The position numbers were made by a program, and so were the translations under genes. Of a stretch of 64,000 nt of DNA, positions 1 through 64,000 are shown in pieces (position 1 is the stretch's first letter; every line of letters begins with the position of its first letter). This DNA is from an uncultured Veillonella sp. (GTDB taxonomy: Bacteria > Bacillota > Negativicutes > Veillonellales > Veillonellaceae). The notes below the pieces were generated by a model. That model made no database searches and was not told the origin of the DNA. It was given only the letters and a program-made list of their open reading frames with translations. Where the stretch lies: contig CAURQH010000008.1 in assembly GCA_963526885.1 (NCBI GenBank), positions 21,468-85,467 on the forward strand, in the 5' to 3' direction.

Positions 1-1200
1 GTGCAAGGGAATGGTAGTAGCATCGCCTTATTGCAAGAAATAGGAATTGAAGATATTGGTATGCTTATTGCTGTAACGGATTCGGATGAAGTTAATATGC
101 TAGCTTGCATGCTTGGTAAAGCGGCAGGTATTCCTAAGACGATTGCTCGAGTTCGAGAAACCGAGTACGAAAATGATACCAATGCACTTATTCGTGAGAG
201 ATTAGGAATAGACCTTTTTATAAATCCAGAAATGGTAACGGCTCAAGAGATTTATAAAATTCTAAAAACGCCAGCTGCATTAGATGTTGAAGAATTTGCT
301 AGCGGAGCCGTGCGGTTAGTAGAATTTAAAATTCGTAATAATCATGATATTATGGGCATTCCTTTACGATCCCTAGAATTGCCGCCCAATGTATTGGTGG
401 TAGGTATTATGCGTGGAGGAGAAATGATTATCCCACATGGTAATAGTACGTTGGAATATATGGATAATGTGTTCTTCCTAGGGGCTACTGAAAGTATTGA
501 TGCCGTAGAGGAATGGTTACATGAAACTACTCGGCCTACACAACGTGTTGTTATTATTGGTGCAGGTCTTATTGGTCGAAATTTAACACTGCTTTTAGAA
601 CGAGATGGGTATGATGTAAAAGTCATTGAAAAAGATATCGAACGCTGTGAACAATTAGCTGCTATGGTAGACCGTTCTATTGTGATTCATGGTGATGGAA
701 CAGATATTGATTTATTAGGGGCAGAAGAAATTAGTGATACGGATGTGATTATTTGTTTAACAGATGATGATAAACTCAATCTATTAGTGGCATTATTAGC
801 GAAACATATGGGGGTACCTAAAGCATTTGTTCGTGTAGGGCGATTAGAATATATTACTTTGATGGAGCAGGTGGGTATTGACGTAGCATTTTCACCGAGA
901 TTATTAACATCGGGACAAATTTTACGGTTAATTCGAGAAGATGAAAATCTCATTAATATTTTTACCTTCGAAGGATCTAAAGCTGAAGCTGTGGAAATAG
1001 AAGTTACAGAAAAAACATCATTGTTAAATAAACATTTAAAAGACTTAAAGTTGCCTGGAAAATCATTAGTGGGAGCTATTGTTAGAGAGCATCAAACCAT
1101 TGTTCCTAAAGGGGATACATTGCTCCTGGAAGGAGATCATATAGTTATCTTTACATTGCCAGAAAATATTAATACTTTATTAGCATATATTAATAAATGA
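1..1200 (+). CDS. trkA: Trk potassium uptake NAD-binding subunit (5'-truncated at window edge)
   Basis: Two RCK domains, GAGLIG motif, adjacent to trkH. Confidence 0.92.
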   Translation: MQGNGSSIALLQEIGIEDIGMLIAVTDSDEVNMLACMLGKAAGIPKTIARVRETEYENDTNALIRERLGIDLFINPEMVTAQEIYKILKTPAALDVEEFASGAVRLVEFKIRNNHDIMGIPLRSLELPPNVLVVGIMRGGEMIIPHGNSTLEYMDNVFFLGATESIDAVEEWLHETTRPTQRVVIIGAGLIGRNLTLLLERDGYDVKVIEKDIERCEQLAAMVDRSIVIHGDGTDIDLLGAEEISDTDVIICLTDDDKLNLLVALLAKHMGVPKAFVRVGRLEYITLMEQVGIDVAFSPRLLTSGQILRLIREDENLINIFTFEGSKAEAVEIEVTEKTSLLNKHLKDLKLPGKSLVGAIVREHQTIVPKGDTLLLEGDHIVIFTLPENINTLLAYINK

Positions 1201-1228
1201 TATAAAAATTTTGAAAGGAGAAGGAATC

Positions 1229-2743
1229 ATGCGCATTCAAAATATTATGCGAGTTGTTGGACAAGTGATGCTTATATTAGCTTCTTTCATTATGGTTCCC
1301 TTTTTCTTTGGTATATTAGATGAAGGGGTTTTTTACTATTCTTTTCTTATTACATCATGTATAGCAGGGGTAGTAGGGTTTCTATTATATTATTATGGTA
1401 CAGATACTAATGTATATAGTGTACGAGATGGATTTCTTGTAGTCAGTGCAACTTGGATATTAGCGTCTATATTTTCGGCGTTGCCCTTTTATTTTAGTGG
1501 AGTGCTTGAGCAATTTGTAGATGCTTTATTTGAGTCTGTGTCAGGTATAACGACTACAGGGGCAAGCATGATTGATGATGTAAGTGCTTTACCAAGAGCC
1601 TTTATTTTGTGGAGGGGGCTTACCAATTGGATTGGTGGTATGGGGATGATTGTCTTAGTGTTAGCATTCTTGCGTAATTTAGGGACTGGAGTAGCTCCTT
1701 TAGTTGAAGCAGAGGCTTCTGTACCAAGACCTGGCTTTGTATTACCAAGAATCCAATCTATGGCAGGGAACTTGCTGAGAATTTATTTGGGATTTACATT
1801 TACTTGTACTTTTCTATTATGGCTAAGTGGGATCGGTTTATTTGAAGCACTTAATTTTACCTTTGCTACGGTAGCTACAGGTGGATTGTCCCCAATTACT
1901 GGCAGTACATTTAAATATGCTGATTCCTATTTGGTTTGTATCATATTAATAGTATTTATGATATTGGCGGGCGGAAATTTTGCAGTCTATCAATCTGTCT
2001 GGCAACGAGGTATTAAAGAGATTTGGCGAGATTTTGAATACAGAATTTATCTCATTACTCTAGCAATTGGATCAAGTTTAGTATTATTTGCACTAATATG
2101 GGAAGCTGGAGATGCTAAAATTGAGCATTTGCGAAATGCGATTTTTACGCTTGTTTCCATACAGACTGGGACTGGATTTGCTATTGCTGACTATAATCTA
2201 TGGCCTAGTTTAGGACAAATGGTCTTGTTTATGGGGATGTTTTTTGGTGGTTGTAGTGGGTCGACTGCTGGGGGACTTAAAATTATTCGGATTATTATCT
2301 TGGTGAAAAGTAGCATTCTCTATCTACGAAAGGCTATCCACCCTGATATGGTACAGCTAGTACGATTAAATGGGTATGTATTGCCTAATAAATGGTTACA
2401 AATTACACAACAGTTCTTTTTTTTGTATATGCTAATTTTTGGCCTTTCCTCGGTGATTATCTCTTCTACAGGGTTACCCTTGGCAGATGTGTTGCCATTA
2501 GTAGCAGGAAGTTTGGGGAATGTAGGTCTTGCATTCGGCTCATTAGGACCTACTGAAAGTTTTACTATATTAGCCCCTATCGCAAAGATAGTTTGTATTA
2601 TTGATATGTTATTAGGGCGGTTAGAGTTGTTTACTTTATTAGTGCTAATACATCCAGGTTTTTGGCGTGGATATTTTACAAAGAAAGAAAAAGGCTATAG
2701 ACGATTCGATGGACATCATAAGAACACCTCAGGGCTTGTATAA
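1229..2743 (+). CDS. trkH: Trk potassium uptake membrane subunit
   Basis: Polytopic; FESVSGITTTG, ATGG and GGCSGSTAGGLKIIR motifs; ATG 1229 after a purine-rich RBS. Confidence 0.92.
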   Translation: MRIQNIMRVVGQVMLILASFIMVPFFFGILDEGVFYYSFLITSCIAGVVGFLLYYYGTDTNVYSVRDGFLVVSATWILASIFSALPFYFSGVLEQFVDALFESVSGITTTGASMIDDVSALPRAFILWRGLTNWIGGMGMIVLVLAFLRNLGTGVAPLVEAEASVPRPGFVLPRIQSMAGNLLRIYLGFTFTCTFLLWLSGIGLFEALNFTFATVATGGLSPITGSTFKYADSYLVCIILIVFMILAGGNFAVYQSVWQRGIKEIWRDFEYRIYLITLAIGSSLVLFALIWEAGDAKIEHLRNAIFTLVSIQTGTGFAIADYNLWPSLGQMVLFMGMFFGGCSGSTAGGLKIIRIIILVKSSILYLRKAIHPDMVQLVRLNGYVLPNKWLQITQQFFFLYMLIFGLSSVIISSTGLPLADVLPLVAGSLGNVGLAFGSLGPTESFTILAPIAKIVCIIDMLLGRLELFTLLVLIHPGFWRGYFTKKEKGYRRFDGHHKNTSGLV

Positions 2744-3311
2744 GACAAATTGCTATATTCTGAAAGAAAACGGATACGCCCTTATTATTGATCCAGGATT
2801 TCATGGTCAACGTATTATAAAAGAATTACAAGACGTGGTGCCGGTAGGTATTGTGTTGACCCATGGTCATGCAGATCATATTTGTGCTGTAGATACGTTG
2901 GTAGAAACCTACCAAATTCCTGTGTACATGCATGCTAAGGATGAGGAACTATTATTGGTAAAACGTCGCATGCCATCAGGGTATAAAGAACGGTTTACGT
3001 CGCCATACATTGCGGTGGAAGAGGGACCTTTACAGATAGGCCCCTTTTCTCTGGACGTATGGGAAGTGCCTGGACATAGTGCAGGTAGTGTATTTGTTGG
3101 ATATAAACACATTTTGTTTACAGGAGATACATTATTTAAGGGCACCGTAGGGAAGGTGAATACCTATAATGGTGATCCAGTGGCTATGAAAGACACATTA
3201 AAACGAATAAAAAGTTTTAATCCATCCTATGTAGTATATCCAGGTCATGGATCGAGCACTACATTAGAGTATGAATTAGCAACTAATCCATATCTAGTAT
3301 CACATGAGTGA
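2709..3311 (+). CDS. MBL-fold metallo-hydrolase (glyoxalase II-like)
   Basis: THGHADH, PGHS, FTGDTLF and YPGHG motifs. Confidence 0.88.
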   Translation: MDIIRTPQGLYKTNCYILKENGYALIIDPGFHGQRIIKELQDVVPVGIVLTHGHADHICAVDTLVETYQIPVYMHAKDEELLLVKRRMPSGYKERFTSPYIAVEEGPLQIGPFSLDVWEVPGHSAGSVFVGYKHILFTGDTLFKGTVGKVNTYNGDPVAMKDTLKRIKSFNPSYVVYPGHGSSTTLEYELATNPYLVSHE

Positions 3312-3415
3312 AAGAAAAAGATATTTAGAAGAATGATATCATGTAGTAGGTTGTACATGCGTTAGACAAGATATCAAAGAAATACAAAATCTTTATAAAA
3401 AAATATAAAAAATAG

Positions 3416-3444
3416 TTGACGAGAAATATGAAATAGGGTATACT
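3416..3444 (+). promoter_or_regulatory. Sigma-A promoter of the tRNA operon
   Basis: TTGACG-17 bp-TATACT just upstream of tRNA-Asp. Confidence 0.8.
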
Positions 3445-3460
3445 AACAAAGTAGTCAATT

Positions 3461-3536
3461 GGCCCCGTGGTGTAGCGGTTAACATGTCGCCCTGTCACGG
3501 CGAAGATCGTCGGTTCAAATCCGATCGGGGTCGCCA
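3461..3536 (+). tRNA. tRNA-Asp(GTC)
   Basis: Cloverleaf, anticodon loop CTGTCAC, T-loop GTTCAAATC, 3' CCA. Confidence 0.96.
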
Positions 3537-3542
3537 CTACTT

Positions 3543-3618
<76 letters not shown>

Positions 3619-3621
3619 TTT

Positions 3622-3696
3622 GCGGAAATAGCTCAGCGGTAGAGCACCGCCTTGCCAAGGCGGGGGTCGCGAGTTCGAATCTCGTTTTCCGCTCCA
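3622..3696 (+). tRNA. tRNA-Gly(GCC)
   Basis: Anticodon loop TTGCCAA, 3' CCA. Confidence 0.96.
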
Positions 3697-3703
3697 CTTT
3701 TTT

Positions 3704-3778
<75 letters not shown>

Positions 3779-3793
3779 CAACATTCCACCCAT

Positions 3794-3882
3794 GCCGGGG
3801 TGGCGGAACAGGCAGACGCAACGGACTTAAAATCCGTCGGTTAGAGATAACCGTACCGGTTCGATTCCGGTCCTCGGCACCA
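3794..3882 (+). tRNA. tRNA-Leu(TAA)
   Basis: Anticodon loop CTTAAAA, long variable arm, 3' CCA. Confidence 0.95.
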
Positions 3883-3884
3883 CT

Positions 3885-3913
3885 TAGACCAACTTCGGTT
3901 GGTCTATTTTTTT
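3885..3913 (+). terminator. Intrinsic terminator of the tRNA operon
   Basis: TAGACCAAC-TTCG-GTTGGTCTA followed by a T-tract. Confidence 0.9.
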
Positions 3914-3970
3914 ATGTCTAAATGGATTATAATGTAAGTATCATACAATGAGTGTGCTTAGGGAGGGACT

Positions 3971-4315
3971 ATGAATACAGTTACTGATGTTGACCGATTA
4001 TATAATGCTATTGAAATTAATAAAAAAACATTTCAGTTTTTTCAAATTAATGTACAGTCCTATGGAATACAAGAAGTCAATAAAGGGAGTACACAGTCGT
4101 TTAATGTCCTTCTTGAAATTATGGATGGTAAGTTTGATTGCAATTTAGATTTTATTGTAAACTGTTATGATGAGTTAGGCACTATAATCTATAGTAACAA
4201 AAGGACAGTTTATATAGACACATATATTGGTTATGATACTCTTAAATTTTGGTGTAATGATACTAACTTAATTGATAGAACGAATAAAATTCGTGTTTTT
4301 GTAACAAAAGAATAA
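3971..4315 (+). CDS. Hypothetical protein (AT-rich)
   Basis: 114-aa ORF, GGGAGG RBS, downstream hairpin 4320-4377. Confidence 0.7.
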   Translation: MNTVTDVDRLYNAIEINKKTFQFFQINVQSYGIQEVNKGSTQSFNVLLEIMDGKFDCNLDFIVNCYDELGTIIYSNKRTVYIDTYIGYDTLKFWCNDTNLIDRTNKIRVFVTKE

Positions 4316-4390
4316 TATAAAATTGCCATATACCGATATGCATATGTATGTCATAGCATAGGGTATATGGCAATTTTTATGTGTATATAC

Positions 4391-5617
4391 TTATTGATGT
4401 TGTGAAATCTCTTCTTCGTAGATAGCTTGTTCTTTCACTGGACGATAATAGATGGCATAGAGTACCAATACGATGACTGGGATGATGGCAGATACGATGT
4501 AGATACCACTGTAGGATAGTAATCCATGCAAGATACCTAATGTATAAGGTCCTACTCCTAAACCAAGATCTAAACCGATGAAATAGGTGGAAAGAGCTAC
4601 CCCAATTTTGGCAGGTTCTACGGCTTTCAAACAAACCGCTTGACCATTAGACATGAAAGTGCCATAGCCTAAGCCGACAAAGGCACCAGCGATGAGTAGT
4701 AACGCTGCATTTGAACTATAAGCGATGAGTAAAAGTCCAATAGTTAAACATACATAGCTAGGGTACATAACAGCATTTTCCCCGCGTTCATCAAAGATAC
4801 GACCTGCAATAGGGCGAGTCACGGTAATCACAAGGGCATAGACAACAAAGAAGAAGGCTCCTGCTGTAATGAGACCGATTTCATGAGTAAAGATAGAAAG
4901 GAATCCTAGTACACTAGAGTAAGCAAGGCCCATAAGGAAACCTAAGAAGGCGATGAAGGAAACACGTGGTTCAATAAAGTTTTTAAGAGACCAAGATTTC
5001 ATGGAGGCTGCTTCTGTAGAGGATAAACTTAAATTTTGTACAGGGAATCGCAAACAAGCGATGGCAACACCTATAGACAATAGGACGGCGAGATAAATAA
5101 TCCAAGTGAAACCTACGGCAGGTAATAAAATCATGCCGATGAAAGGTCCAATAGCGGCGGCTAAGCTAGTGCTAAGACCATAATAGTTGATACCTTCTCC
5201 ATCTTTTGATTTAGGAATGTAAGCAGTGACCACAGCATTGGCAGCGGTGGATACGGTGCCATAGGCAAATCCATTTAAGAAACGGACTGCATCTAAGATT
5301 AGAATGTCTTTGGCAATGAGATAGGCAAGAGTAGTTAGAAAATAAAAGATAGCGCCATAACGAAGTACTTCTTTACGTCCGATGAGCTCTAAGCGCTGTC
5401 CCATGATAAGGCGAGCAAATAAAGTACCTATAATATAAATACCAGTAGCAAAGCCTGCTTCGGCGACTGTAGAATGAAGTTCTTTTGTAGCATAGCTTGC
5501 TGTGATGACCACAAAGCAGTAGTACACTAAAAAGACGATAAAGTTAATGATAGTAATACTGATAAACCCAGAATTAAATAATGTTTCTTCTTGATTTTGT
5601 AACGATTGGGCATTCAT
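4391..5617 (-). CDS. MFS transporter
   Basis: About 12 hydrophobic segments; motif A-like GRIFDERG. Confidence 0.9.
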   Translation of the reverse strand: MNAQSLQNQEETLFNSGFISITIINFIVFLVYYCFVVITASYATKELHSTVAEAGFATGIYIIGTLFARLIMGQRLELIGRKEVLRYGAIFYFLTTLAYLIAKDILILDAVRFLNGFAYGTVSTAANAVVTAYIPKSKDGEGINYYGLSTSLAAAIGPFIGMILLPAVGFTWIIYLAVLLSIGVAIACLRFPVQNLSLSSTEAASMKSWSLKNFIEPRVSFIAFLGFLMGLAYSSVLGFLSIFTHEIGLITAGAFFFVVYALVITVTRPIAGRIFDERGENAVMYPSYVCLTIGLLLIAYSSNAALLLIAGAFVGLGYGTFMSNGQAVCLKAVEPAKIGVALSTYFIGLDLGLGVGPYTLGILHGLLSYSGIYIVSAIIPVIVLVLYAIYYRPVKEQAIYEEEISQHQ

Positions 5618-6088
5618 GGATAACTCCTCCTTTTGTAATACGTTCTATAGAATATACCTAATTGTGAACCTTGTAAAGGTTATATAAATATTTTCTATAG
5701 AAATTTACTAAGTTAACAATATAATGAAAGATAATTATTGGAAATCATGGGCGACCAAGCCACATATAGACGTATTATGTCAATTTATCAGCCAATTATA
5801 TATAGGAAGATAGTCTATGAAGAAGGTATAAAAAATTTTTAGAGTGTACATATCCATATTGTGAGAATTTAGCTAGATACGGAATAACTGTTAATTGAAA
5901 ACATAGTACAGTATAATTCGGCGTATCACTATTCTTTTAAATTTGATATTTATTTTATATGAGTGTCATAGAATGTATTGCTACTTTCAGAGAAACTGAC
6001 TATAATAAAAAGACAAGCATTGAGAATAGATGTACAATGCGATAGTTTATCAGATATAGATGTGAATCATAAGAAAGGAGTCTCCCTT

Positions 6089-6598
6089 ATGACAGTACAA
6101 TTAGACACATTGGATCATCGTTTATTACGTTTATTAGATGAGGACGCCTCCATGTCGGTTGCGGATCTAGCCATTATGCTTAACAGTGAAGAAGCGCATG
6201 TGGCAAGTCGTATTCAAGCCTTCGAGGAGTCTGGTATTATTAAACGGTACCAAGCAGTCATTGATTGGGAACAAGTAGACCAAAATAAATCTACTGCTCT
6301 TATCCAATTAGGTGTGACTCCAGCTCCAGATCAAGGCTTTGATAAAGTGGCAGAACGAATTATGGAATTTCCAGAAGTACAAGGTGTATACCTTATGTCT
6401 GGTAGCTATGACTTAACGGTTATCGTGGAAGGGGCTAGCATGCGTGATATCGCTTTATTTGTATCTCGTCGTCTATCTACATTAGATTCTGTGTTGTCCA
6501 CTACAACAAACTTTATCTTAACACGTTATAAAGATAACAATATTGTATTCCACACGGGTGGAGTTCGTGAAGATCGGAGAAATGTATTCGATGATTAA
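6089..6598 (+). CDS. Lrp/AsnC family transcriptional regulator
   Basis: N-terminal HTH, MSGSYDL RAM domain; ATG 6089 after AAGGAG. Confidence 0.9.
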   Translation: MTVQLDTLDHRLLRLLDEDASMSVADLAIMLNSEEAHVASRIQAFEESGIIKRYQAVIDWEQVDQNKSTALIQLGVTPAPDQGFDKVAERIMEFPEVQGVYLMSGSYDLTVIVEGASMRDIALFVSRRLSTLDSVLSTTTNFILTRYKDNNIVFHTGGVREDRRNVFDD

Positions 6599-7778
6599 TT
6601 ATGACAACTATTTAAATTCTGAAATTAAAGCTGTGAAACCATCGGGGATTCGTCGTTTTTTTGAAATTGCTAACGAATTAGATAATGTTATCTCCCTTAG
6701 TATTGGTGAACCAGATTTTGCTACGCCCTATCATATACGTGAAGAAGGGATTAACACATTAGAAAAGGGGAAAACCTGGTATTCTCCTAATCGTGGTTTT
6801 ATGGAATTACGGGAAGAAATTTCTAACTGGTTAGAACGAAAGTATCATGTGTCTTATGACCCAACTACGGAAGTGATTGTGACCGTAGGTGGCTCAGAGG
6901 CCATTGACTTAACCTGTCGTACCTTACTCAATCCAGGGGATGAAGTGTTGATTCCTGTGCCGAGCTTTGTGTGCTATACGCCATTAGCAGAATTGTGTAA
7001 TGCAAAGCCAGTGCAGATTATTACGAAAGAAGAAGATGAGTTTCGTTTGACTCCAGAGGCGATTGAAGCGGCTGTGACAGAAAAGACGAAGCTGTTAGTA
7101 TTACCATTCCCTAATAATCCAACAGGGGCGGTATTACGCCGTGAGCACTTGGAAGCGATTGCAGAAGTGGTTATCAAGCATGATTTGTTCATTCTATCCG
7201 ATGAGTTATACAGTGAACTTACCTATGGTGATGAACCACATGTATCCATTGTATCTATACCAGGTATGCAAGAGCGAACAATCTTAATTAATGGATTTTC
7301 CAAAGCCTATGCCATGACGGGTTGGCGCCTTGGGTTTGCCACAGGTCCAGCACCGATTATTGCGCAGATGACGAAGATGCATCAATATGGTATTATGAGT
7401 GCGCCGTCTATGTCTCAATATGCAGCTATCGAGGCCTTAAAAAACGGAGATAAAGATATTCAATACATGCGTGAAGAATACGATATGCGTCGTCGCTTGT
7501 TGGTGAGCGCTTTCAATCGTATGGGACTTCATACATTTGAGCCAGAAGGGGCATTTTATGTATTCCCGTCCATTAAGAGCACAGGCATGACATCGGAAGA
7601 GTTTTGTGAAAAACTACTCTATGATCAACGGATTGCCGTTGTTCCTGGTAATGCCTTTGGCGACTGTGGAGAAGGCTTTGTACGTGTAGCTTATTCTAAC
7701 TCTTTGCAGAATATTAAAGAAGCGGTAAAACGAATCGAAATATTCTTGGGAAAAATTAAAAATAAAGAAATTGAGTAA
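6591..7778 (+). CDS. Class I/II PLP-dependent aminotransferase (AlaT/YugH-like)
   Basis: GEPDF, PNNPTG, SDELY, SKAYAMTGWRLG motifs; start could also be 6582. Confidence 0.92.
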   Translation: MINYDNYLNSEIKAVKPSGIRRFFEIANELDNVISLSIGEPDFATPYHIREEGINTLEKGKTWYSPNRGFMELREEISNWLERKYHVSYDPTTEVIVTVGGSEAIDLTCRTLLNPGDEVLIPVPSFVCYTPLAELCNAKPVQIITKEEDEFRLTPEAIEAAVTEKTKLLVLPFPNNPTGAVLRREHLEAIAEVVIKHDLFILSDELYSELTYGDEPHVSIVSIPGMQERTILINGFSKAYAMTGWRLGFATGPAPIIAQMTKMHQYGIMSAPSMSQYAAIEALKNGDKDIQYMREEYDMRRRLLVSAFNRMGLHTFEPEGAFYVFPSIKSTGMTSEEFCEKLLYDQRIAVVPGNAFGDCGEGFVRVAYSNSLQNIKEAVKRIEIFLGKIKNKEIE

Positions 7779-7781
7779 TCA

Positions 7782-7824
7782 AAAAAACAGACATGGTTTT
7801 GTAATAAAACTGTGTCTGTTTTTT
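7782..7824 (+). terminator. Bidirectional intrinsic terminator
   Basis: AAAAAACAGACATGGTTTT...AAAACTGTGTCTGTTTTTT. Confidence 0.8.
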
Positions 7825-8049
7825 GCGTTTATACAATACATAGGTCCGTCGGCGAATTGTATAGTGGTATTTGAAAAGAATAGGTATAAGAATAGGTATA
7901 AGAATACAATGGGCTGTAACAAAATAGCCTACCAATACAATAGAGGAAAGTTGAACAAACAGCATCAACTTTCCTTTACTTTTATATTTCTAATAAGTGG
8001 GGCTGTAGCAACATGTAAAAATGTATATGTTGTTACAGTCTTCAATATC

Positions 8050-9744
8050 CTATTGGTTCTTATACTTGAAAGCTAAAATAGCTTGGATTAATGCATCTAA
8101 TGTCATCTCACCACGTTCTGCTACCATGGATAAAGTAGCTTTGTGTTTCATTAATTTAGCGAGTGGAGAATTTAGCATTTTAAAGTTTGGATTGATATGA
8201 ATCATATGATCTTTTAGACCAGGGATTATATCAAATAGAGGGAATAGTTTGGTATCTCCTGTTAAACCTAGATCATTTTCATAGACAGTAGGTTGTGGTG
8301 TGCTTTCTGGCACCGTACCTTGTTTAGTTGAGTTAGTTGTACTATCCTCTTGGCGTACATGTTTGTAATCGATGTGGTCTACGGCATGGTACGCAGAATT
8401 AGAACCTTCCCAAATAAGTTCTTTCCGAGAACCGCTTAAGCTACGAATATGCGTGCAATCTTGAACCATTTCTAAAATACCTTTGAACTGGCCTTGTTCA
8501 TTGCGCACTGCGATGTATTCGATGTGGATGAATAGGTCCGGCTTGTTAATCCACATTTCAGCGTAATCTTGTCTGCCAGCTTTGAAAGAATCGATAATTT
8601 CTTGTACTAAAGGTAGACTTTTCTTTGGATGGCAGTTTTGTACGATGCGACCGATGATATTAGAGCTGCGAGGGAAGATACGGTGCTTTGTATCATTATA
8701 GAAACGAACTAAGTCGTTTTCATCCACGAAAGTAATATCTACAGGTAAGAATTTAAAGATTAATTTAATTTGTTCAATCGTTAAGGCCCCCACAGCTAAG
8801 TCATGCGTTTGTTCAGGGCTTCCGTTAATGCCATACTTGCCCACTAATTGTGCTAATTCTTGTAACAAAGCAGTAGGGTTACCAGTAACACCTAATTGGG
8901 TGTTTTCATGATTTCCCATATCAGCATGATTATGTTGTGTTGTTACATGACCTGCATTGGCAGACACCTCTCCAAGGTTCTTAGGTCCCGCATCAGGACG
9001 GCCTTTATAAAATGGAGGAGGGGCGATAAAAGCAAATCCAATTTCATGATCGCCTTGGCTCATAGTGATGAAGTCACTGTCTTGTAATAACTTCCAAGCT
9101 GTGGGAATCAATACTTCTTTTTCTTTGTTGTTAAGGTCACGGATAATATCGATGACATCCGATTGTTTGGCTAAAAATTCAGATTCTTGTCCTGACTCTA
9201 GTAGTTGTTTGCTTTCAGAAATAGCATCACGAACGGCGTCGTCGAAGGTCCACATGATTTTTGTAGGACGATCGAAACCATAACGCTCTAAAACTGGATA
9301 TAATTGGTTTTGTTTGCGAGCTAAATGGATGCGCCAAGTAGTGAGGGCATCATATACGCCAAGCCAAGGATTGAGGATGAAGTGAGGTGCTTGTAGCAAA
9401 GTTTCCATTTCTGTTAACTGTTGTTCCATAGCGTTGATTTCATTTAGGTACACTGTTAATGGATGATGTTCAGGATATTCATTGTTCGCACGGATTAAAA
9501 TACCATCGAATAATTCTAACAAATCATCCATACGATGGGTGATTTCTTCGTCAGTGTAAGAACCTTTTAATTGTTGTTCACCATAGGCAAATTCATCAGG
9601 CGTACAAGTGCCGATTTTTTCTTTCAATAAGGTACGAGCCGTTTCCAAATCTAAGGTGCCACCGAGAAAGCGGTCTTTAATATCAATCATAACTTCCATT
9701 CTGTCGTTGCCTGTAAGACCAAGGGCCTGTTTCATTGTATCCAT
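8050..9744 (-). CDS. DUF438 / hemerythrin-like / PAS / DUF1858 domain protein
   Basis: HLARKQNQLYP and MWTFDD motifs; PAS-like LPVDITFVDEND...NCHP; C-terminal DUF1858-like segment. Confidence 0.8.
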   Translation of the reverse strand: MDTMKQALGLTGNDRMEVMIDIKDRFLGGTLDLETARTLLKEKIGTCTPDEFAYGEQQLKGSYTDEEITHRMDDLLELFDGILIRANNEYPEHHPLTVYLNEINAMEQQLTEMETLLQAPHFILNPWLGVYDALTTWRIHLARKQNQLYPVLERYGFDRPTKIMWTFDDAVRDAISESKQLLESGQESEFLAKQSDVIDIIRDLNNKEKEVLIPTAWKLLQDSDFITMSQGDHEIGFAFIAPPPFYKGRPDAGPKNLGEVSANAGHVTTQHNHADMGNHENTQLGVTGNPTALLQELAQLVGKYGINGSPEQTHDLAVGALTIEQIKLIFKFLPVDITFVDENDLVRFYNDTKHRIFPRSSNIIGRIVQNCHPKKSLPLVQEIIDSFKAGRQDYAEMWINKPDLFIHIEYIAVRNEQGQFKGILEMVQDCTHIRSLSGSRKELIWEGSNSAYHAVDHIDYKHVRQEDSTTNSTKQGTVPESTPQPTVYENDLGLTGDTKLFPLFDIIPGLKDHMIHINPNFKMLNSPLAKLMKHKATLSMVAERGEMTLDALIQAILAFKYKNQ

Positions 9745-10164
9745 GTGCGTATCCTTTCTGTGTTTACTATTAGTATAATCATTGTTATGGTACCATCATT
9801 TGCAGATATTTTTTTGACTGAAAGCCGCTGAAAGAATGCGGAGATTCTTACAAATGTAGATACCATGGGTCTAGCGTGATAAAACATATGGAGCGTTCTC
9901 TCATAGGAGTTACTCCCTTTGATGCTTTTAGTATACAGTAAATAAAAATAATTTTCAGTTGCTAGGGATACAGAATTGAAAAGTTTTGCAAGAATTGGGA
10001 CAAATCATAGGAACAATATGTTTATGTAAAAGTTATAGACTTTGAGGATACTCTGAAGGCATATGAAAGTTTAGGAAATATTGCAGTATTACATAGAAAA
10101 AGATGAAGAATGATAAAAATATACTAAAACAGCCTATGCGATGAATGCATAGGCTATTTTGTGT

Positions 10165-11040
10165 TTATTTAGTGTAATTGGAGGCTGTATAGATTCCAAG
10201 GGCTGCCCAAATGAAAGAAAAGGAAATCATTTTATTGGTATCGAAGCTTTCACCGAAATAGAAGATGGCGATAAGTAAAGCAATGGTAGGGGATAGATAT
10301 TGCAGGAATCCTAATAGATTGAGTGGTAATAATCGTGCACCATAGGTGAATAGCACGAGCGGTGCTGATGTGGTTAGACCAGAGATCACGAATAATGCAG
10401 CTGTATAGGAATCGTTTTGAAAAGCTGTCCAAGAGCTAGCGTCGACGTACGTTGTGTACGCTAGTGCTAGGGGTGCTACGAGCCAAGCTTCAAAGGCGAT
10501 ACTTGTAAAGGGATGAATCAATAGTTTTTTTTTCACTAGACCATAAAGACCGAAGGTTAAGGCAATGGCGAGTGCTAGATCAGGAGTGCTTCCCATTTGC
10601 AAAGAAATGAAGATGATGCCGATGGTAGCTAAGACCACACTACACCACTGTGGAAATGTTAGCTTTTCTTTGAAAATAAATACTCCTAATACAACGTTGA
10701 GTAAAGGGTTAATATAATACCCAAAGCTAGTATCCATTACACGATTGTTGGAGATGGCCCAAATGTATAATCCCCAATTACTAGATACGAAAATAGAGGC
10801 CAGAATCAATAAACCCAATTGGGATATATTATGTTTTAAATGAATGCAGTCTTTTTTAAATTGTTGGTAATTAAGTCCAATAGCGACAAAGGACATAAAA
10901 AGAGCAGACCATATGATGCGGTGTGCCAGTACACTATAGGCTGATATATGGTGGAGAAGTCCCCAGTAGATGGGTAAAAGTCCCCAAATAAAATAGCAAC
11001 TTAAAGCGGTGATGAGACCTTTTTTATTAGTTTGTTGCAT
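10165..11040 (-). CDS. rarD: EamA-family transporter RarD
   Basis: WGLLPIYW, HRIIWS, GYYINPL, GFLQYLSP signatures; ATG at 11040 after GGAGG. Confidence 0.9.
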   Translation of the reverse strand: MQQTNKKGLITALSCYFIWGLLPIYWGLLHHISAYSVLAHRIIWSALFMSFVAIGLNYQQFKKDCIHLKHNISQLGLLILASIFVSSNWGLYIWAISNNRVMDTSFGYYINPLLNVVLGVFIFKEKLTFPQWCSVVLATIGIIFISLQMGSTPDLALAIALTFGLYGLVKKKLLIHPFTSIAFEAWLVAPLALAYTTYVDASSWTAFQNDSYTAALFVISGLTTSAPLVLFTYGARLLPLNLLGFLQYLSPTIALLIAIFYFGESFDTNKMISFSFIWAALGIYTASNYTK

Positions 11041-11323
11041 AGATACCTCCATTTGAATGATTTTATCTATATATAACTTCATATTAGCAGTTTATATACT
11101 ATTTTACTACAGATTAAACAGAATTTAGAAGTATATCATAGAATGCAGTTAAAAAATTATTCTATGTCAACAAGAATTGTATGGTGCTTTTGTGTATTCG
11201 TATAAGAAAGATATATAGGTTTTCCTAAGAAGAGATAAATTTCTTTCAGAAATAAACTACTAGCCTATCATCTAAAAAAGGTATATACTATGCCATAGTG
11301 TACAATATAAAGGAGGCATTAGA

Positions 11324-12646
11324 ATGGAACAAGTTAGTCAAGAGATAAAAAGTCGTTTTTTACGCTTGCAAATGAATTCTCTGATTGGTGTATGGATTGG
11401 ATATGCAGCTTACTACTTAGTGCGCAGTAACTTTAATTTAGCATTGCCTTATTTATCTGGTGAACTAGATTTAAGTAAAACGCAATTAGGCTTATTATCT
11501 AGCTGCTTATTGATTACATACGGACTTAGCAAAGGGTTTATGTCAGTGTTGGCAGATAAAGCAAATCCGAAGTATTTTATGGCTATCGGTTTGACTTTAT
11601 GCGTCATCTTAAATGTATTGATGGGATTCACAACACATTATTCCTTATTCATCGGACTCGTTATTTTATTAGGTTTATTCCAAGGAATGGGCGTAGGACC
11701 GTCAATTATTACAGTAGGGTATTGGTTCCCTAGATCACAACGTGGTCGTGCTAGTACAATTTGGAATATGTCCCACAACTTAGGTGGTGGCATTGTAGCA
11801 CCTATCGTGGGTGTAGCAATTGGCTATTTAGGAACAGAGCATTGGCGCCTCGGTACATTTGCAGTACCAGCAATATTAGCTGCCATTTGCGTGCTATTAG
11901 TCTTGTATTTTGTTCGTAAACGTCCAACTGAAGAAGGATTGCCAACGGTAGAGGAAGTATTCCAAGAGGAAGCAGCAGGACAAAAATCTGCTAAAATGGC
12001 AGCAGGTAAACCAGAGAACATGAACGCATTCCAAGTGTTCTACAACTTTGTATTTAAAAATCCAAACTCTTGGTATTTGGTATTAATCGACGTATTCGTA
12101 TACATGGTACGCTTTGGCATGATTACTTGGATTCCTTTATACTTACTGAAAGTAAAAGGTTTTACGAAAACAGAGATGAGTGTAGCGTACATGTTGTTTG
12201 AATGGGCTGCTATTCCATCTACTATCTTGGCAGGCTATTTGGTAGATAAATACTTTAAAGGACGCATCATGCAATTACCAATCTATTGCTTAGTGGTCAT
12301 CTTTGCTTGCGTTATTGGATATATGAACTCAGATAGTATTTTATGGGCTACTGTATTTGCTTGTATTACTGGATGCTTGATTTACATTCCACAATCTATG
12401 ATTCCAGTACAAGCCATGGAAGTCATTCCAACATTTGCCTTAGGATCTGCCGTAGGCTTGCGTGGATTCATGAGTTACTTAGTGGGTAGTTCCTTAGGAA
12501 CAACACTCTTTGGTTTTGTTGTAGACCATTGGGGCTGGGACATGGGCTTCTACACATTATTAGTGGGCGTAGTTCTTTGTATGTTCTCTTGTTACTTATC
12601 TAACAGAGGGGTACAAAAAATCTATGCGGCTGCTGATAAAGCCTAG
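11324..12646 (+). CDS. MFS organophosphate:Pi antiporter (GlpT/PgtP/UhpT family)
   Basis: GYAAYYLVRSNF, WFPRSQRG, WNMSHNLGG, VYMVRFG motifs. Confidence 0.88.
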   Translation: MEQVSQEIKSRFLRLQMNSLIGVWIGYAAYYLVRSNFNLALPYLSGELDLSKTQLGLLSSCLLITYGLSKGFMSVLADKANPKYFMAIGLTLCVILNVLMGFTTHYSLFIGLVILLGLFQGMGVGPSIITVGYWFPRSQRGRASTIWNMSHNLGGGIVAPIVGVAIGYLGTEHWRLGTFAVPAILAAICVLLVLYFVRKRPTEEGLPTVEEVFQEEAAGQKSAKMAAGKPENMNAFQVFYNFVFKNPNSWYLVLIDVFVYMVRFGMITWIPLYLLKVKGFTKTEMSVAYMLFEWAAIPSTILAGYLVDKYFKGRIMQLPIYCLVVIFACVIGYMNSDSILWATVFACITGCLIYIPQSMIPVQAMEVIPTFALGSAVGLRGFMSYLVGSSLGTTLFGFVVDHWGWDMGFYTLLVGVVLCMFSCYLSNRGVQKIYAAADKA

Positions 12647-12865
12647 ACAGATGAGACAATACTGATAAAAGAATAGGCACTAGTAGAATATGCTAGTGAA
12701 AGTTACAAAGGAAAGCCTCAGTAGGAGGCTTTCCTTTGTTGTATTTATAATAGTGGATTGATAATTTGAGTATGCACAATATGAAAGCACATAGACTTAT
12801 GTTATAGATGATACCAGTATAAAATGATGTTCTATAACATACAGTATTATAAGAATGGATAAAAT

Positions 12866-13030
12866 TTGTCATGAGCTCCATGAAAATGGTAAAATAAATA
12901 AAAAAATTACATTTGAATCCATAAAATGAATAAATGGATGTAAAAAAATGTTATAGAACCCATAAAATAATAAAATAAAGATTATAATATGTTGCAGAAT
13001 CCATAAAACCATAAAAATCCATAATATAAG
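12866..13030 (+). repeat. Degenerate tandem repeat, 41-bp period, four units
   Basis: CCAT of core GAAYCCATAAAA at 12878 (degenerate), 12919, 12960 and 13001. Confidence 0.65.
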
Positions 13031-13041
13031 GAGGGAACAGG

Positions 13042-14259
13042 ATGAAATTAATTGAGCGCAAGCAGTATTTAGAGTTCTTACGCAATCATCGGTACACAGA
13101 TGCCATTGTTGTAGTATCTGGTATTCGCCGTTGTGGCAAGTCTACGCTCTTTCAGTTGTATAAGGAAGAGTTGTTAGCCCAAGGTGTTCAGCCAGAGCAG
13201 ATTGTAAGTATTAATTTTGAAGATTTAGAATATGAGTATTTGCAAGAGTATCGGACACTGTATGAATACATTCTAGAACGGCTTATACCGAATCAAGAGA
13301 TGTATATATTTCTTGATGAAATACAACATGTACCTAATTTTGAAAAAGTGGTGGACAGTTTGTACATCAAAGATAAGGTGAAGGTATACATCACTGGATC
13401 TAATGCGTATTTTATGTCTTCTGAAATGGCTACCTTATTGTCGGGGCGCTATGTACAGATAGATATGTTGCCACTTTCATTCAAAGAATTTTGTGAAGCT
13501 CATCGTGAGGATGACCGTCAGTCATTGGAAGAACTATATCAATGTTACATACAATATAGTTCCTTTCCGGGCACCTTGCGTTTAGGCGACAATCTGCCGA
13601 TGATCTTAGACTATTTACAAGGTATATTTAATACCATTGTGTTGAAAGACATCATTACTCGCAGTAAAATTGGAGACCCTCAATTATTGGAAAGTGTGGC
13701 TAGATATTTATTTGCCAATATTGGGAGTCTTATCAATCCTACAAAGATTAAGAACTCTCTAATCAGTGCAGGACGTAAAGTGGATGGTAGAACCATTGAA
13801 CGCTATTTGAGTGGTCTAAAAGATGCATTGCTCATGTACCAAGTGAATCGCTATGATGTCCGAGGAAAAGAAGTATTACAACTAAACGCTAAGTACTATG
13901 CAGCTGATGTAGCGTTAAAACAGTTTTTGTTACCAAATAGTGGCGAAGATACAGGCCATATCTTAGAAAACATCGTGTTTTTAGAATTGATCCGTCGAGG
14001 ATACAAGGTGTATGTAGGTCATCTACAAAAAGGTGAAATCGACTTTATCGCACAAAAGCACGGTACCATAGAGTATTACCAAGTAAGTCAAAGTGTATTA
14101 GATTCTCATACGTTAGAACGAGAACTTAAACCGTTAGAACAAATACAAGATCATTATCCTAAGTTCTTATTAACCTTTGATGTGATTAATAAGAATGCGA
14201 GCTATAATGGGATTCAACAGAGAAATGTATTAGAATGGTTATTAGACATACCATCGTAA
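13042..14259 (+). CDS. AAA_14/DUF4143 ATPase (COG1373-type)
   Basis: Walker A GIRRCGKS, Walker B IFLDEIQ, ITGS, LSGR; C-terminal EIDF...YYQV nuclease-like motif. Confidence 0.9.
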   Translation: MKLIERKQYLEFLRNHRYTDAIVVVSGIRRCGKSTLFQLYKEELLAQGVQPEQIVSINFEDLEYEYLQEYRTLYEYILERLIPNQEMYIFLDEIQHVPNFEKVVDSLYIKDKVKVYITGSNAYFMSSEMATLLSGRYVQIDMLPLSFKEFCEAHREDDRQSLEELYQCYIQYSSFPGTLRLGDNLPMILDYLQGIFNTIVLKDIITRSKIGDPQLLESVARYLFANIGSLINPTKIKNSLISAGRKVDGRTIERYLSGLKDALLMYQVNRYDVRGKEVLQLNAKYYAADVALKQFLLPNSGEDTGHILENIVFLELIRRGYKVYVGHLQKGEIDFIAQKHGTIEYYQVSQSVLDSHTLERELKPLEQIQDHYPKFLLTFDVINKNASYNGIQQRNVLEWLLDIPS

Positions 14260-14431
14260 GATGACAAGGTGAGTTAATCGTATAGGGCGGGACCAATGTA
14301 CACCATCCTAGTGTGTATCATAATCACATGCTAGGAGATACATACTATAATTAACAGTCGAAAAATCTCCCACAATATGGTATGCTAATTTATATATACT
14401 ATTACTATGTCAACAATAAAGGTGGATGCAT

Positions 14432-15805
14432 ATGAATGAATTAGTAGGTTTGATTCTAGCGGCCGGTAAAGGGACACGCATGAAATCTAAACTTCCAAAG
14501 GTATTGCATAAAGTAGCTGGTAAAGCTATGGTGGAACGTGTATTAGAAGCGGCTCAATCTGTAGGGGCAGAGCGTAATGTGGTCATCGTTGGTTTTGGTG
14601 GGGATCATGTGAAAGCTTACTTAGGGGACCGTGCAGAATACGTGACACAATTAGAACAAAAAGGGACTGGTCATGCGGTACAACAAGCAGAATCTGTATT
14701 GGGTAACCATGAAGGACTTATCTTGTTGTTGTGTGGTGATACACCATTGGTAACACAACAAACATTGGAACAATTGTTGGCGCACCACAAAGAAACAGGG
14801 GCAGCAGCTACAGTGTTAACGGCTTACATGGATAATCCATATGGGTATGGTCGAATCATTCGCAATGAAACTAAATCCGTAGAACGCATTGTAGAAGAAA
14901 AAGATGGCACATTGGATGAATTAAAAGTGCACGAAGTGAACACTGGGATGTACATTTTTGATTCCAAAGAATTATGGCCTTGTTTAGAACAACTTTCAGA
15001 TGACAATGCACAAGGTGAGTTATACATTACAGACGTGGTGAGCATCCTTGTACAAGCGGGCAAAACGGTGAGCGCATACATGACTATGGACAGCGATGAA
15101 TCCCTAGGGGTTAATAGCCGTTTACAATTGGCACAAGCAGAATTGATTTTGCGAAATCGCACAAATCTAGCATTAATGGAAGCCGGTGTTACATTGGTGG
15201 ATCCACATAGCACATACATTGCTCCAGAAGTGGTGGTGGGACCAGATACAATCATCTATCCCAATACGACATTAGAAGGTAACACAGTAGTAGGTACGAA
15301 TAATATGTTGGGACCTAACACACGGTTGTCCAATGTAATAGTAGGCGATAATAACCATATCCATGATTCATACGCACATGATTGTGAAATCAAGAATGAT
15401 ACGGTGATAGGACCATTCGTTCATTTGCGCCCAGATACAGTCTTATCTGATAAAGTAAAAATCGGCAACTTTGTAGAAGTGAAAAATAGCGTGGTTGGAG
15501 CAGGTACGAAACTTCCTCACTTGTCCTATATTGGCGACAGTGATGTAGGATCCAAGGTGAATATTGGTTGTGGTACTATCACAGTGAACTATGATGGTAA
15601 AAAGAAACATCGTACAACCATTGAAGATGGCGTATTTGTGGGCTGTAATTCCAATTTAGTAGCACCTGTTACAATTGGTAGTGAAAGTTATGTAGCAGCC
15701 GGCTCTACCATAACGAAGGATGTGCCAAGCCGTGCGTTAGCATTTGGACGGGCTCGCCAAGTGGTAAAAGAAAACTGGGTAACTGAGGATACTTTCAAAA
15801 AATAA
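14432..15805 (+). CDS. glmU: Bifunctional UDP-GlcNAc pyrophosphorylase / GlcN-1-P acetyltransferase
   Basis: LAAGKGTRMKS, hexapeptide repeats, HLSYIGD, NYDG; start could also be 14426. Confidence 0.97.
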   Translation: MNELVGLILAAGKGTRMKSKLPKVLHKVAGKAMVERVLEAAQSVGAERNVVIVGFGGDHVKAYLGDRAEYVTQLEQKGTGHAVQQAESVLGNHEGLILLLCGDTPLVTQQTLEQLLAHHKETGAAATVLTAYMDNPYGYGRIIRNETKSVERIVEEKDGTLDELKVHEVNTGMYIFDSKELWPCLEQLSDDNAQGELYITDVVSILVQAGKTVSAYMTMDSDESLGVNSRLQLAQAELILRNRTNLALMEAGVTLVDPHSTYIAPEVVVGPDTIIYPNTTLEGNTVVGTNNMLGPNTRLSNVIVGDNNHIHDSYAHDCEIKNDTVIGPFVHLRPDTVLSDKVKIGNFVEVKNSVVGAGTKLPHLSYIGDSDVGSKVNIGCGTITVNYDGKKKHRTTIEDGVFVGCNSNLVAPVTIGSESYVAAGSTITKDVPSRALAFGRARQVVKENWVTEDTFKK

Positions 15806-15920
15806 AAATGGATTGAAATTTCCATAAAATTGTTTACACAAAATTGAGAAAATGAAGTACAATATAGATAGAGCCTTTGTGCATCAAATTGTAAGTCAAT
15901 TGTTTTAGAGGAGTAATGAC

Positions 15921-16874
15921 ATGGCATTAGAAGATGGTAAACGACTCAAAGTTTTTACAGGTAATGCAAATCCAGCATTAGCCAAAGAAATTTGTGATTA
16001 TTTGGACCTTCCATTAGGTGAAGCGTTTGTAGGACGTTTTAACAATGGGGAAGTACAAGTTATGATTGATGAAAGTGTACGTGGTAAAGACGTATTTATC
16101 GTGCAACCAACTAGCTATCCAGTGAATGATAATGTAGTTGAATTGTTCATCATGGCAGATGCATTAAAACGTGCATCCGCTCGTCATATCACAGCCGTTG
16201 TACCATATTATGGGTATGCTCGCCAAGATAGAAAAACTCGTGGTAGAGAACCAATTACAGCAAAATTAATGGCAGATTTATTACAAACTGCTGGTGTGAC
16301 TCGCCTTGTAACGGTAGACCTTCATGCAGGTCAAATTCAAGGTTTCTTTGATGTGCCAGTAGACCATTTAATGGGTGCTTCCATTATTGCAAATTATATC
16401 AATGAAAAGAAAATGGAAGATGTCATCGTTGTCTCTCCAGACCTTGGTGGCGTAACACGTGCTCGTGATTTAGCGGACCGTATTGGCGCACCAATTGCTA
16501 TTATCGAGAAAAAACGTCCACAACCAGGCGTAGCAAAAGTGATGAACTTGATCGGTGATGTAAAAGGTAAAAATTGTATCATCATTGACGATATCGTAGA
16601 TACTGCAGGATCTCTTGTAGAAGGGGCGAAAGCATTGCAAGAATTTGGTGCAAAATCTGTAACTGCTTGTGTAACACATGCCGTGTTAACAGATCCAGCT
16701 TGTGAACGCATTGCAAACTCCAATATTAAAGAGTTGATTGTCACAAATACAATCGATATTCCTGAAGAACGTCGCTTACCAAATATTACAGTATTGTCCG
16801 TGGCTCCATTATTAGGAGAAGCGATTTTACGTATTTTTCAAGAAGAGTCTGTAAGCTCTTTGTTCGATAAATAA
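15921..16874 (+). CDS. prs: Ribose-phosphate pyrophosphokinase
   Basis: YGYARQDRK, DLHAGQIQGFF, IIDDIVDTAGS. Confidence 0.97.
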   Translation: MALEDGKRLKVFTGNANPALAKEICDYLDLPLGEAFVGRFNNGEVQVMIDESVRGKDVFIVQPTSYPVNDNVVELFIMADALKRASARHITAVVPYYGYARQDRKTRGREPITAKLMADLLQTAGVTRLVTVDLHAGQIQGFFDVPVDHLMGASIIANYINEKKMEDVIVVSPDLGGVTRARDLADRIGAPIAIIEKKRPQPGVAKVMNLIGDVKGKNCIIIDDIVDTAGSLVEGAKALQEFGAKSVTACVTHAVLTDPACERIANSNIKELIVTNTIDIPEERRLPNITVLSVAPLLGEAILRIFQEESVSSLFDK

Positions 16875-16875
16875 G

Positions 16876-17454
16876 ATGAAATTAATCGTTGGACTTGGAA
16901 ATCCAGGTAGGGACTATGAGGGAACTCGTCATAATATCGGATTTATGGTAGTAGATGCCATAGCCGATGGGGTAAGTCATACACCGTGGAGAGAAGATTA
17001 TAAAGCAGAAATTTGCTCCTGTACTATAGAGGGCGAAAAAGTGTTATTGGTGAAGCCACAAACATTTATGAACCTTAGTGGTGAATCAGTGGGACCATTG
17101 ATGCGATATTATAAGCTCACACCTGAAGATGTGTATGTCATATATGATGACATGGATTTGCCTGTAGGTAAATTACGGATTCGACCAAATGGCAGTGCAG
17201 GTGGTCATAATGGCATTAAGTCGATGATTAGTCATTTAGGAACGGATGGATTTCCACATTTTCGCTTTGGCATTGGTAGGCCTTTGCCAGAGTGGACAGT
17301 GGTAGACCATGTATTATCACGATTCCCTGAAGACCAACAAGATACAGTACAAAAGGGGATTAAAGCTATGGTAAAAGCAGTCCTTGGCTGTGTAGAAGTA
17401 GGTATTGATAAAGGAATGAACTTATACAATCCTAAAAAAGGTCGTCCTCGTTAA
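16876..17454 (+). CDS. pth: Peptidyl-tRNA hydrolase
   Basis: GLGNPG, TRHNIGF, KPQTFMNLSG, GGHNGIKS. Confidence 0.97.
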   Translation: MKLIVGLGNPGRDYEGTRHNIGFMVVDAIADGVSHTPWREDYKAEICSCTIEGEKVLLVKPQTFMNLSGESVGPLMRYYKLTPEDVYVIYDDMDLPVGKLRIRPNGSAGGHNGIKSMISHLGTDGFPHFRFGIGRPLPEWTVVDHVLSRFPEDQQDTVQKGIKAMVKAVLGCVEVGIDKGMNLYNPKKGRPR

Positions 17455-17461
17455 GGATAGT

Positions 17462-17500
17462 AAAAAACCAAAATAGAGCACCTGTTCTATTTTGGTTTTT
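17462..17500 (+). terminator. Intrinsic terminator after pth
   Basis: AAAAACCAAAATAGA...TCTATTTTGGTTTTT. Confidence 0.8.
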
Positions 17501-17710
17501 ATTATGCATATATCGTGTATATCAGGGTGGTTTTGATCAATTAGTGAATTACTTTTGGATTGTTATGCGAATTCAATCAAATAAATTCACTATATATGTC
17601 TTTTCATCTTGAAATTATGAAAATAAAAGTATATACTAGGTTTAGAGCAGTATAATTAGTATTTAATGTGAATCGTCTTTATTTTTACTTATTGTGAGGG
17701 AGGCATTATC

Positions 17711-17899
17711 ATGAAAGGTAATAATTGGGGCGGCAAGCGGGCTGGTGCAGGTCGCAAAAAATCCTTATTTGAACGTAAAGGACGTACTTTCCGTTTGACT
17801 GATGCTGAATTCTTAGAAGTCAAACCATTAGTGGATGCAGTACGGCGTCGTACTGAGGAAGCTATGTTAGCTACATTAGCAACTAAAAATAAAAAATAG
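17711..17899 (+). CDS. Small basic protein with GGxRxGAGRK motif (putative DNA-binding)
   Basis: GGGAGG RBS; own promoter TTGAAA-17-TATACT (17609-17637); terminator 17963-17993. Confidence 0.75.
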   Translation: MKGNNWGGKRAGAGRKKSLFERKGRTFRLTDAEFLEVKPLVDAVRRRTEEAMLATLATKNKK

Positions 17900-18011
17900 T
17901 TGTACGTTCTTAATACTACTGAGTTTAATTAGCTAAGCGCTTTTGATTACAAGTTAGTATGGAAAATCGACTCCTTTTGGGGTCGATTTTTTTAAATTCT
18001 ATAGAACTTGC

Positions 18012-18040
18012 TTGACAATATCGAAATTTATCGTTATAAT
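18012..18040 (+). promoter_or_regulatory. Consensus sigma-A promoter
   Basis: TTGACA-17 bp-TATAAT. Confidence 0.85.
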
Positions 18041-18049
18041 ACTATCTAA

Positions 18050-18154
18050 CATAGCAATATAGTCTGATGCTAGGATAAGTATGGTATACGAATGGATGCT
18101 TACAGTATACACTCTTATGACGGTTTATGAGCTATGGTGGTTCAACCCGACCAC
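18050..18154 (+). ncRNA. Candidate structured 5' leader RNA
   Basis: Nested pairings CATAGC/GCTATG, GTC/GAC, ATAAG/CTTAT, GTATAC/GTATAC, then hairpin GTGGT...ACCAC. Confidence 0.4.
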
Positions 18155-18212
18155 AGAAGGATCCAATTTTGGAAATGAATTCAAATAATTACTACACAAA
18201 TGGAGGTTAGCA

Positions 18213-18410
18213 ATGAGCTTAATTAAAAGTTTATCCAACCGCTTGTCTGTGCTAGGATATAGTGGTTACGAAATTACACAAATTATCAATAGTGCAACGG
18301 GCGGTCAAGACATTAATGCGTTGACTGGTCAAGATTTACACCATGTGGCAAACACAATGGAACACTATGTAAAAGCAGGTGCCCAATACGTTGCGGAATA
18401 TAGTAAATAA
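18213..18410 (+). CDS. Small hypothetical protein
   Basis: GGAGG RBS, 65 aa, terminator 18415-18460. Confidence 0.75.
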   Translation: MSLIKSLSNRLSVLGYSGYEITQIINSATGGQDINALTGQDLHHVANTMEHYVKAGAQYVAEYSK

Positions 18411-18660
18411 TCAGAAACTGTTACAGTTTGTAAGAAATTACAAATTGTAGCAGTTTTTTTATGATTTTGAACTATGATGCAGTATGCCAATGAAAGGTAG
18501 AAGGTATATTTACAACGATACACAGTATGAACAGAATATAGGGATATATATTAGTCGTGATAGAATGGCTTGAATGGATGTACAGAGTAGGGTAGAATAC
18601 TAGATAGAGTATTTATAACTATGAGCTTAATGATATTGTGAAAGAATCAATAATAAATAT

Positions 18661-20286
18661 ATGAAACAAAATATAAATCAACACAGACTTCCTTTTGTGG
18701 AGTCTTTAGAACGATATAAAGAACAACATATGGTGCCCTTTCATACGCCGGGTCATAAAATTGGTGTGGGAGCGCCTACATTGCTCACAGAGTGGATGGG
18801 TTCTGCCTTACCTTATGATTTGGGACTGATGTATGCCATTGATGATTATCATGAACCAGAGCGTGAATTGTTGGAAGCACAGCGGTTAGCTGCAGATGCC
18901 TTTGGAGCAGAATATACATGGTTTTCTATTAACGGTACATCTGGAGCCATTCAAATGATGATTATGAGCGTTGTAAAAGAGGGAGAATCAATCATTATCC
19001 CTAGAGAGGCTCATTGTTCTGTTCATAATAGCTTGGTATTGTGTGGAGCTAAACCAATTTATATGAAAGGGCGTTTTCATCAACGTTGGGGTATCCCTGT
19101 AGGTGTGACTACCGAAGAGGCTATTGCTACGATGGATGCTCATCCAGAGGCAAAGGCCATCTTACTGGTTCATCCTAATTATTATGGAATCGGTGTGGAT
19201 GTAAAACGAATTGTAGAAGCCGCACACAAACGACACATGATTGTGTTAGTAGATGAAGCGCATGGACCACATCTTATGACATCATTAGGCATGCCAGTGC
19301 CTGCTTTAGAAAGTGGTGCAGACTTAGTTGCTCAAAGTACGCATAAATTATTAGGCTCGTTGACACAGACCTCGATGTTACATGGGCAAGGGCCTCATAT
19401 TGATGTAGACCGCATTCAACGATTGCAACAAATTTTGATGAGCACTAGTCCGAATTATATTTTCTTAGCATCTTTGGACATGGCGCGTCATCAATGGGCT
19501 ACAGAGGGGCAGTCCCTTATGAAGCAAACCTTGGAATTAGCACGTACATTGAGACGAGCTCTGAATGAGACTCCTGGCATTGCTTGTCCTGGGCTTGAGG
19601 ATATAGAAGGGGCTTTCAGTTTTGATGAAACTAAGATTATCATTGATGCGAAGGGGCTTGGGATCACTGCACAGGAGCTAGAACGAGAGTTGCGAATACG
19701 CCATATCGAAGTGGAACTGATGAAAGCTTACCATGTCTTGCTGTTGATTACCATAGGTGATACAGAAGCATCTATACAACAGGTGATAGATGCTGTACAA
19801 GATATTTCGGATATGTACAGACATAAGTTGCAAGTTACCACAGAGAATGGTAGAGGGTATGAGCAACATCACAATACAATTTTATTTAACAAAATCAATG
19901 CTGCGGCTTCTAATGCAATGAATAGTACAAAGAATCGTATCATAGATGGCGTAGATGATGCCTGTGCTACAGATTATAATGATGTAGATACAAGTGCAAT
20001 GGAAACATTACCGACACCAGTAGTGGCACTTTCACCGCGGCAAGCATTTTATACAGAGATGGAAGAAATCCCTGTAGAACAAGCCTTAGGACGAATTAGT
20101 GGAGAAACGATTACCTATTACCCACCAGGAATCCCTTGTTTAGGTGTAGGTGAGGTCATAACGGAAGAAGTATTGGCATATGTGAAACAAAAACAGCACG
20201 ATGGATATGTGCCAAATGGTGCTAGGGATCGTCGGTTACAGACAATCCTTGTGTGTAAAGATGTTGAGACAAAGATGCAAAGATAA
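18661..20286 (+). CDS. Orn/Lys/Arg decarboxylase (YaaO/SpeA-like, PLP)
   Basis: FHTPGHK, NGTSG, DEAHG, QSTHKLL, YPPGIP; yaaO-tmk synteny. Confidence 0.92.
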   Translation: MKQNINQHRLPFVESLERYKEQHMVPFHTPGHKIGVGAPTLLTEWMGSALPYDLGLMYAIDDYHEPERELLEAQRLAADAFGAEYTWFSINGTSGAIQMMIMSVVKEGESIIIPREAHCSVHNSLVLCGAKPIYMKGRFHQRWGIPVGVTTEEAIATMDAHPEAKAILLVHPNYYGIGVDVKRIVEAAHKRHMIVLVDEAHGPHLMTSLGMPVPALESGADLVAQSTHKLLGSLTQTSMLHGQGPHIDVDRIQRLQQILMSTSPNYIFLASLDMARHQWATEGQSLMKQTLELARTLRRALNETPGIACPGLEDIEGAFSFDETKIIIDAKGLGITAQELERELRIRHIEVELMKAYHVLLLITIGDTEASIQQVIDAVQDISDMYRHKLQVTTENGRGYEQHHNTILFNKINAAASNAMNSTKNRIIDGVDDACATDYNDVDTSAMETLPTPVVALSPRQAFYTEMEEIPVEQALGRISGETITYYPPGIPCLGVGEVITEEVLAYVKQKQHDGYVPNGARDRRLQTILVCKDVETKMQR

Positions 20287-20332
20287 ACATGTAGAGTCGA
20301 CGAAAGATGTATGATGTCATAAGGAGATACAT

Positions 20333-21013
20333 ATGGGACAATTAATTATTATTGAGGGTGGCGACGGCAGTGGTAAGGCCACGCAGACGGCTAAGTTGTT
20401 GGAACGACTACAAGCAGAAGGATATCCCGTGCGGTCTGTAAGTTTTCCTAATTACGATAGTCCAGCAGCGGAACCCATCAAAATGTACTTACGTGGTGAC
20501 TTTGGGAAAGAAGCGAACTCTGTGAATGCCTATGTGGCTAGCACACTCTATGCGATAGACCGATTTGCATCGTATCGCCAAGATTGGCAAACTTTTTATG
20601 AAGAAGGTGGCATTATCATTGCCGATCGGTATACCACATCTAATATGGTGCATCAAATGATAAAATACACCGATACGAAAGAGCGTCAATCATTTTTACA
20701 GTGGCTTGACCAGTTGGAATACGATTTATATGGCTTGCCAAGACCAGATGCAGTGATCCTATTAGACATGCCTCTGTCTTTGTCCAAGGCTTTGTTAGCA
20801 GAACGCACAGGCAAGACAGGTGGCAATACGGGAGATATTCATGAACAAGATGCCTCTCACTTAACGGCAGTTCATGAGGCTTATGATATGTTGGTGAATA
20901 CCTATGATTGGCACCGTGTGCACTGCGAGAATGAAAGCAATCAGTTGCGTACTATTGATGACATTCATGAGGAAGTCTATGGTATTGTAAAACAATATAT
21001 ATGTAAAGACTAG
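20333..21013 (+). CDS. tmk: Thymidylate kinase
   Basis: IEGGDGSGKAT P-loop, FP, ADRY motifs. Confidence 0.93.
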   Translation: MGQLIIIEGGDGSGKATQTAKLLERLQAEGYPVRSVSFPNYDSPAAEPIKMYLRGDFGKEANSVNAYVASTLYAIDRFASYRQDWQTFYEEGGIIIADRYTTSNMVHQMIKYTDTKERQSFLQWLDQLEYDLYGLPRPDAVILLDMPLSLSKALLAERTGKTGGNTGDIHEQDASHLTAVHEAYDMLVNTYDWHRVHCENESNQLRTIDDIHEEVYGIVKQYICKD

Positions 21014-21115
21014 TCCCTAGCTAATAAAATGTGTCGTACCTATTCACTAGTGTGAATAGTATAGTATCATGGATAGTCTGTTATGGTACGATACACGTTA
21101 AAAAAGGATATGATA

Positions 21116-21171
21116 GAAACACCACATGGAATGCAAATATTTTGCCGAAACCATGTGGTGTTTCTTCTTTT
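21116..21171 (+). terminator. Terminator after tmk
   Basis: GAAACACCACATGG...CCATGTGGTGTTTC then TTCTTTT. Confidence 0.7.
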
Positions 21172-21198
21172 ATTCGTGTATTTATTGCCATAACATGC

Positions 21199-21209
21199 TA
21201 TAATAAAGG
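21199..21209 (+). repeat. Putative attL core
   Basis: TATAATAAAGG identical to 62745-62755; arm-like TCGTCATATAA-ACGTCAAAAAA at 21261-21282. Confidence 0.7.
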
Positions 21210-21224
21210 AAAATCTCATATAAT

Positions 21225-21258
21225 AAAAGAAACCGCATTCTTATGCGGTTCTTTTTTT
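21225..21258. terminator. Bidirectional terminator downstream of the integrase
   Basis: AAAAGAAACCGCAT-TCTT-ATGCGGTTCTTTTTTT. Confidence 0.8.
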
Positions 21259-21290
21259 ATTCGTCATATAAACGTCAAAAAATAATAAAA

Positions 21291-22349
21291 TTAGTCGAAA
21301 ATTTGGCATATTTGAGTGCGAGCATTCTCTCTCATTTCATCCGAGTAGTGGATGTACGTTTTTATAACAGTATTTACTGTATCGCCTAACAAAGACGCAA
21401 CTGTTTTAATGTCTACGCCGTTTGCTAGTAGTTTAGTTGCGTATGTGTGCCTAAAATCATGAGTCGTATGTTTGTTAATGTGGCGTTTTGTATATTCGTG
21501 TACAAGGGTAGGTGAATATATAGGAATAAGCCTATCGGTAGTACAACGTGCTTTATACTCCAACAAAACATCTGACAATGATGGCGGTATAGGGATTGTA
21601 CGATAACTATTTTTCGTTTTTAGTGGTCCGAGTCCGTGCGTTCTATTTTCATTCAAACGTACCCATTGCTTATTAATGGTGATTGTCAGATTGTCGAAAT
21701 TGATGTTATCCCATGTTAAGCCTAATAACTCACCAACACGCATGCCAGTATAATGCAATATTTTTACTGCTATAAAATAGTGTGAGGATGTATCTGCTGA
21801 TTTGAAGTAATCAGATAATTCTTGATCCGATATAATTCTAATTCTTTTTCTTTTTCTTGCGTCTTTTTTTAAATTAATGACAACAGGATTATTCACCATT
21901 AAATTATACCGCTTTATTGCGTGCGTAAACATCGTTTTAAGCATAGAGAATACATAATGCTTAGTGCTTTCCGACAGAGGCATCTCAGAGGCGATTTTAT
22001 GGATTATTTGGGGTGTTATAGATTGCAACTTCATATCATGGATCTGGTGTAGATGTTTTACATTATTATCATATGCCAATAACGTATTGACTCGTAGATT
22101 ATTTTTTACATCATCAAAGTATAGGCGAGCAAATTCGATGAACGTTATATCTGAAAATTCTTGACTATTAATGAACAGCAATTTTTCTTTGATGTCTTTC
22201 ACAATCACATCGCCGTAGTCTTTCGCTTGCCGTTTAGTGGCGAATCCTTGCTTGCTTTTTTGTCGCCATTTGCCGTATCGGTCTTTGTAGCTAACAATAA
22301 CCTGCCAACCTTTATCCTTTTGTCGTGTAGATATAGAATAACTAGCCAT
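21291..22349 (-). CDS. int: Tyrosine integrase
   Basis: Arm-binding N-terminus; TGMRVGE, HDFRHTYAT, LGD...TY catalytic residues. Confidence 0.95.
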   Translation of the reverse strand: MASYSISTRQKDKGWQVIVSYKDRYGKWRQKSKQGFATKRQAKDYGDVIVKDIKEKLLFINSQEFSDITFIEFARLYFDDVKNNLRVNTLLAYDNNVKHLHQIHDMKLQSITPQIIHKIASEMPLSESTKHYVFSMLKTMFTHAIKRYNLMVNNPVVINLKKDARKRKRIRIISDQELSDYFKSADTSSHYFIAVKILHYTGMRVGELLGLTWDNINFDNLTITINKQWVRLNENRTHGLGPLKTKNSYRTIPIPPSLSDVLLEYKARCTTDRLIPIYSPTLVHEYTKRHINKHTTHDFRHTYATKLLANGVDIKTVASLLGDTVNTVIKTYIHYSDEMRENARTQICQIFD

Positions 22350-22480
22350 GATTGCTCCTTTCTATGGTTGTTGCAGAATGTGCAAGTACCATGTATTGGA
22401 AATCTTCCAATAGTTGAATTATAAAACGTATGTTCTTAATTAAATGTAAAAATATGCCCCCTCATTAAGAGGGGGATTTT

Positions 22481-23032
22481 TTATTTACCAAGCTTCCATT
22501 TGTGGCCACATTTTAAACATGTACCGACTCTATCATTTTTACCCATGAATCCAGCTGCTAAACCAATGCCACCAGTTAGCAGACCGCCAACAATTGCTTT
22601 ACCTCCGCTAAACCCCTTTTTGTCGATTTCAATATGTGGTGAATTACATTTAGGGCAACGAGGTATATCGTCCGCAGGTGTTTGCATGCCTTGATATTTA
22701 CGAACCATGTTTTTTAATTCTTCGTTACGTTCCCATTCCATTACTAGAGTAGTTGATTTAGAATTACCAATCCCAGTAATGTCACATAGTTTACCACAAG
22801 AATTCGCACGAGAAAACATACCATCTATTTTAAGTAATTCAATTCTATCGCAAAGTTCAACAACGTTATAAGTAACGCCATTTAGTTCCATAGGGAAATT
22901 AGGAATTGATTCAACAACAGGCGTTACTGGCGTAACAGCTTGTGCTTGACTAGATCCGTTTAAAGATGCACCACAATGCATGCAAAACTTTGCACCGTCT
23001 GGCAATTGGTTACCGCAATTCATACAAAACAT
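22481..23032 (-). CDS. Zinc-ribbon protein with Gly-rich hydrophobic hairpin (lysogeny accessory)
   Basis: N-terminal CxxC..CxxC; C-terminal CPKC...GGLLTGGIGLAAG...CLKC; terminator at about 22455-22482. Confidence 0.75.
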   Translation of the reverse strand: MFCMNCGNQLPDGAKFCMHCGASLNGSSQAQAVTPVTPVVESIPNFPMELNGVTYNVVELCDRIELLKIDGMFSRANSCGKLCDITGIGNSKSTTLVMEWERNEELKNMVRKYQGMQTPADDIPRCPKCNSPHIEIDKKGFSGGKAIVGGLLTGGIGLAAGFMGKNDRVGTCLKCGHKWKLGK

Positions 23033-23043
23033 ATCAATTCCTC

Positions 23044-23691
23044 CTACAAATCTCTACGAACTTCTATTGCTTTACCCATAATCCTAACTGGTAAAGTCGC
23101 TATATCGTGATTGCTATAGAACATTCTAGGGAATGCCCTCACATTATCACCTACAATATCTATACCATCCGAGCGGTGGTATATGCGTTTGATGGTTGCT
23201 TCATTGCCTGCAATAGAAACGGCTGCGATTTCTCCATCTTCAACATCGGGTTGTTGCCTAATCACAACAATATCACTATCAAACAGGGTAGGCTCCATTG
23301 AGTCACCTTTGATACGTAGTGCGAAATATTCACCACGCATGGCTAGTGATTGTGAAATCTCTATACATTCATCGTATTCAGCGACAGCCGTATTTGGAAT
23401 GCCAGCAACGATAGAACCTAATACAGGAATGCGAACACCGCTAGTAAGTGGAATAGCATAATTTATTTCAGATTTTGTATCATTAGGGATTGGCTCCCTG
23501 CCGAGCAGATAATCTGTAGTAACGTTGAATAACTTTGCTATTTGAGCAAGCATTGAAGATGTTGGTACACGCTTATCAGTCTCCCATTGAGATACTGCAT
23601 TTCTAGTGATATTTAATTTTAATCCTAATTCAGAGCCAGTCATATTGTGGCCAAGTCTTAGTTCTTTTATACGTTGACCTATTGTACTCAT
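23044..23691 (-). CDS. CI-like repressor (XRE HTH plus S24 peptidase)
   Basis: HTH with AVSQWE, Ala-Gly site VAGIP, GDSM serine and TIKR lysine. Confidence 0.93.
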   Translation of the reverse strand: MSTIGQRIKELRLGHNMTGSELGLKLNITRNAVSQWETDKRVPTSSMLAQIAKLFNVTTDYLLGREPIPNDTKSEINYAIPLTSGVRIPVLGSIVAGIPNTAVAEYDECIEISQSLAMRGEYFALRIKGDSMEPTLFDSDIVVIRQQPDVEDGEIAAVSIAGNEATIKRIYHRSDGIDIVGDNVRAFPRMFYSNHDIATLPVRIMGKAIEVRRDL

Positions 23692-23716
23692 AACAGTTAC
23701 TCCTTATATTAATATA

Positions 23717-24054
23717 GTAACAAATAGTTTACATTAAAAAAAGTTACAAAATGTTAACAAAAATGCTTGACGTAACATAAAGATTACTTTATAATGTAAT
23801 CATAAGGTAACAAAAAGATTACAAGGAGGTGAACATGACTAAGATTACAGAACTAAGAAAAAAATATAATATCACACAAGAGCAAATTGCCAAGGTGATA
23901 GGAATCTCAAGAGTTAATTACAATATGAAAGAAAATGGAAAGAGGGCGTTTAAACAAAAAGAGATGATGAAAATATACCAATATTTCAATAAAAAAGATA
24001 AACGAATTAACATGCAAGATATTTTTTTAGCTTAGAAGTTAACAAAAAGATTAC
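23717..24054. promoter_or_regulatory. cI/cro switch: 16-bp operators and rightward promoter
   Basis: GTAACAWAAAGWTTAC-like sites at 23717, 23743, 23772, 23807 and 24039; TTGACG(23767)-17-TATAAT(23790). Confidence 0.8.
23835..24035 (+). CDS. Cro-like XRE HTH protein
   Basis: Divergent from cI; TQEQIAKVIGISRVNYNMKENG. Confidence 0.88.
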   Translation: MTKITELRKKYNITQEQIAKVIGISRVNYNMKENGKRAFKQKEMMKIYQYFNKKDKRINMQDIFLA

Positions 24055-24071
24055 AAATAAGGGGCAGAAAC

Positions 24072-24278
24072 ATGAAACTAATCAATTTAACCGAAGAACA
24101 GAACGAACAATTAAAGAAAATGCACATGGATGCAATGAATGATTGCGAAAGATTATCATTGATTGCAAATGAGTTAGATGATGACGGTTTTAAGCGGTTA
24201 GGTTTGGTCGCTTATACAACTGCAAAAGTTTATTTTGATTTAGGAAATTTCGAGAAACACCCAAACTTCTATGAGTAG
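24072..24278 (+). CDS. Phage early hypothetical protein
   Basis: ORF preceded by a variant of the shared RBS motif. Confidence 0.7.
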   Translation: MKLINLTEEQNEQLKKMHMDAMNDCERLSLIANELDDDGFKRLGLVAYTTAKVYFDLGNFEKHPNFYE

Positions 24279-24295
24279 TAATAAGGAGCAGAAAT

Positions 24296-24577
24296 ATGAT
24301 TATGATAAATGAAGACTTCGTAAGAACATTAACAAAAGAACAGCGAGAATATTTAGAAAAACACTATGAAAAACAGTTAGAAGAGGCGATTAAGCATTTT
24401 GAGCGTTATAAGTATGTTCAAAATAATTTAATAGAATTAGTTGGGTTCGAGAAAAAATATTATGCGGCAAATTGGTTTAGATTCTTATCGGGAAGTGAAG
24501 CAAACGATTTAAGTAAAAAAGCTTATGAGTATTCAATAGATGCAACTTTTGAGCTTTTGAGATTTGATAAGGAGTAG
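24296..24577 (+). CDS. Phage early hypothetical protein
   Basis: AAGGAGCAGAAATATG start motif. Confidence 0.7.
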   Translation: MIMINEDFVRTLTKEQREYLEKHYEKQLEEAIKHFERYKYVQNNLIELVGFEKKYYAANWFRFLSGSEANDLSKKAYEYSIDATFELLRFDKE

Positions 24578-24581
24578 AAAT

Positions 24582-24896
24582 ATGAATAAATTAGTAAAGT
24601 TTGAAGAACGGAAAGTAGTAGATGGATTTACATTCCATAAAGGCTGGTGGGGAGAGTTCTCCCCTACAGGTGAATTGGTAACTGTATATGCGTACCCAAG
24701 AGTTGAGGTTAATGAATATGATTGGTCGTACAGTTGGAAATTCGCCAAAATCTTCTATCGGTTTGATGGTGGATTTGTTGGAGATTTGGAACGACTTGAA
24801 AAATTGCCTGATTTGGTTGTAGCGGATTTTTGTGATGTAGCTGAGCAAGAGATGTTAGACCAAAAAGACAAATTTCTTGAGTATTATGGAGAATAA
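24582..24896 (+). CDS. Phage early hypothetical protein
   Basis: AAGGAGTAGAAATATG start motif. Confidence 0.7.
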   Translation: MNKLVKFEERKVVDGFTFHKGWWGEFSPTGELVTVYAYPRVEVNEYDWSYSWKFAKIFYRFDGGFVGDLERLEKLPDLVVADFCDVAEQEMLDQKDKFLEYYGE

Positions 24897-24898
24897 TC

Positions 24899-25210
24899 AT
24901 GGAGAAAAGAACATACACGGCGGAGGAAGTCATGGGAATGCTCCACTGCACCAAAAGTACATTGATGAATTACAAATATAGAGGTGTACTGCTACCAATT
25001 AAAGGTGTAAAGCCTATGGTATACAGTGCCAAGAATGTACAGGCTTTCATTGATGGGGGTGAAGAGTTCACCCCTTGGGAATTTGAAAATTTAAAACGTG
25101 AGAACAATCGACTACGAGAAGAAAACCGCAGATTGAAAGCGAAGTTCTTCAAAGTTCAAAATGTTATCACAGTCGAGGCAGGGGATTTATTAGAACAGCT
25201 TGCCTACTAA
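24899..25210 (+). CDS. MerR-like HTH plus coiled coil (candidate excisionase)
   Basis: YTAEEVMGMLHCTKSTLMNY...G.L winged-HTH pattern. Confidence 0.65.
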   Translation: MEKRTYTAEEVMGMLHCTKSTLMNYKYRGVLLPIKGVKPMVYSAKNVQAFIDGGEEFTPWEFENLKRENNRLREENRRLKAKFFKVQNVITVEAGDLLEQLAY

Positions 25211-25242
25211 CAACAGTATATAGAAATCAAGAGGTGATTGAA

Positions 25243-25509
25243 ATGAACGGAAGTACAAACAAGCCACGGAGCGAGTTTGAAAGTTCGCTAAGGGGCATAA
25301 TTCTAACGCAAGACCAATTCGCAGAACGATTATGTATTAGCAAGAGGGCATTTCTGAAATATCTATATGGTGAGTTATATCCACCATGTGATGTGATAGC
25401 AAAAGCTGTAGAAGAGTTTAACGTACATTCTATGGTGCTATATCACCTAACCAATCAATGCCCTATAGCTAGGGTATATATGAATAAATTAAAGGAGGTT
25501 ATGAAGTGA
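25243..25509 (+). CDS. XRE-like HTH protein
   Basis: LTQDQFAERLCISKRAFLKYLYG. Confidence 0.65.
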   Translation: MNGSTNKPRSEFESSLRGIILTQDQFAERLCISKRAFLKYLYGELYPPCDVIAKAVEEFNVHSMVLYHLTNQCPIARVYMNKLKEVMK

Positions 25510-25799
25510 AAAGACGTAAAAAAAGAACCCATATCCGATGGGATAGGGTTATAGCAGTGGCTATGATTCCAGTAGTGCTAGTAGGTATATATTTTGCAGT
25601 AGCACAAGAACCAATTCAATATGAAGATACAACAGTAATTGTAAAACAAGGCGATACTCTATGGGATATTGCTAAAGACGCCGTAGGGGAAAAGGTAGAT
25701 GTTCGGAATAGTATCCGAGACATTATGACTGAAAACAGTTTAAAGGATGGGAATATTCAACCCGGTATGACGTTGAAAGTAAAGGCGGTGAAACATTGA
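25506..25799 (+). CDS. Membrane-anchored LysM protein (YneA-like)
   Basis: Basic N-terminus, one TM helix, VKQGDTLWDIA...IQPGMTL LysM domain. Confidence 0.8.
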   Translation: MKRRKKRTHIRWDRVIAVAMIPVVLVGIYFAVAQEPIQYEDTTVIVKQGDTLWDIAKDAVGEKVDVRNSIRDIMTENSLKDGNIQPGMTLKVKAVKH

Positions 25800-26005
25800 A
25801 GTACAACAAATTAATTGGATATCGCAATATGTGTGGAATGACTCAAATGGATATGGCCAAAATAATCAATTTAAAATCAGCACAAGCCTATGGAGCGAAA
25901 GAAAATGGTAAAACACATTTTACAGCTGATGAAATGAAAGCAATTAGAAATGAAATAAATAGCCGTTTAAATATGGAATTAACTATTGATGAATTGTTTT
26001 TTTAG
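25796..26005 (+). CDS. Second Cro-like HTH protein
   Basis: MTQMDMAKIINLKSAQAYGAKENG...IDELFF. Confidence 0.8.
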   Translation: MKYNKLIGYRNMCGMTQMDMAKIINLKSAQAYGAKENGKTHFTADEMKAIRNEINSRLNMELTIDELFF

Positions 26006-26041
26006 AGAATCTATAAATTTAAAAAGTAAATGAGGTGAAAC

Positions 26042-26215
26042 ATGAAAGGAAAACATAAATACGTTGCCAATGTGATTGCTTGCGTACCTATGATGATTAA
26101 AGTGCGGGCAGATGATACAGAAGAGGCTTGTAAAAAGATTAGGGCGAAAGTACATAAGAAGTTAGATGTCGAAATCGACAAGATAGCTTTTAGAACATTC
26201 GGAAAATTAGAATAG
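26042..26215 (+). CDS. Small hypothetical protein (57 aa, not in ORF track)
   Basis: GAGGTG RBS; MKGKHKYVANVIACVPMMIKVRADDTEEA... Confidence 0.6.
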   Translation: MKGKHKYVANVIACVPMMIKVRADDTEEACKKIRAKVHKKLDVEIDKIAFRTFGKLE

Positions 26216-26235
26216 CAGTGAAAGGAGGTGAAAAT

Positions 26236-26400
26236 ATGAAAAAATGGTATGCCGTAGAAGGCTATGTCAAGATCCCATTCAATATTGCAGTACGAGGTCG
26301 AAATGATGAAGAAATCCAAGAGAATGCAATCGAGGAATTGACACGCAAATATGATTGTGATGCCGAAAATTGTAAAATCGATTTTGTAACGGAGGAATAA
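26236..26400 (+). CDS. Small hypothetical protein
   Basis: AGGAGGTG RBS; residue pattern resembles the preceding ORF. Confidence 0.65.
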   Translation: MKKWYAVEGYVKIPFNIAVRGRNDEEIQENAIEELTRKYDCDAENCKIDFVTEE

Positions 26401-26456
26401 AAAAAGCCCTCAAAAATGAGGGCTACCGCTCCTAAATAAGGAGCAGAAATATGACT
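26399..26456 (-). ncRNA. Candidate ~58-nt antisense sRNA (anti-RBS)
   Basis: Minus-strand TGTGCTATAAT extended -10 (26463-26473), hairpin GCTCCT/AGGAGC, terminator AGCCCTCA-TTTT-TGAGGGCT plus T-tract. Confidence 0.6.
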
Positions 26457-26503
26457 ACAGTCATTATAGCACATATTAAGTGATTACACTAGGGAGGAAA
26501 TGC

Positions 26504-27016
26504 ATGAAGTTATACGAATTAGCAGAAAATTACAAGGAAGTTGCCACAATGATGGAGCAGGTCGAGATGGGGTCGGAGGATTGGCAAACGATCCAAGACA
26601 CATTGGAGGCCATCGATGGTGAGTTTGATGTAAAGGTGCAGAATATCTGTGCTTTAGTAAAAGAATACAAGTACAACGTGGAAATGGTCAAAGCTGAAAA
26701 GAAACGTCTTGATGAAGTCGCACGAGGTTATGACAATAAGGCTACATGGTTAGAAGCCTACTTGCAAGAACAGTTGCAAAAAACGGGAAACCTCAAAAGT
26801 ACTATGTTATATGGTCCACATAAATTGACATACCGCAAAGGCGTATCTACAGAGGTAACTGATGTAAATGCCTTGCCTATTGAGTTCTTGAAAACAAAGG
26901 TAGAGGCAGATAAAACAGCCATCAAAAAAGCATTACAAGAGGGTATCGAAGTAACTGGTGCAAGACTGGTTGATACTACAAGCCTAAAGGTAACTATTGG
27001 AAAGGATGATAAATAA
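26504..27016 (+). CDS. Siphovirus Gp157 family protein
   Basis: MKLYEL start, coiled coil, DKTAIKKAL..G.EV.GARL C-terminus. Confidence 0.85.
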   Translation: MKLYELAENYKEVATMMEQVEMGSEDWQTIQDTLEAIDGEFDVKVQNICALVKEYKYNVEMVKAEKKRLDEVARGYDNKATWLEAYLQEQLQKTGNLKSTMLYGPHKLTYRKGVSTEVTDVNALPIEFLKTKVEADKTAIKKALQEGIEVTGARLVDTTSLKVTIGKDDK

Positions 27017-27657
27017 TGCAGACAATGAACATCTATCAATCGTTGAATTATATTCAATCGAATTTGAAAGCCCCAAAAGGGCAATTCAATTCATTTGGTA
27101 AATACCATTACCGCAGTTGCGAGGATATTTTGGAGGGGGTCAAACCTCACTTGAAAGAAACCAATACATGCCTTGTGATTAGTGATGATATTGTGACAAT
27201 CGGAGACCATAATTATATCAAGGCAACAGCTACGTTGTATGGTGCTGATGGTGGAGCGGTAGCCAATAGTGCCTTTGCGAAAGAGCCTTTGGACAAAAAG
27301 GGAATGGATCCATCACAAATAACAGGGGCTACATCCTCATATGCAAGAAAATACGCATTGAATGGGTTATTCTGCATAGATGATAACAAAGACGCAGATA
27401 CAGATGAATACGTTGCTAAAACAACGCAAACAAAATCTAAAACTCAAGCACATAAAACAAATAGCGTGAAGGAAAAGGAAGCTAAGCAAGGGTATTTACA
27501 GAAGATTACTCAACAGATGGGTATTAAGCAAATCAACCCTAAATTAATATCAGAACACATTAACAAGACTTTCAACAAGAAAACATCCAATGAGTTAACC
27601 GAAGATGAATTGAAAGCCTTATATGATTGGGTAGTTGCTTATGAAGTGGCAAGTTGA
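27016..27657 (+). CDS. ERF-family ssDNA annealing protein
   Basis: KAPKGQFNSFGKYHYRSCEDI, GATSSYARKYAL.GLF.IDD. Confidence 0.92.
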   Translation: MQTMNIYQSLNYIQSNLKAPKGQFNSFGKYHYRSCEDILEGVKPHLKETNTCLVISDDIVTIGDHNYIKATATLYGADGGAVANSAFAKEPLDKKGMDPSQITGATSSYARKYALNGLFCIDDNKDADTDEYVAKTTQTKSKTQAHKTNSVKEKEAKQGYLQKITQQMGIKQINPKLISEHINKTFNKKTSNELTEDELKALYDWVVAYEVAS

Positions 27658-28186
27658 TTGCTTGCAGATTGTCAAAACTCCAGTGGGTGCCATGTTGATG
27701 GTACCCGCAGGGGTTGAGGTATTAAACCACATACAGCAGGACAAGAAATATAACATAGAACTCAAGCTATATCGTGAAAAACGGTCATTGACGGCTAATA
27801 GCTATTGTTGGGTGTTATGCCAAAAGATAGCTGATGAGCTTTCAAAGGATGGGATATATACAAGTCGTGAAGATGTATATAAACAAGCTATTAAGGATTC
27901 CCAAACTTTTACACCATTACCAATTAAAGATGAAGATTTAGAACGATTTATTAAAGCGTGGAGGTCAAAGGGTATTGGTTGGGTAATAGAAGATATGGGG
28001 CCTAGTAGAAAACATAAAGGATATAGAATTGTTCATGTTTATATGGGTAGTAGTACCTACGATACCAAAGAGATGGCAAGGCTTATTGATTGTTTAGTAT
28101 CTGAGGCTACTCAATTAGGAATAGAAACAAAGACACAAGAGGAAGTGAACAGCCTATTAGAAGATTGGGAGGCGATGGATGAATAA
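27641..28186 (+). CDS. NinB/Orf-like recombination protein
   Basis: KRSLTANSYCW...IA; GSSTYDTKEMARLID motifs. Confidence 0.7.
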   Translation: MKWQVDCLQIVKTPVGAMLMVPAGVEVLNHIQQDKKYNIELKLYREKRSLTANSYCWVLCQKIADELSKDGIYTSREDVYKQAIKDSQTFTPLPIKDEDLERFIKAWRSKGIGWVIEDMGPSRKHKGYRIVHVYMGSSTYDTKEMARLIDCLVSEATQLGIETKTQEEVNSLLEDWEAMDE

Positions 28187-28427
28187 GAGCAAAGCGGATG
28201 ACGAACGATTATATAAAAGAACGAGGAAATGGGCGATAGAACGAGATGAGGGGCTATGCGTATTATGTAAAGCACCTGCTACGGAAGTACATCATATCTT
28301 GTTTAGATCTAGAGGTGGTGATAGTAGATTATCTAATCTAGCATGCCTATGTAGAGAATGCCACAACATGGCACATGGTAGTTATCATGAGGAAGTATAC
28401 GAAACATTAAAGGAGCGAATCAAATGA
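28179..28427 (+). CDS. HNH endonuclease
   Basis: RD..LCVLC...EVHHI...GG...NLACLCRECH. Confidence 0.9.
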   Translation: MNKSKADDERLYKRTRKWAIERDEGLCVLCKAPATEVHHILFRSRGGDSRLSNLACLCRECHNMAHGSYHEEVYETLKERIK

Positions 28428-28648
28428 AAAGAGACCAATTAATTAAATTCATGATTGCACAACGGATTAAAATGTATGAATCAATACAAGCATATGGATA
28501 TGAATATAGAGTCAAAGAATTACAAGAAGTAATTGATATTATCGATGGATTAGCACGATTAGAAGAAGATGATATGCAAGCAATCTCATTGGATCAATTC
28601 ATGGAAATGTTGCTGAAAAGCAAAGATAACGAAGATACAGAAGAATAA
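28424..28648 (+). CDS. Phage hypothetical protein
   Basis: ATGA overlap, AAGGAG RBS. Confidence 0.65.
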   Translation: MKRDQLIKFMIAQRIKMYESIQAYGYEYRVKELQEVIDIIDGLARLEEDDMQAISLDQFMEMLLKSKDNEDTEE

Positions 28649-28661
28649 ACAGGGTACCTTT

Positions 28662-29396
28662 ATGAATTATATGGCGGAACTTAATGCATTTGATGATTGG
28701 GTCGATGAAAACGAGAGTTTATCACCTACAGCACGTTTGCTTTACATTCAATTATTGCAAAGGTGTAACAAGGCTAGATGGATTCAACCTTTTACAGTAT
28801 CTTTATCACGCCTTGCATTCAAGACAGGCTTATCAATTTCAGGTGTTCAAAAAGCGAGAAATCAGTTGAAACAATATGGGTTGATTGATTGGAAATCAAG
28901 AAGTGGCCAACAATCTGCTGAGTATACAATTACATCACTTGTTGTTACTGAGTACCAACAAACGTATCAACAAGTGGAACAACAACAGTATCAACAAGTG
29001 GAACAACAACAGTATCAACAAGTGTATCACATAGAAAGACATAAGACTAAAGACATAAATACTACTTCTAACGAAGTAGTATATGTGAAACAACCAAAAG
29101 ACAAACCAAAAGTAGAAAAGAAGAAAGCAACGAGGAAAGTATTTGTCAAACCTACTCCGTTGGAAATTCAAACCTACGTTGATGAACATCAATTGAATGT
29201 AGATGTAGAACGATTCTTTGATTACTACGAGGGCAATGGTTGGAAAGTCGGAAAGAATCCGATGAAAGATTGGAAAGCGACTGCGAGGAACTGGAGCAGG
29301 AACAGCTTTGACAAAGGAGGTGGATCTAATCAACGTGCAAGCTTTAATAGAACGGCTGAACCTAAGCAAGATGAATATGCCGACCTCTATCTATGA
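28662..29396 (+). CDS. Phage replication initiator (winged-helix N-terminus, DnaD-like C-terminus)
   Basis: ARNQLKQYGLI wHTH; FFDYY..NGW...MKDWKA..RNW; internal iterons; followed by a helicase loader. Confidence 0.82.
   Translation: MNYMAELNAFDDWVDENESLSPTARLLYIQLLQRCNKARWIQPFTVSLSRLAFKTGLSISGVQKARNQLKQYGLIDWKSRSGQQSAEYTITSLVVTEYQQTYQQVEQQQYQQVEQQQYQQVYHIERHKTKDINTTSNEVVYVKQPKDKPKVEKKKATRKVFVKPTPLEIQTYVDEHQLNVDVERFFDYYEGNGWKVGKNPMKDWKATARNWSRNSFDKGGGSNQRASFNRTAEPKQDEYADLYL
28952..29024 (+). repeat. Iterons of the phage replication origin
   Basis: GTATCAACAAGTGGAACAACAACA at 28964 and 28988, partial copy at 29012. Confidence 0.75.
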
Positions 29397-30213
29397 TGAG
29401 TTAGAACTCAGAACTTATCTACATGGTGACAAGGTGGAGTTAGTAGAGGGCGCAAAGGATAGACCTCTATTCGATATAAGGGCAAACCAGTACATCGAAA
29501 GCAAGCGAATGTGTAGTAAATGCACTGGTGGTGAGGGTTGTCGAACCAAAGGCATAATGACACGCATGCATGAAGATGGCGAATTATATGTGCTGAAATG
29601 TGGTTTATATGGGGCGTGGCGGAATCAAAAGGATTTAGAGAAAGTGACCTTGCGAGCAAACATTCCTAGAGCCTATGTAGAAACCACCCTAGAAAACTAC
29701 GAAAAACGTACCGTAGAGGGCGAGAAAGCACATGCCTATATGATTACACTAGCCAATGATGAAAGCACGCAAGGAGCGTACATATTCGGCGCTAGTGGAT
29801 TAGGCAAAACACATCTTGCTATTGGATTACTTAGGAAGAAGATGGAGCAAGGCAAAACAGGTGTATTTGTGGTAGTACCCGAACTAATGGAAAGCCTGCG
29901 GAGATGTCTCCGAGATAATGGTGATGATTTTGAGATACTCCAAGCACTGTACAATGTTGATTGCTTAGTACTGGATGATCTAGGGGCAGAGAAAGCGACG
30001 GAATGGGTAGCAGAACGGTTGTACCTTGTAATCAACCAACGATATTTGAGTAATCGAATGACAATCATAACTAGCAATTGTACTTTGCAAGAAGTAAAGG
30101 AACGGCTAGGGGAACAAGGCAAACGAATTACATCAAGGGTGTTGGAGATGTGCAAAATCATCCAGCTAAAAGGCGAAGATTACAGACGATTAAAAGCGAA
30201 AGGAGAACGGTAA
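29371..30213 (+). CDS. DnaC/IstB-like helicase loader ATPase
   Basis: GASGLGKT, LVLDDLGAE, ITSN, RITSR; start approximate. Confidence 0.9.
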   Translation: MNMPTSIYDELELRTYLHGDKVELVEGAKDRPLFDIRANQYIESKRMCSKCTGGEGCRTKGIMTRMHEDGELYVLKCGLYGAWRNQKDLEKVTLRANIPRAYVETTLENYEKRTVEGEKAHAYMITLANDESTQGAYIFGASGLGKTHLAIGLLRKKMEQGKTGVFVVVPELMESLRRCLRDNGDDFEILQALYNVDCLVLDDLGAEKATEWVAERLYLVINQRYLSNRMTIITSNCTLQEVKERLGEQGKRITSRVLEMCKIIQLKGEDYRRLKAKGER

Positions 30214-30698
30214 TGAGTGATAATGTAAAGAATCCATCATATTACAACCGAGGAAAGATTGAAGTATGGGAATTTATCGAAGACCAAGGATTAGATTACC
30301 ATACAGGAAATGCGGTCAAGTATATTGCGAGAGCGGGGTTTAAAGACCCAATGAAAGAGGTCGAGGATTTGCAAAAGGCGGTGGCATTTTTGGAACGGAA
30401 GATTAGGCTTTTAAGTGGGACAACCATTGAATCTGAAACAGGGATGGGAGCCGAAGAATTTATACAATCACTCACATGGGAGCAAAAAGAGTATTTAGAT
30501 AGACAATATAAATTCAGAGAAGAGATGTTGGTACATTTCATTGATAAACACAACAAACATAAAACAGAAAAAACAAAACAAGATTGCTTAAATTGGTTTT
30601 ATTGTTTATTGGATTGCATCAATTTATTAAGAGACCCACGATTAATCGAAAAAGCACGTTATTTAAAACAAGAAATGAAAGACGCTGGAGTCTTTTAA
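30213..30698 (+). CDS. DUF3310 (SaV-like) protein
   Basis: VKNPSYY...IE...GNAVKYIARAG.K...EDLQKA. Confidence 0.82.
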   Translation: MSDNVKNPSYYNRGKIEVWEFIEDQGLDYHTGNAVKYIARAGFKDPMKEVEDLQKAVAFLERKIRLLSGTTIESETGMGAEEFIQSLTWEQKEYLDRQYKFREEMLVHFIDKHNKHKTEKTKQDCLNWFYCLLDCINLLRDPRLIEKARYLKQEMKDAGVF

Positions 30699-30716
30699 AA
30701 CAAAAGGAGCAGAAAT

Positions 30717-31046
30717 ATGAAGAAGAAAACATGCGTAGATTGTGGCAAAAAGTTCTTGCCTAAGTATGACCATATCGAGCGGTGCCATGAATGCGAAATG
30801 ATCCATCGCAAACAGGATTTGACGATTGGACAAGTGCTTATCTTGGAAAGTATGGAACGGAAGATTGAAGAAGAACGAGTACGGATAGGTTATTACCCAT
30901 TCACCCATACATGTGTATGGTGTGGCAGAAAGTTCGGTAATAATACTCGCAATTCGGTAGTTTGTAGTGAGAGATGCAGGAGAAAGAACAGATATGCAAA
31001 AGCGGTGGCACGTAAACAAGCACAGAGCATGCAGGCTCATGTATAA
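30717..31046 (+). CDS. Cys-rich zinc-finger hypothetical protein
   Basis: Several CxxC pairs; AAGGAGCAGAAATATG start motif. Confidence 0.7.
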   Translation: MKKKTCVDCGKKFLPKYDHIERCHECEMIHRKQDLTIGQVLILESMERKIEEERVRIGYYPFTHTCVWCGRKFGNNTRNSVVCSERCRRKNRYAKAVARKQAQSMQAHV

Positions 31047-31078
31047 GACATTCGATAGCAAGTACTGGAGGCGAATCA

Positions 31079-31858
31079 GTGAACACAGAACGTAAAATCA
31101 AGACAGAATTATATTGCGATAACTTTCAAAATTACAAACGGTATGGGATCCCAAAGGCACAATTAGTGATTGCAGATATTCCCTACAATTTAGGTAATAA
31201 TGCGTATGCGAGTAATCCGATGTGGTACAACGGTGGAGATAACAAGAATGGCGAAAGCAAATTAGCAGGTAAGGCATTCTTCAATACAGACCACAATTTC
31301 AATATTGCCGAGTACTTCCATTTCTGTAATCGGTTATTGAAGAAAGAGCCAAAAGAAAAGAAGAAAGCACCATGCATGATTATATTTTGTAGCTTTCAAC
31401 AGATGCCGATGATTATTGAATATGCCAAAAAACATGGATTTAAAAACTACATTCCGTTATTCTTCATCAAAAATTATTCATCGCAAGTATTAAAGGCTAA
31501 CATGCGACCAGTAGGGGCGACAGAATATGCATTGATACTCTACCGTGACAAATTGCCGAAGTTTAATAACAACAAGAAAATGCAGTTTGATTGGATGGAG
31601 TGGAAACGAGATAACAAGAAAGATGTGCCAAAAGTACACCCTACTCAAAAGCCTACAAATGTAATTAAGCGATTGATTGAGTTATTTACGGACGAGGGCG
31701 ATGTGGTGATAGATCCAGTCGCAGGGAGTGGTGTTACACTCCGATGTGCTAGAGAATTAGGACGTAGCAGTTATGGTTTTGAAGTATCGAAAGAATTTTA
31801 TAACAAGGCAGTAAATGAGATGTTAGCCGTTAATGAGTGGCAAGAACCGTTATTTTAA
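31079..31858 (+). CDS. Orphan beta-class N4-C/N6-A DNA methyltransferase
   Basis: Motif IV ADIPY precedes HPTQKP and motif I DPVAGSG. Confidence 0.9.
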   Translation: MNTERKIKTELYCDNFQNYKRYGIPKAQLVIADIPYNLGNNAYASNPMWYNGGDNKNGESKLAGKAFFNTDHNFNIAEYFHFCNRLLKKEPKEKKKAPCMIIFCSFQQMPMIIEYAKKHGFKNYIPLFFIKNYSSQVLKANMRPVGATEYALILYRDKLPKFNNNKKMQFDWMEWKRDNKKDVPKVHPTQKPTNVIKRLIELFTDEGDVVIDPVAGSGVTLRCARELGRSSYGFEVSKEFYNKAVNEMLAVNEWQEPLF

Positions 31859-31869
31859 GGAGTAGAAAT

Positions 31870-32307
31870 ATGAGAAATGACATAGTACAAGAGCATGACA
31901 GAATCATTGGCGAATGTGTTACAGAATTAAATGATATGTTAGACAATGTCTACAAATACATTCCTAAGACGATTTTTGAATTAGATATAGAAGAAGCAAA
32001 AGAGCAAGCCAAAGAAAATGATGAGGAAGAAAGACCGCCAATAGTATATTCGGATTTAGTGGAAGAATCTATAACAGCAAATTTACAGTTAGCAAGCCAA
32101 ATCATCTTTTATATTCAAAGTACACAATATGCTTGGGGTCACAAGAAAACAGTGAGACGGCTAATGCTAGTTGAAAGTTTATTGACATGTTGCATTAATC
32201 AGTTGGATCATAATGTGGATATTGAACCGTGTTCAAGAGTGTTTATAATGCAGTTGAAGTATATCCGTGAGATGGTAAGACATCATATTAATAATTTATG
32301 GGGGTGA
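31870..32307 (+). CDS. Phage hypothetical protein
   Basis: AAGGAGTAGAAATATG start motif. Confidence 0.7.
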   Translation: MRNDIVQEHDRIIGECVTELNDMLDNVYKYIPKTIFELDIEEAKEQAKENDEEERPPIVYSDLVEESITANLQLASQIIFYIQSTQYAWGHKKTVRRLMLVESLLTCCINQLDHNVDIEPCSRVFIMQLKYIREMVRHHINNLWG

Positions 32308-32311
32308 TAAT

Positions 32312-32494
32312 GTGAATGTAACATCCACCATGATATTAAAATTGACAGGATTACATAAAAAATTATTGTTTGATTGCACAGGAAGATGGGCAGGATATTT
32401 AAGAAGTAAATGGACTAAAAAACGAATTGTCGGAATAGATAAGGCGGTTGATTTGGTTGTGATGGGATTAATTAGAAAGAATAAAGGAAAGTGA
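32312..32494 (+). CDS. Phage hypothetical protein
   Basis: GGGGTG RBS, GTG start. Confidence 0.5.
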   Translation: MNVTSTMILKLTGLHKKLLFDCTGRWAGYLRSKWTKKRIVGIDKAVDLVVMGLIRKNKGK

Positions 32495-32498
32495 TGAA

Positions 32499-32675
32499 AT
32501 GGACGGAATAGAACCGCTTAATTATTATAATGGCGATAAAGCACTATATTTAGCAAAAACAATCCATAGAATTTATGACTATGTAGATTTTTTCAAAGAG
32601 CCAAAAGCAAGGCGTGTTGGTGTTGTTAAGGCGTATAAATTAATGGTTAGAGGGTTTCAAATAAAGATCAGTTAA
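32499..32675 (+). CDS. Small hypothetical protein (58 aa, not in ORF track)
   Basis: Fills the operon gap; MDGIEPLNYY... Confidence 0.5.
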   Translation: MDGIEPLNYYNGDKALYLAKTIHRIYDYVDFFKEPKARRVGVVKAYKLMVRGFQIKIS

Positions 32676-32691
32676 ACAAGAAGGAGGGAAA

Positions 32692-33063
32692 ATGCGGATT
32701 AATAAATCAGAATTAAAAGAATTAAGCAGAAGTGCATTATATGTATCAAAGAGAACATTTGAAGTAGCGGTAAAGAGTAGCAGTTTTGAAATGAATAACA
32801 AAGGAAAAGCATATGCAGTATATAAGATTTGTGCAGAAATTTATGATGCATTTCCAGTAAATACATGTGAAATAGATTATTACACTATAATAAAATATTA
32901 TTCTTTGCGACAAATATTAAGCAGTATGTGTAATGATAAGGAGCAATACCATGTAGCAGTGTTGAATGCTTGCAAATATTCGGATGAAATGTGGGTTGCA
33001 TTTGATAAAATGAAATACATTTTAGATAATTTTGAAACGGAACTATTTGAGGAGTGGGAGTAA
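32692..33063 (+). CDS. Phage hypothetical protein
   Basis: AGGAGG RBS. Confidence 0.7.
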   Translation: MRINKSELKELSRSALYVSKRTFEVAVKSSSFEMNNKGKAYAVYKICAEIYDAFPVNTCEIDYYTIIKYYSLRQILSSMCNDKEQYHVAVLNACKYSDEMWVAFDKMKYILDNFETELFEEWE

Positions 33064-33065
33064 CT

Positions 33066-33491
33066 ATGAAAATAAAAATTAAAAAAACACATCCAAACGG
33101 AAAGATTCCAACATATGCAACAGATGGATCTGGTGCATTCGATTTCTACAGTGCCGAAGATGTATTTATTTCAGAAACGGAAGTGCGTGCTATCAATTTA
33201 GGTGTAGCAATGGAGATACCACAAGGGCATGTAATGTTGTTATTCCCACGTTCTAGCATTGGAAAGAAGACATGGCTAAGAATGGCAAATAGTGTAGGGG
33301 TCATAGATAGTGACTACCGAGGTACAATTCATGCGTTATATGAAAATGTACTTGGTGGCGATACTATTTTAATTGGACAAAGAATAGCACAAGGGATTAT
33401 CGTACCTGTTCCGAAAGTGGAATTTGAAGAGGTAGAAGAGTTATCACCTACTGAACGTGGCGAGGGTGGATTTGGTAGTACAGGGGTTTAG
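33066..33491 (+). CDS. dut: Trimeric dUTPase
   Basis: GAFDF, PRSS, GVIDSDYRG, RIAQG, RGEGGFGSTG. Confidence 0.95.
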   Translation: MKIKIKKTHPNGKIPTYATDGSGAFDFYSAEDVFISETEVRAINLGVAMEIPQGHVMLLFPRSSIGKKTWLRMANSVGVIDSDYRGTIHALYENVLGGDTILIGQRIAQGIIVPVPKVEFEEVEELSPTERGEGGFGSTGV

Positions 33492-33493
33492 AT

Positions 33494-33715
33494 ATGACAG
33501 AATATGAAGTAGAAGAACTGAAAGCAGAAGTTTTAGATTTAATTATGACGATGGAATATTGGCCATGTAATAACGATGAAAAGTTTTGGGATATACAATG
33601 TAAGACGTGGCCACTGCTTAAACAGTTGAAGCCTGTGCTCAATGAGGATGAGTATGAAAAGTTATATGAAATGTACGAGCAGGCGATTATATGGGGGTTT
33701 ATAGGTGAAACGTAG
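33494..33715 (+). CDS. Phage hypothetical protein
   Basis: Operonic ORF. Confidence 0.6.
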   Translation: MTEYEVEELKAEVLDLIMTMEYWPCNNDEKFWDIQCKTWPLLKQLKPVLNEDEYEKLYEMYEQAIIWGFIGET

Positions 33716-33871
33716 ATATTTAAACACATTCGCAGAATATGCCATAGGTGGTGCATGTACTAATTGTGATAGAGAAGATTTCAAGAAATATGATCTAAGA
33801 ACGGCACTGATACACGTAGGGATGCCAGTATATGATGAGTGTTCAGAGTGTTACCCGTATAAGGTGCAGAC

Positions 33872-34252
33872 ATGAAGAATGCACTACGGATAGATTGCGA
33901 TTTCGTATATCTGAACGATTATATAGACAGTGAACGTACCAACAGAATAATTGCCTCTAGCATTAAGAAGAAATTAACGAATATAGTCATAAAACAGTGT
34001 TTATATGCGAATTGTAATAAGCCAAAACACAAGGTAGATATGACGTTTCGATGGCATGTAAAGGGTAGGCATGACAGTGACAACATAGCCTTTGCAAAGA
34101 AATATGTGCTTGATGGTATGGTTAAAGCAGGCGTACTAGAAAATGACAATCCGAAATGTGTTAGGCATTTAAAAGATTATATCTATCGTGATGTAAAGAA
34201 ACCAAATTTAGATTATGTTGAAGTATCATGGGAGGAAATAGACGATGAATAG
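33872..34252 (+). CDS. RusA-like Holliday junction resolvase
   Basis: HDSDNI.FAKK.VLDGMV.AGVL.ND motif. Confidence 0.82.
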   Translation: MKNALRIDCDFVYLNDYIDSERTNRIIASSIKKKLTNIVIKQCLYANCNKPKHKVDMTFRWHVKGRHDSDNIAFAKKYVLDGMVKAGVLENDNPKCVRHLKDYIYRDVKKPNLDYVEVSWEEIDDE

Positions 34253-34634
34253 TGTTCAATTAATGGGTCATTTGGCAAAAGATGTAGAGTTAAGATATAC
34301 GGCAAGTGGTAGACAGGTAGCAACATTCACAGTGGCCGCCACAAATACATACAAAGAACAGAATGGCGAGGCCAAAGAGTTTACAGCATTTGTAAATTGC
34401 GTAGCATGGGGACAGCAAGCAGAGTATTTTAGCCAATTCCAAAAGGGCGATAGGGTATTTGTTCAAGGAAGATTACAAACACGTTCTTATGAGGCACAGG
34501 ACGGTACTAAACGATATGTTACTGAGGTAGTTGCGGATTTCTGTACAGGCTATGCAAAAGCACCACAGACACAGGGGCAAGGCAATTTTGATATGATGGC
34601 CAATACTAAACCACGAGAGGAATTACCATTTTAA
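34245..34634 (+). CDS. ssb: Single-stranded DNA-binding protein
   Basis: MNSVQLMGHL..DVELRYT, GRLQTRSY, C-terminal ELPF. Confidence 0.95.
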   Translation: MNSVQLMGHLAKDVELRYTASGRQVATFTVAATNTYKEQNGEAKEFTAFVNCVAWGQQAEYFSQFQKGDRVFVQGRLQTRSYEAQDGTKRYVTEVVADFCTGYAKAPQTQGQGNFDMMANTKPREELPF

Positions 34635-34715
34635 TAATTAGTGATGTAGTAAAACAAAACCACCCTATCTGATGATGGGGTGGTATTCGTGCGTGTTATG
34701 GTAAAGGAGCAGTAC

Positions 34716-35189
34716 ATGGAATTAAGCAAAAAAGAACAACGAGAGTGGGCAAAGGCAGAATTAGGGAAATTATGGGAGATACGAGAGGAAGGCAAATGGG
34801 CGAGTTATCAGATTAAAAAATTAGAACGAGAGATGGGACCGAAAGAACTAAATGGATCTAGCCTAAGCGGAGAGGGTGGTGGAGGATTCCAAGTACCGAC
34901 AATAGAACAACTAAATAAATTACAGGAATTATACGACCAATTAGAAGAGTATAAACAACGGTCGATAGAATTAGAGTTGCAGACATTACGAATTATTGAT
35001 AAAATTGATGACGGTATATTAAGAGTGATATTGAAACGTGTATACATTAGCGGGCAACGATTGAGACATATGTATAAAAGCATAACGAAATCGTATGATA
35101 CTGTTAAGCAGTGGCATTCTGAGGCGTTGGTTCAATTTTATGTAAAATCTCATGAAATTTCCCCCGCAAATACACCTAAATACACCTAA
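34716..35189 (+). CDS. Putative late transcription regulator (RinA/ArpU/DUF1492-like)
   Basis: Last early gene; coiled coil plus sigma-region-4-like C-terminus (ILKRVYI.G...YDTVKQWHSEAL). Confidence 0.7.
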   Translation: MELSKKEQREWAKAELGKLWEIREEGKWASYQIKKLEREMGPKELNGSSLSGEGGGGFQVPTIEQLNKLQELYDQLEEYKQRSIELELQTLRIIDKIDDGILRVILKRVYISGQRLRHMYKSITKSYDTVKQWHSEALVQFYVKSHEISPANTPKYT

Positions 35190-35217
35190 ATACACCTAAA
35201 TACACCTAAATACACCT
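35168..35217 (+). repeat. Five perfect tandem copies of AAATACACCT
   Basis: Read directly; abuts TGATATAAT extended -10 at 35226-35234. Confidence 0.95.
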
Positions 35218-35298
35218 ATTGACTGTGATATAATATATAATGTGATAAGTGGGAACAGTTGGAACTCATTTTACACTTCCTCTAATAACATACAAAAG

Positions 35299-35340
35299 CA
35301 AAAGTAGCATTATCCATTAGCTGGGATAGTGCTATTTTTG
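35299..35340. terminator. Intrinsic terminator shortly after the putative late promoter
   Basis: AAAAGTAGCATTATCC...GGATAGTGCTATTTTT. Confidence 0.75.
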
Positions 35341-35361
35341 TACCTTTTTTCTTTATTTATC

Positions 35362-35390
35362 TTTACATTTTAATCATAAAGTGTTATAAT
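35362..35390 (+). promoter_or_regulatory. Moron promoter
   Basis: TTTACA-17-TATAAT with TG extension. Confidence 0.78.
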
Positions 35391-35415
35391 ATAAGTATAG
35401 AAAGGAGGTGAAGAT

Positions 35416-35571
35416 GTGAAAGAGTTTTATGATTCATTGTTTGAAATAGTTTCATTCCTTGCTAATATGATTGCAGTACTAACTGGAGCATATCAAGGGT
35501 ATAAGAAATTAAAGCAAATTTTGAAAAATAAAAAACCCTCTAAAAGGAATAAACGCCACAAACGCAAATAA
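35416..35571 (+). CDS. 51-aa hydrophobic/basic peptide (type I toxin-like; not in ORF track)
   Basis: AGGAGGTG RBS; MKEFYDSLFEIVSFLANMIAVLTGAYQGYKKLKQILKNKKPSKRNKRHKRK. Confidence 0.65.
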   Translation: MKEFYDSLFEIVSFLANMIAVLTGAYQGYKKLKQILKNKKPSKRNKRHKRK

Positions 35572-35637
35572 CCTATAGAGGGTATACAGAGGGGGAGCAA
35601 TCCCCCAATGTATCTCAATTGTATCACGTCAAACAGT

Positions 35638-35790
35638 ATGAAAACAAGAACGAAAAAATTATTATTGTTGGCATTGGCTATTGTTTCATTTGTATCTAAT
35701 CTTTATTCGGGGATGAATTGGAGTTCATGGATTAATGGTGCGTTCATTGGTTACCTTTATAAAATGTGGTTAGGTGATAAGAATGCCTAG
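35638..35790 (+). CDS. Small membrane protein
   Basis: MKTRTKKLLLLALAIVSFVS...; two hydrophobic segments; weak RBS. Confidence 0.5.
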   Translation: MKTRTKKLLLLALAIVSFVSNLYSGMNWSSWINGAFIGYLYKMWLGDKNA

Positions 35791-35980
35791 AGGTGGAGCA
35801 CGAGAAGGTGCAGGTCGTAAGGTCGGATGGCGTAAAGGGTATAGCGAGGCTAGACAAGGGCACCAATTGCGATTACATGAAGATGAATGGCAAGTAGTGA
35901 AAGCCTTTTCTACATTGGTAAAGAAAGATATAAACAAGGCAAAGCAAAAGCTAGAAGAGTTACAAGAAGAAATGAAATAA
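35783..35980 (+). CDS. Small GGAREGAGRK-motif protein (putative DNA-binding)
   Basis: Similar to host 17711-17899; terminator 35986-36013. Confidence 0.72.
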   Translation: MPRGGAREGAGRKVGWRKGYSEARQGHQLRLHEDEWQVVKAFSTLVKKDINKAKQKLEELQEEMK

Positions 35981-36038
35981 CGTACAAGGACGCTTATAAA
36001 TGGGCGTCCTTTTGTATTGCATGAAAGGTGGTGAGGGT

Positions 36039-36230
36039 TTGACAAAAATAGCATGTAGCAAGAAACAATGCTTGAATAATAGGCACGGTGTATGTACTGC
36101 TAGCTATATCATATATGATGGTCGTTGTCAGACTTTCACAACACCAAACGACAGCATGCGTGCAGATGTGCATATGGTGCACCGTGTACATGGAAAGATT
36201 AAATCTAAGAAAGGGCAGGTATTACGATGA
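36039..36230 (+). CDS. Small Cys-rich protein (DUF1540-like)
   Basis: IACSKKQCLNN..G.C.A..I.....C.TF pattern; TTG start after AGGTGGTG. Confidence 0.55.
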   Translation: MTKIACSKKQCLNNRHGVCTASYIIYDGRCQTFTTPNDSMRADVHMVHRVHGKIKSKKGQVLR

Positions 36231-36694
36231 ATATTGTAGAGTTAAGCATTCATGATCTAGTGCCGTATGAGAATAATCCAAGAAATAATATTGAGGCCGT
36301 GGAGTATGTGGCAAATAGTATCGAGAAATTCGGATTCAAAGTGCCTATCGTGGTAGATACAAATAATGTGATTGTCGCAGGGCATACAAGATATATGGCA
36401 AGCAAAAAGTTAGGGCTTGAAACAGTACCATGTATTGTGGCGGATGATTTGACCGAGGAACAGATTAAGGCATTCCGTTTGGCTGATAATAAAGTGTCAG
36501 AGATTGCGACATGGGATTTAAACAAACTGCAACTTGAATTAGATTTTTTAGACTGTAACATGGAAGATTTTGGCTTTATAGGAGCTATGAAAGAGCCTGA
36601 TATAACAGACTTTTTAGAAGACCATGAAAGCAAAACGAAAGAACCTAAAACTGTTGTATGCCCTGAATGTGGTCATGCGTTTACGGTGGAATAA
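36227..36694 (+). CDS. ParB N-terminal (ParBc) domain protein with C-terminal zinc ribbon
   Basis: LVPYENNPR, SIEKFGF.VPIVVD...IVAGHTR, FRLADNK; CPECGH. Confidence 0.88.
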   Translation: MNIVELSIHDLVPYENNPRNNIEAVEYVANSIEKFGFKVPIVVDTNNVIVAGHTRYMASKKLGLETVPCIVADDLTEEQIKAFRLADNKVSEIATWDLNKLQLELDFLDCNMEDFGFIGAMKEPDITDFLEDHESKTKEPKTVVCPECGHAFTVE

Positions 36695-37428
36695 TGAAAG
36701 TATTTTTAGCGAACGTCGAACCTGATTTTGTTATAGAGGAAAGAAAGCCTAAATATTATCTTGAAAGCTATTACTACTTAAAGAAACCTATTCAGCTTCA
36801 ATTAATGAAAGAGGTTGATATGTTCCTGTTGGATAGTGGTGCTTTTACTTTTATGAACGCAAAAAAAGATAAAGCATTTAATGTTGATGAGTATCTAAAC
36901 AATTACATAGACTTCATAAATAAATATGATGTTCAATATTTCTTTGAACTAGATACGGATAGCGTACACGGTATAGATAAAGTTCTTGAAATGAGAAAAA
37001 AACTAGAAGCTGGTACTGGGAAACGTTGTATACCGGTATGGCACAAATCAAGAGGTATTGATTGCTATAAGAAATTGTGCAAAGAATATGACTATATAGC
37101 GATTGGTGGGTTCGTTACAAAAGAGATTAAGAAACCTGAATTTGCTAAGGTTAAACAGCTTTTAGACTATGCCAGATATCACAATGTAAAAGTACATGGC
37201 TTGGGTTTTACAAGCATGAAATACATAGATAAACTACCATTCTTTAGCGTTGATAGCACATCGTTTAAAAGTGGTCGACGTTTTGGACAGGTACATCATT
37301 TCGATGGTAAGAAAATTATTTCTAAAAAAAGCCCTGAAGGTAAACGAGTTAAGGACTACATGGCGGTAGATAAAATTAACTTACAGGCTTGGATACAGTT
37401 TCAAAAGTATGCAGATATACATCTATAA
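36694..37428 (+). CDS. dpdA: DpdA-like deazaguanine DNA transglycosylase (TGT fold)
   Basis: FLLDSGAF, ELD, IPVWH, IAIGG, VHGLG, SVDSTS TGT-barrel motifs; directly upstream of queC. Confidence 0.78.
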   Translation: MKVFLANVEPDFVIEERKPKYYLESYYYLKKPIQLQLMKEVDMFLLDSGAFTFMNAKKDKAFNVDEYLNNYIDFINKYDVQYFFELDTDSVHGIDKVLEMRKKLEAGTGKRCIPVWHKSRGIDCYKKLCKEYDYIAIGGFVTKEIKKPEFAKVKQLLDYARYHNVKVHGLGFTSMKYIDKLPFFSVDSTSFKSGRRFGQVHHFDGKKIISKKSPEGKRVKDYMAVDKINLQAWIQFQKYADIHL

Positions 37429-37437
37429 GGAGAATAT

Positions 37438-38136
37438 ATGAATAAAGCCATAGTTTTATCGAGCGGTGGTGTTGATAGCACAACTGCTCTTGCATTGGCT
37501 GTAAAAGAATTTGGTAAAGATAATGTTTTGTCTTTATCATTTTTTTATGGTCAAAAACATGATAAAGAATTGAAAGCTGCGGAGAATGTGGCTAATTATT
37601 ACGGTGTAAATCATAAAGTATTTGATATTAAGCAATTCCTGGCTTATTCAAATTGCTCTCTTTTAACTCGCTCCACAAAAGAAGTTAAAGAGGGAAGTTA
37701 TGACGAACAGTTAAAAGCTAAAAAGGAAGATGATATTTTAGAAACGTATGTTCCTTTTAGAAATGGCTTATTATTGTCTATTGCGGCTACTATTGGAATG
37801 AGCGTAGCAGAAGATGATAAAGTCTACATTTATCTAGGAAACCATGCGGATGATGCAGCTGGTAACGCTTATGCAGATTGCTCTATGCAGTTTGTAACAG
37901 CTATAGGCGAGGCGATTAAACTTGGTACCTACAATAAAGTTGAAATCAAAAGTCCGTTTGTAAATTTTAATAAATCACAAATTGTAGAAAAAGGACTATC
38001 TCTTGGTGTTCCTTATGAACTCACATGGAGTTGTTATAAGGGCGAAGAAAGACCTTGTGGTAAATGTGGTACTTGTATTGATAGAATTAACGCTTTTAAA
38101 ATTAATGGACTTAAAGATCCTACTATGAAGGAGTAA
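37438..38136 (+). CDS. queC: 7-cyano-7-deazaguanine synthase
   Basis: SGGVDS, YGQKH.KEL, YVPFRN, Y.DC, TWSCY...CGKCGTC. Confidence 0.96.
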   Translation: MNKAIVLSSGGVDSTTALALAVKEFGKDNVLSLSFFYGQKHDKELKAAENVANYYGVNHKVFDIKQFLAYSNCSLLTRSTKEVKEGSYDEQLKAKKEDDILETYVPFRNGLLLSIAATIGMSVAEDDKVYIYLGNHADDAAGNAYADCSMQFVTAIGEAIKLGTYNKVEIKSPFVNFNKSQIVEKGLSLGVPYELTWSCYKGEERPCGKCGTCIDRINAFKINGLKDPTMKE

Positions 38137-38141
38137 AAAAT

Positions 38142-38477
38142 ATGTATTACGTATCAAAAAGAATGGAGATTGCAGGATCTCATAAATTAAATTTAGATTA
38201 TGAAAGTAAATGCCAAAATTTACATGGGCATAATTGGATAGTGACCGTATTTCTAAAAGGTGAGTCACTAAACCACAATGGAATGTTGATGGATTTTACT
38301 CACATCAAGAAACAAATTCATGATGTACTAGACCACCAACATATAAACGATATTGTAGAAGTAAACCCAACGGCAGAGAATATGTCTAAATGGATTTGTG
38401 ATAAATTGGGCGAAATGTGCTACAAGGTAGAAGTTCAAGAGTCAGAGGGGAATATAGCAACATATGAACGTGATTGA
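38142..38477 (+). CDS. queD: 6-carboxytetrahydropterin synthase
   Basis: CQNLHGHNW, DF, LDH, NPTAEN. Confidence 0.95.
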   Translation: MYYVSKRMEIAGSHKLNLDYESKCQNLHGHNWIVTVFLKGESLNHNGMLMDFTHIKKQIHDVLDHQHINDIVEVNPTAENMSKWICDKLGEMCYKVEVQESEGNIATYERD

Positions 38478-39102
38478 AATATTTAGCTCCATTGAGGGCG
38501 AGGGAACAAGACAAGGTTATTTGTGTACATTTGTAAGACTATACGGATGTAACCTGCGTTGCTCGTATTGTGATACTCCATATAGCTATGAGGGCGGAGA
38601 GTATACAGTTATTGATGTAAAAGAAGTAGCAGAAACAGTACGAGCAATTGGGAATAAGTATGTAACAATCACAGGTGGAGAGCCATTATTGCAAGAGCCA
38701 CAAGTTATTGAGTTAATAAAGCTGTTAGGTGAAGATTACGAGTTTAATATTGAAACAAATGGTAGTGTAATTCCTACATACAGAGCTGAAAACGTATTTT
38801 ATACCGTAGATTATAAATGCCCTACATCTAATGAAGAAACAAAGATGAAAGAAGAGGCGTTTTTAAATCTACACAAGAATGATGTAGTAAAGTTCGTTGT
38901 AGGTAGCATTGAGGACTTGCAACGTACATATGAATTTATTAAAACTCACGATATACAAGCTCATATATACTTATCTCCTAGCTACCAAGAAATAACAGCA
39001 AGAGAGATTGTAGAGTTTATGAAAGATAACAATATGCAAGATGTACGAGTACAATTACAGATCCATAAGTATATATGGGATGTAAACGAAAGAGGGGTAT
39101 AA
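38464..39102 (+). CDS. queE: 7-carboxy-7-deazaguanine synthase (radical SAM)
   Basis: EIFSSIEGEG, FVRLYGCNLRCSYCDT, TGGEPLL, IETNG, QIHK. Confidence 0.95.
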   Translation: MNVIEIFSSIEGEGTRQGYLCTFVRLYGCNLRCSYCDTPYSYEGGEYTVIDVKEVAETVRAIGNKYVTITGGEPLLQEPQVIELIKLLGEDYEFNIETNGSVIPTYRAENVFYTVDYKCPTSNEETKMKEEAFLNLHKNDVVKFVVGSIEDLQRTYEFIKTHDIQAHIYLSPSYQEITAREIVEFMKDNNMQDVRVQLQIHKYIWDVNERGV

Positions 39103-39657
39103 ATGGATAAAAACAAAGTAGAGCAGGCGGTAAGAGATTTACTTATTGGCCTAGGTGCTGATATTCATTCAGAGGGACTTAAAGATACTCCAATGAGAGT
39201 AGCTAAAATGTATGATGAAGTATTAGAGGGAATGAACTATTCAAATGAAGAAATAGCGAAGATGTTTGGCAAGTCATTTGAAGTGGATACAAGCGGACTG
39301 GTAGCAGTAAAAGGGATTCAGTCTTTTTCTTACTGTGAACATCACTTAGCATTAATGTATGACATGACTATTGATATTGGTTATATTCCTAATGGTAAAG
39401 TGTTAGGCTTATCAAAGTTACCAAGAATTGCGGAAATGTGTTGTAAACGGTTACAGTTACAGGAACGAATTGGCGAAGATATTGCGGAGGTTATTAAATT
39501 AACGACAGGAACAAATGATGTAATTGTTGTGATTAAAGCAAACCACTCATGTATGACTAGCCGAGGCATTAAAGCAAGAGAAAGCAAAACAACAACGATT
39601 ACAAAATATGGAAAGTTCAATCAAGCTGATACATTTAATGAGTTCATGAGAGGTTGA
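39103..39657 (+). CDS. folE: GTP cyclohydrolase I
   Basis: DTPMRVAK, CEHH, GLSKL.R, RLQLQER, HSCM..RG. Confidence 0.95.
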   Translation: MDKNKVEQAVRDLLIGLGADIHSEGLKDTPMRVAKMYDEVLEGMNYSNEEIAKMFGKSFEVDTSGLVAVKGIQSFSYCEHHLALMYDMTIDIGYIPNGKVLGLSKLPRIAEMCCKRLQLQERIGEDIAEVIKLTTGTNDVIVVIKANHSCMTSRGIKARESKTTTITKYGKFNQADTFNEFMRG

Positions 39658-39658
39658 T

Positions 39659-40030
39659 ATGGCAAGAACAGGGAGACCTACAATTAAAATTGATAAAGAT
39701 AACTTTGAAAAGTTATGCGGATTGCAGTGTACCCTTGTAGAGATTGCTGGCTTCTTTAATTGTAGTGAGGATACTATTCAAAGATGGTGTCGTCGAACGT
39801 ATAAAATGACTTTTGCGGAGACATATAAAACGCATTCACAGCAAGGCAAAATTGCACTACGCCGTTATCAAATGAAGTTGGCGGAAAAAAGTGCTGCCAT
39901 GGCGATATTCTTAGGCAAACAGCTATTAGGACAACGAGATTATAGCGAGGTCGAGGTAAAGGCTGACATCAACAACCCATTTGATGGGGTGAGTACCGAG
40001 GATATTAAGAAGTTGATAGGCGATGAATAA
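39659..40030 (+). CDS. terS: Terminase small subunit (HTH type)
   Basis: GRP N-terminus, HTH, MAIFLGKQ.LGQRD; precedes terL. Confidence 0.75.
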   Translation: MARTGRPTIKIDKDNFEKLCGLQCTLVEIAGFFNCSEDTIQRWCRRTYKMTFAETYKTHSQQGKIALRRYQMKLAEKSAAMAIFLGKQLLGQRDYSEVEVKADINNPFDGVSTEDIKKLIGDE

Positions 40031-41411
40031 GGCGAATATATTACATCAAGCACGTTTAGAATTGGCTAGACGTGATTTCTTTTATTTCTGCAACCTTATG
40101 GCAGGCGACTTTTACAAAAAAGATAGACAGTACCTTGTGGATCTATGCCACGAGTTACAACAGTTCTATGAAGATAAGCAAGCAAAAGTATTAATCATGA
40201 ATATGCCTCCCCGTCATGGAAAAAGTCGGAGTGCTCAGATGTTGGTTAAGTGGATACTAGGAACACATCCGCACGAAAAGATTATGACAGGGAGTTACAA
40301 TACCACCCTATCGACAACTTTTGCGAAGAATGTTAGAAATGACATTCAGATGATTAAGGCAGACAAAGATGTAATCGTATACAGTGATATCTTCCCCAAT
40401 ACACGCATTAAACGTGGTGATGGCAGTATGGACATGTGGAGCCTAGAGGGCGGTTATAATAGTTACCTCGCAACATCTCCGAGTGGTACTGCTACAGGGT
40501 TCGGTGCTAGTCTGCTGATACTAGATGACATCATAAAGAACGCAGAAGAAGCGTACAATGAAAATGTAAAGGCTAAGCATTGGGATTGGTTCACTAATAC
40601 GATGTTATCTCGGTTAGAAGAGGGCGGTAAAATCATTATCATCATGACACGATGGGCGAGCGATGACTTAGCAGGGCGAGCGATGGAACACTTTGGAGAA
40701 CGCGCCAAGGTGATTACGATGAAAGCCTTGCAGGACGATGGCACGATGTTATGTGATGAAGTATTAAGCCGTGAATCGTATCGAGATAAGGTGTCGGCTA
40801 TGGGTGAAGATATAGCCAGTGCGAACTATCAACAGATACCTATCGACCTCAAGGGGTGCTTGTATAGTGGGTTTAAAACATACGATACATTACCACCATT
40901 TGAGAGCATTAAAAGTTATACTGATACCGCAGACCAAGGGGCGGATTACTTATGTAGTATCACTTATGGCGTGTATAAGAATGAGGGATACATACTTGAT
41001 GTGATTTATACCAAAGAATCGATGGAGATTACCGAGCCACAGGTGGCAATGACAATCTACGAGTACAATGTAGCGATAGCTGATATCGAAAGCAATGGCG
41101 GTGGTCGTGGATTTTCTAGAAGCATAAGGCGAATATTGGAGAAAGAATACAACAGTAATCGTACAAAGATAGTTGCCTTTCATCAATCGAAGAATAAAGA
41201 AAGTAGAATCCTATCACAGGCTACATGGGTTATGGATCACATCTACATGCCTACAGATTGGCAAGAGAGATGGAAAGACTTTGCGAAAGCGATATTGCGA
41301 TTTCAACGAGAGGGCAAGAACGAAAATGATGACGCACCAGACGCATTGACAGGGGTTGCGGAGAAAATCAACGCACCTACATTGCGTAGTGGTCGAGTGA
41401 ACTTATATTAA
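40023..41411 (+). CDS. terL: Terminase large subunit
   Basis: MPPRHGKS, LILDD, IMTRW, YQQ.P, DDAPDAL. Confidence 0.95.
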   Translation: MNKANILHQARLELARRDFFYFCNLMAGDFYKKDRQYLVDLCHELQQFYEDKQAKVLIMNMPPRHGKSRSAQMLVKWILGTHPHEKIMTGSYNTTLSTTFAKNVRNDIQMIKADKDVIVYSDIFPNTRIKRGDGSMDMWSLEGGYNSYLATSPSGTATGFGASLLILDDIIKNAEEAYNENVKAKHWDWFTNTMLSRLEEGGKIIIIMTRWASDDLAGRAMEHFGERAKVITMKALQDDGTMLCDEVLSRESYRDKVSAMGEDIASANYQQIPIDLKGCLYSGFKTYDTLPPFESIKSYTDTADQGADYLCSITYGVYKNEGYILDVIYTKESMEITEPQVAMTIYEYNVAIADIESNGGGRGFSRSIRRILEKEYNSNRTKIVAFHQSKNKESRILSQATWVMDHIYMPTDWQERWKDFAKAILRFQREGKNENDDAPDALTGVAEKINAPTLRSGRVNLY

Positions 41412-41422
41412 GGGGTGAGACA

Positions 41423-42868
41423 ATGGCAGATAGAGTAAACGAGCAATCAGTTAAAATAGATGAATATACACTACTCCGAGATGCCTATCATGGGAATGGT
41501 ATATTCAGCTATGGCAAAGGCATACAACAGCATGCAAGGGAGAGTATAGATAATTATATTAAACGTCAATCTTTGGCGTATTATTGGAATTATACAAGAC
41601 CAGTTGTCGATGCTACTGTAGACCCGATATTCAAGGATGAAATCAAACGAGAGTACAAGGATAATGTGTTATTCAATTTATTCTTAGAGAATGCAGACCA
41701 TGCAGGAACACGGTTACAGGAGTATATGAGACGTGTTGCGGTTATGGCTAAGCTGTATGGCGTTGTGTATGTGTTAGTGAATAACACAGAGGATGTGGCT
41801 ACGACCTTACAAGGGAATATTGTAAATGAGAACTATCCATTCGTTACAGAGATATTACCTAATGATGTGATGTCATGGAAGTTGGATGAGAACGGATTAA
41901 TCATTGAATTTGTGTTCCGACAAGTCGGAGAGTTTACAGAGGCGGGTAAACAGTACATCTACCATAGATGGGATAGAGAAACATGGTCAACCCATAAGAC
42001 GGAAACCATGAATAATGACGATGTGATACATCAAGGCGTGCATGGGTTAGGTGTAGTACCTATCGTGCAGTGGTTCGGACGTGCTACACCTCCGAATGTG
42101 ATGAAACCTCCGAGCGAGTTCATTAGCATTGCACAAACGAATTATTCACTCTATCAATTGTGCTCATGGCATACGCAATTACTAGTAGACCAAGCATTTA
42201 GTATTCTGACATTCCCCGATGATGGGAATATGACGGATAATTTGACGATAGGTACAGATAATTTATTGGCATATCCTGCTGAGAGTTCAAAAGCACCTGC
42301 TTTTATTTCTCCTGATGCCTCACCTGCTAATATGCTAACTGACCAAATGGATAGACATATTCAAGAAATTTATCGAATGAGTGGCATGGATAGTGTGGTG
42401 GGGGTTCAGACCGCAAAAAGTGGTGTTGCTAAACAGTGGGATTTTCAACGAATCAACCAACGATTGGCAGACTTTGCCGTACAATGTGAGAGTGCTGAAC
42501 GCAAGATAGTGCAATTATTTGAACTATGGACTGGTGAGACAACTGATTTCACATGTGAGTATCCGAGAGATTTTAGCATTAATGATGTTACTGAATCACT
42601 AGGACAGGCACAATCTGCTATCGATTTGAACCTTGGATCCAATGCTTTTACTGTAGAAGTTGCCAAGAAAGTATTAGAAGCATATATGCCTAATATTGAA
42701 CCCGATATATACGATACAATCGTGAAAGAGGTTGAGGAAACTACGGCACAAGCTAAGCAAGACAAAGAGTACAATACATTGTTAAGTCATGCGAGCATGG
42801 CACAAGCATTAGGCGGAGATGACGAGGGCGATGGACAAGACGAGTCAGAAAATAGACACCTTAATTAG
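41423..42868 (+). CDS. Portal protein
   Basis: Position after terL; NY..PVVD, HGLGVVPIV, SGVAK motifs. Confidence 0.88.
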   Translation: MADRVNEQSVKIDEYTLLRDAYHGNGIFSYGKGIQQHARESIDNYIKRQSLAYYWNYTRPVVDATVDPIFKDEIKREYKDNVLFNLFLENADHAGTRLQEYMRRVAVMAKLYGVVYVLVNNTEDVATTLQGNIVNENYPFVTEILPNDVMSWKLDENGLIIEFVFRQVGEFTEAGKQYIYHRWDRETWSTHKTETMNNDDVIHQGVHGLGVVPIVQWFGRATPPNVMKPPSEFISIAQTNYSLYQLCSWHTQLLVDQAFSILTFPDDGNMTDNLTIGTDNLLAYPAESSKAPAFISPDASPANMLTDQMDRHIQEIYRMSGMDSVVGVQTAKSGVAKQWDFQRINQRLADFAVQCESAERKIVQLFELWTGETTDFTCEYPRDFSINDVTESLGQAQSAIDLNLGSNAFTVEVAKKVLEAYMPNIEPDIYDTIVKEVEETTAQAKQDKEYNTLLSHASMAQALGGDDEGDGQDESENRHLN

Positions 42869-44573
42869 TGGGTTCAAGAGCGTTGTTGCGTATCTGCTGA
42901 CACAAGGATTCGATGTGAATAGTGCGATAGACGAGGCATACAAGCTATATCCAGTTATGGATGGCATGAAAGAGTCAATCGTTGATGATATGGTGAAAGC
43001 TTTTACAAGTGGTTATGTCAACGCAGGTGTGGCGGTAGGAGTCGATACTGGTAGCATTCCATATACTAGTGAATCCATATCTACCGCTATGCAAAAGGCG
43101 TGGGCGAAAGATAATTTGAACCTATCTACACGGCTACACTCAAGAGGTAGTGCCGTAAGAAAAGAGGTAGGGGATATACTCAAGGTTACTATTGGCAAGG
43201 GTAACACTAACAAGAAGATAGCTAGCGAATTATTCAACCGAGGTGTGATTGATACGGCTGACTTGCCACAATTCATGGAGCAAGTAGCAAAACTCCCTAT
43301 AGATACTAGTGCAGAGGAAAAACGAAAGCTATTACGCAAAGTACAAAGGCAAGTAAGCAAGCGAACAACCGCAGGATTGAGAGCAGGATATAGCGAAGTC
43401 ATTAAGGCGGTAGAGAGTGACAATGAAAACAAGCTAGCGAAAGCTATTGAGGTTGCCACGGAAGAAAAGACACGATACCATGCTGAGAGGATAGCACGTA
43501 CAGAGACCGCAAGGGCGTATGCAGATGGTCGAGTATCTAGGTACAAAGATGATGATGACATAGTGGCGTTTCAATGGAAATTAGGCACTAGGCATCCAGT
43601 ATTTGATATTTGCGACTTTTACGCAAATGCAGACCTCTATGGGATGGGTAAGGGTGTATTCCCTAAAGACAAAGTACCAACGTTGCCAGCACATCCGCAT
43701 TGTATGTGTAGGCTTAAGCCTATCGTTGATGGCATGATTGATAACTCTACACCTAAGGAGAATATCAATGATGGTGGTATGGATCTAATCAAAAGCTTAT
43801 CAGTAAAAGAACAAGAACGGCTATTAGGTGTACATGGTCGAGTAGCAGTACTTGATGGCAAGGCACGATGGCAAGACCACCTACGAGGGTGGGATGCTAA
43901 AGATGTATTTAAGGTTAGAAACCCAAACGAGGATATATTAGAACAAAATATCTCTAAAAATGATAGGCGCAATTTTAAACCACCTAAAAAAATTACTGTT
44001 AACCCAGAGTTTTTAGTAGACAGAAGAGAGATAAATTCAAAAAGGTATCTTGATAGAATAAATAAATTACCTTACACATATGAAACTAAAAAAGCTGTAA
44101 TTGGTGAATTGTTAAATTGTTTAGAGAAAACAAACGGAAAGAATCAAGAACGAATTGCTATTATTGACAAAAACAACAGCAAAACTTTATATCAAAAGTT
44201 AGGCAAAGAAAATGAAAATCGTGTGACTATCCCCAAAAAAATATGGGACAAAAGAAATAATAATTCATTAATAGTGATTCATAATCATCCTAATAACACT
44301 GGTTTTTCTAGACAAGATGTAAATGTATTAATTTCTAATAAAGCGATACATAGTGGAGTGGTAGGAACCGGTAGCGGGGATATTTATTTTTTAGGCAACT
44401 TCAAAGGTGATAGAAAAAAGCTTGCCTTAACTTATGATAGTTTATATAATAAATACATCAGTAAATATATAGATGATACACCATCTAGAATTTGCCAAAT
44501 GGTATTAGAAATTATGCATAAGCGGGGTGTGCTAACGTATGTTGCAAGAAAAGCTGAATCACGAACTTTATGA
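42831..44573 (+). CDS. MuF-like minor head protein with JAB/MPN-like C-terminal extension
   Basis: RIARTE...C...PAHPHCMC MuF motif; C-terminal E...HNHP...FS..D. Confidence 0.82.
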   Translation: MDKTSQKIDTLISGFKSVVAYLLTQGFDVNSAIDEAYKLYPVMDGMKESIVDDMVKAFTSGYVNAGVAVGVDTGSIPYTSESISTAMQKAWAKDNLNLSTRLHSRGSAVRKEVGDILKVTIGKGNTNKKIASELFNRGVIDTADLPQFMEQVAKLPIDTSAEEKRKLLRKVQRQVSKRTTAGLRAGYSEVIKAVESDNENKLAKAIEVATEEKTRYHAERIARTETARAYADGRVSRYKDDDDIVAFQWKLGTRHPVFDICDFYANADLYGMGKGVFPKDKVPTLPAHPHCMCRLKPIVDGMIDNSTPKENINDGGMDLIKSLSVKEQERLLGVHGRVAVLDGKARWQDHLRGWDAKDVFKVRNPNEDILEQNISKNDRRNFKPPKKITVNPEFLVDRREINSKRYLDRINKLPYTYETKKAVIGELLNCLEKTNGKNQERIAIIDKNNSKTLYQKLGKENENRVTIPKKIWDKRNNNSLIVIHNHPNNTGFSRQDVNVLISNKAIHSGVVGTGSGDIYFLGNFKGDRKKLALTYDSLYNKYISKYIDDTPSRICQMVLEIMHKRGVLTYVARKAESRTL

Positions 44574-44730
44574 TATTTTGGACGATTGGGAAAATGATTC
44601 GACACCATTTTATACATTAGAAACAGTTCATTTGTACCACAAAGGGATTGAGGAACTACGAAAACGTGTTGATGCAGATGAAGAGTTAAAAGAATACACA
44701 GAAAACTTATTCAAAAGTTTGGGATACTAA
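44539..44730 (+). CDS. Small acidic protein (candidate immunity protein)
   Basis: Overlaps the MuF 3' end; terminator 44729-44758. Confidence 0.6.
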   Translation: MLQEKLNHELYDILDDWENDSTPFYTLETVHLYHKGIEELRKRVDADEELKEYTENLFKSLGY

Positions 44731-44780
44731 CCACTTACATAGGTAGGTGGTTTTTTCATGCGTAATTTTAAGGAGGAACA

Positions 44781-44960
44781 ATGACAAGATTATTACTTGC
44801 ACAAATACTGTTCATATGTTTACAAAACGGTGGATATACAGAAATGCCATATTATATATTGTTTGCACCGCTCTATATAGGGTTAGCGATTGGAGTATTT
44901 GCGTTGATATGCGTGGTGTGTGGTGTAGTGTGTAAAATAGTGAATGAGGTTAAGAAATGA
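44781..44960 (+). CDS. Small membrane protein (59 aa, not in ORF track)
   Basis: AGGAGG RBS; MTRLLLAQILFICL...LAIGVFALICVVCGVVCKIV. Confidence 0.6.
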   Translation: MTRLLLAQILFICLQNGGYTEMPYYILFAPLYIGLAIGVFALICVVCGVVCKIVNEVKK

Positions 44961-45142
44961 TGGGATACATTGCATTCATGCTATATATCACATGGGGTGT
45001 AGCATTGATAGCCTTATTGTTGTTGCTATATGCTTGTGTTATTGAGTGGAAAGAAACACGAGCAGAGGTCAAGCAACGTCAAGAAGATTGTCGATACTCA
45101 CATGAACAGATAATCAACAAATTAAAAAAATATAATCGGTAA
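44957..45142 (+). CDS. Small membrane protein
   Basis: ATGA overlap; N-terminal TM segment. Confidence 0.6.
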   Translation: MMGYIAFMLYITWGVALIALLLLLYACVIEWKETRAEVKQRQEDCRYSHEQIINKLKKYNR

Positions 45143-45281
45143 TTAGCACTCTAGGCAATAGCCTATGGGTGCTTTTATATTGCCGTTTTGGTATTGTTAG
45201 GCGAAAAACAACAAGACACTAGGCGTGAGGTGTGGCTCACGAAAAACAAGCGAATCGTGAATTTTAGAAAGGAGTCAAGAC

Positions 45282-45899
45282 ATGACAAAAGAAGAATTGA
45301 AAGCACTAGGATTAACGGATGAACAAGTGGAGGCAGTGGTTGCAGATTATGGCAAGAATTACGTGAGTAAACCACAATTCAATGCTCAATTACAATCGTT
45401 GAAAGACGAAAAGAAGAAAGTCGAAGAATTAACGGAAATGCAGAACGATTTAAAAGTTAAATTAGATGGCTTTACATCCGCAGGTGCTACAAGTGGCGCA
45501 GATATCGACAAATTACAAAAGGATTTGAAGAAGTTGCAAGAACAGTACGAGAATGCGGAGAAAGCAAGACAGGAAGAATTGAACAAACGTGTGCAATCCG
45601 AGATTACAACGCAAGTAGTCGATGCCTTGAGTAAACATAACGCAGTGGATCCGAATACACTAGCTCAGTTATTAATTCCAAAAGTAACCGTAGGGGAAGA
45701 TGGGGCATATTCTTATATGGATGACAAAGGTAATGCACATTCTATCGCTGACGGTGCAAAAGCATGGCTTGACGGCAATGCGTGGGCCGTTAAAAGTACG
45801 CAAAAAGCAGGTAGTGGTCACAATCGAGGAAATAATGACGGTGGCCAACCTGTGACGTTAAGACAAGCCTTTGCAGAGGCAATGGGTTTGCAAGAGTAA
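45282..45899 (+). CDS. Capsid scaffolding protein (GP20-like)
   Basis: MTKEELKALGLTDEQ...YVSK.QFN, coiled coil, precedes the major capsid gene. Confidence 0.85.
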   Translation: MTKEELKALGLTDEQVEAVVADYGKNYVSKPQFNAQLQSLKDEKKKVEELTEMQNDLKVKLDGFTSAGATSGADIDKLQKDLKKLQEQYENAEKARQEELNKRVQSEITTQVVDALSKHNAVDPNTLAQLLIPKVTVGEDGAYSYMDDKGNAHSIADGAKAWLDGNAWAVKSTQKAGSGHNRGNNDGGQPVTLRQAFAEAMGLQE

Positions 45900-45919
45900 T
45901 TAATTAAAGGAGAACAAAC

Positions 45920-46879
45920 ATGGCAGTAACATTAGCTGAGGCAAAAAAGAATGTCCAAGACGCATTACAATTGGGCATTATTGATGAGTACAGAAAATCT
46001 AATTTTTTATGGGACGCATTAACGTTTGACGATGTGGTATCCCCTACTGGTGGTGGAGCGACATTGACGTATGCATACACACGATTATTAACGCAACCAA
46101 CGGCGTCTTTCCGTGAAATCAATCATGAGTACACACCGCAAGAAGTAGAACGTCAACGTTATACTACGGATTTAGCAGTATTCGGTGGAGCATTCGAAGT
46201 TGACCGTATTATTGCTAATATGGGCGGTATTCTTGATGAAGTGCAATTTCAAACGCAACAAAAAATTAAGGCAGCATCCGCATTATTTAATGACACAGTA
46301 ATCAATGGTGATTCTGCATTAGGTACACATGCGTTTGACGGCTTAGAGAAAGCATTGAAAGGATCTTCCACAGAAATCAATGCTACAGGGCAAGCTATTG
46401 ATTTATCTACAGCCGACAAAGTGACAGAGAATGCGGTTCAATTCTTGGATATGTTAGATGAGTTCTTATCTTCTTTAGATGGTCGCCCTGGTGCATTAAT
46501 GGGCAACTCTAAATTAATTAACAAAATTAAAGCAGTAGCACGTCGTACATCTATGTATACGCAAACTGCTGATGCATTTGGTCGCCAAGTATCTACATAT
46601 GATGGTATTCCGCTTGTAGACTTAGGAGCAAAAGCGGGTACTAATGATGATGTAGTCGCTACCAAAGCAGGAGATGGCACAACATCTTTATATGCGGTAC
46701 GTTTTGGCTTAGATGGATTCCATGCTATCTCTATGGCAGGCCAAGCACCCGTTAAAGTGTTCGCACCAGACTTCAAAACAGCAGGGGCGGTAAAACGTGG
46801 CGAGGTTGAGATGGTTGCAGGGGTTGTATTGAAAGCTACAAAATCTGCTGGTGTGTTACGTAACATCAAAGTTAAGTAG
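45920..46879 (+). CDS. Major capsid protein
   Basis: MAVTLAEAK, FREIN..Y, GG.FEVDR, FDGL, YDGIP. Confidence 0.9.
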   Translation: MAVTLAEAKKNVQDALQLGIIDEYRKSNFLWDALTFDDVVSPTGGGATLTYAYTRLLTQPTASFREINHEYTPQEVERQRYTTDLAVFGGAFEVDRIIANMGGILDEVQFQTQQKIKAASALFNDTVINGDSALGTHAFDGLEKALKGSSTEINATGQAIDLSTADKVTENAVQFLDMLDEFLSSLDGRPGALMGNSKLINKIKAVARRTSMYTQTADAFGRQVSTYDGIPLVDLGAKAGTNDDVVATKAGDGTTSLYAVRFGLDGFHAISMAGQAPVKVFAPDFKTAGAVKRGEVEMVAGVVLKATKSAGVLRNIKVK

Positions 46880-46889
46880 GAGGTAAACC

Positions 46890-47096
46890 ATGGCTAAAGT
46901 ATATGCACCACTAAAAGATTACAACGGCATTTCTGCGTCTGTAGAGTTTGTTAATGGCGTTGGTGAAACAGACAACAAAAACTTGTTAGAGTGGTTCGAG
47001 GAAAAAGGTTACACAGTAGAACGTGAAGAAAATCCAAAACGCGCGAAGAAAGGTGCGGAAGATGTAGTCGAAGAAGTAGCTGAGGACAATGAGTAA
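46890..47096 (+). CDS. Small head-associated protein
   Basis: AGGAGG RBS after the capsid gene. Confidence 0.7.
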   Translation: MAKVYAPLKDYNGISASVEFVNGVGETDNKNLLEWFEEKGYTVEREENPKRAKKGAEDVVEEVAEDNE

Positions 47097-47553
47097 CGGA
47101 AACGCAATATTTCAAAAACGGTTACGTCAAGCAATAAAGGCTAGTACAATCGAGGTACAAGATGAGGCACAAACCCATCATAGGTTTATCAGTCGTACAG
47201 GGCAATTAGAGCGTTCTATTGATGTAAAGTTTAATGAAAATAGCGGTATCGTTTATATTGATTCACAATCAGCACCGCACGGGCCGTTTGTCCATGAGGG
47301 AACATCTCCGCATGAGATATTTCCTAAAAACAAAAAAGCATTGAGATGGGTATCGCAAGGTGGCGGTACCTTTCAATTTGCAAGGGCAGTACATCATCCT
47401 GGCACTAAATCTGATCCATTCTTATTTAATGCGTTGAAGAATAAAAAGGATGATATACGCAATATCTTTGCGAAGTATACGAAAACTGCATTGAAAGAGG
47501 TAATCGAAGATGAACTCAAAGGAGAACAACACTACACCATTAACTTTAGATAA
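47089..47553 (+). CDS. HK97 gp10-like neck/tail completion protein
   Basis: RTGQLERSI, FVHEGT, HPGT...PFL..A. Confidence 0.8.
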   Translation: MSNGNAIFQKRLRQAIKASTIEVQDEAQTHHRFISRTGQLERSIDVKFNENSGIVYIDSQSAPHGPFVHEGTSPHEIFPKNKKALRWVSQGGGTFQFARAVHHPGTKSDPFLFNALKNKKDDIRNIFAKYTKTALKEVIEDELKGEQHYTINFR

Positions 47554-47935
47554 GGAAATATACGAAAGCATACGACTAGGCGATGAGTTAGTAGGGCGTG
47601 AAGTCTCCGAGGACATTATGACGAAAGCCTATGAGTGGTTAATCTATTTTGCGAGCAAATTAGGAGTAGAGCGAGAGGATATCGCCTACTCCTTTATTGT
47701 GCGTGAATTGTTGGCTATGTATGCGTATCGTGAGGTTTGCTTGAAGAAAGGATACGGAGCAATCGGAACACCGTACCGAGGTCAAAGTGGAGATGACCAT
47801 TACACGAACAAATCCAAAACATATGACGCACGCATTAAGCAGTTAGAGTCAAAACTCACTGCCGAAGATTTAACAGGCGATAATACAAGCGGAAAACGGT
47901 CAAATTACCGCACGATTCAACTATTTAGGGGGTAA
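47510..47935 (+). CDS. Putative head-tail connector
   Basis: Position and size. Confidence 0.6.
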   Translation: MNSKENNTTPLTLDKEIYESIRLGDELVGREVSEDIMTKAYEWLIYFASKLGVEREDIAYSFIVRELLAMYAYREVCLKKGYGAIGTPYRGQSGDDHYTNKSKTYDARIKQLESKLTAEDLTGDNTSGKRSNYRTIQLFRG

Positions 47936-47936
47936 C

Positions 47937-48404
47937 ATGTGGTACGAAACATTGAAAGCCCTTAAAGGGGCAATAAACGAGGTTAATTCAAATGTTGAAG
48001 TAAGCCTTGGAGCAATTCCACCGAAACATTTAGATGTGGGAATTGGTGGACATGTCGTCCTTATGCGTGGTGATGAGGCGTTGGGTAATGCTAAGGATAC
48101 CAAAACACTTGATGTGACGGTGTATTTAGAAGCATGGGTTCGTGAAGATAGTCCGAAGTTAGAATATGGTTATGCGAGTTTATCGGAGTTAGAAATAACG
48201 ATAGATAAGGCACTCACTTATTTACGGGAGCGAGTAACGAAACTAGATGAACACTATTGTGTGTTGGATGACAAATATCAATTGATGGATCTAGTCGTTG
48301 AAAGAAGAATTGGCGATGCTGACAGTATACGACCACATGTAGGCAGTCAATACACGATACGGTGCAAGCTATATTCATTAATTGATGATTTAGATATTTG
48401 GTAA
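47937..48404 (+). CDS. Putative tail terminator
   Basis: Position before the tail tube gene. Confidence 0.55.
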   Translation: MWYETLKALKGAINEVNSNVEVSLGAIPPKHLDVGIGGHVVLMRGDEALGNAKDTKTLDVTVYLEAWVREDSPKLEYGYASLSELEITIDKALTYLRERVTKLDEHYCVLDDKYQLMDLVVERRIGDADSIRPHVGSQYTIRCKLYSLIDDLDIW

Positions 48405-48423
48405 TTAAATAAAGGAGAATAAC

Positions 48424-48921
48424 ATGGCTGATGAAACAGTAACAGCAGTAACAGGAGTAACACCAAAGAAAAAAGCATTAGCACCTACTAAGGCACAAGT
48501 CATGCCAACGGTAGGTAAGAATTATTTTATTTATGTAAATACAGGCACTAATGAAACGACTGGGGCAGAATGGTTATTAGTTGGTGGCCAACGTGGTGGC
48601 ACATTGTCACGTAAGGCGGATTCTATTGACGCATCTCACAAAGGCAGTGGCGGTTGGAAATCCACATTGCAAGGTTTAAAAGAATGGTCAATTGATTTGG
48701 ATACATTAGTTATGCCAAACGATGAGGGATTGCAAGTAATCAATCAAGCATTCCTTGATGACCAACAAATCAATTTGAAGTTTGAGTATCCCGATAAGTC
48801 CTATGTGACTGGATGGGCGTCTATTACAGAATTATCCTTAGAGGCTCCACATGATGACGTGGCGACCTATAAAGGCTCATTGAATGGTGTGGGTCCATTA
48901 TCTGATTTGAAACAAGCATAG
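48424..48921 (+). CDS. Major tail tube protein (TP901-1 family)
   Basis: GGQR..TL.R....ID...K...GW...L.GLKEWS, APHDDVATY...L.G.G. Confidence 0.88.
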   Translation: MADETVTAVTGVTPKKKALAPTKAQVMPTVGKNYFIYVNTGTNETTGAEWLLVGGQRGGTLSRKADSIDASHKGSGGWKSTLQGLKEWSIDLDTLVMPNDEGLQVINQAFLDDQQINLKFEYPDKSYVTGWASITELSLEAPHDDVATYKGSLNGVGPLSDLKQA

Positions 48922-48931
48922 GAGAATTTGA

Positions 48932-49324
48932 ATGAAAGTATTATCTTGTAATTATTTTGGCAACAATGAAACAATCTATTTCAACGTTAAGCGATTGGCA
49001 GAGTTAGAAACGGCGATTAACAAGCCTATCATGAGTATGATGGCAACAGGCAATCTATCTCTATTCGATATGATTCAGGTATACACCATTGGGATGCAAC
49101 ACATCGACAATGGCAGACGTACACAAGATTTTTATGAAGAAAAAATACAAGAATTGCTTGATTCAGAAGAATATGAGTTAACTGACTTTATTCAAACGGC
49201 TGTAAAAGTATTGCTTGCCAGTGGTGTGTTTGGTAAAAAAGCATACTATAGTGCATTCCCTAACGAGGTAACGCCTACAGTTGAAAAGAAAATCGCTGAG
49301 GAAGAGGAAGAAACAAAAAACTAG
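48932..49324 (+). CDS. Tail assembly chaperone G
   Basis: Between tube and tape measure genes; ends at slippery site AAAAAAC. Confidence 0.8.
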   Translation: MKVLSCNYFGNNETIYFNVKRLAELETAINKPIMSMMATGNLSLFDMIQVYTIGMQHIDNGRRTQDFYEEKIQELLDSEEYELTDFIQTAVKVLLASGVFGKKAYYSAFPNEVTPTVEKKIAEEEEETKN

Positions 49325-49659
49325 AGGGGGGAGATAATGCTCCCCTATCTATATTTGAATGGATAGAACGAGTTAAGCCAATTTGTTACGGATATTTACG
49401 AATGACACCGAGGGAACTAGATGAACTAGTTCCCTTTGATTTCGTGGATCTAGTCGAGGCACATAAGATGGCGACTAAGACGCAAGACGTAAAAGATGCC
49501 TATTATGCGTGCATGATTACCAATGTACAAATTGTAAAAGGTAAGCATATCAAGGTTCAAGATGTGGTGGAAACGTTCCATCCAGTAACACGAATAGACA
49601 GGAAACGAGAAGAACAGCGATTCATTGAAGAATGGACAACCGCAGGAGGTGAGATTTAA
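49315..49659 (+). CDS. Tail assembly chaperone GT extension via -1 frameshift
   Basis: A AAA AAC at 49315-49321, downstream hairpin GGGGAG-ATAATG-CTCCCC, -1 frame open to 49659. Confidence 0.8.
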   Translation, partial: KKLEGGDNAPLSIFEWIERVKPICYGYLRMTPRELDELVPFDFVDLVEAHKMATKTQDVKDAYYACMITNVQIVKGKHIKVQDVVETFHPVTRIDRKREEQRFIEEWTTAGGEI

Positions 49660-52600
49660 TGCGTGAAGAAATAAAGGTCATAATTGGTGGTAATAGCGAG
49701 GGAGCACAACAAGCGATTGCAGAGGTTGGCAATAAGGCAGAAAGTGTACTAGGAAAACGCATGGGGTCGATAGTCTCAAAAGCCTTTAGTGCGTTACCAA
49801 TGGCGGGCATGGTCGCAGGTGTTGCATTGGTTGGCCAAGAGGTGCTAGATCTAGGTGCAAAGGCCACTGCTGTTAGTGACAAGTTCGCATCCATCAAGGC
49901 ACGTATTGATTTAATCAATGATGGCTCACAGTCTACGGCTAGCATTATGGATAAGGTATACCAAGCCTCCGAACGGTCGAGGGGTTCATATACTGACATG
50001 TTGGACAGTGTGGCCAAGCTGAATATGTTGGCGAAAGATAGTTTTTCATCCAATGATGAGGCGATACGATTCGTTGAACAGTTGAATATGCAGTTCAAAT
50101 TGTCGGGTGCTAGTGTAGGCGAAGTATCATCTGCTATGACACAGTTAACGCAAGCGATGGCAGCAGGTCGATTACAAGGTGATGAGTTCAATTCCATCAT
50201 GGAGAATGCTCCGATGTTGGCTCAAGCTATCTCACAAGAAATGGGCGTCCCTATTGGTCAGTTGAAACAGTTAGGGTCAGAGGGTGCAATTACTGCTGAG
50301 GTTATCAAGAATGCATTATTCAATAGTGCAGATGAAACGCAAGCCAAGTTTAATGAAATGCCAATGACATTCCAAGAAGTAGGACAACAATTATCCAATG
50401 CGATGTTTCAAGCTTTCCAACCAGTTATGGAAGAATTATCATCAATGACTGCTAGCGAAGATTTCAAAACGGCGATAGATGGCATAGGGATTGCGATACA
50501 AGGAATGGCAGTTGTTGCTAGTGGAGCGATTGCTTTATTGAAAGTTGCTTTTAATGGGGTCAAGATAGCAATTAGTGGGCTTGCCTCAGTAATAACAACA
50601 TCAGCCAAAATTTGGGGAGGCATATTTACAGCACCATCGATTGCTATTAGAACTTATGGGGTATTGGTAGTAGGATTGATGGGGTATTTCGTCGGCGTAC
50701 GAATTGCGTCAATGGCATTTGCTTCTAGTTTGACGGTGCAGAAAGTCGCAACGATGGCAGTTACTGCTGTTACTAGGGCATATCAAGGAGCCGTTGCATT
50801 GTGTAATACAGTCATGACAGCTTTTAGAGCAAGAGTAATTGCTGGAGCAATTGCAACAGGTACAGCATCTACAGCTATGGCATTTGCACGTGGTGTGATG
50901 ATGGCGTTGCGTGGTAGTATCAGCTTAACAACAATTGCTCAAAAGGCTTTCAATATGGTATTAAAGGCAAATCCAATAGGTATTGTAGTTGCATTGTTGA
51001 GTGCTTTAGCGGCCGCTTTTATAGGTCCAAAGATTGCCACCGAAGGATTAGGGGCAACAATGAGTTCTATTTGGAATAGCATTGTGCATACTGTAACATG
51101 GGCGATTAATCAGATTATACGATTCATCAATATGCTAACAAGTGCATTGAATAGTGTTGGCGGAGTCATTAGCAAAGTACTCAATGTAGACATTGGTAAA
51201 ATTGGAGAGATTAGCGAAATATCCGCAGACGATGCCGAGGGATTTGCTAACAAGACTCAAGAAGTATTCGGAGGTATGGCAAGTGCATTCACTGGAGGTG
51301 GTGACACTACTACTGCAGAAACCGCAACAGAGAGCGGTGGAGGCGGTAGCGGAGGACACGCAGGCGGTGGAGGCGGTTCTGATAATTCATTACAACAAGC
51401 CATCGAGGAGGCTAAACGAGCCCACGAACAAATGACGGATTCATACCGCCAAATGTTTGGAACTAAAGTAGATGAAGTCGAGGCGTGGCGAAAGAAAGAA
51501 CTTGAGGAACTAGACAAATCGAAAGAGCAAAATGCGAATTATAACGAAGATTTGCAAATGCTCAATGAGATGTATGCCAATAAGCGAGAGCAAGCATTGC
51601 ATGAAGAGGCTAAACGAGTTCGAGAAATCAAAAATAGTATTCGTGATATGGATGTGGCTTTCAATATTAAAATTGCTACTACTGATTCCACTGGATCCGT
51701 ATCACCATTTGAGAAATTAAACCAAGAACACGCTGAGGCAATGCGAGAGATTACAGACCGCTACCAAAAGATGAGTGACGAGTTCGCAGAAATGAACGAT
51801 AGGGACAAGAAAACGTATCTTGATTCGTTGAAAGAACGAAATGTAGCTTTTGAATTATCTGAAGATGGCAAAATTACATATTCTGAACGAGTTCGCCAAG
51901 AGGAATTGGCTCAATTAGAGTTATTCAACAAGAAACGTGAAGAATTGTTGCGTACTGGTGCTGAAACAGAATATGCGATTCAAGAGGCTTTGCGTACTCA
52001 AAACTTTGAGGCATTACAAACAGCACTCACTGATGATTATGTGGCACATCAAAACGCATATGAGATGAAGAAAGAACTAATGAACCAATATGTAGAGGCG
52101 GTGAAAGAATCGTATTTCTCCCTTGATGAATTGGTGAATAATTCGCTCATGGCAGGTGTTGGCACATTGAAAGATAGCATAGGCGGATTATTGCAAGGCA
52201 CAATGACATTAACGCAAGCGTTGCAAAATTTAGGCAAGGCAATGATTAAATCCGTAATGGATTATGTAACACAATGGGCATCTGCTCAATTAAAACAAAT
52301 GATTCTAGGGAAGTCATTGCAAGCACAACAAGCAACGGCAAGTATTGCGTCTGCTCAATCTCAAATACCAATATGGTCAAAGTTAGCACAACAAATGTCG
52401 ATGGCTACGTTTGGTGCTAGTGCTACGGCAGGCATGACAGCTTATACAACGGCATCCGCAGGAATGGCGGGCATGAGTTCATTCGGTGGTGGCAGTATCT
52501 TTAGTGGTCGCTTGGATTTTAGCGGCGGACAGATTCAACCAAAAATGAAGATGGCGACAGGTGGGCTTGCTTATGGTCGAACTTTTGCGGAAATTGGCGA

Positions 52601-52823
52601 GGGGCAGTATCCCGAGGCCGTATTGCCATTATCTGATACTGTATTCAGTCGATTAGGCGAGGGCATTCGTGAAAACGGCGGAGGTAGCAATATCACATTG
52701 AATGTAAGTGCTATTGATGCTCACTCATTCGGTAGTTGGTTAGAACATACAGGTGGTAAAGTGTTAAGACAATTCACGGCTAATACTGAACGTGAATTTG
52801 GTACAGAAGTTGGGGTATGGTGA
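49659..52823 (+). CDS. Tape measure protein
   Basis: 1054 aa, QL.QA.A.G.LQGDEFNSIMEN motif, Ala-rich, C-terminal MATGG...GE...EAVLPL. Confidence 0.93.
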   Translation: MREEIKVIIGGNSEGAQQAIAEVGNKAESVLGKRMGSIVSKAFSALPMAGMVAGVALVGQEVLDLGAKATAVSDKFASIKARIDLINDGSQSTASIMDKVYQASERSRGSYTDMLDSVAKLNMLAKDSFSSNDEAIRFVEQLNMQFKLSGASVGEVSSAMTQLTQAMAAGRLQGDEFNSIMENAPMLAQAISQEMGVPIGQLKQLGSEGAITAEVIKNALFNSADETQAKFNEMPMTFQEVGQQLSNAMFQAFQPVMEELSSMTASEDFKTAIDGIGIAIQGMAVVASGAIALLKVAFNGVKIAISGLASVITTSAKIWGGIFTAPSIAIRTYGVLVVGLMGYFVGVRIASMAFASSLTVQKVATMAVTAVTRAYQGAVALCNTVMTAFRARVIAGAIATGTASTAMAFARGVMMALRGSISLTTIAQKAFNMVLKANPIGIVVALLSALAAAFIGPKIATEGLGATMSSIWNSIVHTVTWAINQIIRFINMLTSALNSVGGVISKVLNVDIGKIGEISEISADDAEGFANKTQEVFGGMASAFTGGGDTTTAETATESGGGGSGGHAGGGGGSDNSLQQAIEEAKRAHEQMTDSYRQMFGTKVDEVEAWRKKELEELDKSKEQNANYNEDLQMLNEMYANKREQALHEEAKRVREIKNSIRDMDVAFNIKIATTDSTGSVSPFEKLNQEHAEAMREITDRYQKMSDEFAEMNDRDKKTYLDSLKERNVAFELSEDGKITYSERVRQEELAQLELFNKKREELLRTGAETEYAIQEALRTQNFEALQTALTDDYVAHQNAYEMKKELMNQYVEAVKESYFSLDELVNNSLMAGVGTLKDSIGGLLQGTMTLTQALQNLGKAMIKSVMDYVTQWASAQLKQMILGKSLQAQQATASIASAQSQIPIWSKLAQQMSMATFGASATAGMTAYTTASAGMAGMSSFGGGSIFSGRLDFSGGQIQPKMKMATGGLAYGRTFAEIGEGQYPEAVLPLSDTVFSRLGEGIRENGGGSNITLNVSAIDAHSFGSWLEHTGGKVLRQFTANTEREFGTEVGVW

Positions 52824-53392
52824 TGGAGAAATTGAAGATATTCCCTCAAATTATGTCGTTGGCGTGGAAATCGACAAAAGGGCAAAAGTGGAATACAGTA
52901 CTCAAAACATCAGGCAGTGGCAAGGGACGGTCAATGACTACATGGCAATTACCACAATGGATAATCACGACATCCTTTGCTCACTTGACGGAAGAGCAGT
53001 ATAAGCAAGTCATGGGATTCTTTGCGACTGTTAAGGGTGGACACGAGCCATTTCTTTGGTTAGATCCCGAAGATAACAAAGAAAAAGGCGTTAAGTTAGG
53101 AACTGGAGCAACTAGAGAATGGCAAGCTATACGAATATGGGGCGATTATATTGAACCTATCTACCACATCAAAGACGTCAAGCTGTATGTGAATGGCGTA
53201 GAACACTCATGCGAGGTAGATAATGGCTTAATTCGACTACATGCAGGCGATGAAATACCGCAAGATGCAACGATAACGGCTGATTATTCTTATTATTGGA
53301 AAGTACGACTTTCAGGGGATACATTCACTGCTGAATTAGTCTACAAGAACATTATGAAATCTAAGGAAATGAAATTGGTGACGGTACGATGA
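52823..53392 (+). CDS. Distal tail protein (DUF2460-like)
   Basis: W.T....SG.G......W..P, FF....G....FL..DP, TADYSYY..VR. Confidence 0.75.
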   Translation: MEKLKIFPQIMSLAWKSTKGQKWNTVLKTSGSGKGRSMTTWQLPQWIITTSFAHLTEEQYKQVMGFFATVKGGHEPFLWLDPEDNKEKGVKLGTGATREWQAIRIWGDYIEPIYHIKDVKLYVNGVEHSCEVDNGLIRLHAGDEIPQDATITADYSYYWKVRLSGDTFTAELVYKNIMKSKEMKLVTVR

Positions 53393-54240
53393 AAGAAGTT
53401 AGTAATGTTTTAGAGACACATTTGAATACAGAAAAGCATTTCATGTCATGTGATTTGTATGATATACGGCTTAAAAGTGGTGTATCGTATTACTACGCAG
53501 ACACAGACAAAGATGTTGCCTACGGTGGTAAAGTGTACCGAGTTGATGGGCCAATTATCACAAGAACTCAAATCAAGACTAGTTCCAAAGTGAGTGTAGA
53601 CAAATTGACGTTAACCATCCACTCTGCACCGAATGACACCATAGGCGGAGTACCAATTATGACAGTAGCTCACAATGGTGGCTTTGATGGTGCTACAGTT
53701 CGCCTTATTCGTGTATTCTTTGGCGATGGTGGCGCGGTTATTGGTGGCTTGAATCTATTTCAAGGACAAGCCGAAGTAAAGAGTGGCGGAGGGTTAACCC
53801 TACAATTAGAGGTTAAATCTGTAGTACAAAAGCTCAATACAGAGTGGCCAAACCGTAGATATTACCCTCAATGTCCGTACACTCTATATGATGGTGAATG
53901 TGGGGTCAATATTAAAGAGTACCGCAAACGTGCTGTAGTAACACAAGTGCCAGACCATAACACCGTGGTGTTGAATATTACCCATGATAATGGCTATTAC
54001 ACAGCAGGTGGCATAGAATGGGTAAGCGGTGCATTGGTAGGACAGACAACGCAGGTAATGAAAGATGATGGATCGAGAATTTATTTTATAACTCCATCAG
54101 AGGCTCAACCATCTGTAGGGGATGAGGCATACATCTATCCAGGTTGCGATAAAACACCTGCCACTTGCAAGAATAAGTTCAATAATTTCAGTAGAAATAG
54201 GGCAACGCCTTATGTTCCGTTAAAGGAGACAGTACGATGA
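53389..54240 (+). CDS. Tail hub protein (DUF2163/BR0599, lambda gpL-like)
   Basis: QCPYTLYDGECG and PGCDK...TC..KFNN Cys cluster. Confidence 0.85.
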   Translation: MKEVSNVLETHLNTEKHFMSCDLYDIRLKSGVSYYYADTDKDVAYGGKVYRVDGPIITRTQIKTSSKVSVDKLTLTIHSAPNDTIGGVPIMTVAHNGGFDGATVRLIRVFFGDGGAVIGGLNLFQGQAEVKSGGGLTLQLEVKSVVQKLNTEWPNRRYYPQCPYTLYDGECGVNIKEYRKRAVVTQVPDHNTVVLNITHDNGYYTAGGIEWVSGALVGQTTQVMKDDGSRIYFITPSEAQPSVGDEAYIYPGCDKTPATCKNKFNNFSRNRATPYVPLKETVR

Positions 54241-54683
54241 CAGGTTTAGCAATAGCAAGAGAGGCCATGAATTGGTTAGGCACTCCACATGTTGATAACT
54301 CCATGGCAAAGGGTCATGGGGTTGATTGTGCCCATTTAATATTGGGAGTATTGATTGATTCCAATTTGATAGGCGAGGGCGATATGCATATTGAACACTA
54401 TTCCAATGAGTGGCATTTACACCGTTCGGAAGATAAGTTTTTGAAGTATATGGATCTAATCGCTTATGAGGTTGACATTAATGATTTACAAGTAGGCGAT
54501 TTCATTCTATTTCAATATGGCCGTTGCATTAGTCATGGTGCTATCTATATAGGCGATAACATGGTAGTGCATGCATATGTAGAAATGGGTGTGATTATCT
54601 CTAATTTAGATGATGTTATATTCTACGATAGCAAGGGCAATAGCCGTATACGCAAGGTTTACAGATATAAGGAGCGTGAATAA
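54237..54683 (+). CDS. NlpC/P60 tail tip assembly protein (gpK-like)
   Basis: WLGTP...GVDC, HGAIYIG...VHA. Confidence 0.88.
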   Translation: MTGLAIAREAMNWLGTPHVDNSMAKGHGVDCAHLILGVLIDSNLIGEGDMHIEHYSNEWHLHRSEDKFLKYMDLIAYEVDINDLQVGDFILFQYGRCISHGAIYIGDNMVVHAYVEMGVIISNLDDVIFYDSKGNSRIRKVYRYKERE

Positions 54684-57600
54684 TGGGCGGGTTATTTGGT
54701 CGTGGTGGTGGAATTACTACAAGAACGGACAGAATTTCAGACTTTCAAATTAATAGTGCAAGTTATGGCGAGGTCGTTCCTGTAGTGTTAGGTACTACGC
54801 GATTAAGTGGTAACATCATCCAGTGGGAAGATTTCACCGCACATGAACACCGTACATCACAACGTGTGGGTAAGGGTGGCAAGAAGAAAGCTACAAGCAT
54901 TTCATATACCTATACCGTGGCGGTAGCTATTGGCTTATGCGAGGGTCCGATAAAACGAATAGGTAAGGTATGGCTCGATAAAGAAACATATCAATACCCT
55001 AACGATAAGATAGGTTTAACGGCTTATTTGGGCGAAGTAGGTCAAGCACCGTGGCCGTATGTAGTGAGTAAACATCCCGATAAAGCATTGCCGTATAGTG
55101 GATTATGTTATATGGCAGGTGTTGTTGATATGGGTGAACGTGCTAGCTTGCCTACATTCAACTTTGAAATCCAAGGGCAGTTGTTAGAAACTGGTGATGG
55201 CATTGATGTCAATCCTGCTGATTATATCGTTCATGTGCTTAAATCTGTAGGGATTGAAGAAACGGCGATAGATGGCATTGAGAATTTCAGAGAGTACTGC
55301 AAGCAAGCAGATATTCTGATTAGTTCGCCACCCGAAACCAATACGCAGAAAGCACAGCAAATCGTATCAGATATTGCTGACATCTGTAATTGCTATCTGT
55401 TTTGGTCGAATGATAGGCTTAAAATCGTACCATTGGCAGACAAGCCAATTAAAACATGGGAGCCACGGTCACAAATTCAATATGATCTAACAGAAGATGA
55501 TTTCCTAAGCGGTAGCGATGGGCGACTAGTTGAGTATAAACGTAAATCGAACAGTGAAAGTTATAATACGGCTACTGTTGAGTTCATTAACCGTGCTAAT
55601 TCCTACGAGAAAGAGGCCGTTACATTCGAGGTATTGGCAGATGTTCAACGAAATGGCATGAAACCTGCTCCGAGTTATTCGGCTCATTACATCTACACGA
55701 AAGCAAGGGCAATGTATTTGGCGGAACAATTAGCCATGAAACGACTATATGAACGTAATCAATATTCGTTCAAATTGGATTGGGCGTTTTGTCGATTAGA
55801 GCCGGGCGACTTAGTGACGTTGACTGAAAGTACATGCGGATTGCACAAGCAAATCGTGGTGATTACTGATGTTCAAGAGGCACAAGACGGCGAATTACAA
55901 ATTACGGCGATTGGTAAGCCACCTGGCATGTATGCACCAACGAAATATGATGTGCATGAGAATGAACGACCGTTTGTCGATTATAATAAGCCTGCTCAAT
56001 CAATACTGGATGCCACGTTTATTCAACCACCTGCTGATGTGGTAGGACAGGGGCAAGAGCTATGGGTTGGAGTATCCACGCCACAAGAGTGGGGAGGGTG
56101 CGAGGTATGGATGAGTGATGATCCGACAGCTAACTTCCAATCTATGGGCATGTTGAATACTACTGCACGAATAGGTAAGCTAGTAAGCCCATTATCTGCT
56201 GATAGCAATTCGTGTATTGTTCGCATGGTCAATGGCATATTAAAGAGTGGCACACATATTGACGCAGAACGAGGGAATACCGTTTGTTATATTAATGGCG
56301 AGTGCTTATCGTACGAAACGGCAACACTTAATATAGATGGCACTGTAACGTTGAATAACCTTGTTAGAGGGCAGTTCAATACGCCTATAGGTAGTCATAG
56401 TGCAGGGGATAAGCTAAGCCGTCTTGATGAGGCTTTTATGCGTATTCCATACCGCAAGCAAGATGTAGGTAAGAAGATTTATGCGAAGTTTACATCGCTT
56501 AATAATCTAGGTGGCCAACAAGAGGATATTTCACGAGTTAAGCAATACGAGTACACCATCCAAGAGTATTTTATCCCAGAGGTTAGCGAGTTTACTCTAT
56601 CTAACAAATACCGCCAATTAGGTGGTAAAGCGATTGCGTATGATTTAGTCGCCAAGTTTATTCCACCTAACCTTAAAACACTATCCACGGTGGTGGCATG
56701 GTATAGAGAGCAAGGTACAAGCGAATGGATTTATGGCGGAGATGGCAATGGTCAAATTGTCATTAGTCAATGTGAAGTAGGTAAAACGTATGATGTGAAA
56801 TTGCAAGTTAAAGATATCAATGGGAACTATTCCGAGGGTATCGTAAAATCGTTGCAGATTGCATTAAAGAGTGATAAACCGAATACGCCCGATGGGTTCA
56901 CTATTCGATTTGCTGAACAAGCGATTTATAATTGGCGAGAGGTCACGAATGCAGATGTAGACTTTTACGAAGTCCGATTGAATACCGCAACAGGTAACGA
57001 TGATGGATTACTTGCTAAGAGTAGCAATACCACAGCCTCTAGTTTGTTACAAAATAGGCAAGGCGCGGTGTACTTATATGCACATAATCCAGTCAAAGGT
57101 TATTCCGCTCCTGCTATATTGGAATACAACGTGCCTAAGCCGATAACACCTACAGATGTAACGGTTAAAACTACCATGAATGGGTTAGTCGTTACATACT
57201 CTCCTATTCCTAGTGGGTCACATCATGCCAATATTTATGTGAATGAACAACGATACCAATCCACAGCGAATACTATCTTTATACCGATAGAGGCAGGCGT
57301 TCATAAGGTCAAAGTCGCTTATGTAGATATATTCGGCGAGGGTGATACAAGTGACGAGCAATTGGCTATAGTCAAAGCTGAAATACCACCCGAATTGATG
57401 AAAGCACAGAATGACGCAATAGCTAATATCGATGCAAGGACGAAAGAATTAGATAAGGCAGTACAAGCCATTGATAACAAGGTAGTTCAGACAGTGACAA
57501 ATGAAGTAACTGGAATGAGTAGCCGTATTACCGCCTTAGATAACTTAATCAATCAGAAAGTACAAGATGTGAATAACAACGTTAATTCACAAATAACGCA

Positions 57601-58396
57601 ATTAACCAATAGTATTGACTTGAAAGTTCAAAATGGTATTAATTCTATCAGTGGCGATACACTTGTTAGTCGTATCAATTTATCGTCAGAGGGTACACGA
57701 ATTGACGGCAAATTACTCCATGTAACAGGTCGAGCATTATTTGATGATAATATCATAACAAGTAAGATGTTACAGGCTAGTGCTGTTACGGCAGATAAAA
57801 TCAAGGTAGATTCATTGAGTTCTATCACTGCCAATGTAGGCACGCTGACAGGTGGCACGATTACAGGTAGTACAATCGTAGGTACTACTATTCAGAACGC
57901 CAGTGGCACATTTAGTGTATCAAGCGAGGGTGTAATCAAAGGGGCAACGATAGACGCTCAATCGTTTAGGAAGTCAGGATTTGAGATTTCGGCTGTTAAG
58001 CAAGAAGTATACACGTTAGCAGATGGTGCTTCTGTTCCATGTCCAGAAGGATACAAAAGAGAAGATTGTATATACATAGTTTTGTCAATTAAAAACCTCA
58101 AAAGTATAGGGTCGTATCGATACTCTTATAATAAAACCAAAGAGATGAAAGAATTTGACAAATTTTTTCCTAATATAGAAGATATGAAGTTTGTCGGCGT
58201 ATCAAGTATGCATTTAGATTCAGTTGGAAACCTTGGGAAAGAGGAGATGGACCAAAGAGTCGGTGTAAGTAAAGATTATATATTAATTGCGAAAAGGCGT
58301 TCAATAGTGAGTCATAGCGGGAAAAATGGCTCATACAATACAATCCACTACTACACTGGTTATGCAGACGTTATTTGTATAGCTTTTAAGAAATAA
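54683..58396 (+). CDS. Tail tip / central fibre protein (Phage-tail_3, gpJ-like, FN3 repeats)
   Basis: YGEVVPVV.GT.RLSGNIIQ, GLCEGPI..IG.VW, LEPGD.V, coiled coil, variable C-terminus. Confidence 0.88.
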   Translation: MGGLFGRGGGITTRTDRISDFQINSASYGEVVPVVLGTTRLSGNIIQWEDFTAHEHRTSQRVGKGGKKKATSISYTYTVAVAIGLCEGPIKRIGKVWLDKETYQYPNDKIGLTAYLGEVGQAPWPYVVSKHPDKALPYSGLCYMAGVVDMGERASLPTFNFEIQGQLLETGDGIDVNPADYIVHVLKSVGIEETAIDGIENFREYCKQADILISSPPETNTQKAQQIVSDIADICNCYLFWSNDRLKIVPLADKPIKTWEPRSQIQYDLTEDDFLSGSDGRLVEYKRKSNSESYNTATVEFINRANSYEKEAVTFEVLADVQRNGMKPAPSYSAHYIYTKARAMYLAEQLAMKRLYERNQYSFKLDWAFCRLEPGDLVTLTESTCGLHKQIVVITDVQEAQDGELQITAIGKPPGMYAPTKYDVHENERPFVDYNKPAQSILDATFIQPPADVVGQGQELWVGVSTPQEWGGCEVWMSDDPTANFQSMGMLNTTARIGKLVSPLSADSNSCIVRMVNGILKSGTHIDAERGNTVCYINGECLSYETATLNIDGTVTLNNLVRGQFNTPIGSHSAGDKLSRLDEAFMRIPYRKQDVGKKIYAKFTSLNNLGGQQEDISRVKQYEYTIQEYFIPEVSEFTLSNKYRQLGGKAIAYDLVAKFIPPNLKTLSTVVAWYREQGTSEWIYGGDGNGQIVISQCEVGKTYDVKLQVKDINGNYSEGIVKSLQIALKSDKPNTPDGFTIRFAEQAIYNWREVTNADVDFYEVRLNTATGNDDGLLAKSSNTTASSLLQNRQGAVYLYAHNPVKGYSAPAILEYNVPKPITPTDVTVKTTMNGLVVTYSPIPSGSHHANIYVNEQRYQSTANTIFIPIEAGVHKVKVAYVDIFGEGDTSDEQLAIVKAEIPPELMKAQNDAIANIDARTKELDKAVQAIDNKVVQTVTNEVTGMSSRITALDNLINQKVQDVNNNVNSQITQLTNSIDLKVQNGINSISGDTLVSRINLSSEGTRIDGKLLHVTGRALFDDNIITSKMLQASAVTADKIKVDSLSSITANVGTLTGGTITGSTIVGTTIQNASGTFSVSSEGVIKGATIDAQSFRKSGFEISAVKQEVYTLADGASVPCPEGYKREDCIYIVLSIKNLKSIGSYRYSYNKTKEMKEFDKFFPNIEDMKFVGVSSMHLDSVGNLGKEEMDQRVGVSKDYILIAKRRSIVSHSGKNGSYNTIHYYTGYADVICIAFKK

Positions 58397-58411
58397 CAAG
58401 GAGAATAAACC

Positions 58412-58732
58412 ATGCATTATATATTCGACAGTACAGGCTCTTGCGTTATCACATCTCAAACACCCATAGAACCAATCGAGGGTTATTCAGCCGTTGAAAG
58501 CACAGAAGTATATAACCCATGGGAAATACGGCTAGTAGATGGTGCAATCGTCACGCAAGAGCCAAAAGAAGAACCTACAGAAGAACATCCACAGGAACTT
58601 ACTGAGAGAAATGAGGATGTTACATTACCACCGTCTGTAGAGGATTTAGCGGAAAGTGTGGCAGGATTATATGAGCTGTTAGCAAGCGTAGTTCCTCCGA
58701 GCGAGGAAGAAAGCGAGGGCAAACATGAATAA
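58412..58732 (+). CDS. Tail-associated hypothetical protein
   Basis: AAGGAG RBS; position. Confidence 0.65.
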   Translation: MHYIFDSTGSCVITSQTPIEPIEGYSAVESTEVYNPWEIRLVDGAIVTQEPKEEPTEEHPQELTERNEDVTLPPSVEDLAESVAGLYELLASVVPPSEEESEGKHE

Positions 58733-58937
58733 TGGCAGAGCGATTTATGATTATGTGAAAGGAAAGATTACAATGAAAGTACAAGAATTTATGATTCCAG
58801 TTTATGGTTATTTGGTATCCGCAGGAAAATATGCATTAACAAAAAAAGACCGCAAAGAGGGTCAAAAGGTAATTCCAGTTGCTTATATCGAGGCAGTAGC
58901 AGAATGGATTGCTAAACGAGTAGAAGAAGAACAATAA
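58725..58937 (+). CDS. CD1375-like small phage protein
   Basis: MIPVY..LV.AGKY.......IP..Y.EAV.E pattern; start uncertain. Confidence 0.6.
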   Translation: MNNGRAIYDYVKGKITMKVQEFMIPVYGYLVSAGKYALTKKDRKEGQKVIPVAYIEAVAEWIAKRVEEEQ

Positions 58938-59000
58938 GGAATGATGATAGAGGTCGGCACAAGTTGTCGACCTTTTATCGTACAAAGAAAGAGGTAATCA

Positions 59001-59342
59001 ATGTACAGCGGATTAGTACGAGCAAATATTGAACTCTATACAGGCATTGATAACGTGGTTGAATTGACACTAGACGATGGTACAAGTGCGGTTAAATTTG
59101 ATGGAGGTACATTCACGGCAGTATTTAAGCGACACGTTGACGATAGAACGCCAGTATTGACGGCTAGCATGACGGCTACTGGTAATGTGGTAGTGTTGTC
59201 GTTAACCGCAGAGCAAATGAAAGCAGTAGGTCGCATACCATCACATGGAGCAGTACTGTATTACGATATCGTGCAAGAGGTCGATGGACAAACTAATGGT
59301 ATTGCCTTTGGTCGTGCCTATGTAAGGGGTGGTATTCGATGA
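59001..59342 (+). CDS. BppU-N-like tail adaptor domain protein
   Basis: Beta-sandwich pattern with L.LT..Q and YYDI. Confidence 0.55.
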   Translation: MYSGLVRANIELYTGIDNVVELTLDDGTSAVKFDGGTFTAVFKRHVDDRTPVLTASMTATGNVVVLSLTAEQMKAVGRIPSHGAVLYYDIVQEVDGQTNGIAFGRAYVRGGIR

Positions 59343-59509
59343 ACAGGGTAACGATACGATACAACAAGCCCTATAGGGTCATTGTCAATCCACGTGATGA
59401 TGAGGTGGAATTGATTAACGAGGAAGATGGGGGAACTGGATCTGAATCCAATCCCACATTAGAAGATAGAGATTTTTTGACATTATACATTTTAGAGCGA
59501 GGTAAATAA
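59339..59509 (+). CDS. Small hypothetical protein (56 aa, not in ORF track)
   Basis: ATGA overlap; MNRVTIRYNKPYRVIV...DFLTLYILERGK. Confidence 0.6.
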   Translation: MNRVTIRYNKPYRVIVNPRDDEVELINEEDGGTGSESNPTLEDRDFLTLYILERGK

Positions 59510-59510
59510 T

Positions 59511-59948
59511 ATGAAATTGGTAGAACGAATTACAGCAGTTGTTAAAGAAATCGGTAAAGATATTAAGGCATTGAAAAGCCGTGTATTGACGTTGGAGAGC
59601 AATACAGGAACTGGCACAGTTGATGAAACAGTGGTAACGAACAAAGTTACTGAACAAATTACCGCATTAAAAGGTGAGTTGCCTACGTTGGTAACACCTA
59701 CCATCAATGCAGAAATTGCCAAAGTAGTAGACGGTGCACCAGACGCTTTCAACACGTTGAAAGAGATTGCAGATTACATCGAGCAAGACAAAACAGGAGC
59801 GTCTGCAATGGCGGAAAGTATCAATAAGCGATTACGCATTGATGAACAGCAAACATTATCTGAGCAAGAACAAGCAAATGTATTAGGTGCATTAGGCTTT
59901 ACTGATACGGATTTTGTAACGGCATATAACACAGCAGTAAACGGATAA
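59511..59948 (+). CDS. Fibre-like protein
   Basis: VVDGAPDAFNTLKEIADYI motif typical of phage fibres. Confidence 0.7.
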   Translation: MKLVERITAVVKEIGKDIKALKSRVLTLESNTGTGTVDETVVTNKVTEQITALKGELPTLVTPTINAEIAKVVDGAPDAFNTLKEIADYIEQDKTGASAMAESINKRLRIDEQQTLSEQEQANVLGALGFTDTDFVTAYNTAVNG

Positions 59949-59958
59949 GGAGTGGCAT

Positions 59959-61053
59959 ATGGGGATTATCGAAGAGATAAAACAGCTGGCAACAACAATC
60001 GGCACGGACATTAAGGCTTTACGAGAACAACAAGCGAGCAAGGAAGATGTTGACAAGGCGTTAGCATTATTGGACGGGCTCACTAGTGTAATCCGTAAAT
60101 CAGAAGTAAATTTACAGTTCAAAGAGTCTTTATTATCTAGGGCTATTGTAGAAGCGATTGGCAGTAATGCAAATATTCCATTCAAGGAGATTAATGAGGG
60201 GAATTTCAATAAATTTGTAGATTTTATAGCTAAAAATGTAAGTATTAAAAATACGGCAAGTGATTTTTATGGCAGAACATTCGTAACACTAAAAGATAAT
60301 CAAATTTCTGTTGTAATAAGGTTGACAGATGAATTGGTGCAAAAAGGCTATAAATTAAAAGTTGTCTACACAAAAAACGGTGAAGTTACAGAGGCCATTA
60401 CTGACAAAGAGTTTACTGTAATCGACCCTGCCGAATGTAAATATTTTATCTTCAAAAATGAGGATGTGATTGAATCTGAACCATACACAGTATACTTAGG
60501 TGAATTGGAGAAACACAACAATGTGACGGTGGAGATGAAAGAAGAAGCAAACGGTTCAGTGGTTATCTCCAAAATTATTGACAGTAACGATTATGATGTT
60601 TTCGACTTGACAAATCACGGGATGTACGTCGCTGCTATTGAGAAGCAGTTCAATACTCAATTTCCAAATAAGGAATATAGCACTACTGATATTAATTTCT
60701 TAAATGAGCCCATAGAGATTAATGGCAATATTAAAGTATTTAGATTTCATTTACTGAACAGTCGATTAGAGCCTAAAGTCGGTATTAAGGGTAAAGCTGG
60801 GTATAGTGACTTATTTTATTTTAAAAACAGCCCTAAGTATCTATCCGTTTATGGGATAAATGTACGTGGTCGTTTATTAGAAGTTAACGGTAAACAAGGG
60901 GTTGTTTCTAATACACCAGTTAAGGGGAAAGCTAATGCAAATACTTACATTGCACGATTTGATTCAGAAAATGGAAGTTTTAAAAGATATACAGGAATCA
61001 GTAGAGACAGCCTTGAAGAGTGGCTAAAAACGAATCCGTTAGAAACACTATAG
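59959..61053 (+). CDS. Putative receptor-binding/fibre protein
   Basis: N-terminus resembles the preceding gene; AT-rich, beta-rich body. Confidence 0.55.
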   Translation: MGIIEEIKQLATTIGTDIKALREQQASKEDVDKALALLDGLTSVIRKSEVNLQFKESLLSRAIVEAIGSNANIPFKEINEGNFNKFVDFIAKNVSIKNTASDFYGRTFVTLKDNQISVVIRLTDELVQKGYKLKVVYTKNGEVTEAITDKEFTVIDPAECKYFIFKNEDVIESEPYTVYLGELEKHNNVTVEMKEEANGSVVISKIIDSNDYDVFDLTNHGMYVAAIEKQFNTQFPNKEYSTTDINFLNEPIEINGNIKVFRFHLLNSRLEPKVGIKGKAGYSDLFYFKNSPKYLSVYGINVRGRLLEVNGKQGVVSNTPVKGKANANTYIARFDSENGSFKRYTGISRDSLEEWLKTNPLETL

Positions 61054-61110
61054 AAATACAGAAAGCACCTTATGAACTTCATAGGGTGCTTTTATAAAAC
61101 GAGGTAAAAG

Positions 61111-61497
61111 ATGAATTACACTATTTTGGAACTTGTAACTCTAGTCAGTGGTATATTCGCTATCACCAAAATGGTGGTATGGTTATACGACAGCAAAGTA
61201 TCAACCGAGCGAGAGGGCGAACTGCAAAAACTCAAAAACGAATTCTTGCTCAAGCAAGATGAGTTACAAACACGGCTAGAGGTGCAGACACACAATGCAG
61301 AGCATACGGTACGCATGAACACATTAGCTATGCAACATCTGACAGAATCCATCGGAGAATTGAAAGAAACGTTGAAAGAGACACAGGAGCGATTGGTGGA
61401 CTTATCCAAGGAGCAGGCAAGCATTAAAGAATCGGTAAAATCTGCACACAAACGGATTACCGAAATCAACGATAGGGGGTGCAGATGTAGTGAGTAG
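61111..61497 (+). CDS. N-terminal TM plus coiled-coil lysis protein (XhlA/holin-like)
   Basis: One TM helix, heptads, SAHKRI C-terminus; first gene of the lysis cassette. Confidence 0.65.
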   Translation: MNYTILELVTLVSGIFAITKMVVWLYDSKVSTEREGELQKLKNEFLLKQDELQTRLEVQTHNAEHTVRMNTLAMQHLTESIGELKETLKETQERLVDLSKEQASIKESVKSAHKRITEINDRGCRCSE

Positions 61498-61645
61498 GAA
61501 TACTGACATGGTGGTGGCAACAGGGTTAACTGTTGCGTTATTTATGGCTATTTATTTCCGCATGAACGAATTGGCCACTAACATTGCTAGCGGGTTGATT
61601 GGTTACATCGGCGGTGCAGTGGCAAAAGGAGGATTATACAAATGA
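61490..61645 (+). CDS. Putative holin (51 aa, not in ORF track)
   Basis: GGGGGTG RBS; MSRNTDMVVATGLTVALFMAIYF...IASGLIGYIGGAVAK; overlaps the endolysin start. Confidence 0.6.
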   Translation: MSRNTDMVVATGLTVALFMAIYFRMNELATNIASGLIGYIGGAVAKGGLYK

Positions 61646-62025
61646 AAGTAGGCAAGTATTTTGATGATTATGAGTTCGCTTGCAGTTGCGATAGGCATAA
61701 TGTGGTGGATGGTCACAACGTATTAGACCATGTTATTGATAAGCGATTGGTTGATGTATTAGACAACATCCGAGAAACAGTAGGACGACCAGTACATATT
61801 ACTAGTGGCTATCGTTGCCCTGAACATAATGCAGACGTAGGGGGAGTGCCAAACTCTCAGCATACGTTGGGAACTGCTAGCGATATTTACGTGGATGGTA
61901 TGGGTGTTGATGAATTGGCAGACATTGCCATTGAATGTGGTGCGATGGGTGTAGGTCGATATTATAATCAAGGGTTCGTACACGTTGATGTTAGAGATTA
62001 CAGAGCGGATTGGGACGACCAATAG
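61642..62025 (+). CDS. Endolysin, peptidase M15 family (no cell-wall-binding domain)
   Basis: ITSGYRC..HN..VGG..NSQH..G.A.DI, FVHVDVR. Confidence 0.9.
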   Translation: MKVGKYFDDYEFACSCDRHNVVDGHNVLDHVIDKRLVDVLDNIRETVGRPVHITSGYRCPEHNADVGGVPNSQHTLGTASDIYVDGMGVDELADIAIECGAMGVGRYYNQGFVHVDVRDYRADWDDQ

Positions 62026-62034
62026 GAGGATACT

Positions 62035-62298
62035 ATGAGAATTGATAAAACAATCTTTGATAAAGGCGTAGAATTAGCAAAAGCACATGCAGAATTGGCA
62101 TTGAAAGGTATGGATACAAAGGCCATTGAGGAATGGGTGGCTCATGAATTGGAGCGAGTAACACAGCCGTTAGAGGATGAAATCAAAACTACCAAATCAT
62201 GGTGGGTGAAGTTACGAAACCGTATGTACATCAATGTGATCCAACAAAGTGCAGGGGCAATCGTTGCTAACATCGAAAAAGAAATCAAAAAATTATAA
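62035..62298 (+). CDS. Amphipathic helical protein after the endolysin
   Basis: AGGAGG RBS; SWWVKLRNRMY segment. Confidence 0.7.
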   Translation: MRIDKTIFDKGVELAKAHAELALKGMDTKAIEEWVAHELERVTQPLEDEIKTTKSWWVKLRNRMYINVIQQSAGAIVANIEKEIKKL

Positions 62299-62310
62299 AA
62301 ATTGAATAAC

Positions 62311-62357
62311 AAAAAGAGGACATCCGAAGTGTTATCAGCACTAGATGTCCTCTTTTT
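62311..62357. terminator. Bidirectional terminator
   Basis: AAAAAGAGGACATC...GATGTCCTCTTTTT. Confidence 0.85.
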
Positions 62358-62373
62358 GAAAGGGGGTGAAACC

Positions 62374-62475
62374 TTGATAAAATTCCTCAAACTATTAAAG
62401 ATAGTAGACCTTGTGTTACAGCACATGGAATCTATCATTAATACAATAAAATCAATTATTCACCTATTTTGTTAA
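62374..62475 (+). CDS. 33-aa amphipathic peptide (type I toxin-like; not in ORF track)
   Basis: GAAAGGGGGTGA RBS; MIKFLKLLKIVDLVLQHMESIINTIKSIIHLFC. Confidence 0.6.
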   Translation: MIKFLKLLKIVDLVLQHMESIINTIKSIIHLFC

Positions 62476-62744
62476 TAGCTATTACAATGCTATTATACAA
62501 TATTCGTGAATTAGATACAATATAGAGCCTATCAGCTATAAAGTTGGTAGGCTTTTTATGCTATAATATAAACAATAAAAACGATAAAAATAGTCGTTGT
62601 TGGATCTAGTTACGGCAGAAAAACGGCAAAAAGGAATTGTCATATATTGGTAGTTAAGTAATAAAAATCGAAGTATAAAATATTGGCCAATGTTATATTT
62701 TGGCGTATTTTGATAGATTATTGTAAAGGGTTGGCAAGATGTCG

Positions 62745-62755
62745 TATAATAAAGG
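62745..62755 (+). repeat. Putative attR core, overlapping the holB -10 box
   Basis: TATAATAAAGG; arm-like ACGGCAGAAAA-ACGGCAAAAA at 62612-62632. Confidence 0.7.
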
Positions 62756-62782
62756 GTAGTCTTATGAGGTAAAGGAGGGTGT

Positions 62783-63826
62783 ATGTCATTTTTTGAAACT
62801 GTACTTGGTCAACACCAAGTGAAAGAGCAAATTACTACATTAATCCATGATTCTGCTTTACCCCATAGCTTACTGCTTTACGGAGAAACAGGTTTAGAAT
62901 CTACCTCTATGGCTATAGCCATAGGGTCATTAATAGTGGGACGGCAGATTTTTTCTCCTGATGAGGGGAGAACCTTTTTATCCACAATAGAGCAACAACG
63001 CATTGAGTCTGGTGAAAGCGAGAGCGCAGTCAAAGATAAAGGATTGCCTATCTATATTGATCAAGGTCAAGCTTTTTGGATTCGCCCTATGAAAACACAG
63101 CTCAGTGTGGAACAATGGTATACCTTATTAGAAAAGTATATCAATGTATCTAGTGATACACCACGGGTGGTTATCGTGGAAGGCTTTCAGACGGCCAATA
63201 CTGTCTTAGCGAATGCGATGCTGAAAACGATTGAAGAACCACCGAGAAATATGTATTTTATCATTGTCACTACCAATATCGATAACGTTCTACCCACTAT
63301 CGTGTCACGATGCATGCTCATTGGCATGCTACCAGTTCCAGAAGAGGAATTAGTGAAAGCTTTAACCAAGGAAGGCTATACAGGAGATATTCGACGTGCT
63401 GTGCGAAGTGCTCGTGGAAATCCCACATTAGCTCGTCAGTGGGCGCAGGCTAGTGGTATTGAACGTTTAGAAAAGGCAATGGAAGTGCTAGAATCTGTGG
63501 TTGAAAGAAGTCATTTTTTTACTACCTTAGCCTTATCCTTTGAGGGACTTTCAAAAGAAGTAGTACTCGATATATTGAGCTGGTTACGTGTGTTAGCAAG
63601 AGACATGTTAGCTTTGCGATATGGTACAGAGAGTGAAAAGATGATACTAAATGAGTATCGATTCCGCATGCAAATGATTTTACCACGATGGTCATCAAAA
63701 TCTTTGCAACGAATTGTGCCCATTACATTAGAAGCAGAACAGGCACTGCGCCTTAATGTGCGCTTAGGCCTTGTCATAGATGGAGTTATATTAGCCTTAA
63801 GGGAGGCTGTGAAGGAGGATATATAG
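62783..63826 (+). CDS. holB: DNA polymerase III delta-prime subunit
   Basis: HSLLLYG, ANAMLKTIEEPP, LPTIVSRC; tmk-holB-yaaT synteny. Confidence 0.9.
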   Translation: MSFFETVLGQHQVKEQITTLIHDSALPHSLLLYGETGLESTSMAIAIGSLIVGRQIFSPDEGRTFLSTIEQQRIESGESESAVKDKGLPIYIDQGQAFWIRPMKTQLSVEQWYTLLEKYINVSSDTPRVVIVEGFQTANTVLANAMLKTIEEPPRNMYFIIVTTNIDNVLPTIVSRCMLIGMLPVPEEELVKALTKEGYTGDIRRAVRSARGNPTLARQWAQASGIERLEKAMEVLESVVERSHFFTTLALSFEGLSKEVVLDILSWLRVLARDMLALRYGTESEKMILNEYRFRMQMILPRWSSKSLQRIVPITLEAEQALRLNVRLGLVIDGVILALREAVKEDI

Positions 63827-64000
63827 TGGTTACTATAGTAGGAGTACGCTTTAAAAAAGCAGGCAAAATCTACTACTTTAGCCCTGGGTTTATCACCCTA
63901 ACGACGGGAGATGGTGTTATAGTAGAAACCTCTCGTGGTTTGGAATTTGGGGAAGTCGTAATTGGTCCACGAAAAGTGTCGGAAGATAGCGTGGTGCAAC
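63826..64000 (+). CDS. yaaT: PSP1/YaaT (RicT) family protein, 3'-truncated at window edge
   Basis: VGVRFKKAGKIYYF.P...GD.VIVET.RGLEFG.V. Confidence 0.9.
   Translation, partial: MVTIVGVRFKKAGKIYYFSPGFITLTTGDGVIVETSRGLEFGEVVIGPRKVSEDSVVQ

Follow-up and report, generated by a model that had tools for sequence, protein, structure and literature searches.

A single antisense RNA probably represses a plug-in set of genes in a Veillonella prophage, switching several early genes off together; we put the probability of this reading at roughly 60%. The window analyzed is a 64,000-nt stretch of one contig, to which all coordinates refer. It holds six copies of a motif made up of a Shine-Dalgarno (SD) sequence, a spacer and an ATG, beginning at 24059 (two mismatches), 24283, 24569, 26438, 30704 and 31857, and a preliminary description had placed all six, with their gene starts, correctly. 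Five of these copies head ORFs of 68, 93, 104, 109 and 145 codons, while the sixth, at 26438, leads into just 10 codons (26451–26483, plus strand). With up to three mismatches allowed, the six copies compare with 0.79 ± 0.88 expected by chance, a count that none of 100 shuffles reached. Across the genome (1.77 Mb, 55 contigs), all five exact copies lie in the prophage, and at two mismatches the total is nine, six in the prophage and three in the host. Among the 83 AAGGAG-N7-ATG sites of the genome, the two motif spacers account for five and just one other spacer occurs twice, so the motif spacer is not the usual host spacer and a host preference can be dismissed as the origin of the motif. A DNA operator was likewise rejected, as the motif is non-palindromic, confined to one strand and tied to the ATG.

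The presumed source of the target mRNA is a rightward early promoter, TTGACG-17-TATAAT (23767–23795, plus strand; 11 of 12 consensus matches), located before cro (23829–24035, plus strand), with cI on the minus strand (23044–23691). Three targets are consecutive genes directly after cro, and the other two stand behind the replication genes. All five motifs and genes are on the plus strand. Motif 1 (24059–24075), a variant with one wobble change and a mismatch at 24071, has a computed duplex of −26.1 kcal/mol and heads a 68-aa protein that is predicted to form a two-helix hairpin (24072–24278) and matches no family; the gene is one of several paralogs, members of a diverged family, in the array that follows cro. 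Motif 2 (24283–24299), first of 2243 starts by predicted binding, precedes a 93-aa protein matching no family (24296–24577). Motif 3 (24569–24585; C to T, a wobble) precedes a 104-aa protein with a predicted β-sheet and long helix (24582–24896), last in the variable array in 9 loci. Farther downstream, motif 4 (30704–30720) heads a cysteine-rich 109-aa protein (30717–31046) with a weak match to the HNH-labelled phrog_1271 (E 2e-8) and none in Pfam. Motif 5 (31857–31873; C to T, a wobble) heads a 145-aa protein without a family (31870–32307), whose place behind the same junction is taken in four relatives by an unrelated 69-aa gene.

The idea that these targets are probably toxic found no support. 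Pfam matched none of the five target proteins and PHROG only the one, weakly, while PADLOC matched none of the five and gave one weak match among five targets of relatives. An Atlas search of two proteins returned matches below 0.9 for both, and the model of the gene at 24582, the one model compared by fold, had no match at Z of at least 5 among 48161 chains and none at E 0.001 among viral models, which does not imply a new fold.

The sixth copy lies in a compact minus-strand transcription unit. Its extended −10 promoter, TGTG(C/G)TATAAT (26463–26473), can be read directly, lacks a clear −35 and is invariant in 10 of 11 columns; a promoter scan requiring a −35 did not include it among the 60 listed of 66 sites. 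The predicted RNA of ~58 nt (26398–26456, minus strand) would start 7 nt past the −10 and comprise a 10-nt toehold, hairpin 1, a terminator and a U tail. A 20-nt seed (26435–26454), the minus-strand reading of the sixth motif copy, runs into hairpin 1 (26428–26444), where the anti-SD occupies an invariant 5′ arm opposite a variable 3′ arm. The intrinsic terminator (stem at 26405–26424, with a U tract) shows compensatory changes at two pairs. Both the −10 and the terminator were thus present as first described, and the proposed order of a toehold followed by an anti-SD held in a hairpin stands. The details shift: hairpin 1 gains two more pairs, so the free 5′ toehold measures 10 nt, and the 5-nt loop is also unpaired and is complementary to the AAUA preceding several targets. 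For the 59-nt predicted RNA the computed folding energy is −27 kcal/mol (z −6.5), and no equally stable sequence appeared among 200 shuffles. Taken alone, the terminator scan showed no enrichment (10 matches, 8.0 expected). An Rfam search of 20000–40000 yielded nothing at gathering score and only a chance-level overlap (anti-hemB, 20 bits against 49.5). An expression look-up in one run with a small share of this organism gave a single 190-nt contig, 25927–26113, which lies outside the unit and weighs neither way. The 10-codon ORF behind the sixth copy is not conserved, its counterparts spanning 3–13 codons in phages and 2 or 16 in host copies in differing frames, which rules out a functional leader peptide.

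Comparison across 10 related phage loci, all from one clade and one host genus so that locus counts are not independent, shows where the unit is constrained. All 20 seed columns are invariant, whereas 1 of the 9 columns separating −10 and seed is constant and 3 of the 10 across the linker and 3′ arm, and the terminator covaries, with 97% of cells paired. The first pair of hairpin 1 could also account for the constancy of the seed's invariant C. Each locus carries 2–8 motif-headed genes, 50 sites in total; the motif is exact in the reverse unit in 10 of 10 loci and in the targets at 17 of 50 sites. Of 48 changes at target sites, 37 preserve pairing (21 C>T and 16 A>G), and G>A never occurs, an absence that depends on a single informative G. 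The argument that target variants retain G–U pairing is nonetheless weaker than proposed, as T>C at −1, which creates an A–C mismatch in the toehold, recurs at 8 of 50 sites and 7 distinct junctions and, counted per site, outnumbers the spacer A>G changes that leave pairing intact (9 spread over 5 A positions). Position 24071, described as the sole mismatch, is so within the window; it is this same recurrent change.

The motif and the RNA model match the same 8 of 121 genomes, and a motif array without the unit, named beforehand as a refuting case, was not seen. One locus that fitted the scan pattern (L063) was excluded, being an ordinary gene start without a unit. Co-variation between different seeds and their targets was not demonstrable, the seed being constant within the clade and none of 26 units outside it having matching starts. 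No close relative was found among annotated phage records (0 of 93 cover 80%), and no attachment repeats of at least 12 nt were found between the two prophage ends tested, nor any by BLAST. Seed invariance, terminator covariation, a short ORF that is not kept, the matching genome distribution of motif and unit and the conserved host copy of the unit core described below together lend real comparative support to an antisense RNA, and the trans-acting interpretation first offered is partly supported.

In a lysogen, the ~58-nt RNA would be made from a promoter that opposes the early operon and is likely repressor-independent. By computation, its free 5′ end would nucleate pairing at the spacer and AUG wherever an mRNA start bears the motif, strand displacement would open hairpin 1, and the resulting 17–23 bp duplex over the SD and start codon would stop ribosome loading. 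Net binding computed for the five targets, with the cost of hairpin opening deducted, is −13 to −20 kcal/mol, and they rank 1, 2, 3, 4 and 6 among 2243 SD-led starts, a ranking that is partly circular. The RNA would also match, in perfect antisense, the stretch of early mRNA that immediately precedes the recombination genes. It may thereby mop up leaky early transcript in the lysogen, and once the prophage is induced, output from the strong rightward promoter would exceed what the RNA can titrate, creating a threshold.

The same motif marks where genes are exchanged. Its flanks in the related loci comprise 17 upstream and 15 downstream contexts that meet at the motif in 27 combinations, so shuffling is real and not merely a rival account. 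Recombination-junction repeats had been raised as the alternative to antisense control; the crossovers are directly visible, but they coexist with the antisense reading. The comparison shows that the motif is a crossover point for swaps of small genes, plausibly mediated by the Erf annealing protein of the adjoining recombination module (Gp157, Erf and a NinB/Orf-like mediator; 26504–28186, plus strand), which lies directly behind the reverse unit. Because swaps occur at the motif itself, an acquired gene would already be under control of the RNA, forming a plug-in regulon.

Reverse promoter–terminator units upstream of Gp157 are found in 33 of 101 phage loci, against none in the sense orientation and none downstream, which argues that the transcription unit is a selected feature. 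None of the 26 units outside the clade pairs over at least 13 nt with its own gene starts, so pairing with several targets is not what such units generally do, and among those surveyed only the clade's unit matches several starts. A similar reverse stretch is discernible by eye in Listeria phage A118; Listeria rliG was rejected as the same element, as it occupies a different locus.

In 4 of 22 host alleles, tatA and a metal-binding (HMA) gene are separated by a 49-bp insert that holds the promoter, seed and first hairpin. These inserts differ by 0–3 changes in 49 nt, against 22–35% at neighboring four-fold sites, and judging from this conservation the host keeps a phage regulatory core under apparent selection. 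The motif in the insert points away from genes, and the host seed copies are far from any early operon. One genome (G021) carries both a host copy and a prophage, so having the host copy is compatible with lysogeny. A short tatA–HMA tree gave no resolution and was replaced by a longer one, and a 26-bp host repeat, considered as a phage attachment core, had no matches in viral contigs.

Could the motif be nothing more than a junction for recombination that doubles as a strong ribosome site, propagated as genes are shuffled and duplicated? In that case the reverse unit would be a generic Firmicutes prophage antisense acting in cis on early mRNA before the recombination genes, with its other matches a by-product of overlapping one copy. 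The plain crossovers, the paralogs within the array, the adjoining Erf gene, the 26 of 33 reverse units without a multi-start match and the tolerated mismatch variant all fit, and recombination by itself accounts for a motif common to the targets. A gene-less copy should drift or accumulate variants under this account, yet it is the least variable amid drifting neighbors; none of the 10 loci carries an inserted gene there, and host copies retain the seed at a distance from early operons. We regard the account as unlikely. Translational control by a phage or host RNA-binding protein, with the sixth copy as one such site on early mRNA and the reverse promoter unrelated, would suit an asymmetric motif confined to one strand at a constant distance from the ATG, and published work on the start-associated sequences (SAS) of mycobacteriophages leaves a protein open (PMC3203893, PMC11373665). 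We consider this very improbable, for it explains neither why the sixth copy sits 7–9 nt behind a conserved reverse −10, in a hairpin and before a terminator, nor the host insert in which the motif faces away from genes.

Alternatively, the RNA may pair with its targets to an end other than silencing leakage in the lysogen, acting during infection, in exclusion of related phages, as a timer closing the genes down once early expression is over, or by provoking cleavage or polarity and so turning down the recombination and replication genes. The perfect 17–23 bp duplexes and full cis overlap would serve equally, STnc6030 confers superinfection exclusion (PMC7067206), and host capture is compatible with anti-phage use; the genome combining host copy and prophage speaks against it, and we give this option little chance. 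Returning to antisense repression, we can extend it into a bolder picture that we hold to be unlikely: one motif serving as ribosome site, recombination junction and seed target in a self-extending regulon, its seed domesticated by hosts either as an RNA-based defense directed at this group of phages or as a natural toehold switch, where phage mRNA would release the ribosome site of the downstream host gene, with the same logic explaining SAS.

To our knowledge, each phage antisense RNA described so far acts on one locus. P22 sar is a single-locus cis antisense RNA on the phage's own mRNA, and the targets of C4 lie in one operon. The precedents cited at the outset, sar and lambda OOP, are related, but C4 of P1/P7 and mycobacteriophage SAS are closer. 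As far as the cited account describes it, C4 (RF01695; PMC5320573) is a small RNA of phage origin whose pairing with mRNA covers ribosome sites, as the duplexes computed here over the SD and start codon would, and it supports lysogeny and immunity. C4-derived RNAs also sit in host chromosomes, where an anti-phage use has been proposed (PMC5320573), much as Veillonella hosts carry the unit core. C4 has three stem-loops with a′ and b′ loop pairing and is released from a longer precursor by RNase P, whereas the predicted RNA has one hairpin plus terminator, would pair through its 5′ toehold and hairpin arm, and has its own reverse promoter and terminator. Unlike C4, it lacks an Rfam match and in its clade faces 2–8 separate gene starts across 8–10 kb. 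STnc6030 of Salmonella prophage BTP1 and lambda OOP are also prophage antisense RNAs on the phage's own mRNA (PMC7067206); both act in cis on a single locus, and STnc6030 measures 786 nt and lies in late genes, in contrast to ~58 nt, the early region and several targets here. PeSL cassettes of T4-type phages similarly join a short repeated regulatory sequence to shuffling of small unknown genes, with a promoter and terminator at each junction in the account cited (PMC2839356) rather than 17–21-nt unstructured ribosome sites and one reverse unit. The reverse units of Firmicutes temperate phages share position and polarity with ours, ahead of the recombination module, but not its pairing.

Literature searches, covering few subscription papers, returned no description of a multi-target anti-RBS phage RNA or of this RNA. 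If the proposal is correct, one short RNA governs a changing set of unrelated phage genes, and its control site is also the gene-swap sequence, such that regulation accompanies acquisition. The survey brings to light reverse transcription units of a widespread class that has gone unannotated in Firmicutes prophages, and the host insert offers an apparent case of a retained phage regulatory core. The proposal also gives a testable answer to what repeated start-associated phage motifs do. SAS of cluster K mycobacteriophages, for which an RNA or protein partner has been proposed, is likewise asymmetric, covers the SD and beyond, and starts unrelated non-structural genes (PMC3203893, PMC11373665, PMC12699233). 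Its 13-bp consensus shares just AGGAG with our motif and belongs to a different host, and the available text of these papers describes no partner RNA, while here the partner gene is evident. Inverted repeats of the extended-SAS type were absent among the 25 longest inverted repeats listed, out of 553. In the cluster K phage Adephagia, the sole reverse SAS copy lies in the loop of a hairpin within conserved non-coding sequence (58.55–58.75 kb), a concrete candidate RNA and, by analogy, a lead that SAS may work likewise.

The window carries a temperate prophage, in which integrase (21291-22349), cI (23044-23691) and cro (23829-24035) are followed, 3′ of cro, by a rightward early operon of Gp157, Erf, NinB-like, replication and methylase genes, with late genes extending to about 62 kb. 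The genome holding it measures 1.77 Mb (GC 39.6%), and Veillonella sp. records are the closest named relatives. All six copies of the 17-nt start motif (Shine-Dalgarno (SD) sequence, spacer and ATG), with their ORFs, were found as in the preliminary description, as were the −10, hairpins and terminator of the minus-strand unit. Six copies compare with 0.79 expected by chance, and all five exact copies in the whole genome lie inside the prophage, making the motif phage-specific. Five copies head genes; the sixth, at 26438, heads only a mini-ORF and falls within the unit, which comprises an extended −10 (26473-26463), a seed (26435..26454), hairpin 1 and the terminator. The predicted RNA of about 58 nt is computed to fold with a z score of −6.5, leaving a free 5′ end of 10 nt and a free loop of 5 nt; it matched no Rfam family.

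A DNA search of 101 genomes returned eight further strong loci, in seven genomes of the same genus, and viral and metagenome scans supplied additional ones; with duplicates removed, 10 phage loci were aligned, including the window. The 20-nt seed is invariant in every column (20/20, one haplotype), as are 10 of 11 columns of the −10 and 15 of 20 in the terminator. The stretch from the −10 to the seed drifts (1/9 columns invariant, seven haplotypes), and so do the 3′ arm and linker (3/10, six haplotypes). Pairing is kept in 97% of cells, with two terminator pairs altered on both sides; the covariation score was matched in 2 of 500 shuffles, a figure that, as the tool warns, should not be read as a probability when sequences are related. 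The plus-strand mini-ORF has 3–13 codons, in differing frames among relatives. The RNA model and the motif match the same 8 of 121 genomes of the family, all from one genus, and motif arrays lacking the unit, which the preliminary description regarded as evidence for recombination repeats, were seen in none of the genomes searched, several of them incomplete. The feature is real and well conserved.

Of 59 candidate starts, nine were set aside for having four mismatches or a TTG start or, in one case, for being doubtful; the other 50 are targets across the 10 loci, 2–8 per locus, with some loci partial. The claim that target variants preserve G-U pairing stands in part. Of the 48 target changes, 37 retain it (21 C>T, 16 A>G) and none is G>A, yet 11 break pairing: eight T>C at −1, two A>T and one G>T. 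The wobble signal is thus real but mixed; distinct junctions number 11 for C>T and 7 for T>C. The five targets in the window rank 1–4 and 6 of the genome's 2243 SD-led starts, a ranking that is partly circular. Their computed net binding energies run from −13 to −20 kcal/mol, and host starts among the best 25 of the 2243 reach at most −12.5. Target proteins spread over many BLAST groups, and neither function nor toxicity could be assigned to them. A two-helix protein has several diverged paralogs among the post-cro genes; at 24072-24577 and in relatives, each phage has one to four of these in the post-cro array, in changing order, as an arms race might produce.

The motif is also a crossover point, because upstream and downstream contexts recombine there: one upstream end is joined to differing genes, and one gene lies behind differing upstream ends, with 17 upstream and 15 downstream contexts in 27 combinations. 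At the position after the methylase, four loci have one gene and four have another, unrelated one. Crossover explains why the targets share the motif, as it would if the motif were a junction only and the unit acted in cis, a reading we find doubtful. The crossover role alone leaves unexplained why no copy is as well conserved as the one without a gene, whose 16-nt core is exact in all 10 unit copies versus 17 of 50 targets. We place the probability of a trans-acting antisense RNA at about 0.6; the remaining readings, taken together, seem improbable. On sequence grounds, the feature is best read as a predicted multi-target anti-ribosome-site RNA tied to a gene-shuffling junction, a candidate variant form of phage antisense control. 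The unit would be transcribed, toehold displacement would open the RNA on its target, and the duplex would block translation, presumably timed to the lysogen; Erf may play a role in the crossovers. In one phage locus (L199), at some 1870-1850 bases upstream of the unit, the motif occurs in an additional, partial copy together with a short duplication ahead of a target start, much like a scar left by recombination at the motif.

Reverse units extend beyond this clade, the related phages that share motif and unit. We scanned 168 phage loci anchored on Gp157 of the recombination module, of which 101 were non-redundant once short or duplicate ones were excluded. A reverse extended −10 and terminator lie within 1.5 kb upstream of Gp157 in 33 of the 101, and the same unit type occurs in none in the sense orientation and in none downstream, which argues for a promoter-terminator chassis that is common and under selection. 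Pairing of at least 13 nt with own gene starts is confined to the seven clade loci among the 33 (3–8 starts each) and absent from the other 26 units, making the multi-target seed special to the clade within the sampled 101 loci. Many phages of Firmicutes have such unannotated reverse units, 36–123 nt long, before their recombination module (e.g., L103-L113, L115-L117, L123, L212 and L282:9715-9775), several with GUUG/GUUCC-type loops.

The phage RNA core also occurs, patchily, in the host, between tatA and a heavy-metal-associated gene (HMA; L032-L035, L064, L066). Four genomes (G009, G011, G014, G021) and two metagenome contigs (L064, L066) hold a 49-bp insert that starts at the extended −10, and ends just past hairpin 1, so that the terminator is missing; at its flanks, the end of tatA is duplicated over 26 bp. 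Of 22 alleles identified across 25 genomes, 18 are empty. A tree of 2.1 kb of flanking sequence rejects a single clade of filled alleles (AU p 1e-11), and the patchiness therefore points to repeated loss through the 26-bp repeats or to transfer. The insert is conserved: between genomes it differs at 0–3 of 49 bases, against 22–35% at neighbouring four-fold sites of the same genomes; a very short transfer tract could likewise account for so few differences. The host leader is computed to bind the phage target at −19 to −23 kcal/mol. The host gene's own SD is computed to be unpaired at 0.19–0.64, by window, in filled alleles, at 0.68 in empty ones, and at about 0.68 with phage target bound; in this model, the leader can occlude that SD. 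The insert may serve defence, supply no more than a new promoter, or work as a switch that senses phage. One genome (G021) holds both insert and prophage.

C4 acts on one operon, and no description of a multi-target anti-ribosome-site phage RNA system like the present one was found in the literature searched. The literature consulted covers the prophage antisense RNAs STnc6030 and OOP (PMC7067206), C4 antisense RNA (PMC5320573), PeSL cassettes (PMC2839356), and rliG and lasRNA, expressed in lysogens and there given as of unknown function (PMC7397523). Start-associated sequences (SAS) of cluster K mycobacteriophages are likewise described as of unknown role (PMC3203893, PMC11373665, PMC12699233). 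In Mycobacterium phage Adephagia, the sole reverse copy of 17 SAS found lies between genes 92 and 93 (L283:30590-30730), in the loop of a stable rightward hairpin (z −6.2) that is a candidate partner RNA for SAS. The hairpin belongs to a non-coding stretch conserved in 169 of the 193 phage records that match, downstream of a promoter-like TTG(A/G)C..TAGACT pair; a hypothetical ORF is annotated at this place in part of the records. In six of seven aligned phages the loop is anti-SAS or anti-SD-like, Keshu being the exception.

Elsewhere in the prophage, repeated GTAAC..TTAC-type boxes, seen by eye, surround the early promoter (23720-23825), with a further box directly ahead of the first target motif (24038-24056); these are probable cI/Cro operators. 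In the region 35360-35640, a strong promoter is followed by an ORF for a hydrophobic 51-aa product with a basic tail (35416-35571; no Pfam match), and a convergent reverse promoter-terminator unit lies over the ORF's 3′ end; this arrangement, kept in the loci of three relatives, looks like the layout of a type I toxin-antitoxin pair. Before the terminase, QueC, PTPS/QueD, radical SAM and GTP cyclohydrolase I genes (36667-39657) constitute a 7-deazaguanine pathway, which probably serves DNA modification; the 253-aa gene in front of them had no Pfam match. A perfect tandem repeat of five 10-bp units (35168-35218) lies at the end of a late-activator-like gene.
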